Assembly (NCBI GenBank): GCA_963837465.1
Contig: CAWINB010000001.1
Coordinates: forward strand, 220,981 to 284,980
Direction of reading: 5' to 3'
Length of the DNA stretch: 64,000 bases
Origin: Candidatus Doudnabacteria bacterium
GTDB lineage: Bacteria > Patescibacteriota > Doudnabacteria > UBA920
In this document: positions 1 to 64,000 of the stretch, piece by piece
Position numbering within the stretch: position 1 is the stretch's first letter
Layout of the letters: each line of letters opens with the position of its first letter
The notes under the pieces: generated by a model
Database searches by the model: none
Seen by the model: only the letters and a program-made list of their open reading frames with translations
Told to the model about the DNA's origin: nothing
Translations under genes and position numbers: made by a program

Positions 1-1350
1 CGGTTTTTGCCACGTAATCAAATTCTCTAGTAAGTGATATGAATCACCATATTGGCGTGAATTATAAGGTGGATCAATATAAAGCACATCGCACTGAATC
101 TGCCGAATTAGTTGGTTCGCATCTTTGTTATATATTTCATTACTATGATTATTTCGGACATTGATATCCGGAGCAACTAATTTTAGCTCTTGTATGGTAT
201 CCAAAATTTTTCTGTATGCCTCAAAGTGACCAACGGTATTAGCTACCTTATCAACGGCGTAAAGCAAAGAGGTAAGTAGTATATTCTTTTCATTGTCATT
301 GATGTCCAGATGTTCAATTTCATCTCTTATTGCACCAATCTTAAGCGAATTAGCTTTGGTGAAAAATGTGCCGCCAAAGTTTTGGGAAATATAATTTTCT
401 TTGCTTGGATTCAACTGATTCAAGTAATCTATAAGATTGCTTATTTTTTCTCTATCGTATTCATCAGTTTTAAGCCAGCACTGTAGGCTCGTATAGCTAC
501 TGGTTAAAATATCGTTGGAAATAATTTTTGCATCTGGGCGGTTAAAATAATATCCCACCACTCCGGTGCCAGCGAAGATATCACAAAAGCTTTGGAAGTT
601 GCCGCATTTTTCTGACACGATGTCGCCAATGAAACCTAAAAGTTTAGATTTATTTCCTAAAAATCTTCTGCTTTGAATCTGTAACCATTGTTCTTTTTTT
701 TTGGACATTACAAAATTAGGTAAGGTTGTAATCGGCCTGCTAGTTACAAAGGTGTCTGCGCGTATAATCCCAGTAAGTTTGCCTCTAATTTCTAAATGCC
801 TAACAAAAATAGGTTTATAATTATTATTTGCCGGCTGAAGTCTGAAGTTACTCTTTTCTTTGTAAATTCTTTTTAAAGTCGCTTCGCCATTAATAACGGC
901 AACTCCAATTTCTCCATTTTCTACCATAGGTTGCTGATGAATTACAACTATATCACCGGTAGAAATTCCCGCGTCCTGCATACTTTGCCCTTCCACTCGT
1001 AAAGCAAAGTGATTGCCAAATGGAAGGGTTAATTGTTTGGGGACAGAAATAACTTCTGGAATCTCGGTTGCTTCAATTGGCTGTCCTGCGGCGATAATTC
1101 CTAAAAGAGGTATCTGTACAAGTTCCTGACTATCATTTTCGTTTAACTCAATTGAGCGCGCCAAATTATCTATCTTTTTAAGATAGTTTTTTTCAACTAA
1201 AGCGTTGATATGCTGATGTACTGTCGAAACAGCTGAGACTTTAAGACTTTTCTTAATTTCCTCAAGAGTAGGGGGTACGCCTTTACGTTGTATAGCAGTC
1301 CGAATGAAATTCAAGACCTGCGCTTGTCTCTTTGATAAAGGCTTTTTCAT
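1..1350 (-). CDS. LexA-like repressor (winged HTH + S24 peptidase) fused in frame to a Dam-like (D12 class) N6-adenine DNA methyltransferase. It is 3'-truncated by the window edge.
   Basis: Hand translation of the minus strand from the ATG at 1350-1348 has no stop down to position 1. Residues 1-210 read MKKPLSKRQAQVLNFIRTAIQRKGVPPTLEEI...IPLLGIIAAGQP...ALRVEGQSMQDAGISTGDIVVIH...ATLKRIYKEK. This matches the LexA HTH, the Ala-Gly cleavage region and the Ser/Lys catalytic dyad. The sequence then continues KKKEQWLQIQSRRFLGNKSKLLGF...CDIFAGTGVVGYYF...ISNDILTSSY...VLYIDPPYNSRQYGDSYH. These are the Dam family N-terminal G-x-K-xxLL motif, motif I FxGxG and motif IV DPPY. A stop codon (TAA) lies immediately upstream of the ATG. 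Confidence 0.6.
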   Translation of the reverse strand, partial: MKKPLSKRQAQVLNFIRTAIQRKGVPPTLEEIKKSLKVSAVSTVHQHINALVEKNYLKKIDNLARSIELNENDSQELVQIPLLGIIAAGQPIEATEIPEVISVPKQLTLPFGNHFALRVEGQSMQDAGISTGDIVVIHQQPMVENGEIGVAVINGEATLKRIYKEKSNFRLQPANNNYKPIFVRHLEIRGKLTGIIRADTFVTSRPITTLPNFVMSKKKEQWLQIQSRRFLGNKSKLLGFIGDIVSEKCGNFQSFCDIFAGTGVVGYYFNRPDAKIISNDILTSSYTSLQCWLKTDEYDREKISNLIDYLNQLNPSKENYISQNFGGTFFTKANSLKIGAIRDEIEHLDINDNEKNILLTSLLYAVDKVANTVGHFEAYRKILDTIQELKLVAPDINVRNNHSNEIYNKDANQLIRQIQCDVLYIDPPYNSRQYGDSYHLLENLITWQKP

Positions 1351-1390
1351 ATTTTTTTATTTTACTCAAATTTATACTGTTAATTTAATT

Positions 1391-1411
1391 ATACCGAAAA
1401 AATACCGAAAA
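1391..1411. promoter_or_regulatory. Tandem direct repeat ATACCGAAAA x2 with 11-bp register in the divergent promoter region between the LexA-methyltransferase gene and the recombinase gene. It is a candidate operator. On the minus strand the repeat lies next to a TATAAT box.
   Basis: ataccgaaaa at 1391-1400 and again at 1402-1411. The minus-strand reading is ttttcggtattttttcggTATAATtaaatt. Confidence 0.3.
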
Positions 1412-1628
1412 GATAAATGGCTTATCCACATGCTTATAGCCGGTTAGGAGAATTCCAATTTTTTTTGGGGGATTAGTTATCAACTTCCTCAACCTGGACT
1501 TCACTTAGCCGTTGCGTCATTCCTTGTAGTGTAAGCAACTAATAAGGAAAGGAGCAAAATGCAAACAATAACAACAAACCAGGCACTAGGACTGGCTAAC
1601 CAAATCGCCGCGCCCCCACAACAGGTAG

Positions 1629-2906
1629 GGTCTAGCGGCAAGCTATTGCCTGTATGCAAGAAAGAGCTCGGAGGACGACGAAAGGCAGGCGCTGAGCATC
1701 GATAGCCAAATTAAAGAGATGATGCTCATAGCAGACCGCGAACATCTGGTAATATCCGAGGTGCGCAAAGAAAGCCACTCAGCTAAAGATTCTGGCCAGA
1801 GGCCGGTGTACAACCAACTGCTCAAAGATGTTAGGAGCGGAATGTTCGCGGGCATCCTAACATGGTCGCCGGATCGTCTTAGTAGGAATGCCGGTGACTT
1901 AGGGGTGCTGGTGGACTTAATGGACCAGGGACTGCTTAAGGAAATCCGAACTCACGGCCAGCGATTCAGTAACTCACCGAACGAAAAGTTCCTACTGATG
2001 ATCTTATGTAGCCAAGCTAAACTGGAAAACGATAACAGAGGTATCAACGTAAAACGCGGACTTAAAAATAAAGCTGAGCTGGGAATTAGGCCGGGACTGG
2101 CCCCCTTGGGTTACTATAACGAACTAAGTCATGACAGAAATAAGGGTAAGATTGTTGTAGACCCAGTTAGAGCGCCAGCAGTAAAAGAAATGTTTGAGAG
2201 AGTGGCTTACAATGGCGACAGTGGCCGGGACATTCTAAACTGGCTAAGTAACGAAATCGCATTTACAACCAGAACCGGTAAACGAGTGGCGCTAAGTAAT
2301 GTGTACGCCATGCTCAGGAATAATTTTTATTACGGCATGTTTGAATACCCGTTCAAGAGTGGAAATTGGTACGAGGGAACACACGAGCCGCTAATTAATA
2401 AAGATTTGTTCGATAAAGTACAAGAGCAGTTACGAACTGCGCCTAAGTCTATGCCGGGAACCAAAGAGTTCGATTTTACTAAAATATTTACTTGCGGTGC
2501 CTGCGGTTCGGGAGTAACTGCCGAGGAAAAATTTAAAAACCTAAAAGATGGAACGGTAAGAAGATATATCTACTATCACTGTACTGGTGGGTCTGACCGG
2601 AGCTGTAACCAACTTTATATTAGGGAAGATGAAATTTTAAGCCAGCTGATGGATATAATAGACCGCTTAGATATAGACCAGCTCGGGATTAAAGACCGAG
2701 TTTACAAAGAACTATTTCGCTATCAAACATTAATAAAAAGCGTCTTAGGCCAGCCAGGTATGGCGGCCATTGAATTGCCGCAGATAGACACTAAAGCTTA
2801 CGCCAAGCACATACTTAAGGATGGGAGCAGGGATGAAAAACGAGAGCTGCTATCATGTTTAAAAACCAAACTATTGATAAAAGACAAAAAAGTATACGCA
2901 GAATAA
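1629..2906 (+). CDS. Large serine recombinase (resolvase catalytic domain + recombinase domain + zinc ribbon). The N-terminus is out of frame with the only upstream ATG that has an RBS.
   Basis: The frame after the stop at 1626 reads GLAASYCLYARKSSEDDERQALSIDSQ...ILTWSPDRLSRN... (catalytic Ser motif and DRLSR), then ...CGACGSGV...YYHCTGG (zinc ribbon). The ORF track starts at the ATG at 1719, which is internal to the catalytic domain. An ATG at 1559 follows a strong RBS (aaggaaaggag) but is in the +1 frame and encodes a 48-codon ORF that overlaps the catalytic-domain start. Confidence 0.7.
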   Translation, partial: GLAASYCLYARKSSEDDERQALSIDSQIKEMMLIADREHLVISEVRKESHSAKDSGQRPVYNQLLKDVRSGMFAGILTWSPDRLSRNAGDLGVLVDLMDQGLLKEIRTHGQRFSNSPNEKFLLMILCSQAKLENDNRGINVKRGLKNKAELGIRPGLAPLGYYNELSHDRNKGKIVVDPVRAPAVKEMFERVAYNGDSGRDILNWLSNEIAFTTRTGKRVALSNVYAMLRNNFYYGMFEYPFKSGNWYEGTHEPLINKDLFDKVQEQLRTAPKSMPGTKEFDFTKIFTCGACGSGVTAEEKFKNLKDGTVRRYIYYHCTGGSDRSCNQLYIREDEILSQLMDIIDRLDIDQLGIKDRVYKELFRYQTLIKSVLGQPGMAAIELPQIDTKAYAKHILKDGSRDEKRELLSCLKTKLLIKDKKVYAE

Positions 2907-2954
2907 AGTAGGACTCGAACCTAGGAAAAGATTACTTAAAGTAGTTTAGACAAA

Positions 2955-2994
2955 AAATAAGAGCATGGACGCAAAATCCATGCTCTTATTTTCT
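2955..2994 (+). terminator. Rho-independent terminator after the recombinase gene.
   Basis: Perfect 15-bp hairpin aaataagagcatgga / tccatgctcttattt with loop cgcaaaa, followed by T-rich ttct. Confidence 0.6.
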
Positions 2995-3048
2995 ATAGAT
3001 TCTAGACCCGTGATTCAGGGTTAGTAGGTCACCAGGAACCAGAATTTG

Positions 3049-3123
3049 TGGCTGGGGCGCCAGGGATCGAACCTGGGAATGCAGGCTTCAAAGGCCCGTG
3101 CCTTACCGCTTGGCTACGCCCCA
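3049..3123 (-). tRNA. tRNA-Gln (anticodon UUG) with encoded CCA.
   Basis: Reverse complement is UGGGGCGUAGCCAAGCGGUAAGGCACGGGCCUUUGAAGCCUGCAUUCCCAGGUUCGAUCCCUGGCGCCCCAGCCA. It has a 7-bp acceptor stem, U8, anticodon stem CGGGC/GCCUG, loop CUUUGAA giving anticodon UUG, T-arm CCAGG-UUCGAUC-CCUGG, discriminator G and CCA. Confidence 0.85.
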
Positions 3124-3269
3124 ATAATATAGATTACAATTAACAGCTAAAACTATTCGGCAACTAACAGACATTATAAAATAAAACCCCGAAAAAGAAA
3201 AGACAACCAGGAGTTTTGCCGGACGGCGCCTTTAAAAGGTTGAATATTAAGGCAAAAATTGGGGCCAGT

Positions 3270-4010
3270 TTAATTTTGGGGAACATTACCGCTTTGGCCC
3301 AAATCCCCGCCTTTTTGGCCCACGTCAATAACATGCTCTTTCTTCGCGCTAATCTGAAGCTGTAAAATATTTTTGTCCAAAGAAGCCGCTTCTTCCGCTT
3401 TACCACCGGCCTTTAGGCTGTCGCGCTGCTTTTTTAAAGCCGAGAGGGCGACGGTGACTTCGGCCCTGGCTTCTACAATAGCCCGCAGCCTGAGCTGCCC
3501 GTCGCGCGAAAGGGCAGTATTCAAACCTGCTGCCGGGGAAGCCGGGCTGCCGTTGGCTGCCTGGCCACGGGAATTTAAAGCACCGGGTACGGCCGCGGCT
3601 GAATCTTTGGCCGCGAGTTCATCAAGCTCGCTGAGCCTTTCCTGGGCAAATTTGGCCTGTAGCTTGGCTTTGGATTCCGCGGATACGGTTAAAGTTAACT
3701 CCACTTTTTCCTTGGCTCTTTTAATGGAATAAAGTGGCTGGCCCGGTAAAGCGGTATTGGAGGCAAAAGCCGTTCCTGCCAGCATGGACAATCCCAGGGC
3801 CACAGCCGCGAAATAACGGGTAAATTTTCCCCAGTTTTGGGCAAAACCTTTGGCGGCAGTTTGGGGAGATGATAATAACGAGCGGAAAATTTTTTCCTTA
3901 ATCAAAGCCTGTCTGTCCGGAGCCAAAGGTTTTACGCCACTGCTTAAAACGCCCAGCGACTGGATTTCTTTTTTAAACTTTTCGGCAATTTTTTGGTCAT
4001 TAAAAATCAT
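3270..4010 (-). CDS. Putative anti-sigma factor. It is a single-pass membrane protein encoded directly downstream of the ECF sigma factor.
   Basis: 246 aa with a central hydrophobic segment YFAAVALGLSMLAGTAFA. It is co-oriented with the sigma gene and starts 18 bp after it. Confidence 0.4.
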   Translation of the reverse strand: MIFNDQKIAEKFKKEIQSLGVLSSGVKPLAPDRQALIKEKIFRSLLSSPQTAAKGFAQNWGKFTRYFAAVALGLSMLAGTAFASNTALPGQPLYSIKRAKEKVELTLTVSAESKAKLQAKFAQERLSELDELAAKDSAAAVPGALNSRGQAANGSPASPAAGLNTALSRDGQLRLRAIVEARAEVTVALSALKKQRDSLKAGGKAEEAASLDKNILQLQISAKKEHVIDVGQKGGDLGQSGNVPQN

Positions 4011-4027
4011 ACGCCGTAAAAATAAAT

Positions 4028-4597
4028 TTACGCTATTGTACTGCCAAGCTTGGAAGTTTTGCCTGAACCGGATAATATATTCTTCATCTTTTTTAAGGCC
4101 CGATGCTGGATTAACCTTACAGCCAGATTACTTTTACCCAAAACCGCTGCTGTTTCCCGCACCGACAAATCCTGGATAAAACGCAGCTCCAGAACCTGGC
4201 GGTAAAGCGCGGGCAGCAGGGCAAAAGCCCGGATGGCAATTTCCATATCCGAATTTGTGGCAGCCTCCTGCTCCAGGGAAGTTTTGTCCGCCAAATCCAT
4301 ACTGTCTTTTATGGAAGTCGTAACGGGACCGCGATAGACCTTACGGAAGTGGTCGTTAACGCAATTGCCGGCAATTTTATAAATCCAGGCGGAAAAATTC
4401 AGGCCCTCCATGTTAACCCCGGCAAGCCCGCGGTAAGCTTTAATAAAAACTTCCTGCAGAACATCTTCGGCTTCCTGCTGGTTCTGGATTTTTATGCGGA
4501 TATACCTGAAAAGCCGCCCGGCAAATTGATCGTAAATTTGGCCAAAAGCTTCGGAATCTCCCTGTCTGGCTTTAATTACCAAGTCATCAATCCCCAT
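4028..4597 (-). CDS. ECF-type RNA polymerase sigma-70 factor.
   Basis: Region 2 reads ...FGQIYDQFAGRLFRYIRIKIQNQQEAEDVLQEVFIKAYRGL. Region 4 reads ...LELRFIQDLSVRETAAVLGKSNLAVRLIQHRALKKM. Confidence 0.8.
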   Translation of the reverse strand: MGIDDLVIKARQGDSEAFGQIYDQFAGRLFRYIRIKIQNQQEAEDVLQEVFIKAYRGLAGVNMEGLNFSAWIYKIAGNCVNDHFRKVYRGPVTTSIKDSMDLADKTSLEQEAATNSDMEIAIRAFALLPALYRQVLELRFIQDLSVRETAAVLGKSNLAVRLIQHRALKKMKNILSGSGKTSKLGSTIA

Positions 4598-4742
4598 AAA
4601 TTAAAACGCTGTTTTTAGCATTCTGTTTTACCCGTTCTGAAAATTTATCTGCCTTATTTAAAGCAAAGACGGACGGACGCTGCTATCATACATTAAAATA
4701 ATGATATAATGAAGAGGCTAACTCTGCTCAAAAATAAAAACC

Positions 4743-5123
4743 ATGGGGCCCGACGAAGAACTCGCGAAAAAATTCCAAAGCTACCAGGAAGTGGCAAAAG
4801 ATAATCCCAACGTTGACGTTGGGATGCTGATGCTTAACGCCCTGCAGACCCAGAAACAAAACTACGTTTCCACCAAAAAAAAGTGGTGGATTTATACTAT
4901 TTCCTCAAGCATTCCCATGTCGGGATTTTTATTCGCCATCTACTATTATTATTTTGGCGAGGAAGACGACTCGCGCCAAGTGGCCTGGATATCCATAGGT
5001 CTAACCTTATTTTCCACTTTTATGTACTGGGCTCTGGCCAAAGCCACCTTTTCCGGCACAGGAGCTTCCGTCCAGCAAATCCAGCAGATAAAACCGAGTG
5101 ACATTATGCAGCTGACACAGTAG
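4743..5123 (+). CDS. Hypothetical small membrane protein.
   Basis: 126 aa with two hydrophobic segments (WWIYTISSSIPMSGFLFAIYYYYF and VAWISIGLTLFSTFMYWAL). A -10-like gatataat lies upstream. Confidence 0.45.
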   Translation: MGPDEELAKKFQSYQEVAKDNPNVDVGMLMLNALQTQKQNYVSTKKKWWIYTISSSIPMSGFLFAIYYYYFGEEDDSRQVAWISIGLTLFSTFMYWALAKATFSGTGASVQQIQQIKPSDIMQLTQ

Positions 5124-5187
5124 ATCGTTGCGCGACCCGCGCGAGGGTTGCCCTTGAATCCCAAAGCATCGGCCCTGCATTTTTTGA

Positions 5188-6933
5188 TTACTTCCCCGCA
5201 ATCGGGCGCGTCGGCGGAATGCGCATATAGTTTAAAATAAACTGCGCGAATTGCCCCCAAACGGGAACGGCCGTGGTTTCCGCGAAAGCCGCGTCGCGGG
5301 GATGATCAACGCGGATAAGCATCAGGAACTGCGGGTTCTCCACCGGCGCGAAACCGATAAAAGACCCAATATTATCGTTTACCAAATACTTGCCGTCCGG
5401 ACCCGCCACCTGGGCAGTACCTGTTTTACCGGCCACATAGTATCCGGGCACGGCGGCCTCTTTGCCGTAGCCGTTTTCCACCACATCCACCAGCATGGCA
5501 TCCAGAGTGCTGGCGGTTTGCGGCGAAATTACCTGGGCCACCACATGCGGCGCGGTATTTTTTATTTTTCCGTCCGGAAAAATTTCCGACTGCACAATAT
5601 ACGGCCTCATCATTTTTCCGCCGTTGGCAAAAGCGGTGTAAGCTTCCAGCATTTGCATGGGCGTTACTGTAATACCCTGGCCAAAACTGGCCGTGTCGTA
5701 ATTTACCTGAATATTGTTGTCTCTTAGGCTGCTTAAATCCCCCACGGCCTCCGGCAATTCCACGCCCGTAGCCTGGCCAAAACCAAAAGCCTTGACGTAT
5801 TTTAAAAAGTCCGGGTTGCCCAGCTGATTTTCCGCGTAAAGGGCGCCGTCGTTGTAGGACCAATCCAAAACCTGGGTCATGGTGGTTAGGCCATGGGCTT
5901 TGTTGTCGGAATCGTGAATGTGAAAGCCGTCCACCGCGACATCGCCGGTATCAATATAAGTTGATGTGGGCGTAACTTTATTTTCATCCAAAGCCGCGGC
6001 CATGGTAATGGCCTTAAACACCGAACCCGGCTCGTAATTGCCGGTGACGGCCTCGCTGTTAAACAGTGACGGATCCGTAACCTGGTTATACTGGTTGGGA
6101 TTAAAATCCGGGTAGTTGGCCAGGGCCAAAATGGCTCCGGTTTTTGGGTTGGCCACAATAATACAGCCGCTGTCAGCGCCGTTTTTGGTTACCATGGTTT
6201 GCAGAACGTTTTCGGCCTGGAACTGGATAGTCTGGTCAATGGTTAAAATTAAATTGGCGCCGTCCTGGGCGGGCTGTTCGTAATCCTGAACTCCGAAGAC
6301 CAAAGAACCGGCGGAGCCCTGCTGAGTGGTCAGTTGGCCGGAGGTGCCGGCCAAATCGTTTTGGAAATAACGTTCCAGGCCGTACAATCCGACTTTTTGC
6401 GTCCCATTGGCCCCGTAGCCCACAAACCCCACAGTCTGGCTGAGTAAATTATTTTGCGGATAAAACCTGGTGTCCTCGGAATCAAAATAAATACCGGGCA
6501 GGTTCAGGGCTTTGATTCCGGCCTGTTCGCTGTCGCTGAGTTGTTTTTTTATAACTACGTATTTTTTGCCTGTTTCCGTAATTTTGCCTAAAACATCCCT
6601 GGGGTCCAGGCTCAAAACCGAGGCCAGACTTTCGGCCGTTAAATTGGGATTTAAAATATCCGGCGGCACCGCGTAAACCAGGTAGCTTTTTAAATTGGCG
6701 GCCAGCGGGATGGCGCCGAAGGATGATTTATCCACCAAATCTATTTCACCGCGGCTGGGCAGGAGCTTTTGGTAAATACTGTGCTGGGCTTCGGCTTCCT
6801 GCCTGATTTGCGCGCCGTGAATGACCTGAAGGCTGAACAGCCGCCAGGCAATGACCAGAAAAAACAACAATAAAAAAACAGTCAACAGGCTGCTTCGGGA
6901 GTTAAAGTTGGTTTTTTCTTTTCTGGCGGCCAT
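5188..6933 (-). CDS. ftsI: Penicillin-binding protein 2 / FtsI (peptidoglycan transpeptidase).
   Basis: N-terminal TM segment, and transpeptidase motifs in ...SVFKAITMAAALDE... and ...KTGTAQ.... It occupies the expected position in the dcw cluster after ftsL. Confidence 0.85.
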   Translation of the reverse strand: MAARKEKTNFNSRSSLLTVFLLLFFLVIAWRLFSLQVIHGAQIRQEAEAQHSIYQKLLPSRGEIDLVDKSSFGAIPLAANLKSYLVYAVPPDILNPNLTAESLASVLSLDPRDVLGKITETGKKYVVIKKQLSDSEQAGIKALNLPGIYFDSEDTRFYPQNNLLSQTVGFVGYGANGTQKVGLYGLERYFQNDLAGTSGQLTTQQGSAGSLVFGVQDYEQPAQDGANLILTIDQTIQFQAENVLQTMVTKNGADSGCIIVANPKTGAILALANYPDFNPNQYNQVTDPSLFNSEAVTGNYEPGSVFKAITMAAALDENKVTPTSTYIDTGDVAVDGFHIHDSDNKAHGLTTMTQVLDWSYNDGALYAENQLGNPDFLKYVKAFGFGQATGVELPEAVGDLSSLRDNNIQVNYDTASFGQGITVTPMQMLEAYTAFANGGKMMRPYIVQSEIFPDGKIKNTAPHVVAQVISPQTASTLDAMLVDVVENGYGKEAAVPGYYVAGKTGTAQVAGPDGKYLVNDNIGSFIGFAPVENPQFLMLIRVDHPRDAAFAETTAVPVWGQFAQFILNYMRIPPTRPIAGK

Positions 6934-7042
6934 AAGTCAAGTATCGCGCTAATTACTAATTTCGCAAATATTACCTCCGTTTGGCAGTCAGAATTGGTAA
7001 TATTTATACAATTGGTAATTAGCGGAATACAAACTCCCCGGG

Positions 7043-7420
7043 CTATTTCATAGTCAGTTCATTGTCGTTAGCCTGTAAAAACTTTGGCGTTTCCGCCGGC
7101 ACATAGTTGGCGCTTAAAAAATCGTTCTGGATGCTGACCATGGAAGCCGCCTCGGAAACTTTTAAATTTATCTGTTTGTTGTCGGAAGTCAGGTTGGCCA
7201 GCTGGTTTTGCAGCGTCTTTATTTCATAGCCCTGCGAGGTGAATTGGTTGACTCCGTAAACATAGGCAAAAAGCAGGACGATATTGGCGGCCACCAGCGC
7301 GAAAGCCAAACGCGCGCGCCGGGAATTTTTGGCAGTGTCCTTTTTTATAAGCCTGACTTTTGTTTTCGAAAAACCCGCCGGCCACAAGCCTTGCAATATT
7401 GCTTCTTTGGTCATATTCAT
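7043..7420 (-). CDS. ftsL: FtsL-like cell division protein (single TM + coiled coil).
   Basis: 125 aa with a TM segment LAFALVAANIVLLFAYVYGV followed by a coiled-coil-like region. It sits between rsmH and ftsI as in the canonical mraZ-rsmH-ftsL-ftsI order. Confidence 0.55.
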   Translation of the reverse strand: MNMTKEAILQGLWPAGFSKTKVRLIKKDTAKNSRRARLAFALVAANIVLLFAYVYGVNQFTSQGYEIKTLQNQLANLTSDNKQINLKVSEAASMVSIQNDFLSANYVPAETPKFLQANDNELTMK

Positions 7421-7539
7421 TTATTTTTATTTTAATTTTAATTACCGAAATTTTTTATTGCCGCAGAAAATTACAGAAGCTAAATTTTAAAATCAATTCA
7501 AATTTAAATAATAGGTTCCGCGGTTTTCTGCGGCTGTAT

Positions 7540-8733
7540 TTACTTCTTTTCCATGGCTCTTAGCTTGGCCGCCTTTGAACGCGGGTTTTGTTTTAATTCT
7601 TCCGGCGAAGCGGTAATTATTTTTTTGGTTAAAATTTTGCCCCGCGGATTTTTGCCGCAAATACACCGCGGGAAATCCGGCGGACAAACACAGCCTTTGG
7701 CCATCCCCGCAAAAAATTGCTTTACCATTCTGTCTTCCAAAGAGTGGAAACTCACCACCACCAGCCGGCCGCCCGGGGCCAACAAATCAAAAGCTTTGGG
7801 TAAAAAACCTGAAAGGTTTTCTAGTTCATGATTTACTTCAATCCTTAACGCCTGGAAGATTCTTCGGGCGGAGTCGTCGGCTTTGTGCTTAACCGGCTTA
7901 GGCAGCGCGTCCTGGATTATCCGGTAAAGATCGTTTGTGTGTTTGATTTCTACCCCCTTACCCCTAGCCCCTATAACCTTGCCAGCTATTTGCCTGCTGA
8001 ATTTTTCTTCCCCATATTCGTAAAAAATTTTCTCCAGCCTTTTTTGGTCGTAATTATTTAAAATAAATTTGGCATCTTCGGGCTGTGACTGGTCAAACCG
8101 CATATCCAGCGGCTGGTTGGTTTGAAAGCTGATTCCCCGGTGCTCCAGCTCGTAAGACGAAAGTCCCAAATCCGCCACAATTCCATCCGGCGCCGGAAAA
8201 TTATGGTTCTTTATAATATGGTCTATTTTGGAAAAATTCCCTTGAACAAGCGAAATATTATAATATAATGATTCAAGGTGGGTTGGGGCTGGTGCCGAGC
8301 GAATCCTTGACAGTTTCGTCTCGCGGGTTCGATCCCCGTCCGGTCCGCCACTTAAAACCCGAAGGTTTGACAAACTCTGAACGTCTGATATACTAGAATT
8401 AACTGTCAAGGTTTCGCTCTGAAGCGCCGGTTTGAGGCCGGAAACCGTCCTTAATTGGGCGGTTTTTTCGTTACTCCAAGAGCTTTTAAAATTCTCAATA
8501 GCATCCTTATCTAAATCTATAGATAGTAATTTCCCTGTCTCCCCAATTTCTTTTAATATCGCCTTGCTGTATCCTCCGCCCCCCAGCGTGGCGTCAACAA
8601 TATTCTTGCCGGGCTTGGGCGCAAGATAAGAAACAACCTCATTAAGTAAAACCGGAGTGTGTTCATAATTATTGACCATGATTGAACAAAATTGACGATG
8701 ATTGACAAGATTGCCACAGCGAATCGTGTTCAA
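7540..8733 (-). CDS. rsmH: 16S rRNA m4C1402 methyltransferase RsmH (MraW) carrying an in-frame insertion of about 65 aa.
   Basis: N-terminus HTPVLLNEVVSYLAPKPGKNIVDATLGGGGYSKAIL and C-terminal ...GGRLVVVSFHSLEDRMVK are canonical RsmH. The protein is 397 aa against about 310 typical. The extra segment (SSWSNEKTAQLRTVSG...GGPDGDRTRETKLSRIRSAPAPTHLESL...) is encoded by about 8245-8440 and is low-complexity. Confidence 0.8.
   Translation of the reverse strand: MNTIRCGNLVNHRQFCSIMVNNYEHTPVLLNEVVSYLAPKPGKNIVDATLGGGGYSKAILKEIGETGKLLSIDLDKDAIENFKSSWSNEKTAQLRTVSGLKPALQSETLTVNSSISDVQSLSNLRVLSGGPDGDRTRETKLSRIRSAPAPTHLESLYYNISLVQGNFSKIDHIIKNHNFPAPDGIVADLGLSSYELEHRGISFQTNQPLDMRFDQSQPEDAKFILNNYDQKRLEKIFYEYGEEKFSRQIAGKVIGARGKGVEIKHTNDLYRIIQDALPKPVKHKADDSARRIFQALRIEVNHELENLSGFLPKAFDLLAPGGRLVVVSFHSLEDRMVKQFFAGMAKGCVCPPDFPRCICGKNPRGKILTKKIITASPEELKQNPRSKAAKLRAMEKK
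8242..8269 (+). promoter_or_regulatory. Near-consensus sigma70-type promoter (TTGAAC-16-TATAAT) antisense to rsmH. It faces the tRNA-like element.
   Basis: ttgaac at 8242-8247 and tataat at 8264-8269 with a 16-nt spacer. Confidence 0.4.
8286..8350 (+). ncRNA. tRNA-like module (acceptor stem + T-arm + CCA; no canonical D or anticodon arms) embedded antisense inside the rsmH insertion.
   Basis: 5' GGGCUGG pairs with CCGGUCC (two G-U pairs). U follows at the U8 position. The T-arm is GCGGG-UUCGAUC-CCCGU. The discriminator is G and the 3' end is CCA at 8348-8350. Only 28 nt separate the acceptor strand and the T-arm. A 19-nt segment at 8297-8315 is complementary to 8401-8419, with one mismatch. 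Confidence 0.4.
8440..8470 (+). terminator. Intrinsic terminator closing the antisense unit inside rsmH.
   Basis: Stem accgucc / gggcggu (7 bp including one G-U) with loop uuaauug, followed by TTTTTT. Confidence 0.4.
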
Positions 8734-8765
8734 TCTTATTTAATCTTTTAAATCTTGCTCAATTA

Positions 8766-9197
8766 TTAAACCCCCAAACTCCCCAACTGCTCCGCAATGC
8801 TGTTACTGGCCGCTTCGGTTTGCTGTTTGTAGGCTTGCCAGAGTTCTTCGCTCCAAATTTCTATGCGGTTGTATAAACCCGCGATTATAACTTTTTTGCC
8901 GATTTTGGCAAAATCTTTAAGGTAAGACGGCAAAATAATCCGTCCCTGTTTGTCTATTTCGCAGTCCATGGCGCCGGCCAGCATTAGCCTGGAAAAAGCG
9001 CGGGTGTTGGCAGTGGAAATTGGCAGGCTGGCCAGTTTTTCGGCCAGTTTTTTCCATTCATCCATACTGTAAAGGAACAGAGAATTGTCCAAACCTCTGG
9101 TAACAACTATTTTTGATTTCAGCGAAGGCCTAAACTTGGCGGGAATAGCAACTCTCCCCTTTTCGTCTATACTCGCCTGGTATTCACCGATAAACAT
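8766..9197 (-). CDS. mraZ: Transcriptional regulator MraZ.
   Basis: MFIGEYQASIDEKGRVAIPAKFR... and a duplicated MraZ domain. It is the first gene of the dcw cluster. Confidence 0.85.
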   Translation of the reverse strand: MFIGEYQASIDEKGRVAIPAKFRPSLKSKIVVTRGLDNSLFLYSMDEWKKLAEKLASLPISTANTRAFSRLMLAGAMDCEIDKQGRIILPSYLKDFAKIGKKVIIAGLYNRIEIWSEELWQAYKQQTEAASNSIAEQLGSLGV

Positions 9198-9315
9198 AAA
9201 TACGCCGCTAATTAATCGCTGATGAGTACGTGGATTGATAGCCGAACCGGGATCTCAGCAACTTTTCAGCGGCTGCAGACCTATCCAGTGTTAGTTCAGC
9301 GCCCAAAAAAATATA

Positions 9316-9340
9316 CACAGAAATACCCACTTATCCCCAC
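9316..9340 (-). promoter_or_regulatory. Candidate MraZ operator: GTGGG direct repeats at 10-bp spacing upstream of mraZ.
   Basis: The minus strand reads GTGGGgataaGTGGGtatttCTGTG. There are two exact repeats and one degenerate repeat. They lie between a TATAAT-like box (plus 9370-9377, minus strand) and the mraZ start. Confidence 0.35.
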
Positions 9341-9424
9341 CTACTACCACTTTTTACCATTACCTAAACATTATACTCCACAAATCCCCATAAGTCAAAG
9401 CTGTAAAAATTATGTAAAACAACA

Positions 9425-9451
9425 AAAAACCTCTTATTAAAGAGGTTTTTA
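9425..9451. terminator. Bidirectional hairpin terminator.
   Basis: aaaaacctctt-atta-aagaggttttt with an A-run on one side and a T-run on the other. Confidence 0.4.
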
Positions 9452-9598
9452 AAATATCCCTTGGCTGCTATCCACAGCAGTTCATCACTCAAGAAACCGG
9501 GAACTATCCCTTTACAGCAGGCTTATGACGGAAATAGGCAAAGGCGATTTAAAATCGCCGCTAATCTTAGTTAGTCATTAATTTTGGATTACTTAAAC

Positions 9599-10174
9599 CT
9601 ACGGCGCTTTGGTTTGTTCCGGATCGTGTTTGTCAATATCATCCCTATTCATACCAAAATCCTCTAAGCATAGATTGCGGAAATAAATAGCTCCTACTCT
9701 CCTTAAAATATTGGTGCTGATACCTTTTTCAAAGGCAAATTTCTTTAACTTATCGTCAAAAACAGGATCAAACGCAGTTATGTCAAAAACCTTAAAAATA
9801 TGTTTTTGAACTTCATACGGATTTGTTGTTTTTTTCTCCTCGCAAATTTTTATAAAATCACTTTTATGGGCATCTATATATTCTTTCATTCCGCTTTCCA
9901 CCAGCCAGCTCTCGCCGGTAGAATTTAAATTTACCGGCGAATGAGAGCTAAAAGCCGGGGTTTTCGTGTTTTCAGAATCAACCTTCAGGTCGTGTAAAGT
10001 GTCTTTCACCCACTGCATTGAAGTTTCCAAGGCCGTAAAACGACCGTTGGAATACCATGCGATACAAATCAAAAAACCTACCAACCCTAAAAAATATTCC
10101 CAACCAATTTGGATAGTCATATAAAATTCATTCCCGGATAAATTGTAACTTAAATTTATTGCCGCTACAAGCAA
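9599..10174 (-). CDS. Hypothetical membrane protein.
   Basis: 191-aa ORF with an N-terminal hydrophobic segment (EYFLGLVGFLICIAWY). Confidence 0.45.
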   Translation of the reverse strand: MLVAAINLSYNLSGNEFYMTIQIGWEYFLGLVGFLICIAWYSNGRFTALETSMQWVKDTLHDLKVDSENTKTPAFSSHSPVNLNSTGESWLVESGMKEYIDAHKSDFIKICEEKKTTNPYEVQKHIFKVFDITAFDPVFDDKLKKFAFEKGISTNILRRVGAIYFRNLCLEDFGMNRDDIDKHDPEQTKAP

Positions 10175-10194
10175 AAGTTATCCACATAATAGCC

Positions 10195-10713
10195 TTAAAC
10201 AAGAGCGATTTTATAAGCCGCGACACCAAAGGCTACCGAGACATTCAGGCTTTCTTTTTTGCCCAGCATGGGAATTTGGACGATTTGGTCGCAGAGTTTT
10301 AGCATTGGCTTTGATATCCCCCGGACTTCTTCGCCTAAAACCAAAGCCAACGGAAACTTGGGTTTGAATTTATTGATGTTAAGCGGGCGACCAAGGGAGG
10401 CCCCTGCGCTGTTTTCCAAAGCTACAATGTTTACGCCTTGGGTCTTTAGTTTTTTAATTAATCTTACCGGGGATTTTTGGTATTCCCAGGCCACCCATTT
10501 TTCCGCGCCCAGCGCGCTTTTGGCAATCCTTTTTTCCTGAAACTGATCTTTGGGCGTGCCGGTATATCCCGTTAAATAAATTTTGCCTGCTCCAAAAGCA
10601 TCGGCAGTACGAAAAAGCGACCCGACGTTATACAGCGAACGCATGTTGTGGGCTATAACAAAAAAATCTTTGGGCATAATAATACCAATAGTGTCAAGGG
10701 TCACCCTTGACAC
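10195..10713 (-). CDS. SpoU-family (TrmH/RlmB-like) RNA 2'-O-methyltransferase.
   Basis: SPOUT motifs HNMRSLYNVGSLFRTADAFG, LVLGEEVRGI and IPMLGKKESLNVSVAFGVAAY. The true start is probably the internal Met 12 codons in (MPKDFF...). Confidence 0.8.
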   Translation of the reverse strand: MSRVTLDTIGIIMPKDFFVIAHNMRSLYNVGSLFRTADAFGAGKIYLTGYTGTPKDQFQEKRIAKSALGAEKWVAWEYQKSPVRLIKKLKTQGVNIVALENSAGASLGRPLNINKFKPKFPLALVLGEEVRGISKPMLKLCDQIVQIPMLGKKESLNVSVAFGVAAYKIALV

Positions 10714-10717
10714 TATT

Positions 10718-11143
10718 TCAAACCAAGAGATTTAAATTCAAACTACTGTCCATTTCCCGCTTCATTTCTCCTTCAAGTCTTGTTAAAAATATTTCGCAGG
10801 TGGCGGAAATTACGAGTTTAAAAATATGGCCGCCGATGGCGGTTAAATCTTCGCGGGCAAATGTGCCATGGATGTGGAGCGCCGGTTGGCCGTTTGAAAT
10901 TGCGGCATTGCCGGTAAGCGAAGTTATTTCCAGCTTTTGCTTTATTTCGGTTTTAATGTAATTTTTTGATTTAAAATCAAAGTACGACAATTCCAGTTGG
11001 TCGCAGGCGCCGATTCCGTTAAAAAAAGCGGCCGTAATATTGTGGGCCGATAAAAATCGCGTTAAGGAAACAAAAACTTCTTCGCCTTTGTCAAAACGCA
11101 AGACAAAATAGTTGTTGTCTTGGAGAACTAGTTTCATAGTCAA
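10718..11143 (-). CDS. DUF296 (PPC/PCC domain) protein.
   Basis: 141 aa that reads like a DUF296 family member (...GIGACDQLELSYF...ALHIHGTFA...). Confidence 0.5.
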   Translation of the reverse strand: MTMKLVLQDNNYFVLRFDKGEEVFVSLTRFLSAHNITAAFFNGIGACDQLELSYFDFKSKNYIKTEIKQKLEITSLTGNAAISNGQPALHIHGTFAREDLTAIGGHIFKLVISATCEIFLTRLEGEMKREMDSSLNLNLLV

Positions 11144-11149
11144 TTGAAT

Positions 11150-11249
11150 TTACGAACGGAAACGAATCTGCGAATAGCTCCGAATACCGAAGCGTCGGCA
11201 TTCGTATATTCGTAAATATTAGTTGATTCGTCTGAATTCGTAGATTCGA
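11150..11249. repeat. Heptad-array palindromic element, ACGAAT family. It is an array of ACGAAT units followed by an array of ATTCGT units.
   Basis: acgaacggaaacgaatctgcgaatagctccgaat...attcgtatattcgtaa...attcgtctgaattcgtagattcg. Confidence 0.6.
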
Positions 11250-11633
11250 TTACGTTAGCTTAACGCTGCGCGCCAGCACATCCCGGACTTTTTGGATTAT
11301 ATCATCCACGGACTGGTCGGACTTAAGCAAATAATCCACAGCCCCGGCTTCCACGATTTTGCTTATAGTTTCCACATCACCAATGTTGGTCAAAACCACC
11401 ACCGGGATTTTGGCTGTGTTTGGGTCGGCTTTAAGCTCCCAAAGCACGGAAATACCGTCAAGTTTGGGCATCATAATATCCAATAAAACCAAATCAGGCA
11501 CTATTTCCTTGGCTTTGGCCACGGCTTCTTCGCCGTCGTAGGCCGGAGTAGGCTCAAAACCGGCCTGTTTAAGGGCTTCGCAAAGCGAGTTGGAGATCAA
11601 TTTGTCGTCTTCGGCCGCTAAAATTTTTGGCAT
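11250..11633 (-). CDS. Response regulator, receiver domain only (CheY-like).
   Basis: MPKILAAEDD...LVLLDIMMPKLDG...VVVLT. It is 127 aa with no output domain. Confidence 0.8.
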   Translation of the reverse strand: MPKILAAEDDKLISNSLCEALKQAGFEPTPAYDGEEAVAKAKEIVPDLVLLDIMMPKLDGISVLWELKADPNTAKIPVVVLTNIGDVETISKIVEAGAVDYLLKSDQSVDDIIQKVRDVLARSVKLT

Positions 11634-11784
11634 AATTTGTGGTCTTTCTTTAAAAGTATATTATAAATATAGCCGATTATTAATTTTTGGGCAACTGCCG
11701 CTTGTATAATTACTTATGGTCTTGTTGTACGGCATGCCGATTCATCGATCTCCTATAATTACTGATTGCCGGTAAATCGTCAGG

Positions 11785-12000
11785 TTACTGTTTAGAATTG
11801 TGTAATACATCCTCCAAAGCCATTAAGCTGGGTTTCATTCTTTCGGCCAAAGGGCCGACTTTTTCAATCAGGTACCGCGCCAGGGAATACATATTATCCA
11901 GTTCAGCTTTGGTGGAAACTATACCGCAAGCGTAAATGTAAATATGGCTATTCACAAATTCCAGACTGAAATTCTTCCACTGGTCCTGGATTTTTTCCAT
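11785..12000 (-). CDS. Hypothetical small protein between the kinase and the response regulator.
   Basis: 71-aa ORF. It is co-oriented with the kinase and starts 13 bp after the kinase stop. Confidence 0.3.
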   Translation of the reverse strand: MEKIQDQWKNFSLEFVNSHIYIYACGIVSTKAELDNMYSLARYLIEKVGPLAERMKPSLMALEDVLHNSKQ

Positions 12001-12012
12001 AAAATTCAGAGC

Positions 12013-13683
12013 CTATTTATCCAGCGGCAACGAAAAAGAAAAAGTGCTGCCCAAGCCCTCTCCGGCCGACTCGGCCCAAATCCTGCCGCCGTGCGTCTCC
12101 ACAATCCCCCTGCTGACTACCAAACCCAAGCCTGTACCCTTGCGCGCGTGGTCTCCTGTTTTAAGCTGCTTAAACTTACTGAATAAGTCCGCCAAGTCTT
12201 CGCGCGAAACGCCGATGCCGGTATCTTTAACGGAAACCGTCGCAATTTTTTCGCCGGCGTTTAAAGAAAGATTCATGTTAATCTGGCCGCTGTCGCTGTA
12301 CTTAATGGCGTTGCTTAAAAGATTGCCCAAAACCTGGCTGATTCTGACCCGGTCAAACTTCAGCAAATATTTGTCGGGCGCGGTAACGCCAATAGTTAAA
12401 TGTTTAGCCTCGGCCTGCGGCTTAAAGGCTTTGGCTTGTTCGTTTATAACTTCCACAATATCATACTGCTGCGGGTTAAGCTCAAATTTTCCGGCTTCTA
12501 TTTTGGCCACGTCCAGCAAATCGTTAACCAGCTCCAGCATATTGTTGGAAGCGGTTTCTATGGTCATCATAGTATCTTTAATCTTTGCCTGCTCCACGCC
12601 CGTGGCGGCGGCAACGCTTTTGAGCAAACTTTCGCTGGACCAGCGCACGGCCGTTAAAGGCGCCCTTAGTTCATGCACCATCATGGCCGTAAATTCCTGC
12701 CGCGTTTTTTCCAAAGTTTTTTCCGTAGTGATGTCGTGGAAAAGCACGCTGGCGGCTATAATCTGGCCGCGATTGTCTTTAACCGGGGAAATAGTCAGTT
12801 CCAAAGCTTTATCTTTCAAGACCACTTCCGGCAAAGTAATGGTTTTGCCCTGGGCTATGGCCTGGTCAATTTTGGTGCGCAAATCCACTTTGCCGGCCAA
12901 GCCGTCTATAATATCAAACATTGTCAGCGGCTTGCCCGGAGCAATGCCTAAAATTCCCAAAATCACGGGATTATAAACCCCCAGCTCATTGTTTAAATCC
13001 ACGGTAATAACGCCGTCAGCCAGGGAATAAATTACGGCGGCCAGTTTGCCTTTTTCACTTTCCAGCACCGCCTGCAGTTTGGAAACCGCGGTCGCGGCCT
13101 GGTTGGTAATGGCGTACAAAATAGAAGCCTGCTCCCCGCCGTAGCGGCCTTTTTCCGAGGAAGCTACGTTAATCAACCCCACCAGTTTTTCGGAAATGAC
13201 CACGGGCAAATTAAAAAACGACTCTACCCCGACTTTTAAACTGTCATCCAAAATGGTGCCGGTTATGCTCTCGTCCACGCTTAAGGAATTCCGGATTTTT
13301 TTGTCCAAAATGGCTTCGTAGGACATCATCATTTTTTCCTTGACCTGCTCTATAAAATTATGATTGACGGGGTTGGCCACCTGGCACTTAAACACCGTCC
13401 GTCCGTCGTTTTCCAAAACCATATAGGAAACCGTATCGTAATTTAAAAGATTGCCCAGGGAGCTGGTAATAATATCCACGATTTTGTTGGTATTCAAAGA
13501 ATAGCCGATGCGCTCGCTGATTTCCTTGAGCACCTGGGCCTGGTAAACCCTTTGCTGGAGCGTTAAAGACTGGTTGGCCTGGGAACGCAAAAATTTGCGT
13601 TCGCGCAAAGAAGCGTAAATATAAGCGCTGACCACAATGGCCAGCATCACAAAATCTATGGCGATGAGGATGTTGATTATCAT
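12013..13683 (-). CDS. Sensor histidine kinase (N-terminal TM, sensory domain, HisKA + HATPase_c).
   Basis: H-box FTAMMVHELRAPLTAV, and N/G boxes in ...LLSNAIKYSDSG...KDTGIGV...GTGLGLVVSRG. Confidence 0.8.
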   Translation of the reverse strand: MIINILIAIDFVMLAIVVSAYIYASLRERKFLRSQANQSLTLQQRVYQAQVLKEISERIGYSLNTNKIVDIITSSLGNLLNYDTVSYMVLENDGRTVFKCQVANPVNHNFIEQVKEKMMMSYEAILDKKIRNSLSVDESITGTILDDSLKVGVESFFNLPVVISEKLVGLINVASSEKGRYGGEQASILYAITNQAATAVSKLQAVLESEKGKLAAVIYSLADGVITVDLNNELGVYNPVILGILGIAPGKPLTMFDIIDGLAGKVDLRTKIDQAIAQGKTITLPEVVLKDKALELTISPVKDNRGQIIAASVLFHDITTEKTLEKTRQEFTAMMVHELRAPLTAVRWSSESLLKSVAAATGVEQAKIKDTMMTIETASNNMLELVNDLLDVAKIEAGKFELNPQQYDIVEVINEQAKAFKPQAEAKHLTIGVTAPDKYLLKFDRVRISQVLGNLLSNAIKYSDSGQINMNLSLNAGEKIATVSVKDTGIGVSREDLADLFSKFKQLKTGDHARKGTGLGLVVSRGIVETHGGRIWAESAGEGLGSTFSFSLPLDK

Positions 13684-13689
13684 TTTTGT

Positions 13690-13803
13690 TTTTATCGAAT
13701 ATACGAATTCAGACGAATAAACGAATGTCTACGAATTTACGAATGATGGCGCCGGTATTCGTAGTTATTCGTGGATTCGTTTCTATTCGTAAATTCGATT
13801 TAT
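13690..13803. repeat. Heptad-array palindromic element, ACGAAT family.
   Basis: atACGAATtcagACGAATaaACGAATgtctACGAATttACGAATgatggcgccggtATTCGTagttATTCGTggATTCGTttctATTCGTaaATTCGattta. It shares the 3' motif ATTCGTAAATTCGATTTA with the copy at 58741-58851. Confidence 0.65.
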
Positions 13804-14070
13804 TTACAAAGCTTTAACCTGGGGATATTTTTCCAAAAGCGAATTTAAGGTCATTTGGGCAATCTGCCCGGACAGGGTCATATATTCGTTGGCCACGCCT
13901 TTTAAAACCATTTGCGGGTCGCCGTCCATATCCAAAACCGAGCCGTCATCCGTGACTTTTAACCCGGGGACTTTTCGCGCCTTATCCAAAGCAATATTCG
14001 GCCCCAAAACCACCATCTGCTTCTGGATTAAATCCGTCAGCATTTTTTTGTAATCACCCTGTTCCGGCAT
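13804..14070 (-). CDS. Hypothetical protein.
   Basis: 88-aa ORF that starts 27 bp upstream of its own ATG context and is co-oriented with neighbours. Confidence 0.35.
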   Translation of the reverse strand: MPEQGDYKKMLTDLIQKQMVVLGPNIALDKARKVPGLKVTDDGSVLDMDGDPQMVLKGVANEYMTLSGQIAQMTLNSLLEKYPQVKAL

Positions 14071-14184
14071 AGTGTTAGTTTTTGTGTCTTAGTTGATGTC
14101 TTGCTTATGCCTATATTCTACCACACTTTTACAAAATTTAAAAAGCGCGGCAAACCTTACTAAAAACGCGTTTTAAAATGGGTT

Positions 14185-14835
14185 CTACTCTCCCGGATCG
14201 TTAACATTTTTCGGGAACTTAAAACTGGCGATAATTTTTTTAAATACAGCCATATCGTCAAAGGGGGTACTCGTTGGGGTAGCATTAATACTGGCAATGG
14301 TTAGTATAGTAATATCACCTGTCGGATAGTTTTGGGCTGCCAAGACTATTTGGTTTTTTTGGATCAAATCCGCGCGTAAAAAATAGGGACTTCCGGGCAG
14401 AGTTGTGTCCTGCCATTGGGATAAATAGATAACCGAGTTTTGGTCTTCCGAAAATTTTTCAAAAGAAATGTTTTTGTATCCTGGGTCTTCATCTTCCCAC
14501 CCAAGGTTAGAGGCCTGTGTTTTAATACCGGCCATGGTAGCCATCGATTTAGGCAGATAATAGCTGCCCATATACAAAGTCGGGTTGCCATTGGCATCTG
14601 AAAACTCATTACCATCATTATTTGCCTGCCAGGACGACGGCACGGTTATTTCATAGTGGAAGGTGGGGCTGGTATAGCTTTGCCAACTACCGGTTAAAGC
14701 CGACTGCTCAAGCTTTTTCGGCAACGGCGAAAATGAACCCCCCATATACAAAGACTGGCTTAAAATAAAATAAACCGAAACGACGGTGGAGGCAATTAAG
14801 GCCAAAACAATAACAACCCAGTATTTTAGTTTCAT
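14185..14835 (-). CDS. Hypothetical exported or membrane-anchored protein.
   Basis: N-terminal signal/TM segment MKLKYWVVIVLALIASTVVSVYFIL. Confidence 0.45.
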   Translation of the reverse strand: MKLKYWVVIVLALIASTVVSVYFILSQSLYMGGSFSPLPKKLEQSALTGSWQSYTSPTFHYEITVPSSWQANNDGNEFSDANGNPTLYMGSYYLPKSMATMAGIKTQASNLGWEDEDPGYKNISFEKFSEDQNSVIYLSQWQDTTLPGSPYFLRADLIQKNQIVLAAQNYPTGDITILTIASINATPTSTPFDDMAVFKKIIASFKFPKNVNDPGE

Positions 14836-14939
14836 AAAATTATTTTATTTTTATTCCGGAAGCTTTGATTGTTTTTATTATAGCAAAAAAATTTGAAGCG
14901 GCCCAAATCAAGCGCCTCTTTTTTGGACTTGGAGCCTGT

Positions 14940-15212
14940 TTAGTAAATTGAGACGTGAAGTTTTGCTCCCAGGGCTTCTGTCAGCCTGTTTAAGAATTGG
15001 AGCGACGGGCTAAAATCGCCCCGCTCTAGTCTTGAGATTACCGGCTGTTTAGTTTTAGCTCTTACGGCCAATTGTTTCTGGGTTAAACCTTCCTTTAGCC
15101 TTTTCTCTATAATCATTTCCACCACGGCAAATTCCAGGCCCAAATCCTTGTAGGCCTTGCTGATTTTTTTGTCTTTTAAAAGCTGCTTTTTAAAATTTTT
15201 ATAGTTGCCCAT
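14940..15212 (-). CDS. XRE-family HTH transcriptional regulator.
   Basis: ...LTQKQLAVRAKTKQPVISRLERG... matches a Cro/CI-type HTH. Confidence 0.65.
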   Translation of the reverse strand: MGNYKNFKKQLLKDKKISKAYKDLGLEFAVVEMIIEKRLKEGLTQKQLAVRAKTKQPVISRLERGDFSPSLQFLNRLTEALGAKLHVSIY

Positions 15213-15454
15213 AAATATTCTTTTGGTTAATATCTACCCGAATATAATATACTCTATAGGTTATATTCTGTCAAGCCACTAAATCCTTGTACTTATTAGT
15301 GGCTTTAGGCAGCTCTTTTTCGGGAATTTTTTGGGACTTCTTAACAAATCCTGACAAAAGATGAATTTGCCCTTTATGGAAACAGTAAAAAATCCTGACT
15401 TCCTGCCGACCTCTGACCCTCAACTCAAAAAATAATTTTGGTTTATGCCTCTAT

Positions 15455-16870
15455 TTACGTGCCTTTATCCGCGTATTTTTCGCGCAGGCGCCCAAAACCA
15501 ATGGAGTCGCGAAAGACTTTGCCGGCGGCGAGGACGGGGGCGCGGCAGACGGTGAAATCGCCGTATTTGTTGTTAATTTGGTCCAGGGCAAAACTGACGC
15601 GGCTTTTTTTGTCCTCGCGCTCAAATAAACCAAGCTGGTGGGCAAGGGGGATTAAGCCGCCTACGGTGACACCGATTAATTTAAATTCCCGGGGCGGAGC
15701 GCTTGCCATCACAACTTTAAAAATCTTTACGCACTGGGAAAAAATTTCCCGGCCGTCGTAAAGGTAAAAGCCCAGTTTTTCGTCCTTGCCAAAAGACTGG
15801 TAATTTTTGTCGCGGACGTAAAAGCTGACAACATTACCCATAAGCCCCTGCCGGCGCAGCCTGCGGCCCACCATCTCGCACAATTTGTACAGCACCGGCA
15901 TAAAAAATTCCGGCTTTCGGTATTCCATAGGCAGGGTATACATATGGCCGATGGATTTAATTTTATCATCCTGCTCAACCTGCGGCTTCCAAGTAGATTC
16001 CAGTTGCCCCATAGCGTGCAAGTGATGCCCTAAGATGCCAAACCTTGCCACCAACTTGGAACGCGGATAATCCCGCAAATCTTTTAAGCTGTTAATGCCC
16101 AGTTCCCCAAGCCGTTTTTCCTGCCGCCGCGCTATGCCGGGGATGTCTGTCAACTTAAGCTTATTGTAAAGTTCCTCTTTTTCCAGAATTAACGGCTTTT
16201 TATTTTGCTGGCTAATCTCTAACCCCTTAGCCCTAAACCCTATCACCACCATTCCATCCGGTTTTTGCATATCCGAAGCAATTTTAGCCAGCAGTTTATT
16301 TTCCGCAATTCCTATACTGCAACTCAACCAATCCCCGACTTCTTTTTTCATCCGCGCTTTAATTTCACCGGCAATATTTATAGCCTCTTGAAACGGATTA
16401 ATATTGCATTCCGATACCATCCCGAACGGAGTGAGGGATCCCTTAATCACAAAATCATCAGGTAATCCGGAGTTAAGGGATTCCTCTCTCGGCTGCACTC
16501 GCTCGAAATGGTACCTATAGGCACTACTGCTATTACAAACCTTTGTCATATCTATAAAAACTTCGTCTATGCTATATTTTTCCACAAAATTACTGTAATC
16601 GCCCACAACTTTTACCATTAAGCGGTTGTAATAGCGGTAACGTTCCGGGTTGGTATGGACTAAAATAATTTTTGGATAAAGTTTTTTAGCCTCCCACACC
16701 GGCGTGCCGGTTTTAATCCCCCACCTTTTGGCCTCAATACTCGCCGCGATAATAATCCCGCCCAAATGCTCGCACACCCCCAAAGGCCTGCCGCGGTATT
16801 GGGGATTATCCTGCTGCTCAACGGAGGCAAAGTAACTGTTCATATCCAGATGGAAGATGATAGGCTGCAT
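15455..16870 (-). CDS. dinB: Y-family DNA polymerase (DinB / Pol IV-like) with an in-frame insertion of about 40 aa.
   Basis: FHLDMNSYFASVEQ, SIDEVFIDMT and ...LAKIASDMQKPDG.... Between the DEVFID motif and the next helix there is an extra segment (KVCNSSSAYRYHFERVQPREESLNSGLPDDFVIKGSLTPFGM). This segment is encoded by a palindromic repeat element at 16417-16510. Confidence 0.8.
   Translation of the reverse strand: MQPIIFHLDMNSYFASVEQQDNPQYRGRPLGVCEHLGGIIIAASIEAKRWGIKTGTPVWEAKKLYPKIILVHTNPERYRYYNRLMVKVVGDYSNFVEKYSIDEVFIDMTKVCNSSSAYRYHFERVQPREESLNSGLPDDFVIKGSLTPFGMVSECNINPFQEAINIAGEIKARMKKEVGDWLSCSIGIAENKLLAKIASDMQKPDGMVVIGFRAKGLEISQQNKKPLILEKEELYNKLKLTDIPGIARRQEKRLGELGINSLKDLRDYPRSKLVARFGILGHHLHAMGQLESTWKPQVEQDDKIKSIGHMYTLPMEYRKPEFFMPVLYKLCEMVGRRLRRQGLMGNVVSFYVRDKNYQSFGKDEKLGFYLYDGREIFSQCVKIFKVVMASAPPREFKLIGVTVGGLIPLAHQLGLFEREDKKSRVSFALDQINNKYGDFTVCRAPVLAAGKVFRDSIGFGRLREKYADKGT
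16417..16510. repeat. Palindromic repeat element of the 'GGGATCCCTT'-core family, inserted in frame within dinB.
   Basis: ccatcccgaacggagtgagggatcccttaa...ttaagggattcctctctcggctgcactcgctcgaaatgg. The two arms are reverse complements. It is homologous to the copies at 18757-18879, 34103-34200 and 50118-50180. Confidence 0.55.
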
Positions 16871-16891
16871 ATATAACTGATAAGAATTAAT

Positions 16892-16925
16892 TTATAACTA
16901 ATAACTACTTTGTTATAAGTTATAA
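16892..16925. promoter_or_regulatory. 14-bp inverted repeat (TTATAACTAATAAC / GTTATAAGTTATAA) about 30 bp upstream of the dinB start. It is a candidate operator.
   Basis: 13 of 14 positions are palindromic. It lies between a TTGACA -35-like box (minus strand) and the dinB ATG. Confidence 0.3.
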
Positions 16926-17016
16926 ATTAAGGGTTATCTATAATGTATACAACCGTTCACCTTATGTCAATAAATTTTTAGGCGCTGGTTTTTTTGACCA
17001 GCGCCCCCGGCAATGC

Positions 17017-17313
17017 CTAACCAAGCTCTAATCGACGGACCAGATAGCGCTTTAAAGAAGTCGCGATGCTCTTTCTGTCTTTGGCCTCCTTAACGCGAGT
17101 GTGGCCAACGATAATTACAAGAGTTAGGCCGTCCTGAATAGGCTCAATGCGAACACCCCCTTTGTAGGTCGGCTTACGCCGACTTCCCCTTTGGATCCGC
17201 CACAGCGACAACAGCCGAATAACTTGGCGGCGGTTAACCTTGCCCGCTACGAGCAAACTCAAACGATAATCGTACATTACATTCCCCCTGTAAAATAAAA
17301 AGCCGTCTGCCAA
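17017..17313 (-). CDS. Hypothetical basic protein.
   Basis: 98-aa ORF with no recognisable motif. A GC hairpin with a T-run (ggcgctggtttttttgaccagcgcc, 16989-17013) lies downstream. Confidence 0.35.
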   Translation of the reverse strand: MADGFLFYRGNVMYDYRLSLLVAGKVNRRQVIRLLSLWRIQRGSRRKPTYKGGVRIEPIQDGLTLVIIVGHTRVKEAKDRKSIATSLKRYLVRRLELG

Positions 17314-17396
17314 ACGAATGGATCGTTTTTGCGGACGGAGTTTAGTTTACCATCATAAATCAGATTGTCAAATACTTCGCCAAAGCACCATTTCAC

Positions 17397-17834
17397 TTAA
17401 TTATGGGTGTGGTCCGCAACGTGGTGGTCGTTGTGATGGCCAGCCCCGTGGGCGTGGTGCTTGGCCTGGAGTTCTTTACGGATCTGGATGTGGCGTTTTT
17501 TGTGGAAGATGAGGGCGCTCAGGATTAAAAAAATGTAGGATATCCAGTACTCCGGTTTGGTAAATATGGACAGTCCGGTAAAATTGCCGGTTATTAGGAG
17601 ATCTAAAAAAGCTCCCCCCAAAACCCAGGCAAACAGGATAAAAAATACTTCCAGGTAATTGATAACGCCAAACCTCCTTATCACAGCCGCGCCGACTAAG
17701 GCGGTGATAACCCAAAAAACCCAGGACTGCAGCAGGGGCCCGGAAAAAATCTGGCTGTTAAAAAACCAGACTTTAACAAAAGCCAAAATTATCCACTGCA
17801 GAAAAGAATAAAGGGAAAGGGTTTTTAGGTTCAT
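17397..17834 (-). CDS. Membrane protein with a histidine-rich C-terminal tail.
   Basis: Several hydrophobic segments, then ...KHHAHGAGHHNDHHVADHTHN. Confidence 0.45.
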   Translation of the reverse strand: MNLKTLSLYSFLQWIILAFVKVWFFNSQIFSGPLLQSWVFWVITALVGAAVIRRFGVINYLEVFFILFAWVLGGAFLDLLITGNFTGLSIFTKPEYWISYIFLILSALIFHKKRHIQIRKELQAKHHAHGAGHHNDHHVADHTHN

Positions 17835-17886
17835 CTTTAGGACTTGCTCGTTTGATGCTATAAATAATTAAGAATCTACTTTAAAA

Positions 17887-18011
17887 ACGAGGGGACAAAT
17901 TATTGGAAACGGATGGACACGGAAGCAAACAAACAGATAACACGGATTACTGCATTCCATCTGTGTTAATCTGTTTCAAATCTGTGTTTATCCGTGTTAT
18001 GTTATAAAATA
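17887..18011. repeat. Left arm of a roughly 120-bp long inverted repeat flanking gene 18029-18574.
   Basis: It is about 85% identical to the reverse complement of 18628-18750. Internally it is built from short units AACACGGAT / ATCCGTGTT / ATCTGTGTT. Confidence 0.6.
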
Positions 18012-18028
18012 CTTCAATATGTTTCAAA

Positions 18029-18574
18029 TTAAAGGGAATTAAGTTTTTTTGGCGCGCGCCTGCGGACAATTTTGCGCTTAATGGCCGGCAAGGGGATTTT
18101 GGGCAAAGGTTTTTGGGGCAAATTTTCCAATTGGTTTAAATCTTCCGCCAGGCGGGTCCTTAAGGCGGCAATCGCGTTTTCATCTTGTTTAACTTCCGGA
18201 CGCGGGAAATAGCGGCTGCTTAAATGGCGCACAAAGCCCTTATGGGTTCCTTGTTCATAAATTTTGTCGTACCAGTAAAGGCCCAGCCAAATGCCGTACC
18301 AGGCGCCGAGCATCATAACCACAATTAAGATAAAATAATCAACCACCAAAAACTGCAAATAAGTGAAAGGCGGGACAATGTAGCCGCCGGCCGCTAAAAA
18401 TAAGTAAAAAAATACCACAATGCGGTCCAGCAGTAAAAACATCAGCACGCCCAGGACGGCGGTTAAAAAAATATAAAGGGATTTTTTGGCGGGGTATTGC
18501 ATATATTTTTGTTTCGATGGATTTTTATATGAGCTTATTTTATTTATTATAGCCCAAAAACCAATTTTTGCCAA
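18029..18574 (-). CDS. Hypothetical membrane protein, the cargo between the long inverted repeats.
   Basis: 181 aa with two or three TM segments and a basic C-terminus. Confidence 0.45.
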   Translation of the reverse strand: MAKIGFWAIINKISSYKNPSKQKYMQYPAKKSLYIFLTAVLGVLMFLLLDRIVVFFYLFLAAGGYIVPPFTYLQFLVVDYFILIVVMMLGAWYGIWLGLYWYDKIYEQGTHKGFVRHLSSRYFPRPEVKQDENAIAALRTRLAEDLNQLENLPQKPLPKIPLPAIKRKIVRRRAPKKLNSL

Positions 18575-18627
18575 ACTTTTGTTAAAAACTCGTTTTAAAA
18601 ATTATTTTTAGAACGGATGATAGCAGT

Positions 18628-18750
18628 TTATATAACATAACACCGATAAACACGGATATTAAACAGATTAACACAGATGACTTTGCATCCTATCCGTGTT
18701 TATCTGTTTGTCCACTTCCGTGTTCATCCGTTTCCAAAACTTGTCCCTCT
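18628..18750. repeat. Right arm of the long inverted repeat.
   Basis: Its reverse complement aligns to 17887-18011 (ggaaacggatg[g/a]acacggaag...atctgtgttaatctgttt...gtgttatgttat). Confidence 0.6.
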
Positions 18751-18756
18751 TACTTT

Positions 18757-18879
18757 GAGTTACGAAACGCCATTCCGAGCGCAGCGAGGAATCCCTTTCG
18801 ATAAGAATTATCCTTAGATAAGGGATCCCTCACTCGGCTGCACTCGTTCGGGATGGCGAAAAGCCAGTGTTTCGTAATT
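18757..18879. repeat. Intergenic copy of the 'GGGATCCCTT'-core palindromic element. This is the longest copy.
   Basis: gttacgaaacgccattccgagcgcagcgaggaatccctt...aagggatccctcactcggctgcactcgttcgggatggcgaaaagccagtgtttcgtaat. Both the outer and inner arms are reverse complements. Confidence 0.55.
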
Positions 18880-18918
18880 CAAAGCCACAAACTTGTCTTC
18901 TTGTGTTTAAAATAGGGT

Positions 18919-19926
18919 CTACCGCGAGCTCAAAATGCTTTTTTTGTAACTGTTGAGGTTATCCAAGGCCACGCCCGTGCCTTTGGCCACGCAGAGCAGC
19001 GGGTCTTCGGCCAAAAAGCAGGGCACGCCCAGGCTTTGGGAAATATAATGGTCAAGGTTACGGAGCAAGGCCGTGCCGCCTGTCATCACCATCCCCTTGT
19101 CTATAATATCCGAGGCCAGCTCCGGCGGCGTTTCCTGGAGCACGTGCTTAACCGCCTGGGCGATTTCCAAAAGCTCGTCGGAAATAGCCTGCACCACTTC
19201 GTTGGTGGAAATAGTCACGGGCTTGGGCAGTCCGGTTAAATTGTCGCGGCCTTTTATTTCCATGACCTCTTCTTCGTTTAAAATAATGGCGCTGCCGATA
19301 TTGATTTTAATTTCTTCGGCCGTACGGTCGCCGATGGCCAGGCCGTGTCTTTTTCGCACAAAGTTGATAATCGCCTGGTCCAGCCGGTTGCCGGCCACGC
19401 GCACCGAAGCGGAATTGACAATGCCGCCCAGGCTTAACACGGCCACGTCGGTGGTGCCGCCGCCGATATCTATAATTAAGTTGCCCCGCGCCTCGCTGAT
19501 GGGAATGCCCGCGCCAATGGCCGCGGCTACGGTTTCTTTAATCACGTAGGCGCCTTTGGCGCCGGCGGCCATGGCGGCATCCACCACGGCGCGGCGTTCG
19601 GTGGAGGTAATGCCGCCGGGCACGGAAATCATAACTTCCGGACGGAAAAACCGGATGTTGCCCAAAGCCTTATTTATAAAATAACGGAGCATGGCCTCGG
19701 TAACGCGGTAGTCGGCAATGACTCCGTCCTTCATGGGCCGCGACGCCACAATGCTTTCCGGCGTGCGGCCGAGCATTTCCTTGGCTTCCTGACCGACTGC
19801 CAAAACGCGGTTGTCATCCAAAGAAATAGCCACCACGGTCGGTTCGTTTATAATTATTCCCCGCTTTGGCACGTAAACCAGAGTATTGGCCGTGCCCAAG
19901 TCTATACCGATTTTAGTTTCGAACAT
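18919..19926 (-). CDS. mreB: Rod shape-determining protein MreB.
   Basis: MFETKIGIDLGTANTLVYV... and actin-fold motifs. Confidence 0.9.
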   Translation of the reverse strand: MFETKIGIDLGTANTLVYVPKRGIIINEPTVVAISLDDNRVLAVGQEAKEMLGRTPESIVASRPMKDGVIADYRVTEAMLRYFINKALGNIRFFRPEVMISVPGGITSTERRAVVDAAMAAGAKGAYVIKETVAAAIGAGIPISEARGNLIIDIGGGTTDVAVLSLGGIVNSASVRVAGNRLDQAIINFVRKRHGLAIGDRTAEEIKINIGSAIILNEEEVMEIKGRDNLTGLPKPVTISTNEVVQAISDELLEIAQAVKHVLQETPPELASDIIDKGMVMTGGTALLRNLDHYISQSLGVPCFLAEDPLLCVAKGTGVALDNLNSYKKSILSSR

Positions 19927-19933
19927 CTAAATT

Positions 19934-20008
19934 GGAATTATGAATTAGGAATTAGGAATTATGGGCCTTGATCATAATTCCTAATTCATAATTCCTAATT
20001 CATAATTC
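19934..20008. repeat. Heptad-array palindrome, GAATTAG/GAATTAT family.
   Basis: ggaattatgaattaggaattaggaattatgggccttgatcataattcctaattcataattcctaattcataattc. Confidence 0.6.
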
Positions 20009-20075
20009 AGAACCTATTATACCAAAATCCCCAATGTTGTCATAGCCCTTAAAATTAAGCTATAATTGATACAAT

Positions 20076-21371
20076 ATGTCCAATAAAATCCGTTATCTGC
20101 TTATTGCCGCGGGCTTTGTGGTTTTTGCGCTTTTGGCTCCGGCCATTATTTTATATGTGCGGGGAATTAGTTACGACTTTGGCACCGGCGGCTTTGTCAG
20201 CACCGGCATTTTGGCCACCCGCGCCCAGCCTTCAAACGCGGAAATTTTTTTAAACGGCAAACTGAAAAGGACAACCTCGGGAGACATAAGATTTCTGGTT
20301 CCGGGGGAATATCAAATTACTTTAAAAAAATCCGGTTACCAGGATTGGAGCAAGCGCCTGCCCGTCAATTCCGGGCAAGTGACATGGACCAACGGCAGCA
20401 ACAGCAGTGTTTATTTACTGCTGGCGCGACCGCGGGCGCAGGTTTTGGACGGCGGCGTTTTGGATTTTAACGGGCAAAACGGCGGCGTGGCTTATTTAAC
20501 CGCCAATGATTTTGTAATCTACCAGGGAGGCCAAAAACATAATTACGTCTTACCGCAAAGCGTGGATACCATCCTGGCCTCAGACAGCGGAAATAAAAAT
20601 TTTGTCCTGGCCAGTTCCGGCACAACGTCGGTGGCGACAATTTTAACTTTCAACTCCGGCCTGGGCACATTTAATAATCTGACCGGCTTGTTTACATCAA
20701 CGCCCCAGGTCCAATATGACTCCGGACAGCTGTACGCCTTAAGCGCGGGCACGCTCTACGCGGTTGACGCGGCCAATAAAACCAAAAGTCCGGTTTTTAA
20801 CAATGTCGGCGCGTTTTATTTTGAAGCCGGCAATTTGTATTTTATACAGCAGGCGCCGCAAAGCGCGCCCAAACTTTTTGTGACACAGTATCCTTTTGCC
20901 CAAACGGAGCAATTGGGTGACAGTCTGCCCGCTTTTGGCAACGGACAAATTTTTGCCACTTTTGAAAAGCAGATATTTTTGCTGCTGGACGACAACTTAT
21001 ACCTGGCCGGCCCAAGCGGCCCGCAGCTTCTGGCGGCGGGTGTCAGCCAGTCCCGGTTTAACGCCGAAACATCAATCCTTTCCGTTCTGCATTCCGGAGA
21101 GTTTGATTACTACGATCCTCTGTCAGCCAGCCTGAATTTTGTGACCCGCGACAGCCAGCAGCTTTATGGCCTGACCGTAAACACTTCCATAGGATACGCG
21201 TTTTTTGAAAAAAATAACCAAATCCAGGCCATTGAACTGGATATCAGAGACAGCCAAAACCAGTACGTTTTATACCAGGGCGCGGATATAAAAAAATTCA
21301 TCCTGGACGCCAAAGGCAAAACCATGACAGTTTTAGATTCGGGGCAGTTAAAAACTCTGCCTATAAGGTAA
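20076..21371 (+). CDS. Hypothetical membrane-anchored protein with a PEGA-like domain.
   Basis: N-terminal TM segment. ...AEIFLNGKLKRTTSGDIRFLVPGEYQITLKKSGYQDW resembles a PEGA fold. Confidence 0.45.
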   Translation: MSNKIRYLLIAAGFVVFALLAPAIILYVRGISYDFGTGGFVSTGILATRAQPSNAEIFLNGKLKRTTSGDIRFLVPGEYQITLKKSGYQDWSKRLPVNSGQVTWTNGSNSSVYLLLARPRAQVLDGGVLDFNGQNGGVAYLTANDFVIYQGGQKHNYVLPQSVDTILASDSGNKNFVLASSGTTSVATILTFNSGLGTFNNLTGLFTSTPQVQYDSGQLYALSAGTLYAVDAANKTKSPVFNNVGAFYFEAGNLYFIQQAPQSAPKLFVTQYPFAQTEQLGDSLPAFGNGQIFATFEKQIFLLLDDNLYLAGPSGPQLLAAGVSQSRFNAETSILSVLHSGEFDYYDPLSASLNFVTRDSQQLYGLTVNTSIGYAFFEKNNQIQAIELDIRDSQNQYVLYQGADIKKFILDAKGKTMTVLDSGQLKTLPIR

Positions 21372-21393
21372 TTTTTTTCCTCAAAGGCAGCCT

Positions 21394-21804
21394 TCAAGGG
21401 GAAAAGCGGGCTTCATCAATAGCCAGGTTGACCAGCTTGTCGGCTTCCTTGTTCCGCTCCCTGGGTACGTGGGAAAAAAGCACGGACTTAAAATTATTTT
21501 TGAGTTTCAGTACTTCCGAAGCCAGCTCACGCAGAGTCGGCTCTTTTATTTTATATTGCCCGTTCATCTGGCGGACAATCAATTCCGAATCCATTTTTAC
21601 CGTTAAGTCCAAAGCGCCGATTTTTACCGCCTCGCTTAAGGCCAAAATTAAGGCGCGATACTCGGCCACGTTATTGGTGGCTTGGCCGATGTATTGCTTA
21701 TGTTCGGCGATAACTTCATTCCGATCGTCCCGAAACACCACCCCAATTCCGGCCGGCCCCGGGTTGCCCCTGGCGCCGCCATCGGTATTTATGATTAAAT
21801 TCAT
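21394..21804 (-). CDS. rnhA: Ribonuclease HI.
   Basis: INTDGGARGNPGPAGIGVV...AEYRALILAL...RERNKEAD. Confidence 0.85.
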   Translation of the reverse strand: MNLIINTDGGARGNPGPAGIGVVFRDDRNEVIAEHKQYIGQATNNVAEYRALILALSEAVKIGALDLTVKMDSELIVRQMNGQYKIKEPTLRELASEVLKLKNNFKSVLFSHVPRERNKEADKLVNLAIDEARFSP

Positions 21805-21892
21805 ATAAACATTTTAACATAAAGCATGTTAGCATAAAACATCCAAGCAATGCCCGCGCGCTTAAATGCTTACATGTTTATACGCTCTGTGA

Positions 21893-23671
21893 TTAGATAA
21901 GCTTTAAATCTATTATCCTCAACTTCACTTCCTTTTTTCCATTCCATTCATCGCACATCAGTTCCGCAGCGATATCTACAGTATCCCCTATTTTAAGATT
22001 CTTGGCAAAATTAGACGCACTGAACATTATCCCCGCCACTTCTTTGTCGGCAATCCTGAACTTAATTTGGAGGTGAGAGCTTTGCTTACCAACCAGCTTT
22101 ACGGAAATGACTCTGAATTTGGGCATTAAAAATATCGGCTTTGGGTTGCCGATGCCGAAGGGTTCCAGTTGTAGTAACAAGTGACAAGTGACAAGTGACA
22201 AGTCTGTGGGTTCAAGTTCCGCTTCAAGGCGCAGTACAGGCGATGAGTCGTCATCCGCTGAATTTTTATCCGCGTATTCCAGGATTTTTTGGTAAAAAAT
22301 TCCCAGATGTTCATTTTTTACAGTCAGTCCGGCCGCCTGCTTGTGGCCGCCAAAACGCACCAGATGCCGCGAAGCATACTTTAATGATTCCACAACATCA
22401 AAATTCCCCGCAGTTCGCGCCGACCCTGTGGATTCCAACTCCCCTTTTTCCAAAACTATCACGGGCTTGTAAAATTCCTCGGCCAGCTTGCCGGCTACTA
22501 AGCCGACCACCCCTTTATGCCAATCGGCATTGGATAAGACCAAAATCTTTCTTTCCCCAAGCAGCAAGGCGGCTTCACGGGCTTCGCTGACAATCCTTTG
22601 GGTAATGTCCTGCCTGCGCCGGTTGACAGTTTCCAAATCAGCCGCTTTTGGCATTGCGCTTTCCAAATTATTTTCCAGCAATAAATCCAAAGCCTGGTCC
22701 GCGTGCTCCAGCCGCCCGGCCGCGTTTAAACGCGGGGCGATAATAAAACCTAAAGTGTAAGTGTCGGGCGGATTTTTCGCAAAATCCAAAGCCGAAGATT
22801 GGGCCAAAGCGCGCAAACCGGGCCACTTGGTCTTTCGCAAAACCTTAAGCCCATACTTTACCAGTATCCGATTTTCACCCATCAAAGAATGACAGTCCGC
22901 CACGGTGCCAATAGCTACCAAATCGAGCAGCCATTTTTCCCATCCTGGGATGTGTTGTGTGGGGGCGAGCTTCAGCCGCCCGTCATCAAAGGGCGGGCGC
23001 GCAAGCGCGGCCCCTGCACGGACCGCGTCAGACAAAATTCCGCACGCCAATTTAAACGCCACTCCCACACCCGTAATTTCATGGTAAGGATAAGTATCTT
23101 CGGAATTTTTGGGATTAATTAAAGCGTAAGCATCGGGAGTGGGACCGATAATTTCATGGTGGTCGGTAATAATAAAATCAATACCATTTACTTTGCAAAA
23201 TTCCGCCGCGTCCACCGAGTTGGTGCCGCAGTCTACTGTAATGATCAGACCGGCACCGCCATCTTTGATTTTTTCCAGCGCCTCTAAATTCACCCCATAA
23301 CCTTCCGTAAACCTGTCGGGAATATAACTTTCCATATTCTGGTGTCCAAGATATTTAAACGTCTGCCGCAAAACAGCATTAGCCGTCACCGCGTCGGCAT
23401 CGTAATCGCCATAAATACAAATTTTTTCTCCGCGATCAACAGCCAGCCAAATCCTGTCCACGGCCTTTTGCATATCCTTAAACAAAAAAGGGCTGTGCAA
23501 ATTTTCGTACCTGGGGTTTAAAAAATCCGCTGTCTGATGTTTATCCGTCAGCCCCCTATTGTATAAAAGTTGCCTCATCAGAGGCGGGTATTCCGATAAC
23601 TTTTCAGCAACATCCTGGGGAATTTGTGATTTTAATTTCCAAATTTTAGGCATAAACCATTGTATCAGCAT
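21893..23671 (-). CDS. recJ: Single-stranded-DNA-specific exonuclease RecJ.
   Basis: DHH motifs (ICIYGDYDADAVTANAVL, ...IITDHH...) and a DHHA1 region. Confidence 0.85.
   Translation of the reverse strand: MLIQWFMPKIWKLKSQIPQDVAEKLSEYPPLMRQLLYNRGLTDKHQTADFLNPRYENLHSPFLFKDMQKAVDRIWLAVDRGEKICIYGDYDADAVTANAVLRQTFKYLGHQNMESYIPDRFTEGYGVNLEALEKIKDGGAGLIITVDCGTNSVDAAEFCKVNGIDFIITDHHEIIGPTPDAYALINPKNSEDTYPYHEITGVGVAFKLACGILSDAVRAGAALARPPFDDGRLKLAPTQHIPGWEKWLLDLVAIGTVADCHSLMGENRILVKYGLKVLRKTKWPGLRALAQSSALDFAKNPPDTYTLGFIIAPRLNAAGRLEHADQALDLLLENNLESAMPKAADLETVNRRRQDITQRIVSEAREAALLLGERKILVLSNADWHKGVVGLVAGKLAEEFYKPVIVLEKGELESTGSARTAGNFDVVESLKYASRHLVRFGGHKQAAGLTVKNEHLGIFYQKILEYADKNSADDDSSPVLRLEAELEPTDLSLVTCHLLLQLEPFGIGNPKPIFLMPKFRVISVKLVGKQSSHLQIKFRIADKEVAGIMFSASNFAKNLKIGDTVDIAAELMCDEWNGKKEVKLRIIDLKLI
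22174..22201. repeat. Heptanucleotide tandem repeat (GTAACAA GTGACAA GTGACAA GTGACAA) inside the recJ coding sequence.
   Basis: gtaacaagtgacaagtgacaagtgacaa, read directly from the sequence. Confidence 0.8.
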
Positions 23672-23680
23672 TAACCCGCA

Positions 23681-23707
23681 TTGACAAAAAAAATAAAATC
23701 ATATAAT
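23681..23707 (+). promoter_or_regulatory. Consensus-hexamer promoter TTGACA-15-TATAAT, divergent from recJ.
   Basis: ttgaca at 23681-23686 and tataat at 23702-23707. Confidence 0.4.
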
Positions 23708-23714
23708 AAAGATA

Positions 23715-24016
23715 ATAGGTATCAATTACCGGCAGTAGGCTATCTTAACTTTTAGGAGCACGACTGACTAAAACAACTTCTCCACAAGAGAAGTTGTTTT
23801 GTTTAAGCCACATTTTATGATATGCTTACATTGTCGGAAGTTTGGGAAGTCGAAGTCAGCCGGGCTGACCGGTAATTGATACCTACCAGGTTCCGCTAAC
23901 AGCGGAATACGGTTCGACTCCGCCGGCTTCCGATACTTCCTTTCTCAAACCACCATTCTAAAATGATGCGCTAAGAGAGATGGGCAGGTTAGGAAGCTGC
24001 CCGGGGTCTTTTTTTT
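23715..24016 (+). ncRNA. Candidate structured non-coding RNA of about 300 nt with unknown identity (promoter to terminator, no ORF).
   Basis: An 11-bp long-range helix pairs UCAAUUACCGG (about 23712-23722) with CCGGUAAUUGA (about 23867-23877). There is a perfect 13-bp hairpin aaaacaacttctc-cacaa-gagaagttgtttt and a hairpin gtcagcc-g-ggctgac. A T-loop-like GGTTCGACTCC is present. The 3' end is an intrinsic terminator gggcag-gttaggaag-ctgccc followed by T8 (23982-24016). Confidence 0.35.
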
Positions 24017-24073
24017 ATCGAGGTTATATCCTCGGGTTTCGGTAGGTGTGGAGCCTACGCCCGCCTCTTTGTT

Positions 24074-24358
24074 TTAATAAAACCTCCTTGTCCTTGCTGT
24101 AATTCCATCTGGAATTTCGCAGCTGGTTTGGCCTGACCTTAACAGTTTCAGGCAGTATTTTTTGATAGTCTTTGGATTTGCAGTGACTTCATACCTCAAC
24201 CATCGGCTCATACAGATTTCAATTTCGTGGTTTAGTGGTAGTATGCACTTTAACACATGGGTGACATTAAAACCTGCTTCCGAATAAGTGACAACAAAAT
24301 CACGGCATCCAGTTTTTTGCAAAACATAAGTCAATCGGTCTGGCGGAAAGCTGAACAT
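24074..24358 (-). CDS. Hypothetical protein on the GC-rich islet.
   Basis: 94-aa ORF. Confidence 0.35.
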   Translation of the reverse strand: MFSFPPDRLTYVLQKTGCRDFVVTYSEAGFNVTHVLKCILPLNHEIEICMSRWLRYEVTANPKTIKKYCLKLLRSGQTSCEIPDGITARTRRFY

Positions 24359-24368
24359 GGTTTATAAT

Positions 24369-25133
24369 CTATTCCTCCTCTCCGTTAATTAAATCCCTTA
24401 GGATGTAGAAGTTCAGCCACTCTGGGATTGTTCCGTGACCTTTCGCAAGCTCGCGCCAGTCAGTAGCACCGTGGATTTGTCCGAGTTGTGAAAGCAAAGC
24501 CGCGAGCTCTTGTTCTGGCATAGCAAGACAGTCGATCAGCAGTAAATCAATCCTTGTCATCAAAGCCCCAAATTTAGCCTTCAATACTGGTATTGCCTCA
24601 AACGGCTTGCACTCGGCAATTTTTACCCCAGCAGCTAAACTGACTAGCTTAAGGATGAGCGAGGTGCAATTCTCCTGACCAGGAAGAATTTGTTTACCGT
24701 ATTTGTTGGCCCAATGACGGGCTTGAAAAACGGGCATTGCAATGGTCCCTTGCCGCAAAGCCGAGTAAAACTGGGCCACATAAGCAATTTGATATTCGGA
24801 TAAGTCCAGAGTGCATTCGGACTGAACCCAGTGCCAATCGCAATTAACAGCGAGCAACCCCGGGACGCCAAATGCCAACGCCATTTCGCCTTGAGGCGTA
24901 AGGTTGCCAGAGCCATCGTGAAAATTTGGATTGCGCTTAACGCCTCCGGTGAAGCGGTAAAGTGCTCCGTTTACTTCCAACCCCAATCCACCGCCAGCGG
25001 TGTAGCCGTGTCTTCCCTGATCGCCACAGAATACCCGCAGATATGGAGTGGTTTGTTTTTTGCGTTCTTCGTACGCCAGACGGCGCACCACACCATAAGG
25101 CACAGAGGGTCTTGCTTCGTCACCATTGAACAT
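24369..25133 (-). CDS. Hypothetical protein. Its GC content and codon usage are atypical for the window (roughly 52% GC).
   Basis: 254-aa ORF with no confidently recognised motif. Its codons are enriched in GCC/CGC/CTG compared with neighbouring genes. Confidence 0.5.
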   Translation of the reverse strand: MFNGDEARPSVPYGVVRRLAYEERKKQTTPYLRVFCGDQGRHGYTAGGGLGLEVNGALYRFTGGVKRNPNFHDGSGNLTPQGEMALAFGVPGLLAVNCDWHWVQSECTLDLSEYQIAYVAQFYSALRQGTIAMPVFQARHWANKYGKQILPGQENCTSLILKLVSLAAGVKIAECKPFEAIPVLKAKFGALMTRIDLLLIDCLAMPEQELAALLSQLGQIHGATDWRELAKGHGTIPEWLNFYILRDLINGEEE

Positions 25134-25305
25134 TTTTTACTCCGTATGTCCTATGTAGAGGACAGTCTGTTTTATCACAATTGTGATATATTGCCAGTTC
25201 GTCTTCCAAGGCTTTATTCAACTTAGTCAAGGAAATGACTTTGTTGATAAGGACTGAGATGACGGTTCCGAAAATTGAACTTACAACGATTTGGATCAGA
25301 GTCAA
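25120..25305 (-). CDS. Hypothetical small hydrophobic protein.
   Basis: 61 aa with N-terminal TM segment IVVSSIFGTVISVLI. It overlaps the start of the 254-aa gene by 14 nt. Confidence 0.25.
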   Translation of the reverse strand: MTLIQIVVSSIFGTVISVLINKVISLTKLNKALEDELAIYHNCDKTDCPLHRTYGVKNVQW

Positions 25306-25682
25306 TTTTTTCCTCTTTCTTTGTAAACGAGTATCCAGCGCATGCTTTTCGCTTACGATGTCAAAGTGCTTTTACGCTGGCTAAAAAAGACTTAAATCAG
25401 CTTTAGCCAAAACAAAAACACCTTCCGCAAAGCCGGGAGGTGTTTGAAAATTTGAGGAGATGGCCGATGTTATCGGCGCGCTACATTATCAAACCCGGAC
25501 TTCGCGAAAGCAGAGTCCAGTTCCAGATATTTTGTGCTTTAATGCTAAAGATTGTATTCATAAAACTATTTTAATCCAAATACTCCGTTTTGTCAAGTTC
25601 CGTTTGCGCTAGCGTACTAGTACGCTAAAACATGCGAAATTTTGCGGGATTGTCGAGGAATGAATATTTTTTAAACAGCTTC

Positions 25683-27299
25683 TTAGCGCTTTTTTGGCAC
25701 CTCGTCTATGGCATCCAGAAGATTGATGCCGGTCATTTCCGGTGGTTTGGGCAAGCCAAACAGTTCCAAAATTGTAGGGGCGATATCGCTTATGACGCCG
25801 GCCGGCACCTGGGCCGACAGGGAGTTAAAATCGGCATCCAGCGGCTTTGGAAATTTAAATTCATTGGCGGCCAGCAAAAGGGGCACCGGGTTGGTGGTGT
25901 GGTCTTTGTCTATGTCGCCGGTCCTGGGATTTATCATCTGCTCGCAGTTGCCGTGGTCGGCGGTTACAATAAGCACCGCGTCCGCGGCCAGAATAACGTC
26001 CAAAATCCTTTGCAGACACCTGTCTACGCTTTCGACCGCCGAGATGGCGGCGTTCAAGTTGCCGGTATGGCCGACCATGTCGCAGTTGGCAAAGTTAGCC
26101 ACAAAAAAATTCGTTGCCGAGCCGGAAATTTTTTCCGTTAAAAAGTCCGCCAATTTTACCGAGGACATTTCGGGATGGTCGGCATAATTGCTGCTGTTTT
26201 CCGGGCTGGCCACAATCAGCCTTTCTTCGCCCGAAAATTTTTCCGTAATTCCACAGTTAAAAAACGCGGTAACATGGGCGTACTTTTCGCTTTCGGCAAT
26301 GTGAAACTGGGTCAAACCTGCCGAAGACAGTACCTGGGCCAGGCTATTTTTAAGGGTTGCCTGGGCAAAAGCCACCTTAGACGGCAGCTCGGGAGCGTAT
26401 TGGGTCATGGTGGCAAAATAAAGATTCTGCAAAGGCTCCCTCCGGAATTCCGGCGGAACCAGCTCAGGCCGCAAAAAAGCCTGGGACAGCTGCAGCGCGC
26501 GGTCGGAGCGAAAGTTAAAAAATATAACCGCGTCGTTATCCTGAATTTTTCCGGTGGGCAAACCGTACTCATTTAATATAACGGTCGGTTTAATCATCTC
26601 ATCAAAAATCTGGGCTTTGTAACTATCGGCCACGCACTGTTCCGGCGAGCCGGCTGCTTGGCCGACACCATCGACCATTGCCCGGTAAGTCGCCATAGTC
26701 TGAGCCCAGTGGCCGCCGCGGTCCATGCCGTAAAATCTTCCGGTTATAGTGGCTATTTTCCCAATGCCTATTGTGGCCATTCTTTCCCTAAGCTTAGCCA
26801 AGGACTCCAAGGCTATTTTTGGCTCGGTATCGCGGCCATCGGTAAACATGTGGATAAAAATTTTTTTTTGCCCGCGCTCGGAGGCCATGGACAATAGGGC
26901 GTAAAGATGTTCGTCAAGGCTGTGCACGCCGCCGGGGCTGACCATGCCTATAAGATGCAGCGAGGAATTATTTTTTTTGCAGTGGTCAAGGCTAGCCAGG
27001 AAAACGGGATTTTTAAAAAACTCGCCGCTCTGGATGGCGCCGCTAATCCTGGGTAAATCCTGGCCCACAATCCTTCCCGCGCCTATGTTTAAGTGGCCGA
27101 CTTCGCTGTTGCCCATTTCCCCCCACGGCAGTCCCACCAGCGGACCCGACGCCTGCAAAGTCAGGCTGGGAAAATTGCCGACAATAAAATTCAGGGCCGG
27201 GGTGCTGGCCCGGCTAATGGCATTACCCCGGCCGGCCGGAGCTACTCCAAAACCGTCCAGAATAACAAGTACGACTTTTTTATAAATCTTATGTTTCAT
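25683..27299 (-). CDS. gpmI: 2,3-bisphosphoglycerate-independent phosphoglycerate mutase.
   Basis: VVLVILDGFGV..., ...TDGRDT... and the metal-binding motifs of the iPGM family. Confidence 0.9.
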   Translation of the reverse strand: MKHKIYKKVVLVILDGFGVAPAGRGNAISRASTPALNFIVGNFPSLTLQASGPLVGLPWGEMGNSEVGHLNIGAGRIVGQDLPRISGAIQSGEFFKNPVFLASLDHCKKNNSSLHLIGMVSPGGVHSLDEHLYALLSMASERGQKKIFIHMFTDGRDTEPKIALESLAKLRERMATIGIGKIATITGRFYGMDRGGHWAQTMATYRAMVDGVGQAAGSPEQCVADSYKAQIFDEMIKPTVILNEYGLPTGKIQDNDAVIFFNFRSDRALQLSQAFLRPELVPPEFRREPLQNLYFATMTQYAPELPSKVAFAQATLKNSLAQVLSSAGLTQFHIAESEKYAHVTAFFNCGITEKFSGEERLIVASPENSSNYADHPEMSSVKLADFLTEKISGSATNFFVANFANCDMVGHTGNLNAAISAVESVDRCLQRILDVILAADAVLIVTADHGNCEQMINPRTGDIDKDHTTNPVPLLLAANEFKFPKPLDADFNSLSAQVPAGVISDIAPTILELFGLPKPPEMTGINLLDAIDEVPKKR

Positions 27300-28575
27300 T
27301 GTTTAACTGTTCTTCAATCTCCATCAGCCGATTATATTTGCAGACCCTCTCGCCTCTGGTCGGCCCGACTTTAATCCAGTCGCTGCCCACCGCCACGGCC
27401 AAGTCAACCAAAAAAGTATCGTTGGTTTCTCCGCCGCCGCGGTGGGAGGGAATGGTGGAAAAACTATTGACGGAAGCCAGGCGGCAGCAATCCATGGTTT
27501 CCGTAACCGTGCCCGCCTGGTTGAGCTTGATTAAAATCGCGTTGGCGACTTTTTGGTTTATGGCCTGCTGAAGCAGCTCCACGTTGCTGACAGTCAAGTC
27601 ATCGGCCACAATTTTTACCGTACCGGCATTGGCTAAAAGCTGGGGCCAAAACGCCCAGTCAAATTCCGACAGGCCGTCCTCCAGCCCGACAATGGGATAT
27701 TTTTTAAACCACCCCGCGTACTTGCTGATTAATTCAACCGAAGTCAAAGATTTATTTTCAATGGCCAAATTATAAAGGCCGTCTTTATAAAACTCGGAAG
27801 AAGCGGGGTCCAGATAAATTCCGGCGTCCTCACCCGGCTTATATCCGGCTTTAATAATAGCTTCGGCAATAAGTCCGAGCGGCAGTTCGTTATCCGTAAG
27901 TCCCGAAGGAGCAAAGGCGCCCTCATTTCCCACATTGGTTGATAATTTTTTTTCCTTTAACAGTTTTTTTAAGGCCTGGTAAACTTCTTCCATCATCCTG
28001 ACGTTTTCACGCGCCGATTGCTGTTTGGTCACGGCTAAAATATATTCCTGAAAATCCGTAGAATTGTCCGCGTGCTTGCCGCCTTCAATCAAAACCGCCA
28101 AGGGCTTGGGCAAACTGCCGCCCGGGGTTTGAAACCCAAAGGCTTTGGCCAAATATTGATAAAGTTCCAGGCTTTGGGACCGTGCCGCCGCTCTGGCCAC
28201 GGCCATAGAGACGCCTAAAATGGCGTTGGCGCCAAAATTGGACTTGCTTGCCGAGCCGTCCGCCTCAATCATAATATTGTCAATGCCGCGCTGATCTCCC
28301 GCGTCACGGCCTATGAGCAGCGGCGCGATTTTTTCATTAACATTGGCCACAGCGCGGAGCATGCCCCTGCCGTTATACCTGGCATTATCGTCGTCCAAAA
28401 GCACCACGGCTTCCTTACTGCCGGCCGAAAGCCCGTAGGACACCAATGCCACGCCCGCTATTCCCGATTCCAGCTCCACCCGAACCTCCACAGTCGGATC
28501 CCCGGCGCTGGCCAAAATTTCCCTCGCCCGAATTTTTGTGATTTTCCCGCTCCCGCCTGATATTTCTGTATTCAT
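27289..28575 (-). CDS. eno: Enolase.
   Basis: ...SHRGGETNDTFLVDLAVAVG..., ...IKLNQAGTVTET.... Confidence 0.9.
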   Translation of the reverse strand: MNTEISGGSGKITKIRAREILASAGDPTVEVRVELESGIAGVALVSYGLSAGSKEAVVLLDDDNARYNGRGMLRAVANVNEKIAPLLIGRDAGDQRGIDNIMIEADGSASKSNFGANAILGVSMAVARAAARSQSLELYQYLAKAFGFQTPGGSLPKPLAVLIEGGKHADNSTDFQEYILAVTKQQSARENVRMMEEVYQALKKLLKEKKLSTNVGNEGAFAPSGLTDNELPLGLIAEAIIKAGYKPGEDAGIYLDPASSEFYKDGLYNLAIENKSLTSVELISKYAGWFKKYPIVGLEDGLSEFDWAFWPQLLANAGTVKIVADDLTVSNVELLQQAINQKVANAILIKLNQAGTVTETMDCCRLASVNSFSTIPSHRGGGETNDTFLVDLAVAVGSDWIKVGPTRGERVCKYNRLMEIEEQLNNET

Positions 28576-28667
28576 ATTGATGATTTAAATATAAATGTTA
28601 ATCCCATTATAGCATAAAATTAAAAAAACGAGCCGGACTAAGCCCGAAGTATTTTTTGATTAGATTC

Positions 28668-30137
28668 TTAATCCAAATGTTCAATCACTCCGATATTCAG
28701 CAAATGTTTTGGGTCAAGCCTATCTTTAATTTTCTGCCATTTATTAATAATTTCTCTTCTGTAATGTTTTTCTACCTGCTTTTTAGTCAGATTATGTAAA
28801 CCGTACAAATACTTTTTACCTCCAATTTCGTATACTAAATTAGAAAGTTCGTTAGATAACTTAATACCATCCCCGACTTTCCCTTGCGGTACATTTGGTT
28901 GAACAGCGACACCGAAAGAAAAATTTTGCTCCTGAGGCAAATCCAAGCTCAAAGGAAACTCCGCGCCATCCACTCTGGCAATTTTCTTTATAGGATAGGC
29001 TCCTAAAACAGGCAGATCTATGCGATTATGCCATACAGCTTGTTTAATCAAATAGTCCTGCATTTTGTATTTAAAAATCAATTTTTTTGCTTGTTCAATG
29101 AAATATGAATACGAAGCACTGTCAACAATGAAATCGGTCCAGGGATGATGCAGCTCCAATTGATTTTCGGCGCCAGGAGTAGGATACCAATAAACAATTT
29201 TTGATTTCGGAATTTTTTGAGCCTTAAGACTTGTATCTAAACTGGCGTTTTTATGGGGCTTGGCTCCAAAGGCTGTAAAATCGGCCCTGTACTTTTTTTT
29301 TATTTCCTCTACCAAAGGTTCAATTTTAACCTTGGCATCCACATCCAGTATTCCTACGACATATCTGGCCGTCAGATGAAAATTATGGGGTAAGGAAATT
29401 AAATTTTCAACTCCCCCGACAATACTAAAAGCCGGGTCTTTAATCATACTATAAAAATTAGACTGAAAAGTTGTTTGATTATGGTAAACAAAAGCAAACA
29501 TCAAGCAATCCGGCTTGCTTTTTAGCACTTGAAGAGTAACCTCGGCAATTACGCCAATGCGTCCAAAGCCACATAGCGCATAATAAAAATAGTCCTGATT
29601 ACGTTCCGGTGAACACTCAAGTATTAACCCTTCCATTGTTACGAGTTTTATTCTTAATACCGTGTTCCATAAGCCGCCAGATACTGATGAAGTCGGGCCG
29701 ACCCCCCCTGCGGAAACCGAACCTCCTACTCTGATTTTTTGTCCGGGGTTATTGGTAAATACAGGAAATGAATACCGCGGAAATTTTATAGCTGTAAACA
29801 TATCATGCCACATAGTTCCGCAGCCCGCGGTAACTGTTAAACAATTTTCATTAAAATGCGCGTGCTGTATGCCGCTTACATCAATTTGAATTCCGTCAGT
29901 AAGTGTTTGTCCATTTACCGAGTGGCCGGTATTACGAATCTTGACCGGCTTTCCTAATTTATTGTAATAGGCAAGCGTAGTCGCAAGCTCTTGGATTGTT
30001 TTTGGGCGTTCTGTAATTTCCGGCAAATTAAAATAAATCCGGCCAAAATCTGTTTGGTCGAATTCGTGGGCGGAAAAAACTCCGCTGATTGTAAAATTTT
30101 TATGTAAAAACTTTTTTATTTTATGACTTAAGGCCAT
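28668..30137 (-). CDS. FAD-binding oxidoreductase (PCMH / FAD_binding_4-type).
   Basis: ...KIRNTGHSVNGQTLTDGIQIDVSG... resembles the FAD-binding PCMH domain. Confidence 0.55.
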   Translation of the reverse strand: MALSHKIKKFLHKNFTISGVFSAHEFDQTDFGRIYFNLPEITERPKTIQELATTLAYYNKLGKPVKIRNTGHSVNGQTLTDGIQIDVSGIQHAHFNENCLTVTAGCGTMWHDMFTAIKFPRYSFPVFTNNPGQKIRVGGSVSAGGVGPTSSVSGGLWNTVLRIKLVTMEGLILECSPERNQDYFYYALCGFGRIGVIAEVTLQVLKSKPDCLMFAFVYHNQTTFQSNFYSMIKDPAFSIVGGVENLISLPHNFHLTARYVVGILDVDAKVKIEPLVEEIKKKYRADFTAFGAKPHKNASLDTSLKAQKIPKSKIVYWYPTPGAENQLELHHPWTDFIVDSASYSYFIEQAKKLIFKYKMQDYLIKQAVWHNRIDLPVLGAYPIKKIARVDGAEFPLSLDLPQEQNFSFGVAVQPNVPQGKVGDGIKLSNELSNLVYEIGGKKYLYGLHNLTKKQVEKHYRREIINKWQKIKDRLDPKHLLNIGVIEHLD

Positions 30138-30139
30138 AT

Positions 30140-31369
30140 TTATTTCAACGCCTCAATCCCGGGCAATTTTTTCCCCGCGAGGTATTCCAGCATGGCGCCG
30201 CCGCCGGTGGAGACGTGGTCTATGTGGTCAAACTGGCCGGCTTGCCTGATGGCGTCCACGGTGTCGCCGCCTCCGGCCACCACAAAGGCTTTGCCTTTGC
30301 CGCGGCCGCCTATCAGCCGCGCCAGGGACATAGTGCCGGTGTCAAAAGGTTTTTTTTCAAACAAGCCCAAAGGCCCGCTCCAGACAATGGTCTTGGCCAG
30401 CTTTAATTGTTTGGAAAATTCGAGGATGGTTTTTGGACCAATATCCAAAACCATTTCTTTTTTGCCGATTTCGTAAGGCGAACAAACGCGGATGGAACCC
30501 CTTTCCATTTTTTCGTTAACCACCACCGCATCCAGCGGCAAAACCAGTTTATCCTTAAAGTTTTTTTCCACCTGCCAGGCGGTTTTTGTTTCCGCTTCCT
30601 CAATTTTAGAAAGTCCGACTTCAAAACCCTTGGCTTTAAACATTAAGTTGGCCACTCCCCCGCCCACCAAAATTACATCCGCCTTTTTGCCCAAATTTTC
30701 CAAAGCCCCGACTTTTTCCGAAAGCTTGATACCGCCGGTCATAACCACAAAAGGATGTTTAACTGATTTTAAAATCGCGTCAAGAGATTTAATTTCACCT
30801 TCCAGCAGCAAACCAGCATAAGAAGGCAGGTGTTTAGCTACTGAGACATTTGAGGCCACCGGATGATGACATTTTGAAAAATCATCATCGACATAAACAT
30901 CGGCCAAAGCGGCTAGTTTTTTGCCGAAGGAAACATCGTCTTCAAGTTCACCCGCGTGGAATTCCAGATTTTCCAAAAAAATGACATTATGGGCAGCCGT
31001 TACCTTAAGATTTTTTTGATGTTTATCTTCACAAAAATCGCCGGTGTAAAATACCAAATGCGGAATCCCGTATTCCGGAATTTTAAAATCAGTTTCAATA
31101 AATTTTAAACCCAGTAAATTCGCCAAAACCTCCGCCGCCGGCTTTAAGCTAAGCTCTTTTACTGCCTTACCTTTAGCCCTGCCTCTCTTGCCGCAAATAA
31201 TTACTTTATTGCCCTGGGAAAGTAAAAGCTTAATCGTCGGCATAGCTGAACGAAGTCTAAAATCGTCACTGACTTTATTGGTCTTGTCGTTCACCGGCGC
31301 GTCAACGCTGCTACGCACCAGCACGGTTTTATTTTTTACTGAGGATGATTTTAAATATTTTATAGTCAT
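30140..31369 (-). CDS. pgk: Phosphoglycerate kinase.
   Basis: ...VVAGGGDTVDAIRQAG...HVSTGGGAMLEYLAGKKLPGIEAL. Confidence 0.9.
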   Translation of the reverse strand: MTIKYLKSSSVKNKTVLVRSSVDAPVNDKTNKVSDDFRLRSAMPTIKLLLSQGNKVIICGKRGRAKGKAVKELSLKPAAEVLANLLGLKFIETDFKIPEYGIPHLVFYTGDFCEDKHQKNLKVTAAHNVIFLENLEFHAGELEDDVSFGKKLAALADVYVDDDFSKCHHPVASNVSVAKHLPSYAGLLLEGEIKSLDAILKSVKHPFVVMTGGIKLSEKVGALENLGKKADVILVGGGVANLMFKAKGFEVGLSKIEEAETKTAWQVEKNFKDKLVLPLDAVVVNEKMERGSIRVCSPYEIGKKEMVLDIGPKTILEFSKQLKLAKTIVWSGPLGLFEKKPFDTGTMSLARLIGGRGKGKAFVVAGGGDTVDAIRQAGQFDHIDHVSTGGGAMLEYLAGKKLPGIEALK

Positions 31370-31374
31370 AAATT

Positions 31375-31608
31375 TTACTTTTGTTTTAAAAAAGCTTCCG
31401 GGGAAATTTCAAGGTCTTGCAGGATTGCTTTTAAAGTTTTACGTTTTAAACTTTTTGCGCCGTGGTTTGGTATTGTGGTAAAGCGATTATCCCTGTCCCT
31501 CTTCCAGACTTGGTGACTACCTTTACCCTGTCTTAACAAATAAAAGCCAAGGCTCCGTGCAACCTTGGCTACCTGGCGGTAATTCGCGTTTGGAAACTTA
31601 GTTCCCAT
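31375..31608 (-). CDS. hicA: HicA-family mRNA interferase toxin.
   Basis: ...LLRQGKGSHQVWKRDRDNRFTTIPNHGAKSLKRKTLKAILQDLEI. Confidence 0.7.
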   Translation of the reverse strand: MGTKFPNANYRQVAKVARSLGFYLLRQGKGSHQVWKRDRDNRFTTIPNHGAKSLKRKTLKAILQDLEISPEAFLKQK

Positions 31609-31624
31609 AAATTTTAGAGCCTGT

Positions 31625-31885
31625 TTAAGCTTCCACCGGAACAGAAAGTTCTATTTTTATTTCAGAAGGATTTTTTAAAATAACCGATGAAAAAGGATGC
31701 TTACTTTTTTTCCGGGCCGCGATATGCATACTAATAACTTCACGGATGTTATCTATGGCCTCGCCATAAGTTTCGCCATCGGCATGACAACCCTGAAGCA
31801 CCGGGCAAGACGCAAAAAACCCACCCTCTTCGCAAGGTTCAATAACTATCGGGTAAATGCTAATTCGTACGGATTGTTTAATCAT
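31625..31885 (-). CDS. hicB: HicB-family antitoxin (UPF0150 fold).
   Basis: ...YPIVIEPCEEGGFFASCPVLQGCHADGETYGEAIDNIREVISMHI. Confidence 0.7.
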   Translation of the reverse strand: MIKQSVRISIYPIVIEPCEEGGFFASCPVLQGCHADGETYGEAIDNIREVISMHIAARKKSKHPFSSVILKNPSEIKIELSVPVEA

Positions 31886-31974
31886 ATTTAAACTTTACCC
31901 CAAGATACCCTTTATGTCAATTTTTTAGGTTGTAACGATTATGAATTAAGTAGTGTCAAGGGTCACCCTTGACA

Positions 31975-33045
<1,071 letters not shown>

Positions 33046-33052
33046 TTAATTG

Positions 33053-34069
33053 TTAATCGTTTTTATGAGCAACTATTTCCTCTACCTCTTTTGCGGTTTT
33101 TTCATCTTTAATTTCTATCGGCACAAAAGTTTTCATTTTTTTGAGTCGGTCTTCAATTTCTTTTTTGGTTAACAGTCCGGCCTGGGGACCGACCTGCATA
33201 ACCACGCTGCCCGCGTTCATCGGCCCCCAGCGCAAAGCTTCTTTGTGGGGCTGGCCGTGGAACAGCGCGGCAATGTAAGCGGTGGTAAAACCGTCGCCGG
33301 CGCCGGTGGCCTCTATGCGCGGTCCCGGATATTCCGGCAGGTAATAAAAGCCCTGTTCGCTATAACTGTAAGCGCCTTTGCGGCCGTCGGTTAAGGCTAT
33401 GGCCTTGACTCCCAGTTTCATCAGTTGCTTGCAAAGCTCCTCCGGATCGCGCCCGCAATCTCCCACCCAGCTTTGGGCTTCTTCCACATTTAACGACAAT
33501 AAATCCGTCCGCTTTAGCATAAGCTCATTGGCTTTGGGGCCGGCCCTGAGCTGGAAGGTTCCGGGATTAAATCCCAGCCTTGCTTTATAGCGGTCCAGAT
33601 ATTTGGCCAAGTCCTTATAAATTTTTTCAAACCCCAGTCCCATGCTGGTTAAATAAACCCAAGTGGAATGCGCGAAATCAGGCAGCTTGTATTTCCTGTG
33701 TTCATGGTAAACAAAAATTGTCCGTTCGCCGCCGTGGCTTAACACGGTTGAAGCGTTGGTGGGATGCTTGTCGTTTTTTTCTATATACCTTGTGGACACC
33801 CCTTCTTTTTCCATTTTATGGACAATTTCCCGGCCGCCGGTGTCGTGCGCCACCACGCAGTAAAACGCCGTTTTAAGGCCCAGGCGGCTGCTTCCCACGG
33901 CATTGTTGGCCGCGTTCCCGGCCACAGTACGATAAAAAGCCTTCACGGGCAATTTATCGCCCCAATTTATAAGGGCCATTTTTTTGCCGCCAATTTCTTT
34001 TATTTCAACGTCATCAACAATAAGAAAGGTGTCGATGGTTGGATCGCCGATGGAAATTATGTCGAACAT
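33053..34069 (-). CDS. PfkB-family carbohydrate kinase (candidate phosphofructokinase or sugar kinase).
   Basis: ...RIEATGAGDGFTTAYIAAL... (the PfkB signature) with an N-terminal GG-type motif. Confidence 0.7.
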   Translation of the reverse strand: MFDIISIGDPTIDTFLIVDDVEIKEIGGKKMALINWGDKLPVKAFYRTVAGNAANNAVGSSRLGLKTAFYCVVAHDTGGREIVHKMEKEGVSTRYIEKNDKHPTNASTVLSHGGERTIFVYHEHRKYKLPDFAHSTWVYLTSMGLGFEKIYKDLAKYLDRYKARLGFNPGTFQLRAGPKANELMLKRTDLLSLNVEEAQSWVGDCGRDPEELCKQLMKLGVKAIALTDGRKGAYSYSEQGFYYLPEYPGPRIEATGAGDGFTTAYIAALFHGQPHKEALRWGPMNAGSVVMQVGPQAGLLTKKEIEDRLKKMKTFVPIEIKDEKTAKEVEEIVAHKND

Positions 34070-34102
34070 GGGAGAGGGTTTAGGGTATAGGGTTAGGGCT
34101 GT

Positions 34103-34200
34103 GCCATTCCGAGTCCGGAGTGCATAAGGCGGACGAGGAATCCCTTAAATATTACCGATCGTGACAGTTAAGGGATCCTTCACCTTCAGATGCATTCAGG
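34103..34200. repeat. Degenerate intergenic copy of the 'GGGATCCCTT'-core palindromic element.
   Basis: gccattccgagtccggagtgcataaggcggacgaggaatcccttaa...ttaagggatccttcaccttcagatgcattcagg. A 'GGGTTAG'-type heptad stretch (gggtttagggtatagggttaggg) lies just upstream at 34075-34100. Confidence 0.4.
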
Positions 34201-34201
34201 T

Positions 34202-34582
34202 TCAGGACGACACAACACTTGGTTTATTTTTATATTTAAAATATCTGATGATTGACAAAATTATTAAAACTACTACTACCCAAAAAAGTACATTTAACAA
34301 AAAATCGAGGTGAGAGAAAGAAACAAAAGCTTTATAAAATACCCCGAACAGATAATAATTTGGGTCGCTTGTATTATAAAAATCTGCATAATGATAAAAT
34401 GGGAAGCCTATTACCGTGGCATCGCAGTTTAATGAAGCTCCAGAGCACATATTCGAATAATAAAAAGCCCGAGGAGCTGGCACAGTTCTGGTATAACCCT
34501 CAAAAGCAATAGCAATGAGTGCCCCAAGAATTACACTCCACACCACCAAATCCGTTTTTGATTTTAAACTAAAAATTTTCAT
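34202..34582 (-). CDS. Hypothetical membrane protein.
   Basis: 126 aa with two TM segments. Confidence 0.35.
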   Translation of the reverse strand: MKIFSLKSKTDLVVWSVILGALIAIAFEGYTRTVPAPRAFYYSNMCSGASLNCDATVIGFPFYHYADFYNTSDPNYYLFGVFYKAFVSFSHLDFLLNVLFWVVVVLIILSIIRYFKYKNKPSVVSS

Positions 34583-34640
34583 TTGTATTTTGCATCCATC
34601 CCGGAATTTTTAAGGCTGTAAAAATATCCGGGATCCAGAA

Positions 34641-34991
34641 TCATTTAATTATTTCATCATATAAATCTTTCCATTCCGGATTAGACTTTTCAATAAGCTC
34701 CAATTTCCATTTTCTTTGCCATTTTTTAAGCAATTTTTCTTTCTTTAAAGCCTGTTCTTTATCTTCAAATTGTTCAAAGTAAACTAAAATATGAACTTGG
34801 TATTTATTGGTAAAACCTTTTACTATATCATTTTTATGCTCATATACTCTTTTTATTAAATTCCTAGTGTAACCGACATACAAAGTTCCGTTTCTTTTGC
34901 TGGCTAAGATATACACGTAGTGATAAACATCAAATGGCATAGTTACTGGATCCCGGATATTTTTTGTTTGCTTATTTTTATTCTTTAACAA
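34641..34991 (-). CDS. GIY-YIG nuclease superfamily protein.
   Basis: ...YVYILASKRNGTLYVGYTRNLIKRVYEH.... Confidence 0.7.
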   Translation of the reverse strand: MLKNKNKQTKNIRDPVTMPFDVYHYVYILASKRNGTLYVGYTRNLIKRVYEHKNDIVKGFTNKYQVHILVYFEQFEDKEQALKKEKLLKKWQRKWKLELIEKSNPEWKDLYDEIIK

Positions 34992-35012
34992 AAAATTCCG
35001 GGATGGAAGCAG

Positions 35013-35984
35013 CTATCGTTTTCTCTTTAAAACTTTTTTAATCGCCGCAACTACCGCATCCTTATCCATCCCATATTTCTTAATCAATTCCTCCGGTTGG
35101 CCGGATTCGCCAAAAGTGTTGGGCATACCCAAGCTTTCTACGGGCACGGGATAATTTTGGGCCAGAACTTCGCAGACGGCCGAGCCGCAGCCAGCCATGG
35201 TTTGGTGTTCTTCCAAAGTTACTACGGCGCCGCATTTTTTTGCCGCCTCTATAATTGTAGCAGAGTCTATGGGTTTTATGGTGTGGTTATTCACAACCAT
35301 TACCGAAATTCCCTCTTTTTCCAAGTCTATAGCCGCCAAAAGAGCGTTATACAACACCGGGCCGCTGGCTATTACAGCAACATCTTTACCGTCCCTAAAA
35401 ATTTCCGCTTTGCCAACGGCAAAAGGAGTTTGCGCGGTGGTTATAACAGCAGTTTTAGATCTCCCTAAGCGAAAATACGCCGGACCTTTTATTTTTCCCA
35501 AAGCCACAACTGTTTTGCGGGCTTCTATGGCATTGCATGGGACTTCTACTATAAGGTTGGGCAAGACTCGGGTAATGGCAATGTCTTCCAAAGCCTGATG
35601 AGTAGCGCCGTCCGGGCCGACAGAAACTCCGGTATGACATCCTGCTACTTTTACGTTTGCCATACTGTAGCAAACGCTTACCCGCAATTGATCCCAATTG
35701 CGGCCGGGAGAAAAAGTCGCGTAAGAAGATACAAAAGCCGTTTTGCCGTAAAGCGCCAGGCCCGCGGCCAGACCCATCATATTCTGTTCGGCCACGCCGC
35801 ACTCCACAAATCTTTCCGGATACTTTATGCCAAAATCCAAAACCTGGGTGCTCTCGGCCAAATCCGCGGTCAGCACCACTACGTTTTCATCCGCCGCTCC
35901 CAAATCCAAAACCGCCTGTCCGTAACCCTTACGCGTGGCTTCCTGTTCTATGTCTAGTTGTCCGATTTTTGGATTTAGGTTCAT
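35013..35984 (-). CDS. Transketolase, C-terminal subunit (pyrimidine-binding + C-terminal domains).
   Basis: Strong match to split-transketolase subunit B (...GAAHHAL..., ...SYATFSPGRNWDQ...). Confidence 0.85.
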   Translation of the reverse strand: MNLNPKIGQLDIEQEATRKGYGQAVLDLGAADENVVVLTADLAESTQVLDFGIKYPERFVECGVAEQNMMGLAAGLALYGKTAFVSSYATFSPGRNWDQLRVSVCYSMANVKVAGCHTGVSVGPDGATHQALEDIAITRVLPNLIVEVPCNAIEARKTVVALGKIKGPAYFRLGRSKTAVITTAQTPFAVGKAEIFRDGKDVAVIASGPVLYNALLAAIDLEKEGISVMVVNNHTIKPIDSATIIEAAKKCGAVVTLEEHQTMAGCGSAVCEVLAQNYPVPVESLGMPNTFGESGQPEELIKKYGMDKDAVVAAIKKVLKRKR

Positions 35985-36010
35985 AGTGGTTGGCGTATAG
36001 CGTATAGTGG

Positions 36011-36376
36011 TTAGCGTTTAGGCTCTGATGTTAGCTTTCTAAGCATAGCGCCCAATATTTTTTGAACTTCATTCAATAATGAAAATGCCTTTTCATAGTC
36101 CAATTCAGGATATAACTTTTTCGCGATAATCAGCTGGGTTTCTAGCTCGCAAGCAGACCCATAGGCAATTCCTAAAAATTGAATAAATTCCGGTCTATGA
36201 TTTCTTCCATAACCTTCGGCAATGTTGGAGGGAATAGAAACAGATGCTCTTTGCATTTGGGAAGCCAGCGCATATAGTTCAGACTTAGGAAAAATTCTGG
36301 TAAGTTTGTAAGACTCTGATACTAAATCTATGGACTTTTGCCAAACTATTAATTCTTTGTAGGTTTTTATTTCCAT
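36011..36376 (-). CDS. Four-helix-bundle protein (the '23S rRNA intervening sequence protein' family). It is encoded between the two transketolase subunit genes.
   Basis: ...ELIVWQKSIDLV...FPKSELYALASQMQRASVSIPSNIAEGYGR.... Confidence 0.75.
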   Translation of the reverse strand: MEIKTYKELIVWQKSIDLVSESYKLTRIFPKSELYALASQMQRASVSIPSNIAEGYGRNHRPEFIQFLGIAYGSACELETQLIIAKKLYPELDYEKAFSLLNEVQKILGAMLRKLTSEPKR

Positions 36377-36417
36377 AAGTGCGCCCTCCCTATACCCTAA
36401 ACGCTATACGCTAACCG

Positions 36418-37269
36418 CTACTGATGCTCGCTTGCTATCCGTCCTCTTAAAGTCCGCAGTTCATTTAATGCCAAAGCCGCCTGCTCCTTGTTTGGCGGCG
36501 AGCCATGCCATTTATAATCACCTTCCATAAAATCCACACCCTTGCCCGCAATAGTGCGCGCGATAATCACGGTTGGTTTTTCGTAAATGGCCTTGGCTTC
36601 GTTGCAGGCGTTGATAATTTCCTGGACATTGTGGCCGTCTACTTCCAGCACGTGCCAGTTAAAAGCTTCGTACTTGGCGCGCAAACCCTCCAGCGGCATT
36701 ATGTCTTCCGTGTAGCCGTCTATTTGGATGTTGTTGCGGTCCATAATGGCCGTAATATTATGGAGTTTATTTTTCCCCGCGAACATGACCGCTTCCCAGG
36801 TCTGGCCTTCCTGCTGTTCGCCGTCGGACATTATTAAATAAATCCGGTTATGCTTGTGGTCCATCTTCAGGCCCAGCGCCATTCCCGCGGCTTGAGACGA
36901 ACCTTGCGCCAGCGGCCCCGAAGAAGTTTCTATTCCCGGCAAAGCCAAATTGTGCGGATGTCCGTGCAGACGGGTGCCGAATTTTCTAAGCGTCAACAAT
37001 TCCTCTTTTGGAAAATAGCCGGCCTCGGCCATAGTGGCGTACAAAACCGGACAGATATGCCCGCAGGACAAAATCAGCCGGTCCCGACCTTCCCATTTAG
37101 GGTCGGCGGGATTATATTCCAATACGTTAAAATAAAGCGCGGCAAAAACATCGGCCATATCCAAAGGCCCGGCGCTGTGCCCGCTGCCGGCGGCCAACAA
37201 CATCTCTATAATATCCTGCCTTATGTCGTTAGCCTTGTATTTTATTTCGTTGATGGAAAGTTTCGGCAT
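36418..37269 (-). CDS. Transketolase, N-terminal (thiamine-diphosphate-binding) subunit.
   Basis: ...GHSAGPLDMADVFAALYF..., ...LIMSDGEQQEGQTWEA.... Confidence 0.85.
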   Translation of the reverse strand: MPKLSINEIKYKANDIRQDIIEMLLAAGSGHSAGPLDMADVFAALYFNVLEYNPADPKWEGRDRLILSCGHICPVLYATMAEAGYFPKEELLTLRKFGTRLHGHPHNLALPGIETSSGPLAQGSSQAAGMALGLKMDHKHNRIYLIMSDGEQQEGQTWEAVMFAGKNKLHNITAIMDRNNIQIDGYTEDIMPLEGLRAKYEAFNWHVLEVDGHNVQEIINACNEAKAIYEKPTVIIARTIAGKGVDFMEGDYKWHGSPPNKEQAALALNELRTLRGRIASEHQ

Positions 37270-37907
37270 TACTGAATTTCTTTCGCCAACTTTTCAAAAG
37301 CCTGGTTAACATCCGCCGCTTTTACCAGCGCGCTGCCCACGCAAATTAAATCCGCTCCGGCATCTTTTAGGCTTTTTATGTTGATTTCGTTTACCCCGCC
37401 GTCTACTTCTATTATAGCATGGGGCAGCAGCTTTCTTAAGTCCGCGATTTTTCGCGGCGCGGACTCCATAAAAGACTGGCCTTGTTTGCCCGGAATAACG
37501 CTCATAACCAGATATTGATCGGCGGCAACATCCCGCAATACGTTCACAGATGTTTCCGGGCTTATCGCTACGCCGGTTTTAAATCCCATTTGCTTGATGT
37601 CCAGCAAAGTCTGTTTTAAATCATCTGAAGACGAAAACGCTTCGTAATGCACAATCAAAGTTTTAAAGCCGCAAATCCGATAGTCCAAAAAGTCCGCCGG
37701 ATTTTTTACCATTAAATGGGCTTCCCAGGCAAAAGCGGGATTTAGAGTATCTATTTCCGCCGCCGATAATAGCCGATCCGCGACAAACTCCCCATCGCCA
37801 AAATCCACTTGGACTCTTTCGAGGCCGGAAATTTTAACCACGCGGGAAACTTTATCCAAAAAGCCTTCCTTTGTGGTTTCTAAAATCGCGGGAACAATTA
37901 TGGACAT
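37269..37907 (-). CDS. rpe: Ribulose-phosphate 3-epimerase.
   Basis: ...PAILETTKEGF..., ...HLMVKNP..., ...IEVDGGV.... Confidence 0.85.
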   Translation of the reverse strand: MSIIVPAILETTKEGFLDKVSRVVKISGLERVQVDFGDGEFVADRLLSAAEIDTLNPAFAWEAHLMVKNPADFLDYRICGFKTLIVHYEAFSSSDDLKQTLLDIKQMGFKTGVAISPETSVNVLRDVAADQYLVMSVIPGKQGQSFMESAPRKIADLRKLLPHAIIEVDGGVNEINIKSLKDAGADLICVGSALVKAADVNQAFEKLAKEIQ

Positions 37908-37961
37908 TGAACAAAATTTAAAAAATTAAATAAAATTGACAAAATTATCCGGTAAGCTTCG

Positions 37962-38417
37962 TTAATTTCGTTCATTTTTGTCAATCATGTCAATTTTGTC
38001 AATCCTTCTTTGATGTCTACCGCCGTCAAAGCCGGTTTCTATCCATAGGTCTATCGCGCGCTCAACTTCACTTGGGCTTAAAAACTTCGCGCCAATAGAA
38101 AGCACATTGGCGTTGTTGTGCTGTCTGGACAGTTTGATAATATCTTCGTGGCCGCCATAATACAAAGCCGCGCGAATACCCTTAACCTTATTTGCCACCA
38201 TAGCCTCCCCGTTTCCGGACATACCAATGACTATACCCATACTCCCGGGATTTTGCGCCACTTTAACCGCGCAGGGGTAGATAAAATCCGGATAGTCATC
38301 TTCCGGGTCAAAAGCCCCTGGGCCGCAATCCTCCACTTCCATATCCGTATTTTTTAAATGCGAAATAATTTTGTTTTTTAATTCAAACCCGGCGTGGTCA
38401 CTGGCGATGTAAATCAT
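37962..38417 (-). CDS. rpiB: Ribose-5-phosphate isomerase B.
   Basis: MIYIASDHAGFELKNKII...GMSGNGEAMVANK.... Confidence 0.85.
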   Translation of the reverse strand: MIYIASDHAGFELKNKIISHLKNTDMEVEDCGPGAFDPEDDYPDFIYPCAVKVAQNPGSMGIVIGMSGNGEAMVANKVKGIRAALYYGGHEDIIKLSRQHNNANVLSIGAKFLSPSEVERAIDLWIETGFDGGRHQRRIDKIDMIDKNERN

Positions 38418-38500
38418 AGTAATTAGCGTTTAGCGCATAGTGATTAGCGGATAGATTAGGAACGCCTGTTTTCCTAAACGCTATACGCTAACCGCTAAAC
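38418..38500. repeat. GGGTTAG/GCGTTAG-family heptad palindromic element.
   Basis: ttagcgtttagcgcatagtgattagcggatag...cctaaacgctatacgctaaccgctaaacgcta. Confidence 0.55.
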
Positions 38501-38501
38501 G

Positions 38502-39185
38502 CTACATATTGATTATCTGATTAAAATCCTTGGCAATTAAACTTGCGCCACCGATTAGCAAACCGTCGACGTTGCGTTGTTTTAAAAATTCCGCGGCGTT
38601 GGCTAAATTAATACTGCCGCCGTACAAAACTTTTTCGGCTTTATATTTGTTTTTAATAAAAATCGCGATTTTTTCCGCGTGCTCCGGCGTGGCCGCTCTG
38701 CCGCTGCCAATGGCCCAAACCGGTTCGTAGGCCACTGCTACTTTTTTAGCATCAACATCTTTTAAATCCGCCTCCAGCTGGCCGCGCAAAACATCCACCA
38801 CGTCCAAATCATCCTGCTCCACGGTAGTACCAAAACCCACGCACAAAACCGGCGTAATTTTATGCTCCAGCAAAGACCGCAACTTAAAATTCACCATCCC
38901 ATCACTCTCACCCAAAGCCCGTTTTTCACTGTGCCCGACAATGCAATATTTAACCCCCAAATCTTTCAACTGCGCCGCGCTGGTCTGCCCGGTAAACGCG
39001 CCCTTGTCCTGCCAAAAACAATCCTGCGCGCCCAAGTTGGGATAATTGATGGACGACAAATAGATGGTCGGCGGACAAAGCACAACTTTATTTTTGGCTT
39101 TAGTGGAAATCGAAGACGCCAACTTCTGCGCGTCTTTTAGAGTATTAGGATTTAACTTCCAATTTGCGATAATAAGTTTTTTCAT
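38502..39185 (-). CDS. tpiA: Triosephosphate isomerase.
   Basis: ...IIANWK..., ...VAYEPVWAIGSG..., ...GGASL.... Confidence 0.85.
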   Translation of the reverse strand: MKKLIIANWKLNPNTLKDAQKLASSISTKAKNKVVLCPPTIYLSSINYPNLGAQDCFWQDKGAFTGQTSAAQLKDLGVKYCIVGHSEKRALGESDGMVNFKLRSLLEHKITPVLCVGFGTTVEQDDLDVVDVLRGQLEADLKDVDAKKVAVAYEPVWAIGSGRAATPEHAEKIAIFIKNKYKAEKVLYGGSINLANAAEFLKQRNVDGLLIGGASLIAKDFNQIINM

Positions 39186-39192
39186 ATGGTTA

Positions 39193-40218
39193 TCACTCCC
39201 CCTTTAAAAATTTCGTGCTCACCTCCGGTGGAATCGGATTCACCGGAATTCCGGTGGCGAATTCAAAGCCGGCCCAAATGGTAATGCGGGGAAAAATCGT
39301 TAGATGCCAGTGGTAGGCTTTTTCTTCGTGCGCGCTGTGGCGATGATCTCCGTCAGGCCTTTTTAAAGGCATGTTGTGGATGTAAAAATTCAGCGGAGGG
39401 TCGGAAAGCTTGGCGTATAATTGCCCCAGCGTAACCTTAAGCACAAAGGACAGATGCTTAATTTCATCGGCCGACATATCCTCAAAACGCGCTCCGTGTC
39501 TTTTGGGCAGAATCCAGGTTTCAAACGGGCTGCGGCTGGCATAGGCGGAAATTACCACAAAATGTTCGCTGTCATGAACCACGCGGTCTTTTACGCTCAA
39601 CTCCTCTTTTATGATATCACAATAAACGCAAGCGCGGTTAGCCTGGTAATAATGGTAGCAGCCCAAAATTTCGCTATGGATGTGCGGCGGCACAATGGGC
39701 GTGGCCAATAACTGATAATGAGGATGGACAATGGACGCTCCCGCATCGCGCCCGTGGTTATGGAAAATCTGCACGTACTGCAGTTCCGGATTATTAGCAA
39801 GCCGGTTTATGCGGTCAATAAAAGTTTTAATGGACAGCTCCACTATGGAAATGGATTGCAGCGCCACCGGCTCGTTATGCTTGCGCGTCACAATAACCTC
39901 ATGGTCGCCGTTGCCGCTGTGGGAAACGTAAAATTCCTTGTGTTGGTAAATTTTAGTTTGTTCCAGGGAAGCAAACTTGTTGGGAATAATCCTGACTTCC
40001 CAATTACTGTCCTTAGGGTCCAAAATATTCCCGGCCGCGCCATAGCGCGCGATTTCCGGATTTGCCTGCTCATTGCCCGGACAAAACACGCAGCCCGCGT
40101 CCACCTCCGGCACCCCGTGCATAACACTATAAGTAGCGTACTGGTCCGGCCGCTTGCCGCGACTCGGAGCAATCAGCACCCAGTTTTTTGTTATTGGGTT
40201 TTGCCTAAATTCAGACAT
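39193..40218 (-). CDS. galT: Galactose-1-phosphate uridylyltransferase (HIT-like).
   Basis: ...CVFCPGNE..., ...HPHYQLLATP.... Confidence 0.75.
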   Translation of the reverse strand: MSEFRQNPITKNWVLIAPSRGKRPDQYATYSVMHGVPEVDAGCVFCPGNEQANPEIARYGAAGNILDPKDSNWEVRIIPNKFASLEQTKIYQHKEFYVSHSGNGDHEVIVTRKHNEPVALQSISIVELSIKTFIDRINRLANNPELQYVQIFHNHGRDAGASIVHPHYQLLATPIVPPHIHSEILGCYHYYQANRACVYCDIIKEELSVKDRVVHDSEHFVVISAYASRSPFETWILPKRHGARFEDMSADEIKHLSFVLKVTLGQLYAKLSDPPLNFYIHNMPLKRPDGDHRHSAHEEKAYHWHLTIFPRITIWAGFEFATGIPVNPIPPEVSTKFLKGE

Positions 40219-40220
40219 AA

Positions 40221-40262
40221 GGGGTTAGGGGTTAGGGGTTAGGGGTTAGGGGTTAGGGGTTA
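40221..40262. repeat. (GGGGTTA)6 perfect tandem heptamer array beginning 3 nt upstream of the galT start codon.
   Basis: ggggttaggggttaggggttaggggttaggggttaggggtta. On the mRNA strand this is (TAACCCC)6 immediately 5' of the AUG. Confidence 0.85.
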
Positions 40263-40296
40263 GAAAGTGCATTACTCTCGCCCTATTCCCTTGCCT

Positions 40297-40680
40297 CTAT
40301 CCCCTATTTTTCTTATCCAAATAATTTTGCAATAAAATTTGCGCAGCCAAACTATCCAAGTTCTTTTTTTGTCCGCTAATATGTTCCGCCATTTGCGATG
40401 ACAGCCGTTCGTCTGTAATTTCTATTTTAATTTCAGTCAATTTCTCTAGCTTCTCCCTGAATTCGGCCACTTCCCTTGTCTTGTTAGTTTCCTCTCCACT
40501 CATATTCAGGGGCCAGCCCACAACTATTTTAGTTATCTGATCATCCGCGATGATCTGCGAAATCTCATCCCAAAAATCCCTCGGCGATAAAATCGCAAGT
40601 TCCCGCGCAAAAGTTTGGCTCTCATCGCTAATTGCCAAGCCTATCCTTTTTTCTCCGTAATCAATTCCGAGTATTTTCAT
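40297..40680 (-). CDS. ruvX: RuvX/YqgF Holliday-junction-resolvase-like pre-16S rRNA nuclease.
   Basis: MKILGIDYGEKRIGLAISDE.... Confidence 0.8.
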   Translation of the reverse strand: MKILGIDYGEKRIGLAISDESQTFARELAILSPRDFWDEISQIIADDQITKIVVGWPLNMSGEETNKTREVAEFREKLEKLTEIKIEITDERLSSQMAEHISGQKKNLDSLAAQILLQNYLDKKNRG

Positions 40681-40739
40681 GGGGTTAGATGTCAGGTTTT
40701 AGGTGCCAGATCTCTAAACTAGAACCTAACACCTAAAAC

Positions 40740-42065
40740 CTATTTTGATTCTCCTAATGTTACTTTTACGTTTTCTTCCTGGCCTTTGTGGTAAATTCTC
40801 AAGGTTACTGTGTCGCCGGGATTGTAGTTGGAAATAAGCGACGCCAGGGTATTATTTTCATCGATTTTTGTCCCGTTAACCGCCAAAATAATATCGTTCC
40901 CCATTAAGCCGGCTTTGTCGGCAGGGCTTCCTGGAACTACGGCAACATCGGCAGGACTCTGACCGCGCACAATCAACGCGCCGTAGTCTCGCGGCAGATT
41001 TTCCTGGCTGGCAATATCATCTGTAATGATAACATACCTAACGCCTAAAAAGGCGCTGGTTATACGGCCGTTTTTTTGGTAGCTGGCCACGGCCTTGGCC
41101 GCTTCGTTGGACGGAATGGCAAAACCCACCAGCTGACCCTCCTGGTCTATAGCCGTATTAATGCCAATAACCTGGCCGGCAATATTAAGCAAAGGTCCGC
41201 CGCTGTTACCCGGGTTAATGGCCGCGTCGGTTTGTATAACGCCGGATAAATCTTCGCTGGAACCGTCGTCGCTGCCCGCGGTTATGCTCCTGCCAATGCC
41301 GGAAACTATTCCGCTGGTGACGGTATTTTGGTATTGCCCCAATGAGTTGCCTATGGCAATAACGTGCTGGCCAACCTGCAGCTGGGACGAATCGGCAAGT
41401 TTAAGGTACGGAGCGTTGCTGATATTAATTTTCACCAGCGCCAAATCGTTTACCGGATCCCGGCTTAAAACCTGCGCGTCATACTGTTTGCCATCGCTGG
41501 TAATTACCGTGTAGCTGTCGGTGGTATCGGCCACCACGTGCTTGTTGGTTAAAATCAGGCCGTCCGATGAAATAAAAAATCCGCTGCCGGCGCCGACTTC
41601 CTGCAGGCCGCTTGAAGGGTTTTGATTATCCGATGAGCCGCCTCCGTTTTGGGGCTGCCGCTGCCCGTTGTTAAAAAAGAAGTTAAAAAACGGATCGCTG
41701 TCAAAAGGGCTCATGCCGTAACCCGGGATCTGGCTGACGTTTTGGGAAACAATGATGGACACCACGGCCGGACCCGCCGATTTTACCACGCTCACAGTTG
41801 AAGAGTCCTCATTATAAGTTATGATTTGCCCGGGCATAGCCGAAAAAAATCCCGGCAGCAGCTTTTTACCCAAAGACGAGCTTAAAAGATAAAAATCCCC
41901 CGCCGCCCCGCCGACAGCGCCAAAAACCAAACTCAAAATAACCGCTAAAACTAATATTTTAGTGGTTTTACTTTTTAAGCCGACTTCGGAATTATTTTGA
42001 TTTATTTTATTTACAGGAGTTTGGTTTTGGTTTGGAACCGGAGGAGTTTGTTCTAAATTGTCCAT
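40740..42065 (-). CDS. HtrA/DegP-family serine protease with PDZ domain.
   Basis: ...GNSGGPLLN... and the catalytic triad context, with a PDZ-like C-terminus. Confidence 0.8.
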   Translation of the reverse strand: MDNLEQTPPVPNQNQTPVNKINQNNSEVGLKSKTTKILVLAVILSLVFGAVGGAAGDFYLLSSSLGKKLLPGFFSAMPGQIITYNEDSSTVSVVKSAGPAVVSIIVSQNVSQIPGYGMSPFDSDPFFNFFFNNGQRQPQNGGGSSDNQNPSSGLQEVGAGSGFFISSDGLILTNKHVVADTTDSYTVITSDGKQYDAQVLSRDPVNDLALVKINISNAPYLKLADSSQLQVGQHVIAIGNSLGQYQNTVTSGIVSGIGRSITAGSDDGSSEDLSGVIQTDAAINPGNSGGPLLNIAGQVIGINTAIDQEGQLVGFAIPSNEAAKAVASYQKNGRITSAFLGVRYVIITDDIASQENLPRDYGALIVRGQSPADVAVVPGSPADKAGLMGNDIILAVNGTKIDENNTLASLISNYNPGDTVTLRIYHKGQEENVKVTLGESK

Positions 42066-42310
42066 GCGATTAAAAATTAATTACCGCACCTCTTAACTAA
42101 GAGCCTGTTTAAAAATTCATTTTGGCTGCAATTTCAGGAATTGGGCTGCAAAAGCAATTTGTTAAACAGGCTCTAAGAGGCGCTAATTCTGCATATATTA
42201 TAACACAAAACCGACCTTTTAAAAAAAGCCGGATGTAGGAAACACATTGTGAAATTGCGAGTGCAGCCGAAGCAATCCCATTAATCATTAAGGCCGTTAC
42301 CCCTGTCAGA

Positions 42311-42871
42311 CTATTGCTTAAGTCCACCCCACTCAACCATCACGAATCCCTTTCTGTCAAAATGATTCAGTACTTCCGGTACCGGCTGCGTGCTAGGCAT
42401 ACTTGCCAATGCAGACCAATCCAAAAATATTCGCAACACGCTGTCCGGCTTTGGCGAAACCTGCGTTGGAATAAACTTGTTCATAGTTTGAGTCTGGAAA
42501 AATGACAACCGATAATACGGAGCGTTTTTGCTCATTAATTGCGGCAACCAATAACTCATCATATCTGTTTTTTCTTTTTCGGTTAGGCCGATTTCGGTAA
42601 GTTTACCATCCAGAAAACCTGCGACCTCATTTTTACTTACAATCCAGCCGCCGTTGGCAATAGGATAACTACCGCTTGTCTGTCCTTCCCAATATAAATA
42701 TGGGTAAATTCCCCGGCGACAAGCGTCTTGAGCATATTCAGAACCGGCTACCGAAGAATTTATTTTATCGCAATCAGTCTCCTGCGGCTGCAAATCTTTA
42801 AGCTCGCCATCAGGATTAGCCAAAACATCCCACTGCCCGTTGTAAGTTGGGATATCCAGGGTAAAATTCAT
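42311..42871 (-). CDS. Hypothetical protein. It is possibly the 3' module of a larger gene with 43017-44285.
   Basis: The frame stays open upstream of the annotated Met back to 43016 (HSNPILIFQDPWGRYIGLGEWQYQTGGGCGKPVIYLYP...), where a stop at 43017-43019 ends the run. A GGGCGK motif there echoes a GGCGE motif near the C-terminus of the upstream ORF. Confidence 0.4.
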   Translation of the reverse strand: MNFTLDIPTYNGQWDVLANPDGELKDLQPQETDCDKINSSVAGSEYAQDACRRGIYPYLYWEGQTSGSYPIANGGWIVSKNEVAGFLDGKLTEIGLTEKEKTDMMSYWLPQLMSKNAPYYRLSFFQTQTMNKFIPTQVSPKPDSVLRIFLDWSALASMPSTQPVPEVLNHFDRKGFVMVEWGGLKQ

Positions 42872-43016
42872 AGGGTTTAAAAATTTAACAGTAACTTGGG
42901 TTGGCTTGGTAGGATATAAATAGATTACCGGCTTGCCGCAACCGCCGCCAGTTTGGTATTGCCACTCTCCCAGGCCTATATATCTGCCCCAGGGATCTTG
43001 GAAAATTAAAATTGGA

Positions 43017-44285
43017 TTAGAATGCTAAATAAGTTTGGTAACTGGGAATAGGCTGGTTATTATTTATACCGCCAAACTCGTCTTTCCAGGCGGTTATTTT
43101 GGAATAATATTCTTCCTGGTTAAGAGGGTGATTTGGGTCTTTAAGGGTATATAGCTGGACACCACCATTTAAAGTTGTGGCTATTGGACTAAGGTCGCTG
43201 CTGGAAATATTTTGCAAAACATATGTTAAGTTTGCCTCCCCGCAACCGCCGGGAAATAACTCACCATATTCTTGGTAGACAGGAACATTAGAGTTTAGCT
43301 CATCTTGTTTATAAAAATTAAAGTCATAAATAAAAGTAGGGCCGCCTTTACCCTTAGACCTGTTATATTCTTCCTTGGAGATAAAGCTATAGTCATAAGC
43401 CAACCCTGCCTGGTCCTGAACTAGAATATTGGTGTTGGCAGATATGTATTTTTGTTCTGTAGCAATTAAAGTTTGATAACCCGAATCCTCGCTGCCGGTT
43501 TGCGGAGAGGGAATCTTGACAGGCTCTGCATAAAAACTTAAACCCGGAGAGTTGCTGGATAATGAAGGAGTGCCGGAAACAAAAGAGTTCCAGTCAGGCT
43601 GTCCTTGGACCATAATAAAATTGCCTTCGTCTATGGTAGCCGGAAAATTTGAAGGTATACTGCCAGCTCCTACCACTTTTGCCGTATTGAAAATAGTATT
43701 CGGGTCGGTTAAATCAGCTTCCGCGGTAGAGTCAGTGTTGGTATCCAGAATAAATTTTTGGTAGTCCTTGGTCGCAAAAATATATGTAGCGGTTCCTCCA
43801 TAATTTTCATCTGAAGTTGTGTAAGCGGCTACGCGGTGGTAGCCAGCGTATTGACCAGAGCTGATTATACCATCGTCTAGATATTGAATATTTGGATTAA
43901 AATTATTGCTCTGCTCAAAAGAATTAAGGACAAACAATTCGTATCCGCCGTCCATTATAACCTGGCTTGTTGAGGCCGTTCCATTTGCACTGGGCATTGC
44001 TGAAGGCAGGCTGGTGGTAGGAGTAGGCGGATAAATAAAATTCCCCGGAGCGACTCCTGGAACTGGTGGGTAAACTGATGGGGATCCTACTTTAAGCGAT
44101 GCGGGAACAGTTTTGGTTATATTTGAATTTTTTGATTTATTTATACTAAAATATACGCTTACAACCGCCGCCGCAATCACGATTAAAACAGCCATTGCGA
44201 TTAAGCCGTTGTGCCGATACCATTTTTTTATTGCGGGTGGCGTTGGCGAAAGAGGCGATGGGGATGAAAAATTTTGGTTTTCCAT
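43017..44285 (-). CDS. Hypothetical exported or membrane-anchored protein.
   Basis: N-terminal TM segment, with Ser/Thr/Pro/Asn-rich composition. Confidence 0.45.
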   Translation of the reverse strand: MENQNFSSPSPLSPTPPAIKKWYRHNGLIAMAVLIVIAAAVVSVYFSINKSKNSNITKTVPASLKVGSPSVYPPVPGVAPGNFIYPPTPTTSLPSAMPSANGTASTSQVIMDGGYELFVLNSFEQSNNFNPNIQYLDDGIISSGQYAGYHRVAAYTTSDENYGGTATYIFATKDYQKFILDTNTDSTAEADLTDPNTIFNTAKVVGAGSIPSNFPATIDEGNFIMVQGQPDWNSFVSGTPSLSSNSPGLSFYAEPVKIPSPQTGSEDSGYQTLIATEQKYISANTNILVQDQAGLAYDYSFISKEEYNRSKGKGGPTFIYDFNFYKQDELNSNVPVYQEYGELFPGGCGEANLTYVLQNISSSDLSPIATTLNGGVQLYTLKDPNHPLNQEEYYSKITAWKDEFGGINNNQPIPSYQTYLAF

Positions 44286-44319
44286 TTTTGTTTCTTGTAT
44301 ATTTATTATTTGCTTTATT

Positions 44320-44733
44320 TTAGCACAATAAAATAATTCTCACCATATTTTTTCTGGTTTGTGTGGCAAAATAGCTTTGAGCTATGGCTATCGGTTCTTT
44401 GTTAGGGTCGCCATTTTGTGCAATAAGATAGCAGGCATAACGGTCCAATTTATAATCCCCTACTTGCCTGACTGTATTTGAACCCACATTTACCATTTTA
44501 ACCGTCCGGTTAAAATGGTTATCCACAACCTGGCCGCTATTGATACAAGCCCTGGCCGCGCGGCCAATAACCTCTTCGGCTTTTTGCCAATTAGGATAAT
44601 CCAAAAGCGGCATTAATTCCCTAGCCTGCCAATATTCTACTCCGTTTTTATCAATTTTTTTAATGCTCTCAAAATCTCTGTGCGGGCCCTGAATTGTAAT
44701 TTCCTTTTCCATAAATTGCTTAGAGCCTGCCAA
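44320..44733 (-). CDS. Hypothetical protein, possibly of the Bro-N / DNA-damage-inducible-protein-D type.
   Basis: ...FESIKKIDKNGVEYWQARELMPLLDYPNWQKAEEVIGRAARAC... gives a weak motif-level resemblance only. Confidence 0.3.
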   Translation of the reverse strand: MAGSKQFMEKEITIQGPHRDFESIKKIDKNGVEYWQARELMPLLDYPNWQKAEEVIGRAARACINSGQVVDNHFNRTVKMVNVGSNTVRQVGDYKLDRYACYLIAQNGDPNKEPIAIAQSYFATQTRKNMVRIILLC

Positions 44734-46359
44734 TTACTCCACCAATTCCCCGCCAAAGATTTGCAGGGCGTCGGTTAGGGCGGCGGAAACGGAGGGCTGG
44801 GCGTTTTCCTGGGTAAGGACGCGGGCGGAGACGGACATTTTTTTTCCGGTAACTTCCTCAAAGGCCTGTAAAATTACTTGCGTATTTTTGGGATTTTCCA
44901 AATGCTGCTTGTTGAATAAAAACTTAACGCCAACGTAAACTTTGCCCCCCATAACTTCTATGAGCGAACAACTCTTAAGCAAATTAGCCAAGGGTCCGTT
45001 AATCTGCTTGATTTTAGCTATTACTCTGGGCCAGAAAGTTTCCACCTCGGCCAAAGTCATAACAGCCTCATCGGCGGCCGGCGCTTCGGCAATCGGCGGC
45101 GCTTCAGGCAACCCTGCGTCCGCGGCCGCGGGCTTTGGCGCGTAAATGGATTCCGTGATTGCAACGGCTGTCTTTTCCGGCTCCGTGTCTTTAACCGATG
45201 TTTTAACACTAACCCCAGGCGCCTGGGCCGCGTCCGGTTTGCCGGTTTGCCGGTCATTTGATTTGTCTATCATTTGATTCGCGGGCTTCCTAAACGCTCC
45301 CTCCAGCGCCGCCAACAACAAAGGAATTTGGGGGCTTGGAGAAGTGTCCAAGTCCTTGCAGGAACGCAAAAACAGCCGGATGATAAAAATCAAATCCTGG
45401 GATGAAAAATTTTCCGTTAACCTGGCCAGGGTTTTTAGATGATCTTCGGACAAAGAAAAGCTTTCCCGTCCCTCTGTAATTTTATAGACAAGCGCTTTGC
45501 GCAAATATTCCAGAAAGTCACGGTTTAGAATGGTAAAATCCAGACCTTTGGCCGATAGAGTGTCAAAAAATTCCGGCAAAGCCCCGGCTCCGGAATTTGC
45601 CGTTAACTCCAGGAGTTGTTCGCAAACGGCAATGTCCGTAATGCCCAAAAGCTGCTGGCAATCCGCCGCGCTTGGATCGGACCCCAAAGTCATGACCTTG
45701 TCCAGCAACGATAAAGCGTCGCGCAGGCTGCCGTCCGAGTTCTGGGCGACCAAATCCAGAATTTCAGGATTCAGGCTGATTTTTTCCAAAGCGCAAATTT
45801 TTTGCAGCTGTCCAAAAATCTCCGCGGCCGGTAAAGCTTTAAAATCAAAACGCTGGGTGCGGGAAATAATCGTGACCGGCACTTTGTTTATTTCCGTGGT
45901 AGCCAAAATAAAAACAGCGTGTCTGGGCGGCTCTTCCAAAGTCTTAAGCAAAGCGTTAAACGCGCCCTTGCTCAGCATATGAACCTCGTCTATAATAAAA
46001 ACTTTATATTTGCCAACGGCGGGAGAAAACTTGACGTGTTCAATAAGTTCGCGGATATTATCCACTCCGGTATTGGACGCCGCGTCAATTTCCACTAAAT
46101 CCATAAAATTCCCGGCTTCGATTTGCTTACAGACATTGCAAACTCCGCAAGCGTCGCCGCCTTTGGAATTTGGACAATTTATGGCTTTGGCTACAATTCG
46201 CGCCACAGAAGTTTTGCCTACTCCCCTGCTGCCCGTAAACAAATAAGCGTGCGCCGCGTGGCCCAAAGCCACCTGGTTTTCCAGGGTCCGGATAATATGT
46301 TTTTGCCCCACCACCTGGGCAAAAGTCTGGGGCCTGTATTTGCGGTATAAAACAGCCAT
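44734..46359 (-). CDS. dnaX: DNA polymerase III subunit gamma/tau.
   Basis: MAVLYRKYRPQTFAQVVGQKHI...GSRGVGKTSVARIVAKAINC.... Confidence 0.9.
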   Translation of the reverse strand: MAVLYRKYRPQTFAQVVGQKHIIRTLENQVALGHAAHAYLFTGSRGVGKTSVARIVAKAINCPNSKGGDACGVCNVCKQIEAGNFMDLVEIDAASNTGVDNIRELIEHVKFSPAVGKYKVFIIDEVHMLSKGAFNALLKTLEEPPRHAVFILATTEINKVPVTIISRTQRFDFKALPAAEIFGQLQKICALEKISLNPEILDLVAQNSDGSLRDALSLLDKVMTLGSDPSAADCQQLLGITDIAVCEQLLELTANSGAGALPEFFDTLSAKGLDFTILNRDFLEYLRKALVYKITEGRESFSLSEDHLKTLARLTENFSSQDLIFIIRLFLRSCKDLDTSPSPQIPLLLAALEGAFRKPANQMIDKSNDRQTGKPDAAQAPGVSVKTSVKDTEPEKTAVAITESIYAPKPAAADAGLPEAPPIAEAPAADEAVMTLAEVETFWPRVIAKIKQINGPLANLLKSCSLIEVMGGKVYVGVKFLFNKQHLENPKNTQVILQAFEEVTGKKMSVSARVLTQENAQPSVSAALTDALQIFGGELVE

Positions 46360-46367
46360 AAAAATAA

Positions 46368-46533
46368 ATTAGGACTTCCGCGTTTAATGCTATAAATAAT
46401 TAAATTAATGAATTAAACCACAGGGGCTTGGCCAACTTCGTCGTTATTTTCCTGCGGTGTTTGTCGTCGTAGGTGAACTACGCCTCCAAACATCCTCGGA
46501 AAATGCCTAGAATTTGGCCAAGCGCGGAAGTCC
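46368..46533 (-). ncRNA. Candidate small SRP RNA (ffs): a rod-like structured RNA immediately upstream of dnaX.
   Basis: A 13-bp terminal inverted repeat TAGGACTTCCGCG / CGCGGAAGTCCTA closes an imperfect hairpin of about 140 nt. The hairpin contains TTGGCCAA / TTGGCCAA, AUUUUCC / GGAAAAU, GUUUG / CAAAC and an apical CGUAG-UUCAC-CUACG. A symmetric 4x4 internal loop GAGG / ACGA lies near the apex. An extended -10 TGgTATAAT lies upstream on the minus strand (plus 46558-46566). ffs upstream of dnaX is a known arrangement in Firmicutes. Confidence 0.3.
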
Positions 46534-46590
46534 TACGATTCTCAAATTTGTTAGTTTATTATACCATCCCCGGAGACCGGGGGGAAATTA

Positions 46591-46631
46591 AACAAGGGCG
46601 CCCCTTGCTCGACGCAAGGGGCGCCCTTGTT
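46591..46631 (-). terminator. GC-rich perfect palindrome (18-bp arms) downstream of the metallophosphoesterase gene. It is a probable terminator.
   Basis: aacaagggcgccccttgc-tcgac-gcaaggggcgcccttgtt. Confidence 0.5.
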
Positions 46632-46648
46632 GGCCCTGTGATTCGGGC

Positions 46649-47767
46649 TTACTGCAAAATAATCACCACAATTTCGCTGTTAGTCCCAATCCTTTGCGGC
46701 GGTCCCCAGGTGCCGGCGCCGCTGGTGGTGATTACCTGCATTTTGCCGAACGGTTTTAACCCGTAATCATAGCCGTGAAATATTATCCCGGTTAAAAAAT
46801 TAAAAGGAAAAAGCTGGGCCCGGTGCGTGTGTCCGGAAAGCATAAGGCCAACGCCGTCGCTCTCCGCCGCTTTCATTCCCGTGGGGACATGCTTCATCAG
46901 AATAGTCGGCTTGGCCCTGTCATAAGGAATTTTAGCCAAAACCTTGGCCAGTCTTTTTTTACCCTGGGTGGCGTGGTAGGTTACCCCCGCTATCTGCAAT
47001 CCTTCTATTTCAACAAACTCGTTATGCAAAACTTTAATACCGGCTTTGGCCAGCGCCTGAAAATAAGCAGGATGGTGGCTGAACTCTTCATGGTTGCCGT
47101 TGGCAAAAAATACGCCGTATCGGCTTTTTACGGCGCTGAAAGGCTGGGCCAGATGCTGATAAGCGGCCGGAGTGCCGTCAAAAAAATCTCCCGGGATGAG
47201 GACAATATCCGGTTGTTGCCTGTTGGCGAGCGCGGCGATTTTTTTGCTGAAATTCAGGCCGCGGATGTTGCCCAAGTGGACATCGGCCAGCATGACAATT
47301 TTTTTACCGTGCCAGTTTTTGGGCAAATCCGCCAGACTGACTTTATAGGTTTTAACTTTTACGCGGTAAGAATTCCATACGCCCCAGGCGCTTACAAACA
47401 AGGCCAGCAAAAGCAGGAATTTCCCTATGTCCGCGACCGGCCACATAAATCCAAACAGCAGGCTGACGATTTTTACCAGCCAGTAAACCACCGAGGCCAT
47501 AATTAAAACCCATCCGGTACCCATCCAGATGGCCAGTGACCAAAAAATGGCGGTGCGCCGGGGGCTGGAACGCCTCATGACCAGCAGCCAGGAAAAAACA
47601 AAGCCTGCCCACAAAGCCAAAAAAGTAAAAGCCAAAAATTCCAGGTTCAGATAACCGTGGATGCCAAAAATATTGACAACCGTGGAAAACACAATCCAGT
47701 TGCCAAAAAATACCACGGCCTGATAGAGTGAAGTTACAAGCAGAGCTCGTAGGAACAATAGATTCAT
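46649..47767 (-). CDS. Membrane-anchored calcineurin-like metallophosphoesterase.
   Basis: N-terminal multi-TM region, then ...MLADVHLGN..., ...GDFFDG..., ...GNHE..., ...GHTH.... Confidence 0.75.
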   Translation of the reverse strand: MNLLFLRALLVTSLYQAVVFFGNWIVFSTVVNIFGIHGYLNLEFLAFTFLALWAGFVFSWLLVMRRSSPRRTAIFWSLAIWMGTGWVLIMASVVYWLVKIVSLLFGFMWPVADIGKFLLLLALFVSAWGVWNSYRVKVKTYKVSLADLPKNWHGKKIVMLADVHLGNIRGLNFSKKIAALANRQQPDIVLIPGDFFDGTPAAYQHLAQPFSAVKSRYGVFFANGNHEEFSHHPAYFQALAKAGIKVLHNEFVEIEGLQIAGVTYHATQGKKRLAKVLAKIPYDRAKPTILMKHVPTGMKAAESDGVGLMLSGHTHRAQLFPFNFLTGIIFHGYDYGLKPFGKMQVITTSGAGTWGPPQRIGTNSEIVVIILQ

Positions 47768-47879
47768 TTGTATATTAAAAAAGAACCTGCGGGCAAGAAC
47801 CTGTTTTAAACAAAATAATTTTTAGGCGGGGTCGCGGCAACTTCGGGCAAATTGGCGCGTGTAAATTTTGATGTTTAAG

Positions 47880-48539
47880 CTATTTTTTAAACACAAATAT
47901 TTTGTAGCCTATAAAATTCCAGACGAGGGAAACGCAGGTCGCGACCACAAAAGCCAGATTTTTATTCAGATCCGCGTTGGCGCTTAAATGTATGGCCGCG
48001 GAAAACCTGGCCACAATGGCAACGTTAATCAAAAAGCCTATCAAACTGACAATAAAAAACGCGGCCAGAGGGTTTTTTGTGTTTTGGGTGGTGTTATTGG
48101 ATAAGCCGAAACTCTTCCACAAGACCAGTTGCGTCAGTAAAAAAACCGCTAAAAGTATCAGATAAAAATAATAAGCCGCGCTTAATTTGGAAGCAATGAG
48201 TACCAGTAATACCGACAAAACTCCGACCGCGCCCACACCAACCAGCCGGAAAAAATTTTGCGTTAAATTCAGCGTTTGCTGCCCAAAAGCCCAGTCTTTA
48301 TTCCAGTAATAACTTTGGGTGGTGGCTAAAATAAAACCCAAGCCGCTGATTAACCCGAGTCCGCCGCCCTGTTCAACCCCCAAAAATTTGGAAATCAGGT
48401 TAGAGACAATAAAGCTAAGCGCGGTATTTAGAAACCCGATGGCCCCAAAGCGGCATAATTGCAAAATCACCGGATAACGTCGCAAAAATCCGCCGATTTG
48501 ATTGCTTAAAGATATTGGCTGCGTCTGGTAACTGTCCAT
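47880..48539 (-). CDS. GtrA-like polytopic membrane protein.
   Basis: ...ILQLCRFGAIGFLNTALSFIVSNLISKFL... is typical of the GtrA family, with four TM segments. Confidence 0.5.
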   Translation of the reverse strand: MDSYQTQPISLSNQIGGFLRRYPVILQLCRFGAIGFLNTALSFIVSNLISKFLGVEQGGGLGLISGLGFILATTQSYYWNKDWAFGQQTLNLTQNFFRLVGVGAVGVLSVLLVLIASKLSAAYYFYLILLAVFLLTQLVLWKSFGLSNNTTQNTKNPLAAFFIVSLIGFLINVAIVARFSAAIHLSANADLNKNLAFVVATCVSLVWNFIGYKIFVFKK

Positions 48540-48589
48540 GGATATAATTTCAAATCCAGATATTTATGTCGGGTTTAAATTTGGTATTT

Positions 48590-49207
48590 TTACAACTCTT
48601 CGTCTTCATCCACAATAACTTTGGAGCCCGTAGTTTCGCCCATCTCCATATCCGTATGCCCGGAACCCGCGCCTTTTTTAATGACATTTTCCACGGCGGC
48701 CCAGTCGGTGGGATGGTCTTTGGGGATAACAATGGTAACCTCGTCGCCGGCTTCAGCCTTAAAATAAGTCAAGCTGGCCAGCAGAACTTTATAAGGCTTG
48801 CCTTCGGCCAGGACGCGAAAATCGCCTTTTTCATCAACCATAAGCATTCCCAGCATTTTTTGCCGCTCCACCGGGCCTATTTGTTTATAAATAAACGAGC
48901 CATCGTCGGAGATGGTCAGTTTGAGCACGTCACCCTCCACCAGTTTGGATTTGGAAGCGTAGTTGGCGGGCACGGGATATTGTTTCTTGTCCGGGCCTAT
49001 CATATTCTGGCCGTCAAATACGCCCTCAATAACCTTGCCGCCTTCGGAAACGGTCAATACCTGGGTATTGGCCGAAAGCGCGGCAAAATTGGCTTTGGCT
49101 GCCGGTCCGCCCATCATCTCCTTAAGCAACTGTTTGGCCGAGGTGATATTTTTTTCGGCCGCTTCTATCATTTGGACGGCCAAAGCTAAATTGGAAAGTT
49201 TATCCAT
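48590..49207 (-). CDS. Hypothetical protein.
   Basis: 205-aa ORF with an acidic C-terminus. Confidence 0.4.
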   Translation of the reverse strand: MDKLSNLALAVQMIEAAEKNITSAKQLLKEMMGGPAAKANFAALSANTQVLTVSEGGKVIEGVFDGQNMIGPDKKQYPVPANYASKSKLVEGDVLKLTISDDGSFIYKQIGPVERQKMLGMLMVDEKGDFRVLAEGKPYKVLLASLTYFKAEAGDEVTIVIPKDHPTDWAAVENVIKKGAGSGHTDMEMGETTGSKVIVDEDEEL

Positions 49208-49395
49208 AAGTATGTTTTTATTTTAATTTCAAAACGAAAAAAGCCTTAACTATGATTTATGATTATAGGTTATACGAAAAAATTTGTATTTTTGTTTCCT
49301 TCTACGCCTCCAAACTAACACTGGAAGTATAACAAAAAATTAAAAAAGCCGCAACCCGCGCGGCTGTGGCTAACTTTTGGCCTTCTTAAGCGCCA

Positions 49396-49833
49396 TTAAT
49401 TCTGGCTTAAACCCGCGAAAACCCGGCCTTTTTCCGGGGAGTTCATCAAATAGCGGCAAAACTCCGGATATTTCAGGCATAATTGCTGGATGGTCAGGCC
49501 GGGACTGGCCGCATCCTGCAAAAAGGCCGTGGAAGAGTTGATGTCGCGGGCCAGAATTTTGGAAACATAATCTTTAATTTCCGACTCATAAACTTTGATG
49601 CTGGAGGCTTGATAACCAAAATGCAGAGCTTGTTTAAGCACTGTAACTTCTTCAAAATCTTTTTCAATCTGGGTCAGCATTAAAAGCGCCTCGTCCTCGG
49701 ACTCCAAACCAGGCAGCCGCGCCACCACCCTCTTGGAAATTTCCGCGGCTCTGGCCAAAGAAATACGCCTGCTGCGGATAGCCTCAGCCAAAAATAAAGC
49801 GATAAGCTGGTTTAAATTTTGGGACTGGTCCAT
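49396..49833 (-). CDS. Hypothetical protein.
   Basis: 145-aa ORF. Confidence 0.35.
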   Translation of the reverse strand: MDQSQNLNQLIALFLAEAIRSRRISLARAAEISKRVVARLPGLESEDEALLMLTQIEKDFEEVTVLKQALHFGYQASSIKVYESEIKDYVSKILARDINSSTAFLQDAASPGLTIQQLCLKYPEFCRYLMNSPEKGRVFAGLSQN

Positions 49834-49836
49834 AAA

Positions 49837-50043
49837 TTAACGATGGGATTTTCCACCACCTCTAACCCCAGGCGCAAACTCCGAAATACTTTCAATCGCC
49901 TCCCGCGATTTTTCGATCACAGGACCTATGATAGCCTCTGTAAGACCATCGGTAACGGCTCTAACCTTTCCTTCCTTATGACCTTTCGAAGAGCTAGCAC
50001 TAGAAGAATGACTAGTAGCTGCGTGTCCATGTTGCTCTGCCAT
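49837..50043 (-). CDS. Hypothetical small Ser/His-rich protein.
   Basis: 68-aa ORF immediately upstream of 49396-49833. Confidence 0.3.
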   Translation of the reverse strand: MAEQHGHAATSHSSSASSSKGHKEGKVRAVTDGLTEAIIGPVIEKSREAIESISEFAPGVRGGGKSHR

Positions 50044-50117
50044 AAATTTACATCTCCTTAATTATCTTAATTTTACCAACTTGCCAAAAAAAGTAAAGCT
50101 GCAAAACCTCTCATTAA

Positions 50118-50180
50118 CCATCCATGCCTGAAAGCACTGATAAGGGATCCCTCGGATGCACTCGGGATGGCAGATGGATG
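50118..50180. repeat. Short copy of the 'GGGATCCCTT'-core palindromic element.
   Basis: ccatccatgcctgaaagcactgataagggatccctcggatgcactcgggatggcag. Confidence 0.35.
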
Positions 50181-50334
50181 ATTACTGCGCAGCAGAATGG
50201 TCAATTTTACTTAATCCTTATTAAAGTCAGCGTTTCCAAGATCGCCCATAAATGGGCACCCTGCATCCGATTCCCTGATTCATTCGACAGCCAATTTTAC
50301 TTAATTTTATTTAATTACCAAATTTTACTTAATC

Positions 50335-52893
50335 CTAAAGCCCCCTCTCAACATCCGGCAGCGCCTCGGCCATGTTTTCGGCTACTTGGCCGGCTTCCAG
50401 GATTTCTTCTTCCACTTCGGCGCGCGGACGACCGTGTTTGAGGCGGGATAACTGGCGAATGGCCTGCGCTTGCTCCTCATTGCCATTTCTTAACAGCGGG
50501 TAGGTGGCAATATTAAACGGCTTGCTGGCCGTGCCGTTTATCATTAATTTTAAGTAGGCGTTGTAGCGGTCCACATTGACCAAATCAAACTCGTTAAAAG
50601 TCGGCTTAAATTCCTTGGCCATAACCTCGCTGTCCTCGGAACCTATCCTGAAACAAACCATACTGCCGGCGTTGCCGAACACGGCGTCGCGAAGGTCTTT
50701 GGATCCCGCTCCCTGGGCGCCGGCCTGGGTTTCCAGCTGTCCCAAATATTGGTGGGCGATAATTAAATTCAGGCGGTATTTTCTGGCTTCCGAAAGGATG
50801 GATGAAAAAGCGTCCGTGATAAAGTTTTGGAACTCATCCACATAAAGATAAAAATCCGGACGTTTATCTTCTTTAACGTCGGCCCGGGCCAGCGCGGCCA
50901 TCTGCAATTTTGAAACGATAATCAAGCCCAAAAGCTTGGCGTTGATTTCGCCAACTTTGCCCTTGGCTAGGTTTATAAGCAAAATTTTGCGGCCGTCCAT
51001 AACCTCGCGGAAATTAAAAGCGGATTTTGGCTGGCCGACTATATTGCGCATCATAGCGTTTTCCACAAACCGCCCGACTTTGGAAATTAAGTAGCCAAGC
51101 ATTTCCGACTTATGGAAGTCCGACGTCTTGGCCATTTCCTTTTCCCAAAACAGCCGCACGACAGGATCTTTAAGTTTGCTGACTTTGTACTTTTGAAATT
51201 CCGTGTCCGTAAAAATTCTTGGGATATCTGTAATAGTTCCTGGATGTTCTTCGTCCGCCATCAGCGTAAGCATGGCGTTTCTCATGTTGTGCTCAAACAT
51301 CGGGCCAAGCATAGCCGGGTCGGTAACCAGTTTGTAAAAAATCTGGATCATTTCCTGCACGGCGAAATCTTTTTGTTCTTCGCTGTCCACCTGCAGCATG
51401 TTTAATCCCATGGGCCGCTCCATATCAAACGGCTCAAACAAAATTACGTCCTCGGCGCGCTCCTTGGGTATGTGCGGCAAAATATCTTCTATAAAATCCC
51501 CGTGCGGGTCTATAACGCAAAGCCCTTCGCCGTTTTTAATATCCTGTACCGACATATACTTCATAATTTCCGTCTTGCCGCTGCCGGTGCGGCCGAGAAT
51601 ATACATATGCCTTCTGCGGTCATCGCGCTGCATAAAAACTTTTGTCTCCAGTCCGCGGTAAATATTGCGGCCCAAAAGCACGCCTTCCTTGGGCAAGTTA
51701 ACCGGCGGCGGCGCTTTTTTGGATATCAGCCATTTAATGTTGGGCGTTTCTATGTAAGGCGTGGGCAGGTGCCAAAGGCTGGCCAGTTCCTCTGTGTTTA
51801 AAATGCTCTGGCTGCCGTTGTCGCGAAAAACCCGAAAAATATAATCTTTTAAGATATCATTTTTGTCCCTTTTTTTTGTATGCAAACCGTTAAACGGCGG
51901 CATATTGTATTGCAAAAAAGCGGCCAGCAAATTGCGCATATGGCTATTGGCGTTGCCGGGAATGGATGATGATGTAATAAGGCGGATGTTGGTTTTATAG
52001 CCCGGCCGGCTGGCTTTTTCTTCCAGCTTTTTTACAATTTCCTGCTGCATCGGCGTTAGCTGGATGGGCGAGGCGTAGCCGGATAAATCTTTGTGGGTAT
52101 GAGAACCCTGTTGCTGCTGGCCGCTGCCGCCAATGCCGGCCAGGCCTTTGCCCACGCCGCGCATAAAACCTATAAGCAAACGGTAAACGTGCCCCCGCTC
52201 CACCATTTCCGGATTTTTTCCCTGCTGGATTTCCAAAGCCATATGCCGCGGCCGCCCCTGCCACAATGTGCCGGCCGGACTTAATATAAACTGGATGGCC
52301 GCGCCTTCGTTCTCCTGAAGTTTGCTCATGGCATTGGTCAGGGCGCTGAGCGGGTCGGACTCCATGGTTTTGTAAGTGCGGTAAGGATAAACGTACTGCT
52401 TGTTCAGCCTGAGTTCTTCCACTTCCACTTTGCCGTCTTTTTGGAAAGGATTATAGCCGGGCACCTGCTCAATAAAGGCGTGCGGATACTGGGCCTGGAT
52501 TTGTTTTTCCACCAGCTCTTGCAGATGCTTGGGACAGTTAACATAAAAAGAAATTTTTTTCTCCGTGCAGGCGATTTCAAAACTGAAATAATCCTTGCCC
52601 AAAAGCCAGCCCTTGTTGTGGCCGGACTCCGAAAGCGTGGTAAACAATTGTTCGGCTATGGCAATCAGCGCTTTTTTTTCTTCCTCGCTTTTAGGCCGGT
52701 CATCCGTCTTATCCGGCGACCCCTCCTTAGGCATCTGGATTTCCAAAAACACCCAGTCCTGGATCCTGGGCACCACATGCTTTGTATGATATATATGCCG
52801 CTTATAATAATAAAAAAAGACAGCCGCAAAAACGACTATCAAAACCAATAAAACCAAAACCGCAATCTGAATTGAGTTTATTTCAAGGGGCAT
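50335..52893 (-). CDS. Membrane-anchored AAA ATPase of the VirD4/TraG/TraD (type IV coupling protein-like) / DUF87 type.
   Basis: N-terminal TM segment. Walker A YILGRTGSGKTEIMK...VIDPHGDF. Walker B-like FYLYVDEFQNF. 852 aa. Confidence 0.55.
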   Translation of the reverse strand: MPLEINSIQIAVLVLLVLIVVFAAVFFYYYKRHIYHTKHVVPRIQDWVFLEIQMPKEGSPDKTDDRPKSEEEKKALIAIAEQLFTTLSESGHNKGWLLGKDYFSFEIACTEKKISFYVNCPKHLQELVEKQIQAQYPHAFIEQVPGYNPFQKDGKVEVEELRLNKQYVYPYRTYKTMESDPLSALTNAMSKLQENEGAAIQFILSPAGTLWQGRPRHMALEIQQGKNPEMVERGHVYRLLIGFMRGVGKGLAGIGGSGQQQQGSHTHKDLSGYASPIQLTPMQQEIVKKLEEKASRPGYKTNIRLITSSSIPGNANSHMRNLLAAFLQYNMPPFNGLHTKKRDKNDILKDYIFRVFRDNGSQSILNTEELASLWHLPTPYIETPNIKWLISKKAPPPVNLPKEGVLLGRNIYRGLETKVFMQRDDRRRHMYILGRTGSGKTEIMKYMSVQDIKNGEGLCVIDPHGDFIEDILPHIPKERAEDVILFEPFDMERPMGLNMLQVDSEEQKDFAVQEMIQIFYKLVTDPAMLGPMFEHNMRNAMLTLMADEEHPGTITDIPRIFTDTEFQKYKVSKLKDPVVRLFWEKEMAKTSDFHKSEMLGYLISKVGRFVENAMMRNIVGQPKSAFNFREVMDGRKILLINLAKGKVGEINAKLLGLIIVSKLQMAALARADVKEDKRPDFYLYVDEFQNFITDAFSSILSEARKYRLNLIIAHQYLGQLETQAGAQGAGSKDLRDAVFGNAGSMVCFRIGSEDSEVMAKEFKPTFNEFDLVNVDRYNAYLKLMINGTASKPFNIATYPLLRNGNEEQAQAIRQLSRLKHGRPRAEVEEEILEAGQVAENMAEALPDVERGL

Positions 52894-52917
52894 TTATTTT
52901 TGTTTGTAAGGCAGCTT

Positions 52918-53304
52918 CTAATCTTGCTTGCTTTCTGATCTTTTTTTAGCCATTTCTATCATTGCCCTAGTAATGGCATCGGGGTCAGTCAGGTCCAAAT
53001 CACCGCTCATCATTTTTGTTAGCATTTCTCCACTCATTTCATTAGCTTCTAGATTCACCGCTGGAGAAACCCCATCAGAACTTGGTTTTAATTCTGGAGC
53101 AATTACCTGATGTTCTGCTGGCAATTTTCCCATGGCTTCCGCAGTTTGTTTTTTCTCCTGAAAACTGGACGATGTTTCTGGACTGTTAGTATGTTTAAGT
53201 TCAGCTAAAGCAGCTTTGTCTCCGTTTTTTGCCAACTCTAAAAGCTCTTCTTGTTTTTTAAGAAAAGCGGCTTCTGTGGGAATAGTTTGTTGTTCTTGAG
53301 CCAT
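52918..53304 (-). CDS. Hypothetical protein.
   Basis: 128-aa ORF upstream of and co-oriented with the ATPase. Confidence 0.35.
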   Translation of the reverse strand: MAQEQQTIPTEAAFLKKQEELLELAKNGDKAALAELKHTNSPETSSSFQEKKQTAEAMGKLPAEHQVIAPELKPSSDGVSPAVNLEANEMSGEMLTKMMSGDLDLTDPDAITRAMIEMAKKRSESKQD

Positions 53305-53503
53305 AAAAAGCTATATTATTATATCATAAATACCTACATTTAACTTAATATTATAGGCCTTTTAGCCATTTTTGTCAAACAGCGACAAATCAACACCAAG
53401 ACTAAACGGCTTGTAGTTAGCCCATTTATGGGCTGTTAAGATCACTATTGACCTTCGCCAATTAGCTTGAATATGGATTAATTTTGTGCTACCATGAAGG
53501 TAT

Positions 53504-54001
53504 ATGAAAAACAAACATATATCTTCAGGGTCTCGCAAACGGGATCCACAGGCGCTGGAGTCGCGCCGCAGACAAGCCATCAGGCTCCATAGCCAGGGCA
53601 AAAGCCAGTATTTTATAGCCAAAAAGCTAAAAGTCAGCTTTGAGGCGGTCAGTAACTGGGTGGAGCTCTATAAAGATGGCGGTTTAGAGGGCTTAAAAAG
53701 CAAGGGCAGGCCCGGCCCCAAGCCTCAACTGGATAATGAAGACCGGAGAAAGCTCAAAGCCGCTATCTTAAAGGGCCCCAAAGCCCTGGGTTATTCCACC
53801 GACTTATGGACACTTCAAAGGATCGGCAAGGTAATTAAAAGCATCAGTAAGGTTAACTACCACCCGGGCCATGTCTGGAAAATTCTCATCTCTTTGGGCT
53901 TTTCCTGCCAAAAGCCTGAAACCAGAGCCAAAGAACGCGATGAGTCAGCCATCAAAGCCTGGAAAGTTCAAAGCTTTCCGGCCTTAAAAAAAATGGGCTG
54001 A
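53504..54001 (+). CDS. IS630-family transposase OrfA (HTH DNA-binding part).
   Basis: ...RRRQAIRLHSQGKSQYFIAKKLKVSFEAVSNWV... It ends at a TGA just after an A8 run (53986-53993). Confidence 0.75.
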   Translation: MKNKHISSGSRKRDPQALESRRRQAIRLHSQGKSQYFIAKKLKVSFEAVSNWVELYKDGGLEGLKSKGRPGPKPQLDNEDRRKLKAAILKGPKALGYSTDLWTLQRIGKVIKSISKVNYHPGHVWKILISLGFSCQKPETRAKERDESAIKAWKVQSFPALKKMG

Positions 54002-54551
54002 TAAACACCTGTATTTACTGGGCTTCCACGATGAGTCGGGAATTTCTGAAAAACCTACTGTCAGAAGAACCTGGTCTGTGGTGGGCAGGACGCCGATAAT
54101 ACAATCCACGGGCTCTTGGGCGACAATGAGCCTTTCCGGGACAATTGTTTGTACCCCTAAAGGCAATAATCCCCGGTTGTTTTTAAAAAGCCTGCCCCAT
54201 AGCGTCAAATTTCCCGATGTTATTGACTATTTAAAAGAACTGAAACGCCACTTAAAGGGTAAGAAGCTGTTGTTGTTTTGGGACGGACTATCGGCGCATA
54301 AGGCTAAAGCGACGATAGAATACCTCAAAACTCAAAAGCATTGGCTGAAGGTGGAGCGGTTTCCGGCTTACGCGCCGGAACTCAACCCGGCCGAATACCT
54401 GTGGTCCGCTATGAAGAACAAACATTTATGCAACCTGCGGCCCAAAGGCTTGCCGCTGTTAAAGGCCGCGGTTGGCAGGAGTTATCGTAAAATCAGGAAT
54501 GACAGGGAACTGTTACGGGGATTTCTGAGAGCCTCGGTACTCTATGTTTAA
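53988..54551 (+). CDS. IS630-family transposase OrfB (DDE catalytic part). Its frame is +1 relative to OrfA.
   Basis: The frame opens right after the TAA at 53985-53987. It reads KKWADKHLYLLGFHDESGISEKPTVRRTWSVVGRTPIIQ...LLLFWDGLSAHKAKA...FPAYAPELNPAEYLWSAMK (the DDE/DDD motifs). Confidence 0.7.
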   Translation, partial: KKWADKHLYLLGFHDESGISEKPTVRRTWSVVGRTPIIQSTGSWATMSLSGTIVCTPKGNNPRLFLKSLPHSVKFPDVIDYLKELKRHLKGKKLLLFWDGLSAHKAKATIEYLKTQKHWLKVERFPAYAPELNPAEYLWSAMKNKHLCNLRPKGLPLLKAAVGRSYRKIRNDRELLRGFLRASVLYV

Positions 54552-54719
54552 GACTATTCAATCTAATTGGCGAAAGTCAATAGTACACCTTAATTTTAAT
54601 TCTGGCTATCCAACATTTTTTGACTACCGTATATTTTTTGATTTTTAGGGATTACCTGGACGACAAAATTAAAATTATGGAGCACTAGACAGCTGATAAA
54701 TCAGCTAACTACACGCAAT

Positions 54720-55085
54720 TTATACCTTACCCTCCGCCGCCCATTTTTGTTCCAGTTTTCGGATTCCGGCTTCGTCAAAGCCAAAATGGTGGCCGATTTC
54801 GTGCCAGACTACGCGGCGGACGAGATTTGGGATGTTTGACGGGTCGCCCGCAAAGCGCTCTATAGTCCCCTTCCAAATGGTAATTTTATCCGGCAAAACC
54901 ATGCCCATGCCGTAAGACGAACCACGGTTTAACTGGGAAATTCCGTGGTACAAACCAAACAAGGAATTATTCGGCGAATCTCCGTCTTCCAAAACTATCT
55001 CAACATTACTCAGCTTCTCTTGAATCGATTCCGGCAACTCCCCCACCGCGTCGGTTATTAAATTTTCAAATTCTTCGCGTTGCAT
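54720..55085 (-). CDS. Zincin-like metallopeptidase-domain protein (HExxH).
   Basis: ...VVWHEIGHHFGFDE.... The start is placed at the internal Met (MQREEFENL...), which removes the overlap with the upstream HAD gene. Confidence 0.45.
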   Translation of the reverse strand: MQREEFENLITDAVGELPESIQEKLSNVEIVLEDGDSPNNSLFGLYHGISQLNRGSSYGMGMVLPDKITIWKGTIERFAGDPSNIPNLVRRVVWHEIGHHFGFDEAGIRKLEQKWAAEGKV

Positions 55086-55086
55086 T

Positions 55087-55692
55087 TTACAATTGGTATT
55101 TATTTTCCATAATTTTCTTAAATTTTGAAAAATCCGTATAAAACTCCGCGTTAATGCCAAATTCTTTGGCCGAGTCTACTGTAGATTGCTGGTCATCCCA
55201 AGTTAAGATTTCATTTTTCAATAGTCCAGGAAAATCTTTATAAATTTCACGCCAGAACTCAGCTTCTGGCTTTAAATATCCCACGTAGCAAGAAGAATAA
55301 ATACCGTCAAGAAAATTTTTCAGCCCAACTTGATTGGCCAAATATTCGGTGCGATATTTTTCGTTATTGGTAGACAAAAAACATTTTATCCCTTGTTTTC
55401 TTAAACTTATAATATAATTTTTCATATCTTCGTCTATCTCCGCCTCCCCTTCAAACCAAAACTCCATCAAATCATCGACCGTCTCCTTCCATCCCCAAGT
55501 CTCCAAACGCTTGGAAAGTTCTTGTTTTAAATCAGCTTTTCCTGTCTCACACCGCAAAAATTCATTTTGGAAAAACGATTTCTCTCCATCAGCATCAGTA
55601 TTAATCCCCTTTTGATCCCTGAGCCGCTGGCTGAAATATTTTGTATGTTTGATAATAAGGCCGTCGCAATCAAACAAAATTACTTTGATCAT
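55087..55692 (-). CDS. HAD-superfamily hydrolase.
   Basis: MIKVILFDCDGLII... (motif I DxDG). Confidence 0.7.
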   Translation of the reverse strand: MIKVILFDCDGLIIKHTKYFSQRLRDQKGINTDADGEKSFFQNEFLRCETGKADLKQELSKRLETWGWKETVDDLMEFWFEGEAEIDEDMKNYIISLRKQGIKCFLSTNNEKYRTEYLANQVGLKNFLDGIYSSCYVGYLKPEAEFWREIYKDFPGLLKNEILTWDDQQSTVDSAKEFGINAEFYTDFSKFKKIMENKYQL

Positions 55693-56226
55693 TTATAGTA
55701 AATTTAAATAATCCATCGCCAAATAACTTGAAGCTACGCTCGCGGAATCTGTAAAGTCAGTAGACTTTAAATATTTACGATAAGCTTTAAGAGGAAGCAA
55801 GACGGGCTCAAGAAATTCATTAAGATCAGGTTTTAGATTGCCGCCTTTTACGCAATTTTTTGCCAAAAAATTGTAACGAATCGATTTACTGTAAGCAGAA
55901 TTGATTTTTTTGCCAATAAAAATCAATTCGCCTATATAGCCAGTTTCTTCCGCCAACTCCCTTAAAGCCGCGCGGCCCACAGTTTCATTTTTTTCCACGC
56001 CGCCCGCGGGCAATTCCAAGGTTACTTTTTGGGGACCGGGACGGAATTGCTTGACTAAAATTATTTTATTGTCTTTAGTTAAAGGAAAAATGCTTACTAT
56101 TTTGTGACCGCCGCTAATATCGTAATGAGCCAATCTACGATCGGGAAGCTTAAAAGTAACTTTAGTCAGTTTCCTAAAATTAGTCTTATAAGGTTGCTCT
56201 TTGATTTTAATCCATTTTTTAATCAT
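55693..56226 (-). CDS. NUDIX hydrolase.
   Basis: Nudix box GGVEKNETVGRAALRELAEETG. Confidence 0.8.
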   Translation of the reverse strand: MIKKWIKIKEQPYKTNFRKLTKVTFKLPDRRLAHYDISGGHKIVSIFPLTKDNKIILVKQFRPGPQKVTLELPAGGVEKNETVGRAALRELAEETGYIGELIFIGKKINSAYSKSIRYNFLAKNCVKGGNLKPDLNEFLEPVLLPLKAYRKYLKSTDFTDSASVASSYLAMDYLNLL

Positions 56227-56378
56227 AAAAACCCGCCAATATTATGGCAGGTTTTTATACTAAACGCCAGACGCTATCCCCTAAACGCTATTATCCGCCT
56301 TCGCTAAAGCTTCCAATTTCGCCAAGGCTACATCGGACAAGTCGGCGGATGACCGCTATAATTTTAAATTAAAGTTGG

Positions 56379-57659
56379 TCAAAATCCCTCATAATCATGC
56401 ATCGTCAACTGCGCTTCCACTTTTTTAATTACCTCTATAACCACCGAAACGACAATCAGCAAAGATGTGCCGCCAAAGGTTAGGGAGGTGGTGCCGGTGT
56501 AGTTTTGCAGGACCAGGGGCAGAACCGCGATGACGGCTAAAAAGAAAGCGCCGGCCAGGGTGATGCGGTTTAGAACCATATTCAGGAAATCGGCAGTTTG
56601 GGCGCCGGGGCGCAGGCCGGGCACAAAGCCGCCGTTTTTTTGCACGTTCTCGGCAATTTCCTCGGGATTAAAAACCACGGCCGTGTAAAAATAAGTAAAG
56701 GCCATAATCAAAATAAAATAGCAGACTCCGTAAAACAAACCCTGGTTATTGAACAAGGCGATGGTTTTTTGCGCCAAACTGGCTAAAACATGGGAACGAG
56801 CATTGATAAAAAACTGCGAAATCATGGCCGGGAACAGCATTACGGAAATGGCAAAAATAATCGGGATAACCCCGGCTTGGTTAAGCCTTAACGGCAGGTG
56901 GGTATCCACTCCGCCGAACAGTTTATTGCCGCGCACTCTTTTGGCGTAAGCAATCGGGATGTTCCTTTGCGCTTCCGTTACCAGCACCACGCCGGCAATG
57001 ACAATCAAAAACACACCAATAAAAGCCAGCACAATCGGCAATTTGCTCGGATCGTACCAACTCGTTAAAAAATCCGCGTTGGCCGGCAATCTGGCCACAA
57101 TCCCGGCAAAGATGATTAGGGACACGCCGTTGCCGATATCAAATTCGGAAATAATTTCGCCAATCCACATAAGCAGCATAGTGCCGGCGGTAATGGACAG
57201 TAAAACCGTAAACCACTGGAACGGGCTAAAGTTACCCAGCACGCTGGCGCCGCCCTGGCTTTGCAGCAGGCGGATGGTGCCAAAACCCTGCAGCGGCGCC
57301 AAAACAATGGTCATCCAGCGGGTGTACTGGTTAATTTGCGCGCGTCCGGCCTCGCCGCCTTCCTTGGAAAGTTCGGCCAGGGAAGGAATGACAATGGTCA
57401 GCAGCTGCATAATGATGGTGGATGTAATGTAAGGGCCCACGCCAAGCATGGCAATGGAAAAACTGGTTAGGCCGCCGCCGGAAAAAATATCCAGCAGGTT
57501 AAAAAACTGGCTCTGCTGCAAATAATTTTTAAGGCCGCTTACGTCTATGCCGGCAATGGGAATGTGGGCCAAAATTCTGGTGAACAGCAAAAGCGCCAGC
57601 ACAATAAAAATTTTATTGCGCAAATCTTTTGTCTTCCAAATTAGCGATAATTTATTCAT
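56379..57659 (-). CDS. secY: Preprotein translocase subunit SecY.
   Basis: 426 aa with 10 TM helices and SecY signature regions. Confidence 0.9.
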   Translation of the reverse strand: MNKLSLIWKTKDLRNKIFIVLALLLFTRILAHIPIAGIDVSGLKNYLQQSQFFNLLDIFSGGGLTSFSIAMLGVGPYITSTIIMQLLTIVIPSLAELSKEGGEAGRAQINQYTRWMTIVLAPLQGFGTIRLLQSQGGASVLGNFSPFQWFTVLLSITAGTMLLMWIGEIISEFDIGNGVSLIIFAGIVARLPANADFLTSWYDPSKLPIVLAFIGVFLIVIAGVVLVTEAQRNIPIAYAKRVRGNKLFGGVDTHLPLRLNQAGVIPIIFAISVMLFPAMISQFFINARSHVLASLAQKTIALFNNQGLFYGVCYFILIMAFTYFYTAVVFNPEEIAENVQKNGGFVPGLRPGAQTADFLNMVLNRITLAGAFFLAVIAVLPLVLQNYTGTTSLTFGGTSLLIVVSVVIEVIKKVEAQLTMHDYEGF

Positions 57660-57711
57660 TTGTTATTCATCCCGATATGAAAAAATAAATAAGGTTTGTC
57701 TGACAAAAGAT

Positions 57712-58170
57712 TTATAACACCTTGCCACCGGCTTTCTCAATTGCTTCTTTAACGGATTTTGAGGCCGGTAACTTTATATTGAGTTTCTTTTTTATTTCCC
57801 CGCCCAAAATTTTGACTTTGGAGGTTTTATTGTCCACCAAACCTTTGGCTATTAAAGCAGCCAAAGTTACCGTGGCACCGTCGTCAAAAGCGCTGAGCTT
57901 GCTTAGGGAAATTACCGCTGGCTTGGCGTTTAAGGCCCTAAAACCCCGCAATTTCGGCAATTGGCGGACCAGAGGCTGGCGGCCGCCTTCAAAATTAGCC
58001 GGCATTTTGCTGTGGCCGGTTCGGGCAGTTTGTCCTTTGCCGCCGCGTGTGGAATAAGTACCATGGCCGCTGCCAAGACCGCGTCCGACAACTTTTTTGC
58101 GGCGGGTGGATTTGGGATGTTTTGTGAGTTGGTGGAGTTTGATCATATTTGGGAATGAATTATGAAGCAT
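57712..58170 (-). CDS. rplO: 50S ribosomal protein L15.
   Basis: ...GRGLGSGHGTYSTRGGKGQTARTG.... Confidence 0.9.
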   Translation of the reverse strand: MLHNSFPNMIKLHQLTKHPKSTRRKKVVGRGLGSGHGTYSTRGGKGQTARTGHSKMPANFEGGRQPLVRQLPKLRGFRALNAKPAVISLSKLSAFDDGATVTLAALIAKGLVDNKTSKVKILGGEIKKKLNIKLPASKSVKEAIEKAGGKVL

Positions 58171-58227
58171 GAATTAGGATTTATGACATGGGCGCATCCC
58201 TAATTCATAATTCCGGATTCCTAATTC
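58150..58227. repeat. Heptad-array palindrome, GAATTAG/GAATTAT family, between rpsE and rplO.
   Basis: tgaattatgaagcatgaattaggatttatgacatgggcgcatccctaattcataattccggattcctaattccta. Confidence 0.55.
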
Positions 58228-58731
58228 CTATTTGCGCATCTGAGAAAGTGTTTCCTTACTCTTCATCATTTTAAACGCGGCAAAAACCGCTTTGACATTG
58301 TTGACTTTATTGTTGCTGCCAAGCATTTTGGAAACAACATTTTTGACTCCCGACAGCTCCATAACGCTGCGCACCGCGCCGCCGGCAATAACACCGGTAC
58401 CGGGCTTGGCCGGCTTAAGCATCAAACTGGAAGACTTGTACTTTATTTTAAGTTCGTGGGGAATGGTGCCGTTAATTAAAGGCAGCTGGATTAAATTCTT
58501 TTTGGCCTGGTTGACAGCTTTGTTGACGCTCTCGGAAACATCCGCGCCTTTTTTTAAGCCCATACCAACCTTGCCTTTGTGGTCGCCAATAACAACCAGC
58601 GCCCTAAAGCGCATTCTTTTACCGCCGGCCGTGACACGCGTAACGCGTTTAACCTCCACGACTTTTTGGTCGAATTCAGACCTTTCGCGTTCGCCTTCAC
58701 CGCCCCTTGATTGTCTTCGTCTTTTTTCCAT
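58228..58731 (-). CDS. rpsE: 30S ribosomal protein S5.
   Basis: S5 dsRBD and C-terminal domain motifs. Confidence 0.9.
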   Translation of the reverse strand: MEKRRRQSRGGEGERERSEFDQKVVEVKRVTRVTAGGKRMRFRALVVIGDHKGKVGMGLKKGADVSESVNKAVNQAKKNLIQLPLINGTIPHELKIKYKSSSLMLKPAKPGTGVIAGGAVRSVMELSGVKNVVSKMLGSNNKVNNVKAVFAAFKMMKSKETLSQMRK

Positions 58732-58740
58732 AAATGTATC

Positions 58741-58851
58741 GAATCTACGAATTTAAACGAATCCACGAATACCTACGAATCCGTGAATCGACGAATTCGT
58801 AAATTCGTTGTCATTCGTTGATTCGTCCCATTCGTAAATTCGATTTATTAA
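58741..58851. repeat. Heptad-array palindromic element, ACGAAT family, between rplR and rpsE.
   Basis: atCGAATctaCGAATttaaaCGAATccaCGAATacctaCGAATccgtGAATcgaCGAATTCGtaaATTCGttgtcATTCGttgATTCGtcccATTCGtaaATTCGattta. Confidence 0.65.
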
Positions 58852-59205
58852 TTAAAACTCCAAACCGCCTTCTCTTGCGCCTTCGGCCAAAGCTTTTACT
58901 CTTCCGTGATAAGCAAAACCGCCGCGGTCGAATTTAACGGCTTTAATCTTTTTATCCAAAGCTTTGACAGCCATCAATTTGCCGACTTCTTTGGCAGTAT
59001 CGCTTTTTTTACCCTTGGTCTTTATCTCGCTGCTGGAAACAGCCGCCAAAGTTTTACCCGCTGTATCATCTATCAACTGGGCGTAAATATGTTTATTGGC
59101 GCGGAATACCGAAAGGCGCGGCCTGTCCGCGGATCCCGAAACCCTGGATCTCACGCGGCTGTGGCGGATAGAGCGTTTAAAATTTTTCTGCTTGTTCTTG
59201 TTCAT
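58852..59205 (-). CDS. rplR: 50S ribosomal protein L18.
   Basis: L18 family sequence. Confidence 0.9.
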
Positions 59206-59282
59206 ATAATAGGGGTTAGGGGTTAGCGTTTAGGGGTTAGATGGGCCCGTCCAGACCCTAATCCCTATACGCTATCCGCTTG
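59206..59282. repeat. GGGTTAG-family heptad element (imperfect inverted halves) abutting the rplR start.
   Basis: taggggttaggggttagcgtttaggggttagatgggcccgtccagaccctaatccctatacgctatccgc. Confidence 0.55.
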
Positions 59283-59283
59283 T

Positions 59284-59838
59284 TTACTTCCCGCCTCCGA
59301 CTACCTTAACAACTTTACCCGCTTTTCTCAATACAACTTCGTCGGAATATTTAATACCTTTGCCTTTGTACGGCTCCGGCTTTTTAAGCTCACGGACTTC
59401 GGCGGCGAACTGGCCGACCCGCTGTTTATCCGCTCCGGTGATGGTAATTAAATTTTTATCCGCCGTCACAGCCAGCTCTTTGGGAATATCAACTTCCACG
59501 GGATGGGAAAAGCCCAAAGCCATAACGATTTTCTGCCCCTGGACCGCGGCTTTAAAACCCACGCCGACTACTTCCAGTTTTTTTTCAAAACCTTTGGTGA
59601 CGCCATCCACCAAATTCTGGATTAAAGCCCGAAACAATCCCCACAGCGCGCGCTGTTTTTTGTCATCTTTGCCTTCCACATCCACCACAACTTCCCTGTC
59701 GCTGACGGTAATTTTTACCTGCGGGTGAATTGCCAAACTCAAAGTTCCCTTTGGACCTGTTACGGTTAAGGTTAAATCCTTTTTTTCTACCTTCACCCCG
59801 GAAGGAATAATCACTGGTTTTTTACCGATTCTGCTCAT
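59284..59838 (-). CDS. rplF: 50S ribosomal protein L6.
   Basis: L6 family sequence. Confidence 0.9.
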   Translation of the reverse strand: MSRIGKKPVIIPSGVKVEKKDLTLTVTGPKGTLSLAIHPQVKITVSDREVVVDVEGKDDKKQRALWGLFRALIQNLVDGVTKGFEKKLEVVGVGFKAAVQGQKIVMALGFSHPVEVDIPKELAVTADKNLITITGADKQRVGQFAAEVRELKKPEPYKGKGIKYSDEVVLRKAGKVVKVVGGGK

Positions 59839-59938
59839 AGAAGCTGAAAATTATACGCTGATTAATACTACGCTGGAATAAACGCTGCCGGCGTTTATCC
59901 GGCGTCTGCTTACAGCCGTCTTTAAACGGCTTCTATCT

Positions 59939-60328
59939 TTACCAGACCTGACACACCACTTCTCCCCCAACCTTTGCCTTCCTTGCTTCCTTGTCTGTCA
60001 TTAGTCCCCTGGAGGTGGATACTACCGTTACTCCGTAGCCGCTGTTGGTCCTGGGCAGTTTGTCGGCCGGAAGATAAATGCGCTGGCCGGGTTTGCTGAC
60101 CCTTTTTATGCCGCCGATAACCGAACCGCTGCCGGAATATTTAAGTTTTATCTGAAGCATCTTGTGCTGGCCTTTCAGCTCCGAAACCGCCGCTATGAAT
60201 CCTTCCTTCAAAAACAGCCGGGCCAGATTATCCTTAAATTTGGAGTACGGCAAAACCAGCTCGTCTTTTTTGGCGGCGGCGGCGTTGCGGATTCTGGTTA
60301 ACATGTCGGCGATGGGGTCTGTAAACAT
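59939..60328 (-). CDS. rpsH: 30S ribosomal protein S8.
   Basis: MFTDPIADMLTRIRNA.... Confidence 0.9.
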   Translation of the reverse strand: MFTDPIADMLTRIRNAAAAKKDELVLPYSKFKDNLARLFLKEGFIAAVSELKGQHKMLQIKLKYSGSGSVIGGIKRVSKPGQRIYLPADKLPRTNSGYGVTVVSTSRGLMTDKEARKAKVGGEVVCQVW

Positions 60329-60405
60329 AAAAATAGTTGTAAGTTCTAAGTTGTAGAGTTGTAAGTAACTTACTACTTACCAGCTTACAACTTACTGCTA
60401 GTTAA

Positions 60406-60600
60406 TTACCAACTTGCTTTTACAATTCCCGGGATTTCCCCTTTGGAAGCTAATTCTCTGAAACAAATACGGCAGATATTAAAGTCTCTCATGTAACCGG
60501 CTTTACGGCCGCACTTCCAACAACGCCTGGTAATTCTGCTGGAGAATTTAGGGTTTTTTCTGCTTCTTGCCGATTTGGCGATTTGAGCTTGTGTAGCCAT
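60406..60600 (-). CDS. rpsZ: 30S ribosomal protein S14 type Z (zinc-binding).
   Basis: Cys-x2-Cys...Cys-x2-Cys in ...[23 protein letters not shown].... Confidence 0.9.
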
Positions 60601-60716
60601 TGAGGTAGGGATTAGGGTATAGGGATTAGGGTATAGGGATTAGGGTATAGGGATTAGGGTATAGAAGGAAACGCTTTCCTGCTAAACGCTAATCCCTAGC
60701 CGCTAGACGCTAATTT
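60601..60716. repeat. Tandem 14-bp repeat (GGGATTAGGGTATA)x4 abutting the rpsZ start, followed by an inverted GCGTTAG-type segment.
   Basis: tagggattagggtatagggattagggtatagggattagggtatagggattagggtatagaaggaaacgctttcctgctaaacgctaatccctagccgctagacgctaa. Confidence 0.7.
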
Positions 60717-61254
60717 ATTTTTTAAACGGGAAATTCATCTGTTTTAATAATTCTTTTACCGGTTCGTTTTTGCCCGCGCCTGTGACAATGGAAACTTCAA
60801 GGCCAAAGACATTTTCCAGGGATTCCGAGGAGATTTCCGGAAATACCAGCTGTTCCTTTAAGCCTAAATGGTAATTACCCCTGCCGTCAAACCCTGTTTG
60901 CGGCAGTCCCTGAAAATCACGCACGCGGGGAAGGGCCACGTTAATCAGTTTGTCCAAAAAGCTGTACATTTTAAAGCCGCGCAGGGTGCAGGATACGCCG
61001 ACTATCTGGTTTTCCCGGACTTTAAACCCGGCGATGGATTTGCGGGAACGGTTCCTTACGGGCGCCTGACCGGTGATTTTTTTTATATCTTCCACAATCT
61101 GGTCAATCTTCTTTTTGTCATCCTTAACTTTGCCCACGCCCACGTTGACCACTACTTTTAAAATTCTGGGTACCTCCATGACATTGTTGAAAACGAACTT
61201 TTCCTTTAAAGCCGGAGCTATGTTCTTATTATATTGTTCCTGTAATCGTTCCAT
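60715..61254 (-). CDS. rplE: 50S ribosomal protein L5.
   Basis: L5 family sequence. Confidence 0.9.
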   Translation of the reverse strand: MERLQEQYNKNIAPALKEKFVFNNVMEVPRILKVVVNVGVGKVKDDKKKIDQIVEDIKKITGQAPVRNRSRKSIAGFKVRENQIVGVSCTLRGFKMYSFLDKLINVALPRVRDFQGLPQTGFDGRGNYHLGLKEQLVFPEISSESLENVFGLEVSIVTGAGKNEPVKELLKQMNFPFKK

Positions 61255-61320
61255 AGAATTAGTTATTTAGTGGATAGCAGTTAGCGTCTAGCCCTCTATA
61301 CGCTAACCGCTATACGCTCG
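61255..61320. repeat. GCGTATA/GCGTTAG-family heptad element between rplX and rplE.
   Basis: ttagtggatagcagttagcgtctagccctctatacgctaaccgctatacgctcgtc. Confidence 0.5.
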
Positions 61321-61321
61321 T

Positions 61322-61639
61322 CTACACCGCTTTTCCGCTGGCTTTTGCCGTTCTCTGTTTAATGCCGTTTTCCAAAAAAATAAAGCTTACTCTTGTGGGA
61401 TTTCCGGAAGAAGGGTCCAGCAGCATTACTTTGGAAATTGCCATAGTAGCCGCAAAGGTAATTTTTTTGCCTTTTTCCCCGGCGGTCTTGGAGCGTTCAA
61501 AGCGGGTGCGCAAATTAACATTTTCAACAACCACTTTACCCAATTTTGGCAAAACTTTAATCACCTTGCCGGTCTTGCCTTTATCCTTGCCGGATAAAAC
61601 CTTAACCGTATCGCCTGTTTTGATTCTGAGTTTATTCAT
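61322..61639 (-). CDS. rplX: 50S ribosomal protein L24.
   Basis: KOW-domain L24 sequence. Confidence 0.9.
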   Translation of the reverse strand: MNKLRIKTGDTVKVLSGKDKGKTGKVIKVLPKLGKVVVENVNLRTRFERSKTAGEKGKKITFAATMAISKVMLLDPSSGNPTRVSFIFLENGIKQRTAKASGKAV

Positions 61640-61649
61640 AGGATTATTT

Positions 61650-61726
61650 TTACGAAGTACGAATGTTTACGAACTTACAAAGGGAAACCGATTCGTACTT
61701 TCGTACCTGTTCGTACTTCGTAAAAT
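61650..61726. repeat. Heptad-array palindromic element, TACGAA family, between rplN and rplX.
   Basis: TACGAAgTACGAAtgttTACGAActtacaaagggaaaccgaTTCGTActtTCGTAcctgTTCGTAcTTCGTAaaatc. Confidence 0.65.
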
Positions 61727-62119
61727 CTAAATTACTTCCGGAGCCAATGATACAATCTTCTTAAATCCGTCCTTAAAGTTGCCTGCGGCCTTTTCGCGGA
61801 TTTCCCGCGGGATGGGCCCGAAAATACGCGTTCCTTTTGGTTCCCCGCTTTCTTTATCCACCAGCACGCCGGCATTTTCATCAAAACGGATGTAACTGCC
61901 GTCCTTGCGGCGGATTTCCTTGCGAAGCCTAACGATAACAGCATAAACCTTGTCGCCCTTTTTAAGGGTGGAATTCGGCGCTACCTGGCGGATGGAACCC
62001 GCGACCACATCGCCAATACGGGCAAAGCGGTTGCTGTTCTTGCCGTTGACGCTGAAAACATTGACGACTTTGGCGCCGGTGTTATCCGCTATTTTAATGT
62101 AGGAGCGTACTTGTAGCAT
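61727..62119 (-). CDS. rplN: 50S ribosomal protein L14.
   Basis: MLQVRSYIKIADNTGAK.... Confidence 0.9.
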   Translation of the reverse strand: MLQVRSYIKIADNTGAKVVNVFSVNGKNSNRFARIGDVVAGSIRQVAPNSTLKKGDKVYAVIVRLRKEIRRKDGSYIRFDENAGVLVDKESGEPKGTRIFGPIPREIREKAAGNFKDGFKKIVSLAPEVI

Positions 62120-62199
62120 AGGAACGATTATCTCTCTTTATTTCCATCTATTTTAAGTGGTTTCCGAAGTATGCAGAAATAGATAAAAATAAGTCGCGT

Positions 62200-62445
62200 C
62201 TAAATTTTACCGATTACCTTAAACTTCTTTTCCTTGCTCATCGGCCGTATGGATTCAATTACCACCCTGTCCCCTGTCTTGAATTCGTTGTTCTCGCTGT
62301 GAGCCTTGAATTTTTTGGAAATGGTGTAGGATTTTTTATACTTGCTGTGGCGCTTGCGCATGTCAACTTTAACAACGACCGTCTTCATCATTTTGTCGGA
62401 GACGACTATGCCGGTTAGTTGCTGTTTTTTAGGTTCGGTAATCAT
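62200..62445 (-). CDS. rpsQ: 30S ribosomal protein S17.
   Basis: S17 OB-fold sequence. Confidence 0.9.
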
Positions 62446-62584
62446 ATCTATTCTTATAAATTTCTAATTATTCTAAGTGCCCTAAATAATGTCTAATGTT
62501 TTAATAACCAAGGCCTTAGAAATTGGAAATTGTGGATAGGTTATTTTTAGAATAATTAGCACAATTAGGTTAATTAGTATAATT

Positions 62585-62776
62585 TTACTTTGAAGCTTTC
62601 TGTCCCATAAAGGTCATTATTCTCGCGATATCTTTTTTAACCGCGCCGAGCTCCTTGTAATTTTTGACCTGCTTAAGCTTCATCTTAACAGAAAGGTCGT
62701 GGGCTTTGGCCCTTAGCTCTGCCAGTAAACTTTTAATCTCGCTTTCCGGTTTGGTTGTAAGTTCCTTGTAGTTCAT
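62585..62776 (-). CDS. rpmC: 50S ribosomal protein L29.
   Basis: 63 aa, L29 family. Confidence 0.85.
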   Translation of the reverse strand: MNYKELTTKPESEIKSLLAELRAKAHDLSVKMKLKQVKNYKELGAVKKDIARIMTFMGQKASK

Positions 62777-62855
62777 TTTTTGTAAAAGCTGATATATACG
62801 CTGATTAATACTGCGCTGGAGTAGATGCTGCCGGCGTCTGCGACAGCTTCCATTT

Positions 62856-63272
62856 TTACCCTTGTTTCTCTTTCACTAAAAACCTTGATTTTACCGGTAA
62901 TTTGTAGCTGGCCAGCCTCATGGCTTCCTGGGCCTGTTCCCTGGTAACGCCGTCCATCTCAAATAAAATCTTGCCTTTTTTAACAACGGACACGAAATGG
63001 TCAACGGCGCCCTTGCCGCCTCCCATGGGACTTTCGTTGCCGTGCAGGGTGACCGGTTTGTCCGCGAATACGCGAATCCAAATCTTGCCGCCTCTTTGCA
63101 CATAACGGGTCATGGCGCGCCTGGCTGCTTCAATCTGCCGGGCCGTAACCCAGCTGCTTTCCATAGCCTTTAGGGCGAACTGCCCAAAAGCGATGTTTTC
63201 GCCGGCTGTGGCCTGGCCGTAGGTATGACCGCGGTGGTGTTTGCGGTGTTTTAATTTCTTGGGAATAAACAT
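62856..63272 (-). CDS. rplP: 50S ribosomal protein L16.
   Basis: [15 protein letters not shown].... Confidence 0.9.
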
Positions 63273-63382
63273 AGGGTATTAAGTAAAATTAAGTAAAATT
63301 TTTAATTAAATAAAATTGAAGCGCAGTCGCAGTCAAATTTTACTTAATTTTACTTAATTATGGCCAATTTTAATTAATCCTC

Positions 63383-64000
63383 TTAAGCTTTCTCTGGTGT
63401 GACAGCTTTACTCTTCCCGCCATCTTTTTTCTCCACAAATACATCTCCCTTGTATATCCAGACTTTTACCCCGACTGTGCCGTAAGTGGTAAAGGCGGTG
63501 GAACGGGCAAAATCAATGTCGGCTCTTAAAGTATGCAGGGGGATTTTTCCGGAGGATAAATGTTCGGTGCGGGCAATGTCGGCGCCGTTTAGCCGTCCGC
63601 CAATGGCCACCTTGGCGCCTTTGGCTCCGGCGTTCATGACCTGTTCCAGCGACTGCTTCATCAAGCGCCTAAAAGCCACGCGTTTTTCCAGCTGTTCGGT
63701 AATGGAGTTGGCTATAACCTGGGCCTGCAAATTGACTTCCCGAATCTCCTCTATATTTATCTTCAGCTCCTGCTTAATGCCCAGCTTCTTTTTTACCTTA
63801 TTTTTGAGCTCCTCAATACCCGCGCCGCCCTTGCCGATAATCAAACCCGGCTTGGTGGTCTTGATGATAACGGTAATGCCGCCGTTGTTTAAGCGCTCAA
63901 TGTCTATCCTGACCAGTCCGGCTTTCTTTAAATGCAATTCCAGATATTCGCGAATTCGCACATCTTCCTGCAGCTGCTTGGCAAAATTATTCTTGGAAAA
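63383..64000 (-). CDS. rpsC: 30S ribosomal protein S3. Its N-terminus lies beyond the window edge.
   Basis: KH and S3 C-terminal domain motifs. The open frame continues to position 64000. Confidence 0.85.
   Translation of the reverse strand, partial: FSKNNFAKQLQEDVRIREYLELHLKKAGLVRIDIERLNNGGITVIIKTTKPGLIIGKGGAGIEELKNKVKKKLGIKQELKINIEEIREVNLQAQVIANSITEQLEKRVAFRRLMKQSLEQVMNAGAKGAKVAIGGRLNGADIARTEHLSSGKIPLHTLRADIDFARSTAFTTYGTVGVKVWIYKGDVFVEKKDGGKSKAVTPEKA

Follow-up and report, generated by a model that had tools for sequence, protein, structure and literature searches.

The window analyzed here, a 64-kb stretch of DNA from a CPR bacterium, carries dinB (DNA polymerase IV, Y-family) on the minus strand at positions 15455-16870. 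The gene is an intact ORF of 471 aa that keeps all family-invariant residues. S100, I101, D102, and E103 are among the invariant columns of the DinB alignment, the homologues have the Pfam domains IMS and IMS_C, and in the PDB the window protein matches DNA polymerase IV (best E = 1.8e-41). Within the gene, also on the minus strand, is an in-frame palindromic insert of 99 nt (16415-16513). It equals 33 codons, corresponds to DinB residues 120-152, and translates as YHFERVQPREESLNSGLPDDFVIKGSLTPFGMV; in the predicted protein, its junctions read AYRYHFER... and ...TPFGMVSECNINPFQEAINIAGEIK. We set the ends of the insert by analogy with 22 other copies of the element, which have the form T-GTCAT...ATGAC-A.

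The original prediction described a palindrome at 16417-16510 in dinB, and the sequence that it quoted is present there on the plus strand. The insert is an imperfect palindrome whose sense strand folds over 108 nt into one long hairpin of -45.5 kcal/mol (z = -4.8); none of 200 shuffles folds equally well. An alignment of twenty-three copies divides it, on the minus strand, into an A-arm unit that is 5' on the sense strand (16473-16513, TACCATTTCGAGCGAGTGCAGCCGAGAGAGGAATCCCTTAA), a variable, AT-rich apical loop whose columns are unconserved among copies (16447-16472), and a 3' G-arm unit (16415-16446, TTAAGGGATCCCTCACTCCGTTCGGGATGGTA). Rfam gave no match at the element, either across the whole window at the gathering threshold or within 16350-16580 at E values up to 1.

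Three full copies and one single-arm copy of the same repeat family are found in the window. In addition to the copy in dinB, full copies lie between mreB and the next gene (18769-18857, GCCAT...ATGGC; -62 to -63 kcal/mol, z from about -7 to -8) and in the space separating the ORFs of a 126-aa membrane protein and a PfkB-like kinase (34103-34211, with both arms long). The single-arm copy, an intergenic G-arm, is at 50141-50171 on the minus strand. A family of four copies had been predicted, and the resemblance among them is real, surviving proper alignment and shuffle statistics; the fourth member, however, is this lone arm rather than a pair of arms at 50118-50180. The copy at 18769-18857 is nested within the loop of a hairpin at 18752-18884. 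Outer arms had been described there as part of the longest copy (18757-18879), and they do exist, but they form a separate hairpin and the right arm reads TGTTTCGTAAT, not CGTTTCGTAAT. We also considered whether the 34103 copy splits a gene, and rejected this because two unrelated ORFs flank it, making the copy truly intergenic. An apparent single orientation for all window copies ('long arm first') was dropped when the A-arm/G-arm marker showed it to be an artifact, since the GAGTGCA motif can occur in both arms.

The core motif GAGGRATCCCTTA occurs five times in the window compared with 0.00 expected, and CCATYCCGARCG with at most one mismatch occurs six times compared with 1.04 expected, a count reached in 0/100 shuffles. 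The family signal is carried by these longer arm motifs, as the bare 10-mer GGGATCCCTT shows weak enrichment (10 matches with 1 mismatch, 4.2 expected). Over aligned bases, the dinB insert is 80-90 per cent identical to the intergenic window copies across about 90 nt. The dinB and 18769 copies have in common a genome-specific compensatory C-G pair (alignment columns 5/168), giving GCCAT..ATGGC where GTCAT..ATGAC is found elsewhere. This shared change points to the subfamily of this genome as the origin of the dinB copy. Their long-arm/short-arm layout is also alike, and unlike that of the copies in two other loci (L001 and L002).

Each arm is a tagged hairpin unit, consisting of a TGTC tag (GCC in this genome), an AT-stem, a long loop, and a CC tail. 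The tag is TGTC or CGTC in most copies from related genomes and GCC or ACC in the window copies. Only ATTCC/GGAAT or ATCCC/GGGAT pair in the stem (about 5 bp, Watson-Crick), the loop is at least 20 nt long, and the tail is CCC(TTA) after GGAAT or GGGAT. Every one of the twenty-three full copies pairs an A-arm with a G-arm as an inverted doublet and, counted by eye, all of them (23/23) have CAT-T-CC/GG-A-AT in one arm and CAT-C-CC/GG-G-AT in the other. The self-complementarity of the arms (ATTCC/GGAAT) had suggested a cloverleaf or three-hairpin fold. We rejected this fold, as an isolated single-stranded arm forms only a weak structure (-2 to -6 kcal/mol), whereas the long hairpin reaches -16 to -40 kcal/mol (DNA parameters). 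A REP-like unit, with the self-complementary bases as its stem, accounts better for the pattern.

The segment in dinB is an insertion rather than an old loop, belongs to this family, keeps the reading frame, and sits in a loop where such elements recur. It is missing from the closest DinB orthologues (P0002-P0004, 68-69 per cent identity; L003 was checked at the DNA level). At the insert loop, the window DinB exceeds its nearest orthologues by 31-33 residues; in solved DinB/Dpo4 structures the equivalent loop has about four residues and the window loop is about forty-eight residues longer. The original figure of about forty extra residues agrees with neither comparison. Protein-level conservation of the segment in distant DinB homologues had been named as evidence that would count against an insertion, and instead it is absent from both the closest orthologues and the solved structures.

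In the AlphaFold model of the window DinB, the core is confident and the insert is a disordered coil, with pLDDT <50 for residues 117-153. The loop that holds the insert comes after the palm-domain strand bearing the catalytic Asp and Glu. A surface loop at the palm/finger junction had been predicted; alignment to Dpo4 residues 112-115, taken with the domain limits of Dpo4, suggests a position in the palm itself. The insert would give DinB a 33-residue disordered surface loop, presumably translated and compatible with polymerase activity.

The same DinB loop holds other elements of the repeat family in L001 and L002, and a second DinB loop holds them in L034 and L035. Elsewhere, the loop of the window insert is occupied by other repeat families, e.g. 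the TGTCATTGCGAG...GAAGCAATC family in L036. At least four DinB loops vary by tens of residues via such inserts. DinB loops in CPR are generally hypervariable, and often consist of low-complexity sequence that can form hairpins.

A scan of species-representative genomes identified thirty-one copies of the family, confined to CPR/Patescibacteria. The window's genome is absent from the set scanned, so counts for it refer to the 64-kb window; the family is present in at least twelve other genomes. Nine of the thirty-one copies are in frame inside housekeeping genes (MiaA, amidohydrolase, RecJ, DnaX, MnmA, class I/II aminotransferase, ABC ATPase, DUF6580, and DinB), and at least eight gene families other than DinB carry in-frame copies in related CPR genomes. 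In-frame insertion that the genome tolerates, as the original prediction had it, is supported by both the missing segment in orthologues and this recurrence in other CPR genes. Lengths divisible by three were found for 6/8 full-length intragenic copies (five full copies of the nine from the scan, plus the window dinB, L002 dinB, and L008 copies) versus 5/15 intergenic copies (binomial p = 0.02). With the boundaries as set here, the intragenic copies of L008 and L012 have lengths not divisible by three. All intragenic copies found have a single open frame across the element; they use differing frames and both orientations, each free of stops. Among the copies examined in the window and its relatives, no conserved gene was split by a copy that was out of frame or contained a stop.

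The flanks of the twenty-three copies show no consistent direct repeat, though the inverted ends are clear. Their sole regularity is a T before and an A after the element in 91 per cent of copies. The boundaries of the insertion, and with them the apparent lack of a target duplication, are read from the flanking sequence. A full-text search, with many subscription papers outside it, returned no earlier description of palindromic, REP-type, or in-frame repeats in CPR/Patescibacteria.

A candidate partner for the repeat is found at 34644-34940 on the minus strand, where a stand-alone, Ssn-like GIY-YIG nuclease gene encodes 99 aa from Met18 of the ORF at 34641-34991. Residues 6-80 of the 99 match Pfam PF01541 (E = 5.8e-17). 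A hairpin unit lies on the 3' side of the gene (34598-34634, plus strand), reading ATCCCGGAATTTTT...AAAAATATCCGGGAT and then CCAG (DNA fold -11.2 kcal/mol, z = -3.7), and its inverted partner lies on the 5' side (34950-35004, minus strand; -14.5 kcal/mol, z = -5.5). The CCAG tail is of the NTS type. These hairpins are related to the dinB element but represent another sequence variant. In L033, a 96-aa GIY-YIG ORF (PF01541 over residues 5-77) is enclosed by an A-arm on one side and a G-arm on the other, both of the dinB-type family, and the encoded protein is 53 per cent identical to the window protein. This is the sole locus with a GIY-YIG gene between arms of exactly the dinB-type family. Both proteins show the single GIY-YIG domain in about 100 aa that is a feature of the Ssn nuclease family (cd10448). 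In addition, the 9-mer CTAAGTGTA is common to the loop of the L001 dinB element and the leader of the L033 GIY-YIG ORF. The arms are physically associated with a GIY-YIG gene, and the nuclease may be what mobilizes the repeat.

Ssn proteins are known by experiment to be site-specific single-stranded DNA nucleases that cut beside their own flanking hairpins (Chenal et al. 2025, PMC11893778); the activity shown is DNA cutting, not transposition. In 40/70 metagenomic homologue loci, inverted repeats of the TGTCATTCCCGCGAAAGCGGGAATCCAG type stand on both sides, and homologues at 51-66 per cent identity are flanked by near-canonical NTS. The published SRM pattern, HGTCWYN(0-2)YYVSBRHN(0-5)WNVSBRGN(0-2)RNCYNB (Chenal et al. 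2025), matches in inverted orientation on at least one side in 41/67 metagenomic homologue loci, and it has 79 matches in 158 kb of metagenomic Ssn-homologue loci. Applied strictly, it finds no match in the window and a single one across 287 kb of CPR loci. This failure makes the arms architectural relatives only, with loops of at least 20 nt rather than 4-5 nt and, here, a GCC tag. A search of 346 kb found no distant pair of element termini enclosing a transposase.

We propose, with a probability of roughly 0.7, that the dinB insert is an ORF-less copy of a dispersed, non-autonomous hairpin repeat of Doudnabacteria-type CPR genomes that derives from an Ssn-type cassette, is spread by a nuclease, and is translated. 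The two tagged hairpin units of a copy form an inverted doublet and fold jointly into one long hairpin. Such a doublet probably represents both ends of a small cassette of the Ssn/NTS type (hairpin, GIY-YIG gene, inverted hairpin) from which the gene has been lost, and would then relate to the cassette as a REPIN does to its RAYT gene, or as a MITE does to an insertion sequence. Spread would occur in trans, presumably through an Ssn-like nuclease that recognizes and cuts single-stranded DNA hairpins, and would leave no visible target-site duplication. A copy landing in a gene should persist only if its length is a multiple of three, its frame is free of stops, and the site is a tolerant surface loop, which in DinB would be the loop after the catalytic Asp-Glu strand. 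Under this proposal the dinB copy is translated as a disordered loop of thirty-three residues and DinB probably stays functional.

One alternative is that an IS200/IS605-type tyrosine (Y1/RAYT) transposase mobilizes the element, with the GIY-YIG gene a bystander that shares the hairpins. The doublet architecture and missing target duplication fit REPIN/RAYT biology, and a Y1_Tnp gene (PF01797, E = 9e-19) is located two genes from dinB in L002. However, that gene is flanked by inverted repeats (GGTGTCAGGAGCC) with no relation to the element, no Y1 homologue was found in the window or in thirty-five other loci examined, the arms have no GTAG tag, and CGTC-type REPs are reported without RAYT; in L033, it is the GIY-YIG gene that the arms physically bracket. 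We consider this transposase an unlikely agent. Similarly improbable is one ancient insertion into the DinB loop of a CPR ancestor, inherited vertically and lost many times, in place of repeated hits. The window, L001, and L002 copies do share orientation and codon phase, with positions within about one codon. The DinB tree, on the other hand, shows scattered carriers adjoining non-carriers, and P0013 has an element at loop 1 while its sister P0039 has one at loop 2. Moreover, the window copy bears the subfamily signature of its own genome, with a layout like the 18769 copy and unlike L001/L002, and other repeat families occupy the same loop elsewhere, as in L036.

The two remaining alternatives do without a mobile element that is read into protein. 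In one, the hairpin belongs to the gene and not the protein, being either excised from the transcript or skipped by the ribosome, as happens with Magnusiomyces mitochondrial byp or phage T4 gene 60. Intervening sequences in rRNA genes are a known feature of CPR bacteria, and the sense-strand RNA hairpin of the insert is very stable (-45.5 kcal/mol). We think this very unlikely, given the one open frame in all intragenic copies, the divisibility of 6/8 lengths by three compared with one third among intergenic copies, the use of differing frames and both orientations without stops, and the lack of any conserved gene seen split by an out-of-frame or stop-containing copy. The hypervariable, often hairpin-forming DinB loops of CPR could instead be taken to mean that the segment is a non-mobile, lineage-specific loop, with its intergenic resemblance due to gene conversion, template switching, or assembly error. 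This we find the hardest to credit: about 90 nt are 80-90 per cent identical to dispersed copies here and in at least twelve other genomes, the palindromic ends are precise, and dinB is contiguous and in frame on both flanks, which a chimeric assembly would not give.

A mobile hairpin repeat translated within DinB would extend the theme of 'selfish palindromes written into proteins', seen in Rickettsia RPEs and scattered intragenic REPs, to a new phylum, the CPR. It would also link three literatures, those on RPEs and CGTC-tagged REPs (reported without a dedicated transposase), on REPIN-like doublets, and on the Ssn GIY-YIG nucleases that act on single-stranded DNA. The link is L033, where arms of the in-frame element surround an Ssn-like gene, so that the enzyme acting on these repeats has a candidate open to testing. 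In practice, alignments of CPR proteins, their domain calls, and their predicted structures are inflated and distorted by inserts of this kind, and the published SRM search pattern would miss this family. One tentative hypothesis, which we would put at somewhat below even odds, is that CPR hairpin repeats (Ssn doublets of several specificity variants together with simpler, genome-specific hairpins) are a major recurrent source of variation in protein length, repeatedly colonizing the same small set of surface loops in enzymes of DNA repair, replication, and tRNA modification. The ORF-less doublets would then be genuinely mobile and would add peptides to essential proteins, and, since the SRM pattern misses such long-looped variants, the Ssn/hairpin system would be far more widespread than reported.

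Several known systems resemble the element in part. A REPIN consists of two inverted REP units and a spacer that form a long hairpin, is non-autonomous, and is linked to an enzyme gene that is present once and has copies of these REP units on either side (Bertels and Rainey 2011, PMC3116915). The CPR doublet likewise forms one long hairpin from two inverted units. Unlike it, REPINs have an HUH/Y1 transposase as partner, carry a GTAG tag, and are essentially extragenic, and neither Y1 nor GTAG was found in the window. RPE-1, which is limited to Rickettsia (Ogata et al. 2000, via PMC10969869), is described there as a palindromic repeat of about 100-150 bp without a transposase gene, both intergenic and intragenic; its intragenic copies keep the frame of various unrelated housekeeping genes, at sites regarded as tolerable for folding of the protein. 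Both systems place palindromic repeats in frame within conserved protein genes, where the fold can accommodate them; our host is a CPR bacterium, not Rickettsia.

In the Ssn/NTS (SRM) system, which acts in the natural transformation of Neisseria (Chenal et al. 2025, PMC11893778), a single-domain GIY-YIG protein of about 100 aa is encoded between inverted hairpin repeats that have many further genomic copies. A GIY-YIG gene between inverted hairpins is found both in L033 and in the window, and homologues of the window protein have near-canonical NTS (TGTCATTCCCGCGAAAGCGGGAATCCAG) on their flanks; the CPR arms differ in failing the SRM pattern. ORF-less doublets in frame within genes have no account in the available portions of that paper.

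The element also resembles the CGTC-tagged REPs, among which Di Nocera et al. (2013, PMC3733652) count Neisseria dRS3 as well as RPE-4 and RPE-6 of Rickettsia conorii. As described there, each unit has a CGTC tag (often TGTC or CCTC), an 8-9-bp stem starting with complementary A-T, a 4-5-nt loop, and a short tail of CC(A). The units are mostly inverted dimers able to form larger hairpins, no tyrosine transposase is associated with them, and intragenic copies are found notably in DNA synthesis/repair and tRNA-related genes. The CPR element shares the stem that begins with AT, the CC tail, the inverted dimers, and the presence of some copies in ORFs. Its tags are divided, TGTC or CGTC in most copies from related genomes but GCC/ACC in the window, the latter outside the variants CGTC, TGTC, and CCTC listed in that account. 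It differs in the length of its stem and loop, and in a CPR host, a phylum absent from those that the account lists. The original prediction called in-frame insertion rarely reported outside Rickettsia, a statement that is out of date, as intragenic REPs, often in DNA repair/replication genes, were catalogued in several species in 2013. The likeness to Rickettsia that it drew is closer than analogy, given an arm layout like that of the CGTC-tagged REPs, RPE-4 and RPE-6 among them. In its anatomy, the element appears to be a long-looped relative of the CGTC-tagged REPs, a group that takes in both Neisseria dRS3/NTS and Rickettsia RPE-4/-6.

The dinB gene (15455-16870, minus strand, a 471-codon ORF) carries a palindromic element on the same strand at 16415-16513. 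We set its ends from the consensus of twenty-two other copies (T-GTCAT...ATGAC-A), which gives 99 nt, or thirty-three codons, covering DinB residues 120-152 (peptide YHFERVQPREESLNSGLPDDFVIKGSLTPFGMV). The sequence quoted for 16417-16510 in the original prediction matches the window exactly, and both its observation and its interpretation, an in-frame palindromic repeat in dinB, proved essentially right: this is an in-frame copy of a dispersed palindromic family. The coding strand of the element forms a single long hairpin (-45.5 kcal/mol over 108 nt, z = -4.8) whose stability no shuffle out of 200 matched. Every family-invariant residue is present in the window DinB, and we infer that the protein is still active.

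The segment is an insertion and not an old DinB feature. In a protein search the window gene groups with CPR DinBs, the named matches being Doudnabacteria and Patescibacteria. The spacing from ...CN to PF.EA is 14-15 residues in the three closest orthologues (68-69% identity) versus 45 in the window, and no element was found in the DNA of one of these three (L003). In a solved-structure comparison, DinB residues 113-164 align to only four residues of bacterial DNA polymerase IV (7yll), and the gap opposite the insert falls at Dpo4 residues 112-115, in the loop that comes after the strand with the catalytic Asp-Glu. An AlphaFold model of the window DinB (33 homologues) has a confident core, with blocks of pLDDT 88-96 on either side of the insert, and residues 117-153 are below 50 and without secondary structure. 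Solved structures thus have only a short loop where the insert lies, and the model predicts disorder there.

The original prediction described a four-copy family; all four sites exist, three as full copies and the fourth as a half copy, with only the dinB copy inside a gene. The second full copy (18769-18857) is nested within the loop of a distinct outer hairpin immediately downstream of mreB, and the third (34103-34211) and the single arm (50141-50171) are confirmed as intergenic. GAGGRATCCCTTA occurs five times in the window versus 0.00 expected, and CCATYCCGARCG, at up to one mismatch, six times versus 1.04. Short genome-specific units (GAATTAGGAATTA, ATTCGTA, TAGGGATTAGGGTA) also build hairpins in many intergenic regions of the window (13694-13799, 19929-20012, 38424-38504, 60606-60712, 61269-61318, 61648-61725, and 63278-63358). 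The minus strand carries almost every long ORF, and across the whole window the + strand shows negative GC skew (about -0.03 to -0.075 beyond the first 8 kb), which is consistent with a window on one replichore, its genes co-oriented with replication.

When twenty-three full copies are aligned, an outer stem of 10 bp and an inner stem of 11 bp enclose a variable AT-rich loop; a few of the changes between copies are compensatory. All twenty-three have one CAT-T-CC...GG-A-AT arm (A-arm) and one CAT-C-CC...GG-G-AT arm (G-arm). The positions that distinguish the arms pair as T·G and mismatch as A·C between arms but pair as Watson-Crick inside an arm, which makes sense if each arm is a separate hairpin unit composed of a tag (TGTC), a stem beginning with AT, then a loop and finally a CC tail. 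The element is preceded by a T and followed by an A in 91% of copies; its flanks otherwise show no regularity and no target duplication. On the JBBTRN01 contigs (L007, L013, L021, L022) the copies are set between conserved sequences, CTACGCGCTGACT to one side and AGAAGGGTGAATTT to the other, so that the repeated unit there exceeds the hairpin itself.

Thirty stretches, all from CPR metagenome-assembled genomes, contained the family in an exact-pattern scan that took a single genome for each species. The element recurs in other housekeeping genes: nine of the thirty-one scanned elements are in frame within conserved genes (MiaA, amidohydrolase, RecJ, DnaX, MnmA, class I/II aminotransferase, ABC ATPase, DUF6580, and DinB), three of the nine being half copies or close to a terminus. 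In RecJ alignments a single genome has the dinB-type family, and two others carry different palindromic families at a second site in the protein. Near the C-terminal OB domain, the RecJ proteins of L001 (RecJ at 3280-5163) and L002 (3620-5533) have inserts resembling other palindromic repeat families, FRRHSDPERSEGEESQSKGEILRSAQDD and ARSASDEAI...EKIASS...LLAMT respectively, which are missing from the window RecJ. The window's rsmH (7540-8733, minus) has an in-frame insert, unrelated to the dinB element, at about 8286-8480 (product of 397 aa versus 312 aa in L001). It is bounded by a 19-nt inverted repeat (8297-8315 / 8401-8419, 95% complementary), and its opposite strand includes a stretch like a tRNA 3' half (T-arm plus acceptor) with a below-threshold Rfam tRNA match (17.8 bits, E = 0.36).

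Intragenic copies occupy either orientation and various frames. Length is divisible by three in six of the eight intragenic copies that are full-length (all five such copies from the nine above, plus window dinB, L002 dinB, and L008) versus five of fifteen intergenic copies (binomial p = 0.02; Fisher p = 0.07), and we found no conserved gene split by an out-of-frame or stop-containing copy. Together these observations favour translation of the insert and make its excision or bypass very improbable. Which copies survive within genes is probably decided by selection for reading frame, for a lack of stop codons, and for a loop that tolerates them. A non-mobile origin or an artefact is, if anything, a shade less credible, given dispersed and precisely bounded copies in many genomes.

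A single ancient insertion in the DinB loop would explain why two other CPR genomes (L001 and L002) carry the family at the window's loop in identical orientation and codon phase. Other carriers differ: in L034 and L035 the element is at a second loop, after KPDG.VVI, and one of the two has a related element at both loops. In a neighbour-joining DinB tree with the loops masked, carriers are interspersed with non-carriers, and the sister proteins P0013 and P0039 have the element at different loops. Furthermore, the dinB and 18769 copies have in common a compensatory double change (terminal stem GCCAT..ATGGC, not GTCAT..ATGAC) and a long-arm/short-arm layout. For these reasons we prefer a model in which a tolerant loop was hit several times independently, and consider one ancient event unlikely. 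Mobilization by a Y1/RAYT transposase is about equally unlikely: one such gene lies near the L002 dinB, but its flanking repeats are unrelated to the element, and the window has no such gene. The L002 gene (12480-13154, IS200-like, PF01797) is two genes downstream of dinB and has a 13-nt inverted repeat (GGTGTCAGGAGCC / GGCTCCTGACACC) at its two ends; another piece of its C-terminus occurs at 16680-16733.

Among 120 CPR DinBs, lengths run from 5 to 82 residues for loop 1 and from 5 to 75 for loop 2, and two further sites vary. Many of the inserts look like translated hairpin repeats from several families, one of which (TGTCATTGCGAG...GAAGCAATC) was verified in L036 DNA. In other CPR genomes, DinB loops 1 and 2 are filled by peptides resembling translations of simple hairpins like the genome-specific ones of the window (for instance QNAKIKMQNLG, ISLSAYQL, and, in P0062, SGKCEV at both loops). 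At site 3, after NVIHFY, five DinBs (P0029, P0031, P0100, P0104, P0108) have a common 35-residue insert (48 residues versus 13 elsewhere), and site 4, before KLIGVTV, ranges from 8 to 32 residues.

The likely candidate for the repeat's partner is a GIY-YIG protein. A stand-alone ORF (34644-34940, 99 aa from Met18; PF01541, E = 6e-17) lies 430 nt away from the 34103 copy, bracketed by related arms in the form of inverted hairpins with CCAG ends (34598-34634 and 34950-35004). In L033 a 53% identical homologue has a dinB-type G-arm (2821-2857) on one side and a dinB-type A-arm (3161-3207) on the other; its ORF lies exactly where the loop would be. We examined eighty metagenomic loci encoding relatives, seventy of them with both flanks; in forty of the seventy the flanks form inverted repeats that far exceed shuffled sequence, almost always of the form TGTCAT-TCCCGC-GAAA-GCGGGA-ATCCAG. 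Variants with ATTGC/GCAAT and ATTCT/AGAAT stems agree with other DinB insert families. The 9-mer CTAAGTGTA, common to the L001 dinB element loop and the L033 ORF leader, fits derivation of the doublet through ORF loss. A more distant 80-aa GIY-YIG gene in L011 (6897-7268) is inserted beside a tRNA gene whose 5' part (GCGGGATAGAGCAATTGGCA) is duplicated on either side, a context unlike the hairpin-flanked cassette.

In-frame palindromic repeats (RPEs, intragenic REPs), CGTC-tagged REPs, and the association of Ssn with hairpins were already known. Full-text literature searches found no prior description of palindromic, REP-type, or in-frame repeats in CPR/Patescibacteria, nor of the long-looped variant, its in-frame colonization of DinB and other CPR enzymes, or a locus where arms of the in-frame element surround an Ssn-like gene. 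The architecture of the window, L033, and metagenomic loci is that of the Ssn system published in 2025 (PMC11893778). In that article, Ssn proteins are single-domain GIY-YIG nucleases that cleave single-stranded DNA beside their own flanking NTS/SRM hairpins (NTS, CGTCATTCCCGCGMAVGCGGGAATCYRG), and the authors remark on the insertion-sequence-like appearance of NTS-ssnA-NTS. The published SRM pattern matches on at least one side in 41 of 67 homologue loci (+ strand upstream, - strand downstream) but nowhere in the window and once in 287 kb of CPR loci, so the CPR family is a long-looped relative that this pattern misses. Doublets probably spread in trans, through an Ssn-like nuclease that would recognize single-stranded hairpins.

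The fit to CGTC-tagged REPs, which Di Nocera et al. (PMC3733652) equate with Neisseria dRS3 and Rickettsia RPE-4 and RPE-6, is incomplete: CPR loops are at least 20 nt, only about five bases are paired, and the tag is GCC in the window. The unit layout is nevertheless the one defined in that article, which reports inverted dimers as the main arrangement and a dedicated transposase as missing. It also reports intragenic copies in several species, 'many' in DNA synthesis/repair or tRNA-related genes, the functional categories to which the CPR hosts DinB, RecJ, DnaX, MiaA, and MnmA belong.

What the first reader, a model, noticed from the sequence alone, without database searches (positions are those of the whole stretch)
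23681..24016. A promoter-to-terminator unit of about 300 nt with no ORF looks like a structured ncRNA of unknown class
Divergent from recJ there is TTGACA-15-TATAAT. An ORF-free stretch follows that ends in a strong intrinsic terminator (GGGCAG...CUGCCC + U8, 23982-24016). Inside it are an 11-bp long-range helix (UCAAUUACCGG ... CCGGUAAUUGA, about 165 nt apart), a perfect 13-bp hairpin (AAAACAACUUCUC-CACAA-GAGAAGUUGUUUU), GUCAGCC-G-GGCUGAC, and a T-loop-like GGUUCGACUCC. I tested it by eye against tmRNA (no 5' GGGG acceptor pairing and no tag ORF ending in Ala-Ala), RNase P RNA (no GGUAAGAGC or AGGGUGAAA) and 4.5S RNA (no GGAA-capped domain IV), and found no convincing match. It is immediately followed by a small GC-rich islet, the classical position of an integration target.
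Basis: seen in the sequence. Interest (0 to 1): 0.5.

Follow-up and report, generated by a model that had tools for sequence, protein, structure and literature searches.

The report
Odd tRNA gene with self-masking leader
The "unknown ncRNA" is built around a non-standard transfer-RNA gene (selenocysteine-tRNA-like shape, serine-type acceptor end, isoleucine anticodon) on a small strain-specific insertion in a CPR bacterium. The first 17 bases of its transcript are perfectly complementary to its own anticodon arm, which may keep a potentially mistranslating tRNA switched off.

Summary
The described features are real. The region has one of only two perfect sigma-70 consensus promoters in the window (23681-23707), no ORF of 30 aa or more, a 13-bp hairpin, and a terminator with a U8 tail. 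The long-range helix is 17 perfect base pairs, not 11.

Positions 23845-23932 fold into a cloverleaf with an 8-bp acceptor stem, a Sec-like D arm, a long variable arm, a canonical T-loop and discriminator G. The acceptor stem is Ser-type (GGAAGU) and the anticodon is GAU (Ile). Rfam gives a weak tRNA-Sec hit (27 bits, below gathering). ARAGORN calls tRNA-Ile(gat) only at 95% of its threshold. This matches the "allo-tRNA" kind (Mukai 2017).

The 5' arm of the 17-bp helix starts at the predicted transcription start and pairs with the D/anticodon arm. Folding favours this masked state by about 17 kcal/mol.

The unit lies on a 2-kb insertion between iPGM and recJ that five Doudnabacteria-like relatives lack. 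No homologue of the RNA was found, so conservation and covariation are untestable.

Best reading: an expressed, leader-masked allo-tRNA-like gene. Main rival: a decaying tRNA relic.

The parts
23681..23707 (+). Sigma-70-type promoter TTGACA-15-TATAAT. The predicted start is about 23713-23716.
   Evidence: Sequence. It is one of two 12/12 consensus matches in 64 kb, against 0.07 expected.
23716..23732 (+). 5' arm of the 17-bp perfect helix (UAGGUAUCAAUUACCGG). It is antisense to the D-stem end and anticodon arm of the tRNA-like gene, contains the Ile codon AUC, and begins at the predicted 5' end of the transcript.
   Evidence: the repeat finder I1. Pair probabilities are about 1.0 in the full-length ensemble. 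The 17-mer is unique to these two sites.
23770..23806 (.). Perfect 13-bp hairpin flanked by A4 and UUUUGUUU. It looks like a terminator on both strands and could end a roughly 93-nt leader RNA.
   Evidence: the repeat finder I5. RNAfold gives -16.7 kcal/mol. The scan tool did not call it. A terminator role is inferred.
23836..23840 (+). GGAAG in the leader. It pairs with CUUCC at 23936-23940 in the trailer and so extends the acceptor helix of the precursor.
   Evidence: the repeat finder I4. MFE of 23834-23942.
23845..23932 (+). Non-canonical tRNA gene (allo-tRNA / tRNA-Sec-like).
- Acceptor stem: GGAAGUCG/CGGCUUCC, 8 bp.
- D stem: GUCAGC/GCUGAC.
- Anticodon stem: GGUAA/CUACC, with one A.C mismatch.
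- Anticodon loop: UUGAUAC; anticodon GAU at 23878-23880.
- Variable arm: 7-8 bp.
- T arm: (A)CGG-UUCGACU-CCG(C).
- Discriminator G; no encoded CCA.
   Evidence: Rfam tRNA-Sec 27.1 bits. ARAGORN -ps calls tRNA-Ile(gat), 88 nt. The cloverleaf is the MFE of the isolated 88-mer. ARAGORN -ps made 4 false calls in 40 shuffled windows and none in 912 kb of other loci.
23869..23885 (+). 3' arm of the 17-bp helix. It covers the end of the D stem, position 26, the 5' strand of the anticodon stem, the anticodon loop and part of the 3' strand.
23975..24016 (+). Intrinsic terminator: lower stem, GGGCAG/CUGCCC hairpin, U8.
   Evidence: RNAfold -15.6 kcal/mol. Hairpin and U tract are conserved in L069/L070.
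24017..24066 (.). Conserved block downstream of the terminator. Together with the terminator (23981-24066) it is 86% identical to L069 7028-7113. It belongs to the 254-aa gene module, not to the tRNA-like unit.
   Evidence: blastn. Alignment A2.
23672..25682 (.). 2-kb insertion between the iPGM stop and the recJ start. It carries the tRNA-like unit (+) and ORFs of 94, 254 and 61 aa (-).
   Evidence: Relatives L002, L119, L120/L121 and L122 have iPGM and recJ 73-207 nt apart.

Best explanation
The locus is an expressed, non-canonical tRNA gene of the allo-tRNA / tRNA-Sec-like kind. It is carried on a 2-kb strain-specific insertion in a Doudnabacteria-like CPR genome.

The 88-nt tRNA has an 8-bp acceptor stem, a Sec-like long D stem, a long variable arm, Ser-type identity elements (G1-C72, G2-C71, A3-U70, G73, long V arm) and an isoleucine anticodon (GAU). 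If matured and charged by SerRS, it would put Ser at AUC/AUU codons.

It is transcribed from a consensus promoter with a 131-nt leader. The first 17 nt of the leader are a perfect antisense of the tRNA's D/anticodon arm. At equilibrium the primary transcript adopts a long leader-tRNA duplex rather than the cloverleaf. That duplex is a plausible RNase III substrate, so the tRNA is masked or destroyed.

Alternatively, transcripts may end at the internal hairpin (about 23806). They would then give a short anti-tRNA RNA that binds the mature tRNA in trans.

Shown here: the cloverleaf, the 17-bp complementarity, the energetics, the promoter and terminator motifs, the insertion, and the absence from relatives.

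Inferred, not shown: transcription, processing, charging by SerRS, toxicity and masking in vivo.
For: - Cloverleaf: Rfam tRNA-Sec is the best clan hit (27.1 bits, E 0.0034 for the region). ARAGORN calls tRNA-Ile(gat) with an 8-bp acceptor at 95% threshold. That setting gives 0.1 false calls per shuffled window and no spurious call in 912 kb of real loci. The isolated 88-mer folds into the cloverleaf as its MFE (z = -3.6). The T-loop is canonical (UUCGACU), and U33 and A37 are present.
- Expression signals: one of two perfect consensus promoters in 64 kb, pointing into the unit, plus a U8 terminator.
- Masking: the 17-bp perfect helix starts at the predicted TSS. No shuffle reaches it. The MFE of the full transcript is -119.6 kcal/mol, against -102.2 with the cloverleaf enforced, and helix pair probabilities are about 1. 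The short leader plus tRNA cofold at -79.7 kcal/mol, against -65.4 when folded separately.
- Precedent: allo-tRNAs have tRNA-Sec-like shape, G73/U73, a long V arm and mostly non-Ser anticodons (Ile among the commonest). They insert Ser at sense codons and arrest E. coli growth when induced. They are often found near toxin-antitoxin or mobile elements (PMC5389517; PMC7609411).
- Class II tRNAs with a GAU anticodon also exist in four IMG/VR viral contigs, scoring 43-50 bits on Rfam tRNA.
Against: - This is a single locus. No homologue of the RNA was found in relatives' syntenic regions, in contigs carrying the neighbouring gene's homologues, or in phage and viral collections. There is therefore no covariation or conservation support.
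- The CM score is below the Rfam gathering score. Scaled to the whole window, its E-value would be about 0.4.
- Two stem-end A.C mismatches (31-39 and 49-65), a T stem of only 3 Watson-Crick pairs, and a 3-5-nt D loop could be signs of decay.
- No CCA is encoded, whereas the window's canonical tRNA-Gln encodes it.
- A 17/17 helix with no G.U pair is also what a recent DNA-level inverted duplication would give.
- The neighbouring module shows decay: the TrpR-like gene is truncated.
- The four viral class II GAU tRNAs have no antisense leader.
Confidence: 0.5

Rival explanations
1. Decaying tRNA relic. The cloverleaf is a non-functional remnant of a class II or Sec-like tRNA brought in with, or beside, a mobile module. 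The 17-bp inverted repeat is a recent DNA-level event such as a template switch or inverted duplication. The promoter mainly reflects the AT-rich divergent recJ promoter region.
For: - The element is absent from all relatives and has no homologue.
- It has A.C mismatches, a short T stem and no CCA.
- The adjacent TrpR-like gene is truncated.
- Mukai et al. describe allo-tRNA(UAU) pseudogenes and inactive copies associated with transposable elements or TA systems.
- The minus strand also has promoter-like sites here: TTGATA-16-TATGAT (10/12) and TTGTCA-17-TACAAT (10/12).
- The repeat has no G.U pairs.
Against: - A 12/12 consensus promoter pointing into the unit is rare (0.07 expected per window).
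- The repeat starts exactly at its predicted TSS.
- The T-loop, U33, A37, the 8-bp acceptor and the V arm are all intact.
- Flanks of the 17-mer show no decayed extension of a larger duplication.
Confidence: 0.3
2. A structured ncRNA whose tRNA-like module is not used in translation. For example, it could be a decoy or antitoxin for a tRNA-targeting enzyme, or an RNase P-dependent processing signal that releases the leader as the functional small RNA.
For: - The whole 307 nt is strongly structured (z = -8.1).
- Leader and trailer pairing (GGAAG/CUUCC) extends the acceptor stem.
- Mukai et al. suggest regulatory, non-translational roles for many allo-tRNAs.
- In L071 a MazE/PIN pair sits next to the homologue of the neighbouring 254-aa gene.
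Against: - No partner protein was identified. The 254-aa family has no Pfam, PHROG or PADLOC match, and the AF2 model is poor.
- Homologues of that protein lack any tRNA-like RNA nearby.
Confidence: 0.12
3. DNA inversion switch. The two 17-bp inverted repeats are recombination sites flanking a 136-bp invertible segment that holds the tRNA 5' half. Inversion would break or restore the gene.
For: - The inverted repeats are perfect, 17 bp, 136 bp apart and unique in the window.
- A large serine recombinase is encoded at 1719-2906.
Against: - No recombinase lies within 20 kb.
- The promoter lies outside the segment.
- An independent Logan contig has the same orientation with no mismatches in this region.
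- The repeat coincides with an RNA stem-loop of a tRNA and with the transcript's 5' end.
Confidence: 0.05

Closest known systems
Allo-tRNAs (8/4 and 9/3 tRNA-Sec-like tRNAs; Mukai et al. 2017, PMC5389517)
   Same: - Found as sub-threshold tRNA-Sec-model hits.
- 8-bp acceptor with a shortened T stem, a long D stem with a tiny loop, and a long variable arm.
- G73 and Ser-type acceptor.
- A non-Ser (Ile) anticodon.
- Located on variable or mobile DNA.
   Different: - The T stem has only 3 Watson-Crick pairs plus A.C, so the acceptor branch has 11 clean pairs rather than 12.
- The anticodon stem is not extended.
- The anticodon is GAU. The anticodons named as predominant in the text read are UAU, GCG and GUC; the full list (Figure 2) was not available.
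- The host is CPR/Patescibacteria, whereas the reported hosts are Clostridia, Proteobacteria and Acidobacteria.
- It has a 131-nt leader with 17-nt perfect antisense to its own anticodon arm. I found no description of such a leader in the text read.
Bacterial tRNA-Sec (selC, Rfam RF01852)
   Same: Best-scoring Rfam family. It shares the GGAAG...CUUCC-G acceptor, the 8-bp acceptor, the 6-bp D stem, the long V arm and the GGUUCGACUCC T arm.
   Different: - The score of 27.1 bits is below the gathering score of 47.
- The anticodon is GAU, not UCA.
- The T stem is 3-4 bp, not 5.
- No sel genes were seen among the annotated ORFs of the window.
Type I toxin-antitoxin and cis-antisense RNA control (RNase III-cleaved RNA duplexes)
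   Same: A potentially toxic gene product is paired with a perfectly complementary RNA segment made from the same locus. The duplex, about 17-25 bp, is long enough for RNase III.
   Different: The 'toxin' would be a tRNA rather than an mRNA. The antisense segment is on the same strand and in the same transcript (a leader), not an overlapping convergent gene. All of this is inferred.
T-box leaders
   Same: A 5' leader contains the codon (AUC) that pairs with a tRNA anticodon and is followed by a terminator-like hairpin.
   Different: - No T-box match in Rfam even at E up to 10.
- Pairing is 17 nt of perfect antisense rather than a specifier codon in a Stem I platform.
- The downstream 'gene' is the tRNA itself.
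Class II tRNAs with GAU anticodon in IMG/VR viral contigs (L153, L165, L168, L173; found here)
   Same: Long variable arm, GGAAG 5' end, UUGAUAC anticodon loop, followed by a terminator hairpin, and located on mobile (viral) DNA.
   Different: - They have canonical 7/5 geometry with a tRNA-Ser/Leu-type D arm and pass the Rfam tRNA gathering score at 43-50 bits.
- The top of their acceptor stem is mismatched.
- They have no antisense leader.
- They are not sequence homologues. The shared motifs were imposed by my search pattern.

Membership tests
allo-tRNA (Mukai 2017) | 12-bp acceptor branch arranged as 8/4 or 9/3 | tested here: inconclusive
   The acceptor stem has 8 pairs (7 Watson-Crick and one U.G). 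The T stem has 3 Watson-Crick pairs plus an A.C at 49-65, so the arrangement is 8/4 only if the mismatch is counted.
allo-tRNA (Mukai 2017) | Long variable arm | tested here: met
   GUUCCGC-UAACA-GCGGAAU, 7-8 bp and unbulged.
allo-tRNA (Mukai 2017) | Long D stem with a very small loop, as in tRNA-Sec | tested here: met
   GUCAGC-CGG-GCUGAC, read as 6 bp with a 3-nt loop or 5 bp with a 5-nt loop.
allo-tRNA (Mukai 2017) | Anticodon stem longer than the canonical 5 bp | tested here: not met
   The stem is GGUAA/CUACC, 4 Watson-Crick pairs plus A.C. Positions 26-44 would be C.A.
allo-tRNA (Mukai 2017) | Discriminator G73 or U73 (SerRS identity) with a mostly non-Ser anticodon | tested here: met
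   G at 23932 and anticodon GAU at 23878-23880. Charging by SerRS itself cannot be tested with these tools.
tRNA-Sec (RF01852) | Score at or above the Rfam gathering threshold | tested here: not met
   27.1 bits against a gathering score of 47. It is not listed in the gathering scan.
tRNA-Sec (RF01852) | UCA anticodon and 8/5 acceptor branch | tested here: not met
   The anticodon is GAU and the T stem is 3-4 bp.
tRNA-Sec (RF01852) | selA/selB/selD present in the genome | not testable with these tools
   Only 64 kb of a 700-kb contig is held. None was seen among the 30 ORFs scanned against Pfam.
Canonical tRNA-Ile(GAU) | 7/5 geometry, short variable loop, A73; called by standard tRNA finders | tested here: not met
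   8-bp acceptor, long V arm and G73. ARAGORN at default settings and Rfam at gathering threshold do not call it.
tmRNA | tRNA-like domain plus a tag reading frame; detected by ARAGORN or the Rfam tmRNA models (standard or permuted) | tested here: not met
   No call by ARAGORN at default or 95% threshold. At 80% there is only an implausible permuted call with an unidentified tag. There is no Rfam tmRNA hit at E up to 10.
T-box riboswitch | Stem I, specifier loop and T-box sequence (Rfam RF00230) | tested here: not met
   No hit at E up to 10 in 23600-24150.
Invertible DNA switch (inverton) | Inverted repeats flanking a short segment | tested here: met
   17-bp perfect inverted repeats 136 bp apart.
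Invertible DNA switch (inverton) | Nearby invertase, and both orientations present in reads | tested here: not met
   There is no recombinase in the 2-kb insertion or within 20 kb. Two assemblies show the same orientation. Read-level data were not available.
Retron ncRNA | a1/a2 inverted repeats next to a reverse transcriptase gene | tested here: not met
   An inverted repeat is present, but there is no RT. The nearby RVT_3/RNase_H hit (21394-21804) is a 136-aa RNase H that is conserved in synteny in relatives.

The most novel reading that the evidence does not exclude
An RNA-only 'toxic tRNA with a safety catch'. A missense (Ile to Ser) allo-tRNA would be held inactive by its own 5' leader, or by a leader-derived small RNA, through a 17-25-bp duplex over the anticodon arm. 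Mistranslation would be released only when the leader is removed or outcompeted. This would be a new kind of toxin-antitoxin or stress/defence module, carried on a mobile islet in a CPR bacterium.
Probability: 0.15. Interest if true: 0.8.

Novelty: new variant of a known kind. Interest (0 to 1): 0.45.

Why it matters
Allo-tRNAs can rewrite sense codons and are toxic when expressed. How their hosts tolerate them is an open question. Mukai et al. could only suggest links to toxin-antitoxin systems.

A natural allo-tRNA-like gene whose own transcript carries a perfect antisense to its anticodon arm would be a concrete, testable control mechanism. The test is simple: express it with and without the leader.

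If real, it would also extend this tRNA kind to the CPR/Patescibacteria. If instead it is a relic, the locus is an ordinary piece of decaying mobile DNA.

Tried and rejected
- **tmRNA, RNase P RNA, SRP RNA, T-box and other Rfam families.** Nothing appears at gathering threshold. In the E-value scan, nothing appears apart from the tRNA-Sec hit and low-complexity or hairpin noise.
- **Homologues by synteny.** RecJ-anchored scans of genome contigs and metagenome contigs, plus four contig look-ups of the closest RecJ proteins, all show iPGM directly next to recJ.
- **Homologues via the neighbouring 254-aa gene.** Only 5 homologues were found, and the family has 25 cluster representatives among 1.84 billion. 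Their contigs have no tRNA-like RNA.
- **blastn and exact-pattern searches in phage, E. coli and viral collections.** Nothing was found, or only chance matches in coding repeats.
- **MITE or larger decayed palindrome.** The 17-mer occurs only twice, and its flanks are not significantly complementary.
- **Co-adaptation of the terminator to the tRNA 3' half.** The full-length MFE contains a 15-bp alternative helix there. Its duplex energy is within shuffles (73 of 1000 as good), and the L069 version pairs equally well. Dropped.
- **Leader peptide or attenuation.** The only candidates are an 18-codon CUG-initiated frame after AGGAG and a 19-codon ATG frame with no SD. Neither is Ile-rich (read by eye). 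Not pursued.
- **Function of the 254-aa protein.** No Pfam, NCBIfam, PHROG or PADLOC hit. The AlphaFold model has pLDDT 53, so no fold search was run.
- **Second weak ARAGORN call at 9517-9603.** Poor stems and no T-loop, so treated as noise.
- **Coding potential of the conserved block on the minus strand.** The frame is open in both genomes but has no start codon. Unresolved.

Full report
**1. Observation**

- TTGACA (23681-86), a 15-nt spacer and TATAAT (23702-07) point away from recJ. recJ is at 21893-23671 on the minus strand (TIGR00644, 512 bits).
- The built-in promoter scan allows only 16-18-nt spacers and missed it.
- My own scan with 15-19-nt spacers finds just two 12/12 consensus matches in the 64-kb window, against 0.07 expected in block shuffles. 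Matches of 11/12 or better number 11, against 2.4 expected.
- So this organism uses such promoters, and this one is unlikely to be chance.
- No ORF of 30 aa or more lies between 23685 and 24073.
- The long-range helix is 17 perfect base pairs, 23716-23732 with 23869-23885. No shuffle of the region reaches that length. The 17-mer occurs nowhere else in the window.
- The 13-bp hairpin (23770-23800) and the terminator (GGGCAG/CUGCCC plus a lower stem and U8, -15.6 kcal/mol) are present.
- The 307-nt stretch folds with z = -8.1.
- The 'GC-rich islet' is not supported at 300-nt scale.

**2. What it is**

Rfam at gathering thresholds and ARAGORN at default settings find only a tRNA-Gln elsewhere in the window.

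A permissive Rfam scan of 23600-24150 gives one structured hit: tRNA-Sec at 23845-23931, 27.1 bits, against a gathering score of 47. Its E-value is 0.0034 for the 551 nt searched, or about 0.4 if scaled to the whole window.

Read as a tRNA, the 88 nt give a clean cloverleaf:
- Acceptor stem GGAAGUCG/CGGCUUCC, 8 bp.
- Linker AA.
- D arm GUCAGC-CGG-GCUGAC.
- Anticodon stem GGUAA/CUACC, with one A.C mismatch.
- Anticodon loop UUGAUAC, with U33, anticodon GAU and A37.
- A 7-8-bp variable arm.
- T arm (A)CGG-UUCGACU-CCG(C).
- Discriminator G, and no encoded CCA.

ARAGORN at 95% of its threshold calls exactly this as tRNA-Ile(gat), 88 nt, with an 8-bp acceptor. That setting makes 4 false calls in 40 shuffled windows. 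In 912 kb of other fetched loci it makes no spurious call. The isolated 88-mer adopts the cloverleaf as its MFE.

The acceptor stem (GGAAGU.../...GCUUCC-G) is of the Ser/Sec type; that comparison with E. coli tRNA-Ser and selC rests on my own knowledge. The anticodon is for Ile.

This combination defines the allo-tRNAs of Mukai et al. These are tRNA-Sec-like sub-threshold hits with 8/4 or 9/3 acceptor branches, a long D stem, a long V arm, G73/U73 and mostly non-Ser anticodons. They insert Ser at sense codons in E. coli, are toxic when induced, and often lie near toxin-antitoxin or mobile elements (PMC5389517; PMC7609411).

**3. The leader**

With a start about 7 nt after the -10 box (23713-23716), the 5' arm of the 17-bp helix begins at the 5' end of the transcript. 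It is a perfect antisense of the tRNA from the last D-stem base through the anticodon loop, and so contains the codon AUC.

ViennaRNA gives the following:
- The full transcript (23714-24016) has an MFE of -119.6 kcal/mol with this helix formed, and pair probabilities of about 1.
- Forcing the cloverleaf costs 17.4 kcal/mol.
- A short leader ending after the internal hairpin cofolds with the mature tRNA at -79.7 kcal/mol, against -65.4 for the two folded separately.

The internal 13-bp hairpin is followed by UUUUGUUU and could terminate part of the transcripts. A weak second promoter-like site (TTGTTT-16-TATGAT, 23794-23821; read by eye) could drive the tRNA alone. GGAAG/CUUCC pairing of leader and trailer extends the acceptor helix in the precursor.

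**4. Surroundings**

RecJ's closest relatives are 59-67% identical. Those that carry a source name are labelled Candidatus Doudnabacteria or Patescibacteria group.

In L002, L119, L120/L121 and L122 the gene order is enolase, iPGM, recJ, RNase H, PEGA protein, MreB. Only 73-207 nt separate iPGM from recJ. In the window 2011 nt are inserted there (23672-25682). The insertion holds the tRNA-like unit on the plus strand and ORFs of 94, 254 and 61 aa on the minus strand.

The 254-aa protein belongs to a very small family:
- Five homologues were found, and the family has 25 cluster representatives among 1.84 billion.
- It matches no known domain, and the AlphaFold model is poor.
- Its homologues sit in different contexts, usually after a Trp_repressor-like gene and once beside MazE/PIN.
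- None has a tRNA-like RNA nearby.

Only the terminator plus the next 50 nt (23981-24066) are shared with L069/L070, at 86% identity. Homology starts about 23939, just after the tRNA trailer. So the tRNA-like unit is the unique left end of the insertion. It was not a pre-existing integration target.

**5. Search for homologues**

All of the following found nothing or only chance matches:
- Synteny-based scans.
- Neighbour-based look-ups.
- blastn against phages and E. coli.
- Exact-pattern scans of viral contigs.

A Logan contig (L001) covers the locus. Its only difference from the window is one mismatch, at 24870 inside the 254-aa gene.

A looser pattern (GGAAG...TTGATAC...GGTTCGA) recovered four genuine class II tRNAs with a GAU anticodon in IMG/VR contigs. 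They score 43-50 bits on Rfam tRNA, and their anticodon and V stems show compensatory changes. So long-arm tRNAs with Ile anticodons recur on mobile DNA. However, these have 7/5 geometry, lack an antisense leader, and are not homologues.

Conservation and covariation of the window's RNA therefore cannot be assessed.

**6. Explanations**

Best explanation (confidence 0.5 overall). I put about 0.8 on 'tRNA-derived, allo/Sec-like gene' and about 0.35 on the masking mechanism. In this reading an expressed allo-tRNA-like gene is kept in check by its own leader, or by a leader-derived small RNA. The leader pairs with the D/anticodon arm, blocking the L-shape and probably creating an RNase III substrate.

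Rivals:
- A decaying tRNA relic with a DNA-level inverted duplication (0.3).
- A non-translational tRNA-like ncRNA (0.12).
- An invertible switch (0.05).

Points against the best reading are the single locus, the sub-threshold scores, the two A.C mismatches, the missing CCA when the window's tRNA-Gln encodes it, and decay of the neighbouring TrpR-like gene.

**7. Verdict**

The interpretation as an ncRNA of unknown class is only partly supported, because the core is a non-canonical tRNA of a described kind. The self-antisense leader and the CPR host are new. I found no paper combining allo-tRNA and Patescibacteria.

Novelty: a new variant of a known kind. Interest: moderate, because the evidence is one locus without expression or comparative support.

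Noticed in passing
window 23981-24066: The terminator hairpin plus 50 nt are 86% identical to L069 7028-7113 and L070 1097-1182, where the block lies downstream of the 254-aa homologue. That is more conserved than the adjacent CDS (74%). In L069 both hairpins carry the same loop, GUGUGGAG. On the minus strand the block is an open frame in both genomes, and in the window it is in-frame with the 94-aa ORF after a single TAA, but there is no start codon. Whether it is coding or RNA is unresolved.
   Followed up: partly
window 25560-25650; L069 5315-5349 and about 7175-7190; L073 2866-2888 and 1533-1571: The palindrome TAGCGTACTAGTACGCTA recurs in these CPR contigs, overlapping a TTGACA-17-TAAAAT promoter at 25596 on the minus strand. 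It contains GTACTAGTAC, like TrpR operator half-sites. In L069 and L073 it sits at the start of a Trp_repressor-like gene. In the window that gene is missing or truncated: the one frame translated across 25445-25650 has stops, and no minus-strand ORF of 30 aa or more is listed there.
   Followed up: partly
window 23672-25682: A 2-kb strain-specific insertion splits the otherwise conserved enolase-iPGM-recJ gene run. It includes a small TM-like 61-aa ORF (25120-25305, minus strand) and a 254-aa protein of a very small orphan family.
   Followed up: yes
window 1719-2906 (+) and 3049-3123 (-): A large serine recombinase (Resolvase, Recombinase and Zn_ribbon_recom domains) lies next to tRNA-Gln(ttg). 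This may be the boundary of an integrated element.
   Followed up: no
L153 1619-1708, L165 3295-3382, L168 1412-1504, L173 3739-3826 (IMG/VR contigs): Four bona fide class II tRNAs (Rfam tRNA 43-50 bits) have a tRNA-Ser/Leu-type D arm, a long variable arm, a GAU (Ile) anticodon and conserved mismatches at the top of the acceptor stem. Each is followed by a terminator hairpin. They may be phage missense tRNAs.
   Followed up: partly
L069 1-3382: A 23S rRNA gene of a CPR-like MAG is interrupted by two or three group I introns (Rfam 47, 34 and 20 bits).
   Followed up: no
window 9198-9598: A 400-nt ORF-free stretch has weak Rfam leader hits on the minus strand (rimP and Phe leader, below threshold), a terminator-like AAAAAACCUCUUAUUAAAGAGGUUUUU, and a TTGACT-17-TATAAT promoter at 9398 on the minus strand. 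It may be an unannotated small RNA or leader.
   Followed up: no
window 40224-40314 and 60645-60701: Strong hairpins give the best noise-level hits to miRNA precursor models (32 and 28 bits). The second scores on both strands, so it is a near-perfect palindrome.
   Followed up: no

Follow-up and report, generated by a model that had tools for sequence, protein, structure and literature searches.

In Coxiella, the intervening sequence (IVS) of the 23S rRNA gene combines an inverted-repeat stem, excision by RNase III, a loop ORF encoding a four-helix bundle and a variable number of tandem heptamers (PMC4990558), and the rRNA genes of CPR bacteria are known to contain non-intron insertions encoding GIY-YIG or 23S_rRNA_IVP proteins, plus many short insertions without an ORF (PMC11270868). 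The palindromes considered here lie in a window of 64,000 nt (the whole stretch of DNA that was analyzed) from an uncultured member of the CPR, Candidatus Doudnabacteria. They share with rRNA IVSs the character of an insertion bordered by inverted repeats, a long stem and the occurrence of forms with and without an ORF (PMC4990558, PMC11270868), as well as a loop ORF encoding a PF05635 four-helix bundle (here 36011-36376) or, in the CPR, a GIY-YIG protein, and a sporadic presence among relatives; tandem heptamers of variable copy number are likewise found in the 5' part of the Coxiella IVS (PMC4990558). They differ in that the hairpins occupy the spacers of protein-coding operons and not rRNA helices, that they are present in very many copies, which fill nearly every r-protein junction, and that both arms are regular unit arrays, which can have a GxxExxY PD-(D/E)XK protein as loop cargo. 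There are no rRNA genes in the window, and all copies studied are located between protein-coding genes and not in helix 25/45.

Other described systems match only in part. An earlier note on this DNA had called the repeats REP-like, which is justified in the broad sense of dispersed multi-copy extragenic palindromes with conserved ends that vary among relatives, but not in the narrow sense, as there is no REP/RAYT signature. As with REP/REPIN-RAYT, extragenic palindromes of ~100 nt that fold into a long hairpin occur in many copies, inverted repeats can enclose a single partner gene, and repeat families pair with distinct protein variants; however, the genes found so far between the arms encode GxxExxY, 23S_rRNA_IVP or GIY-YIG proteins instead of a Y1 (IS200/IS605-like) transposase, each arm is a periodic series of 6-7-nt cores with no conserved GTAG-type REP head, and many families occur together in a genome of ~1 Mb. 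The hairpins also display the traits of MITEs (terminal inverted repeats, small size, absence of an ORF and multiple near-identical copies), and, as in MITEs and transposons with multi-repeat ends (Tn7, CACTA-type), short non-coding forms share their terminal inverted structures with an ORF-bearing form, several motifs are arranged in inverted orientation at each end, and near-identical copies reside at unrelated sites. In the comparison of empty and filled sites no target-site duplication was recognizable, the proteins carried as cargo measure 120-135 aa and are not known transposases, and insertion is confined to the few nucleotides after stop codons. Free-standing homing-endonuclease genes include those of the GIY-YIG type and of the PD-(D/E)XK type, such as I-Ssp6803I. 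The resemblance lies in small genes of nuclease superfamilies placed between host genes and in a course of gain, degeneration and loss that leaves ORF-less remnants, whereas classical homing sites have no counterpart to arms built of repeated units, and the nuclease activity of GxxExxY is putative.

A further comparison concerns the heptamer tandem repeats of the TAACTGA type from Beggiatoaceae, cyanobacteria and Bacteroidetes, which likewise consist of 7-nt units that place stop codons in every frame, lie directly upstream of starts without a Shine-Dalgarno sequence, r-protein operons included, and have a patchy phylogeny (PMC4679880). These are nearly always direct arrays of a single heptamer, with an "indirect" arrangement in 1 of 170 (PMC4679880), whereas the arrays in the present genome are paired with an inverted copy, come in many flavors and can enclose genes.

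The four ACGAAT/ATTCGT palindromes described by the earlier note are all present at the places claimed, with arrayed (T)ACGAA(T) units preceding their reverse complements, and the observation is confirmed:

58738-58844, minus strand: ACGAAT-type hairpin of subfamily a, without an ORF, filling the rplR(L18)/rpsE(S5) spacer
13694-13799, minus strand: ACGAAT-type hairpin of subfamily a, without an ORF, with 43-nt arms that are 81% complementary
11146-11247, minus strand: degenerate ACGAAT-type hairpin (-37.4 kcal/mol, z -6.8)
61648-61725, minus strand: TACGAA-type hairpin of subfamily b (TTTACGAAGTACGAA…), without an ORF, at the rplN(L14)/rplX(L24) junction

The assignment of two copies to the r-protein operon, at the L18/S5 and L14/L24 junctions, was correct, and the shared end ATTCGTAAATTCGATTTA was found in both 13690-13803 and 58741-58851. 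The hairpin at 58738-58844 extends from 7 nt past the rplR stop to 6 nt short of the rpsE ATG (…ATTCGAT-ACATTT-ATG), and orthologous copies occupy the rplR/rpsE junction of five related loci (L002, L004, L035, L061, L064). The copy at 13694-13799 is flanked by an 88-aa ORF (13804-14070) and a sensor kinase gene (12013-13683), and that at 11146-11247 by a response-regulator gene (11250-11633) and a PCC-domain gene (10718-11143); in L209, which is syntenic with the latter locus, a GxxExxY gene with ACGGAT arms is found at the neighboring junction of the same operon. Subfamily b also occurs at other junctions in L008, L016 (three times), L019, L021 and L024. With respect to their composition, the unit spacing in the ACGAAT loci is 10,8,10,8, and the pattern ACGAA-N3-5-ACGAA-N3-5-ACGAA is found 11 times in the window, always within the four loci, against 0.01 expected from dinucleotide shuffles. 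The units ACGAAT and ATTCGT (38 copies in the window) are not over-represented overall, and 27 of the 38 fall within the intergenic 15% of the window. Folded as RNA, the spacer 58732-58851 reaches -50.6 kcal/mol (z -8.35), with none of 200 shuffles as good; folded as DNA, it reaches -25.1 kcal/mol (z -4.7).

The other flavors listed in the earlier note (GGAATTA; TAGGG/TAGCG heptads) are likewise genuine hairpins, and at least ten distinct core sequences were found side by side within the 64 kb:

38418-38501, minus strand: heptad (TAGCG) hairpin without an ORF, between a gene for a 227-aa protein (38502-39185) and rpiB
59206-59283, minus strand: heptad (TAGGG/CCCTAA) hairpin without an ORF, at the rplF/rplR junction
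60601-60714, minus strand: heptad (TAGCG / CCCTAAT-CCCTATA) hairpin without an ORF, at the rplE/rpsN junction, its 3' array exceeding the 5' array in length
61255-61321, minus strand: heptad (TAGCG) hairpin without an ORF, at the rplX/rplE junction
58171-58227, minus strand: GGAATTA/TGAATTA heptad hairpin at the rpsE/rplO junction
19929-20012, no strand assigned: GGAATTA/TGAATTA heptad hairpin with a complementarity of 93-96%, in the spacer that separates mreB from a divergent PEGA-domain gene
63273-63382, minus strand: hairpin of 10-nt units (TTAAGTAAAA), with 24-nt arms that are 100% complementary, at the rpsC/rplP junction

The majority of loci are two-armed palindromes of many flavors, and 40219-40296 is a one-armed array of six CTAACCC units. 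Each arm is an array of short conserved cores, 4-6 per arm depending on the copy, and the second arm is an inverted copy of the first. The "7-bp grammar" proposed for the whole set is accurate for the TAG-type flavors only, where the units are strict 7-mers, and does not extend to the ACGAAT class, where core spacing is fixed at 8-9-8-10 nt. While the cores are nearly invariant, the spacers between them vary in sequence and are complementary below chance level (4/48 against 14.5 expected, 0/48 against 4.1, and 10/48 against 21.6); no covariation of the spacers between the two arms was found, the spacers being anti-complementary. We consider the putative role of the core units as protein-binding sites probable, and the earlier suggestion of binding-site arrays stays plausible given the nearly invariant cores and a putative candidate binder, the loop-encoded protein described below.

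The elements fill entire spacers between co-directional genes, those of the window being on the minus strand. The claim that they sit immediately 5' of a gene start is therefore only half of the picture: a start codon does adjoin, but a stop codon adjoins too. A defined position relative to start codons was evident among 193 strong hairpins, in which the median distance from the stop codon to the stem is 2 nt and that from the stem to the next start codon 11 nt; in subfamily a, 0-7 nt separate the element from the preceding stop, and the distance to the following ATG is mostly 6 nt. The downstream start codons have no Shine-Dalgarno sequence. An orientation bias was also seen, the purine-rich arm coming first in 110 cases versus 77, with GGA…CTA predominating in subfamily a. 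If pairing in the mRNA were selected, an excess of G·U over A·C mismatches should result. When the best hairpin of each of 1,127 spacers was examined, the counts were 599 G·U versus 749 A·C, with 167 versus 257 in the strong hairpins, and for 35 of the 52 copies of subfamily a the antisense strand folded more stably than the sense strand; these results give no support for selection of structure on the sense RNA. A role as intrinsic terminators was rejected, since the elements are followed by RYATTT-ATG and not by T-runs, and terminator-like sites showed no enrichment in 56-64 kb (16 against 12.8±4.5 in shuffles). A promoter scan likewise gave no enrichment. A search against Rfam 15 passed a single tRNA and nothing else at the gathering score, and permissive thresholds added only chance matches to miRNA hairpins far below threshold.

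Across 80 related species, the lengths of the r-protein junctions are bimodal: the junctions measure either about 0-30 nt or, where such hairpins fill them, about 70-110 nt, and some genomes have all of these junctions filled while others have all of them empty. Absence from close relatives had been named in the earlier note as a sign of neutral repeats, and this applies in part: many Doudnabacteria are entirely without hairpins, a finding that speaks for elements of a selfish or neutral kind and against a function that the host could not do without. At fixed junctions, elements are quickly gained, lost and replaced. In L021, L023 and L024 the flanking genes are 87-92% identical, yet a junction shared by them may be empty in one and filled by another family elsewhere, sequence identity ending exactly at the stop and start codons, and turnover of families was seen between genomes with flanking genes more than 90% identical. 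Conversely, subfamily a copies that are ~95% identical occupy differing junctions across species (L004 rplR/rpsE vs. L023 rplE/rpsN), and paralogous copies are also present within single genomes; near-identical copies at different junctions identify these elements as dispersed repeat families. The subfamily a pattern was matched in at least 120 metagenome contigs, about 20 of the matches having been set aside as plain tandem arrays in unrelated contigs (e.g., L092, L101, L115, L154, L193). Carriage by phages was rejected, since viral contigs gave no match to this pattern. Neither a target-site duplication nor a clean insertion boundary was seen between empty and filled sites (L021/L023/L024 and L043/L044), a comparison of different species-level loci; the entire spacer differs and appears to have been replaced.

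Full-length relatives of the hairpins carry a small gene exactly at the center of the palindrome. Two ORF-carrying elements are present in the window:

35985-36420, minus strand: ORF-carrying heptad element, inserted between two transketolase subunit genes
34583-35012, minus strand: ORF-carrying element of a non-unit flavor, with a small GIY-YIG gene (34641-34940) inside

In the first of these, the 5' arm (36420-36388) reads TAGCGGT TAGCGTA TAGCGTT TAGGGTA TAGGG, its first TAG doubling as the stop codon for transketolase-N, the gene upstream, and the 3' arm (36022-35985) reads CCTAAAC GCTAACC ACTATAC GCTATAC GCCAACC. The loop ORF (36011-36376) matches PF05635 (23S_rRNA_IVP) at 3.7e-36 and the TIGR02436 four-helix bundle at 3.2e-36. 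The arm at 38497-38473, part of an ORF-less hairpin 2 kb away, equals the arm at 36420-36396 over 25 identical nt. Two more four-helix-bundle genes with heptad arms were found in L032 and L103, and this "23S rRNA IVS protein" is the loop gene of heptad arms. The GIY-YIG gene at 34641-34940 is surrounded by nested inverted repeats (TCCATCCCGGAATTTTT…AAAATATCCGGGATCCAG / CTGGATCCCGGATATTTT…AAAAATTCCGGGATGGA).

ACGAAT-type arms enclose, in metagenome loci, a gene encoding a GxxExxY (PD-(D/E)XK) protein of 125-135 aa, which is also the loop gene of ACGGAT, ATGCGAAT and TACTAA arms. In eight metagenome loci the half-arms are split by a GxxExxY gene co-oriented with its neighbors, and unit-array arms were present in 8 of 9 GxxExxY contexts selected on the protein alone. 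Arm and protein are associated by flavor: identity of the GxxExxY proteins is 60-70% within an arm flavor and 30-51% between flavors, so that protein subclades track the arms, and in L201 three junctions of a single operon each hold a GxxExxY gene of a different arm flavor. Searches of the window and of 80 r-protein loci (~1.3 Mb in total) with tblastn and a custom HMM turned up no GxxExxY gene, and a master copy in the source genome is accordingly only assumed; for the GGAATTA and TTAAGTAAAA flavors no ORF-bearing partner has been found so far. A generic scan for ORFs with inverted flanks returned mostly ordinary genes between two hairpins of the same family. A PDB sequence search with GxxExxY gave no relative, and the literature reports neither a link of GxxExxY/PDDEXK_3 to repeats nor an activity for GxxExxY or the IVS protein. 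A PDDEXK_3+RuvX "fusion" called in L212 is an example of an annotation error caused by a hairpin.

We think it reasonably probable that the palindromes belong, as members without an ORF, to several families of insertion elements that form hairpins, IVS-like or MITE-like and selfish in nature, and, with similar confidence, that in one part of Candidatus Doudnabacteria these have colonized the short gaps separating co-transcribed genes. We infer that the elements are mobile and that their RNA is processed. In the transcript, the arms would pair and the insert would be looped out, bringing the upstream stop near the downstream start that has no Shine-Dalgarno sequence; such pairing would explain why essential operons tolerate only flush, foldable inserts. 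By analogy with the rRNA IVS, the stem may be cut by RNase III. At the DNA level, spread may be aided by the loop-encoded protein through a homing-like or transposition-like mechanism, with the repeated cores as its putative binding sites and the ORF-less hairpins as non-autonomous copies or remnants. The loop ORF could, however, be a later invader of already existing hairpins and not their mobilizer.

The fixed distance to the start codon and the orientation bias could reflect a host function instead. The hairpins would then be beneficial cis-acting mRNA signals under selection, such as 3' stabilizers, cistron-uncoupling processing sites (as for the REP in malE-malF) or translational-coupling devices. 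This fits their exact placement, flush with the stop and leaving 6-11 nt before a start without a Shine-Dalgarno sequence, the preference for the purine-rich arm first (110 vs. 77; GGA…CTA in subfamily a), the strong predicted RNA folds and the persistence of certain copies as orthologs across species. We nevertheless regard it as unlikely, given that many Doudnabacteria lack hairpins altogether and close relatives are filled variably, that unrelated families substitute for one another at a single junction, that spacers show no covariation and mismatches are conserved, that G·U is not favored over A·C on the sense strand, and that neither a terminator signature nor an Rfam family was found, while the loops hold small genes of a selfish type.

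Alternatively, the palindromes could be neutral products formed in place, with slippage building heptamer arrays and template switching copying the opposite arm, immobile and without a protein partner. Among the long simple repeats of bacteria, tandem heptamers are the most frequent, and they can adjoin start codons upstream, r-protein operons included (PMC4679880); the variable unit number (4-6 per arm) and the one-armed arrays at 40219-40296 and 60601-60714 would also agree with such an origin. It is nonetheless quite improbable in view of near-identical elements, spacers and ends included, at non-homologous junctions within and between species, of a core spacing (8-9-8-10) that is non-uniform yet conserved, of genes precisely bordered by half-arms, and of inter-locus identities so high as to suggest recent monophyletic bursts. 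The invariant cores, variable spacers of fixed length and two-sided layout, together with one copy in a divergent promoter region (19929-20012), recall operator or iteron arrays through which a host regulator or nucleoid protein would act on transcription or replication at the DNA level. At least ten different cores coexist in 64 kb, however, most copies lie within operons and not at promoters, with no promoter enrichment, and related genomes having the same genes are without them, making this reading very improbable. Conserved segments that alternate in tandem with variable spacers are, in a CPR genome, also reminiscent of the guide-RNA arrays of TIGR-Tas, TIGR being known from the CPR (PMC12045711). 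TIGR units, though, are 36 nt in length with two spacers of about 8-9 nt and lie beside a Nop-domain Tas gene (PMC12045711), whereas here the spacers are 2-4 nt and the unit spacing 7-10 nt, and the palindromic arrays are spread across dozens of junctions between housekeeping genes, with no Tas-like gene seen adjacent. Spacer length and architecture effectively refute this possibility, leaving it a negligible probability.

In this lineage, nearly all junctions of the operon that is the most conserved in biology carry a hairpin insert of ~100 nt, and the turnover of these inserts outpaces the divergence of the genes beside them. Bacteria with small genomes (~1 Mb) are expected to have minimal intergenic spacers. 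The periodic "grammar" of the arrays would be explained as repeated protein-recognition cores, and the old question of the nature and spread of rRNA intervening sequences and their orphan ORFs becomes testable with flavor-matched arrays and proteins; the nuclease-family gene in the loop of full-length relatives offers a first testable clue to how the elements spread. The hairpins also bear on annotation, since they give rise to false ORFs and fused genes in metagenome bins of the CPR. More tentatively, the elements may represent a new class of mobile element, in which a loop protein of ~125 aa recognizes the two-arm arrays of 6-7-nt cores and moves the cassette to positions after stop codons; the mover would possibly be the GxxExxY PD-(D/E)XK protein or the four-helix-bundle "IVS protein", with the ORF-less hairpins as non-autonomous progeny. 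If true, this would provide a function for two large orphan protein families, and rRNA intervening sequences, intergenic heptamer repeats and operon-spacer hairpins would share a common origin.

The intergenic palindromes described in the earlier note, in which arrays of (T)ACGAA(T) are followed by a short centre and the reverse-complement units, are real at all four loci named there, and their explanation can now be made more specific than the one first offered. Pfam assignments agree that two of them lie within the ribosomal protein (r-protein) operon. Refined extents and neighbouring r-protein genes are listed below; the minus strand carries nearly all of the window's genes.

11146-11247: ACGAAT-type palindrome, in the sensor kinase/response regulator/PCC/SpoU operon
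13694-13799: ACGAAT-type palindrome, in the same operon
58228-58731: S5 gene (Pfam)
58738-58844: ACGAAT-type palindrome, between the L18 and S5 genes
58852-59205: L18 gene (Pfam)
61322-61639: L24 gene (Pfam)
61648-61725: ACGAAT-type palindrome, between the L14 and L24 genes
61727-62119: L14 gene (Pfam)

Units at these loci are spaced 10, 8, 10 and 8 nt, and the pattern ACGAA-N3-5-ACGAA-N3-5-ACGAA occurs 11 times in the window, always within the four loci, compared with 0.01 expected from shuffles. ACGAAT/ATTCGT hexamers show no overall enrichment in the window; 27 of the 38 copies are intergenic, intergenic sequence being 15% of the total. The spacer 58732-58851 has a predicted fold of -50.6 kcal/mol as RNA (z -8.35) and -25.1 kcal/mol as DNA (z -4.7).

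The r-protein run of the window (rpsC-rplP-rpmC-rpsQ-rplN-rplX-rplE-rpsN-rpsH-rplF-rplR-rpsE-rplO-secY) is complete, with spacers of 52-139 nt at all junctions, the majority of them strong hairpins of short, sequence-variable units, whose sequence we call the flavour (ACGAAT, TAGCG/TAGGG heptads, GGAATTA heptads, TTAAGTAAAA decamers and others). No Rfam family matched the window's spacer hairpins even at permissive thresholds, and no terminator-like character was found in them. The L30 (rpmD) gene is missing between rpsE and rplO (57660-58227), as is usual in CPR bacteria. Shine-Dalgarno-like motifs are essentially absent, preceding 9 of the 78 window genes (6.2±2.2 in shuffles) and 66/1036 genes across the clade's r-protein loci (L001-L080); the usual start context is A/T-rich (…ATTT then ATG).

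These 80 species-level loci were retrieved with the S5 protein (68-91% identity), and all belong to Candidatus Doudnabacteria or unclassified Patescibacteria. The lengths of 13 r-protein junctions are bimodal among them, with modes at 0-30 and 70-110 nt; all junctions are filled in the window, L002, L006, L016, L058 and L066, and none in L037, L042, L045, L048, L050, L067 and L078. Median distances over 193 strong hairpins are 2 nt from the upstream stop codon to the stem (IQR 1-6) and 11 nt from the end of the stem to the next start (IQR 5-16). Flavour at a given junction differs between species. In L021, L023 and L024, whose flanking genes are 87-92% identical, two genomes can have an empty junction (19 nt) where the third holds a 99-nt ACGAAT element, a shared junction may instead carry unrelated families, and identity stops exactly at the stop and start codons. 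Conversely, copies of one subfamily, alike in spacers, centre and ends, turn up at different junctions, both in one genome and in different genomes: the L004 rplR/rpsE and L023 rplE/rpsN copies are ~95% identical, and two paralogous copies are present in L002. Such turnover, combined with recurrence of a subfamily at different junctions, argues for dispersed repeat families that are gained and lost quickly; judged from these comparisons, the hairpins are families of this kind and not conserved operon signals. The comparisons revealed no insertion signature. Another tiny, GC-rich palindrome (CCTGCCTACCGGCAGGCAGG, with longer variants) is nested in the arms of TACGAA-type and other hairpins (L022; L024 rplN/rplX and rpsH/rplF; L061 rplF/rplR; L151) and looks like a secondary insertion.

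An exact-pattern scan for the ACGAAT class, subfamily (a), matched at least 120 metagenome contigs, ~20 of the matches being unrelated plain tandem arrays, and no viral contigs. For 52 non-redundant copies the flanking genes gave the orientation: the distance from the upstream stop codon is 0-7 nt (mode 3), and the next ATG mostly follows ATTCGAT by 6 nt. Cores, (A/T/G)CGAA(T/G), are nearly invariant, and their 5'-arm spacing of 8-9-8-10(-8) is mirrored in the 3' arm; the 2-4-nt spacers between cores vary, and their complementarity falls below independence (4/48 versus 14.5, 0/48 versus 4.1, 10/48 versus 21.6). The stem is thus a string of ~7-bp helices split by conserved 1x1, 3x3 and 4x4 mismatches, of which GGA opposite CTA sets an orientation; most copies face the same way with respect to transcription. 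Invariant cores with free spacers point to sequence-specific recognition. Among sense-strand mismatches of all hairpins A·C outnumbers G·U, and the antisense fold is the stronger in 35 of the 52 copies, so that selection on mRNA pairing cannot be claimed.

In eight metagenome loci a 125-131-aa gene separates the two ACGAAT half-arms, starting straight after the last 5' unit, stopping straight before the first 3' unit and oriented as its neighbours are. It belongs to the GxxExxY family (TIGR04256; PF13366 PDDEXK_3), and all homologues are from Patescibacteria. When further contexts were selected on the protein alone, unit-array arms were present in eight of the nine that had DNA. The L201 operon, which is type-IV-secretion-like (PrgI, TraC-like, VirB4-like), carries the gene at three consecutive junctions, with TACCAA, ACGGAT and ACGAAT arms. 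Flavour follows the protein subclade. Proteins that share a flavour are 60-70% identical, those with related flavours 38-56%, and the TACCAA-arm protein is 30-38% identical to the others; for three subclades, the pairing with their own flavour was observed two or more times each. Two of the contexts, L209 (HK-RR-PCC-[GxxExxY]-SpoU) and L213 (RuvX-GalT-[GxxExxY]-TIM-RpiB-[IVS protein]), share synteny with the window, whose RR/PCC junction carries an ORF-less ACGAAT hairpin. No GxxExxY gene was found in the window or the 80 r-protein loci, nor did this genome show a master copy.

Other arms enclose other genes. The relevant features of the window are:

34641-34940: small GIY-YIG gene, between nested inverted repeats of another kind
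35013-35984 and 36418-37269: transketolase subunit genes
36011-36376: 23S rRNA-intervening sequence (IVS) protein ORF (PF05635/TIGR02436, four-helix bundle)

The IVS-protein element sits exactly between the transketolase genes, one (36418-37269) encoding the N-terminal part and the other (35013-35984) the pyrimidine-binding and C-terminal parts. Five TAGCG/TAGGG heptads, the first TAG being the upstream stop codon, precede the ORF and complementary heptads follow it; its 5' arm shares 25 identical nt with an arm of the ORF-less hairpin 38418-38501. Heptad arms also flank four-helix-bundle genes in L032, L103 and L213. The 7-bp grammar proposed earlier applies to the strict heptads found with the IVS protein, but not to the arms with 8-10-nt spacing found with GxxExxY, and in this small sample the two grammars map onto two cargo families. 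A third pairing is seen in L156 (~10330-10760), where small GIY-YIG genes are flanked by GTCATCCTGAGC…GAAGGATCTC arms, paralleling the window's GIY-YIG element (34583-35012); ORF-less versions occupy r-protein junctions of L006 and L073-L076.

The window holds further structured spacers. Six perfect, telomere-like tandem CTAACCC copies at 40219-40296, immediately before the start of gene 39193-40218, form an essentially one-armed array with a short complementary partner upstream, most of it unpaired in the predicted fold. The 402-nt spacer 23672-24073 is predicted to fold very stably (-133 kcal/mol, z -5.7), with no Rfam family above threshold, no tmRNA by ARAGORN and a sub-threshold tRNA-Sec-like match at 23845-23931 (plus strand). 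A second, larger kind of structured repeat (~130-340 nt, down to -129 kcal/mol), without Rfam match, carries the motifs GAGGGATCCCTTA / GGAATGGCG and GGCATTTTCCGAGGAT…GGAGGCGTAG…:

18575-18918, 34070-34201, 46360-46648 and 50062-50334: window copies
L212 1400-1500: copy of the 46360-46648 type, disrupting a GxxExxY element in its 5' arm and N-terminus

Also in the window are TrwB/VirD4-like coupling-protein and Bro-N domain genes (50335-52893, 44320-44733). At L212 1-81, the source collection's gene call gives a 305-aa product with PDDEXK_3 and RuvX domains, whose fusion is probably an artefact of reading through an element arm; it illustrates how gene calling in CPR bins suffers from such inserts.

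Among described objects, rRNA intervening sequences come closest: they have an inverted-repeat stem, are excised by RNase III, may carry a four-helix-bundle loop ORF and, in Coxiella, contain tandem heptamers that vary in number (PMC4990558); CPR rRNA genes also carry non-intron insertions with GIY-YIG or 23S_rRNA_IVP, plus many short ORF-less ones (PMC11270868). The present hairpins differ in their mRNA-spacer location, density, two-sided unit arrays and GxxExxY cargo, and in the literature we found nothing that connects GxxExxY with repeats. REPIN-RAYT systems are the best functional analogy, in the hairpin doublet, the repeat-flanked single gene and the co-varying families; the earlier REP-like label holds in the broad sense only, as the partner gene is not the Y1 transposase that defines those systems. 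Heptamer repeats preceding SD-less starts, r-protein operons included, in Beggiatoaceae, cyanobacteria and Bacteroidetes are direct arrays (PMC4679880), whereas these are palindromic; TIGR arrays were excluded on geometry. We rate the elements as IVS-like, REPIN-like or MITE-like palindromic elements that existing descriptions cover only partly.

Anatomy, position rules, dispersal and turnover, and the association and co-variation of arms and ORFs are established; the following account is inferred. The loop protein would recognise the repeated cores and promote spread at the DNA level, ORF-less hairpins being presumed non-autonomous copies or remnants; alternatively, the loop ORFs may have invaded the hairpins secondarily. 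The arms of an element would pair in the transcript, looping out the insert and keeping stop and start codons close, and RNase III may cut the stems, by analogy with IVS. Looping-out would account for the survival of none but flush, foldable inserts in the essential operons of an SD-less organism.
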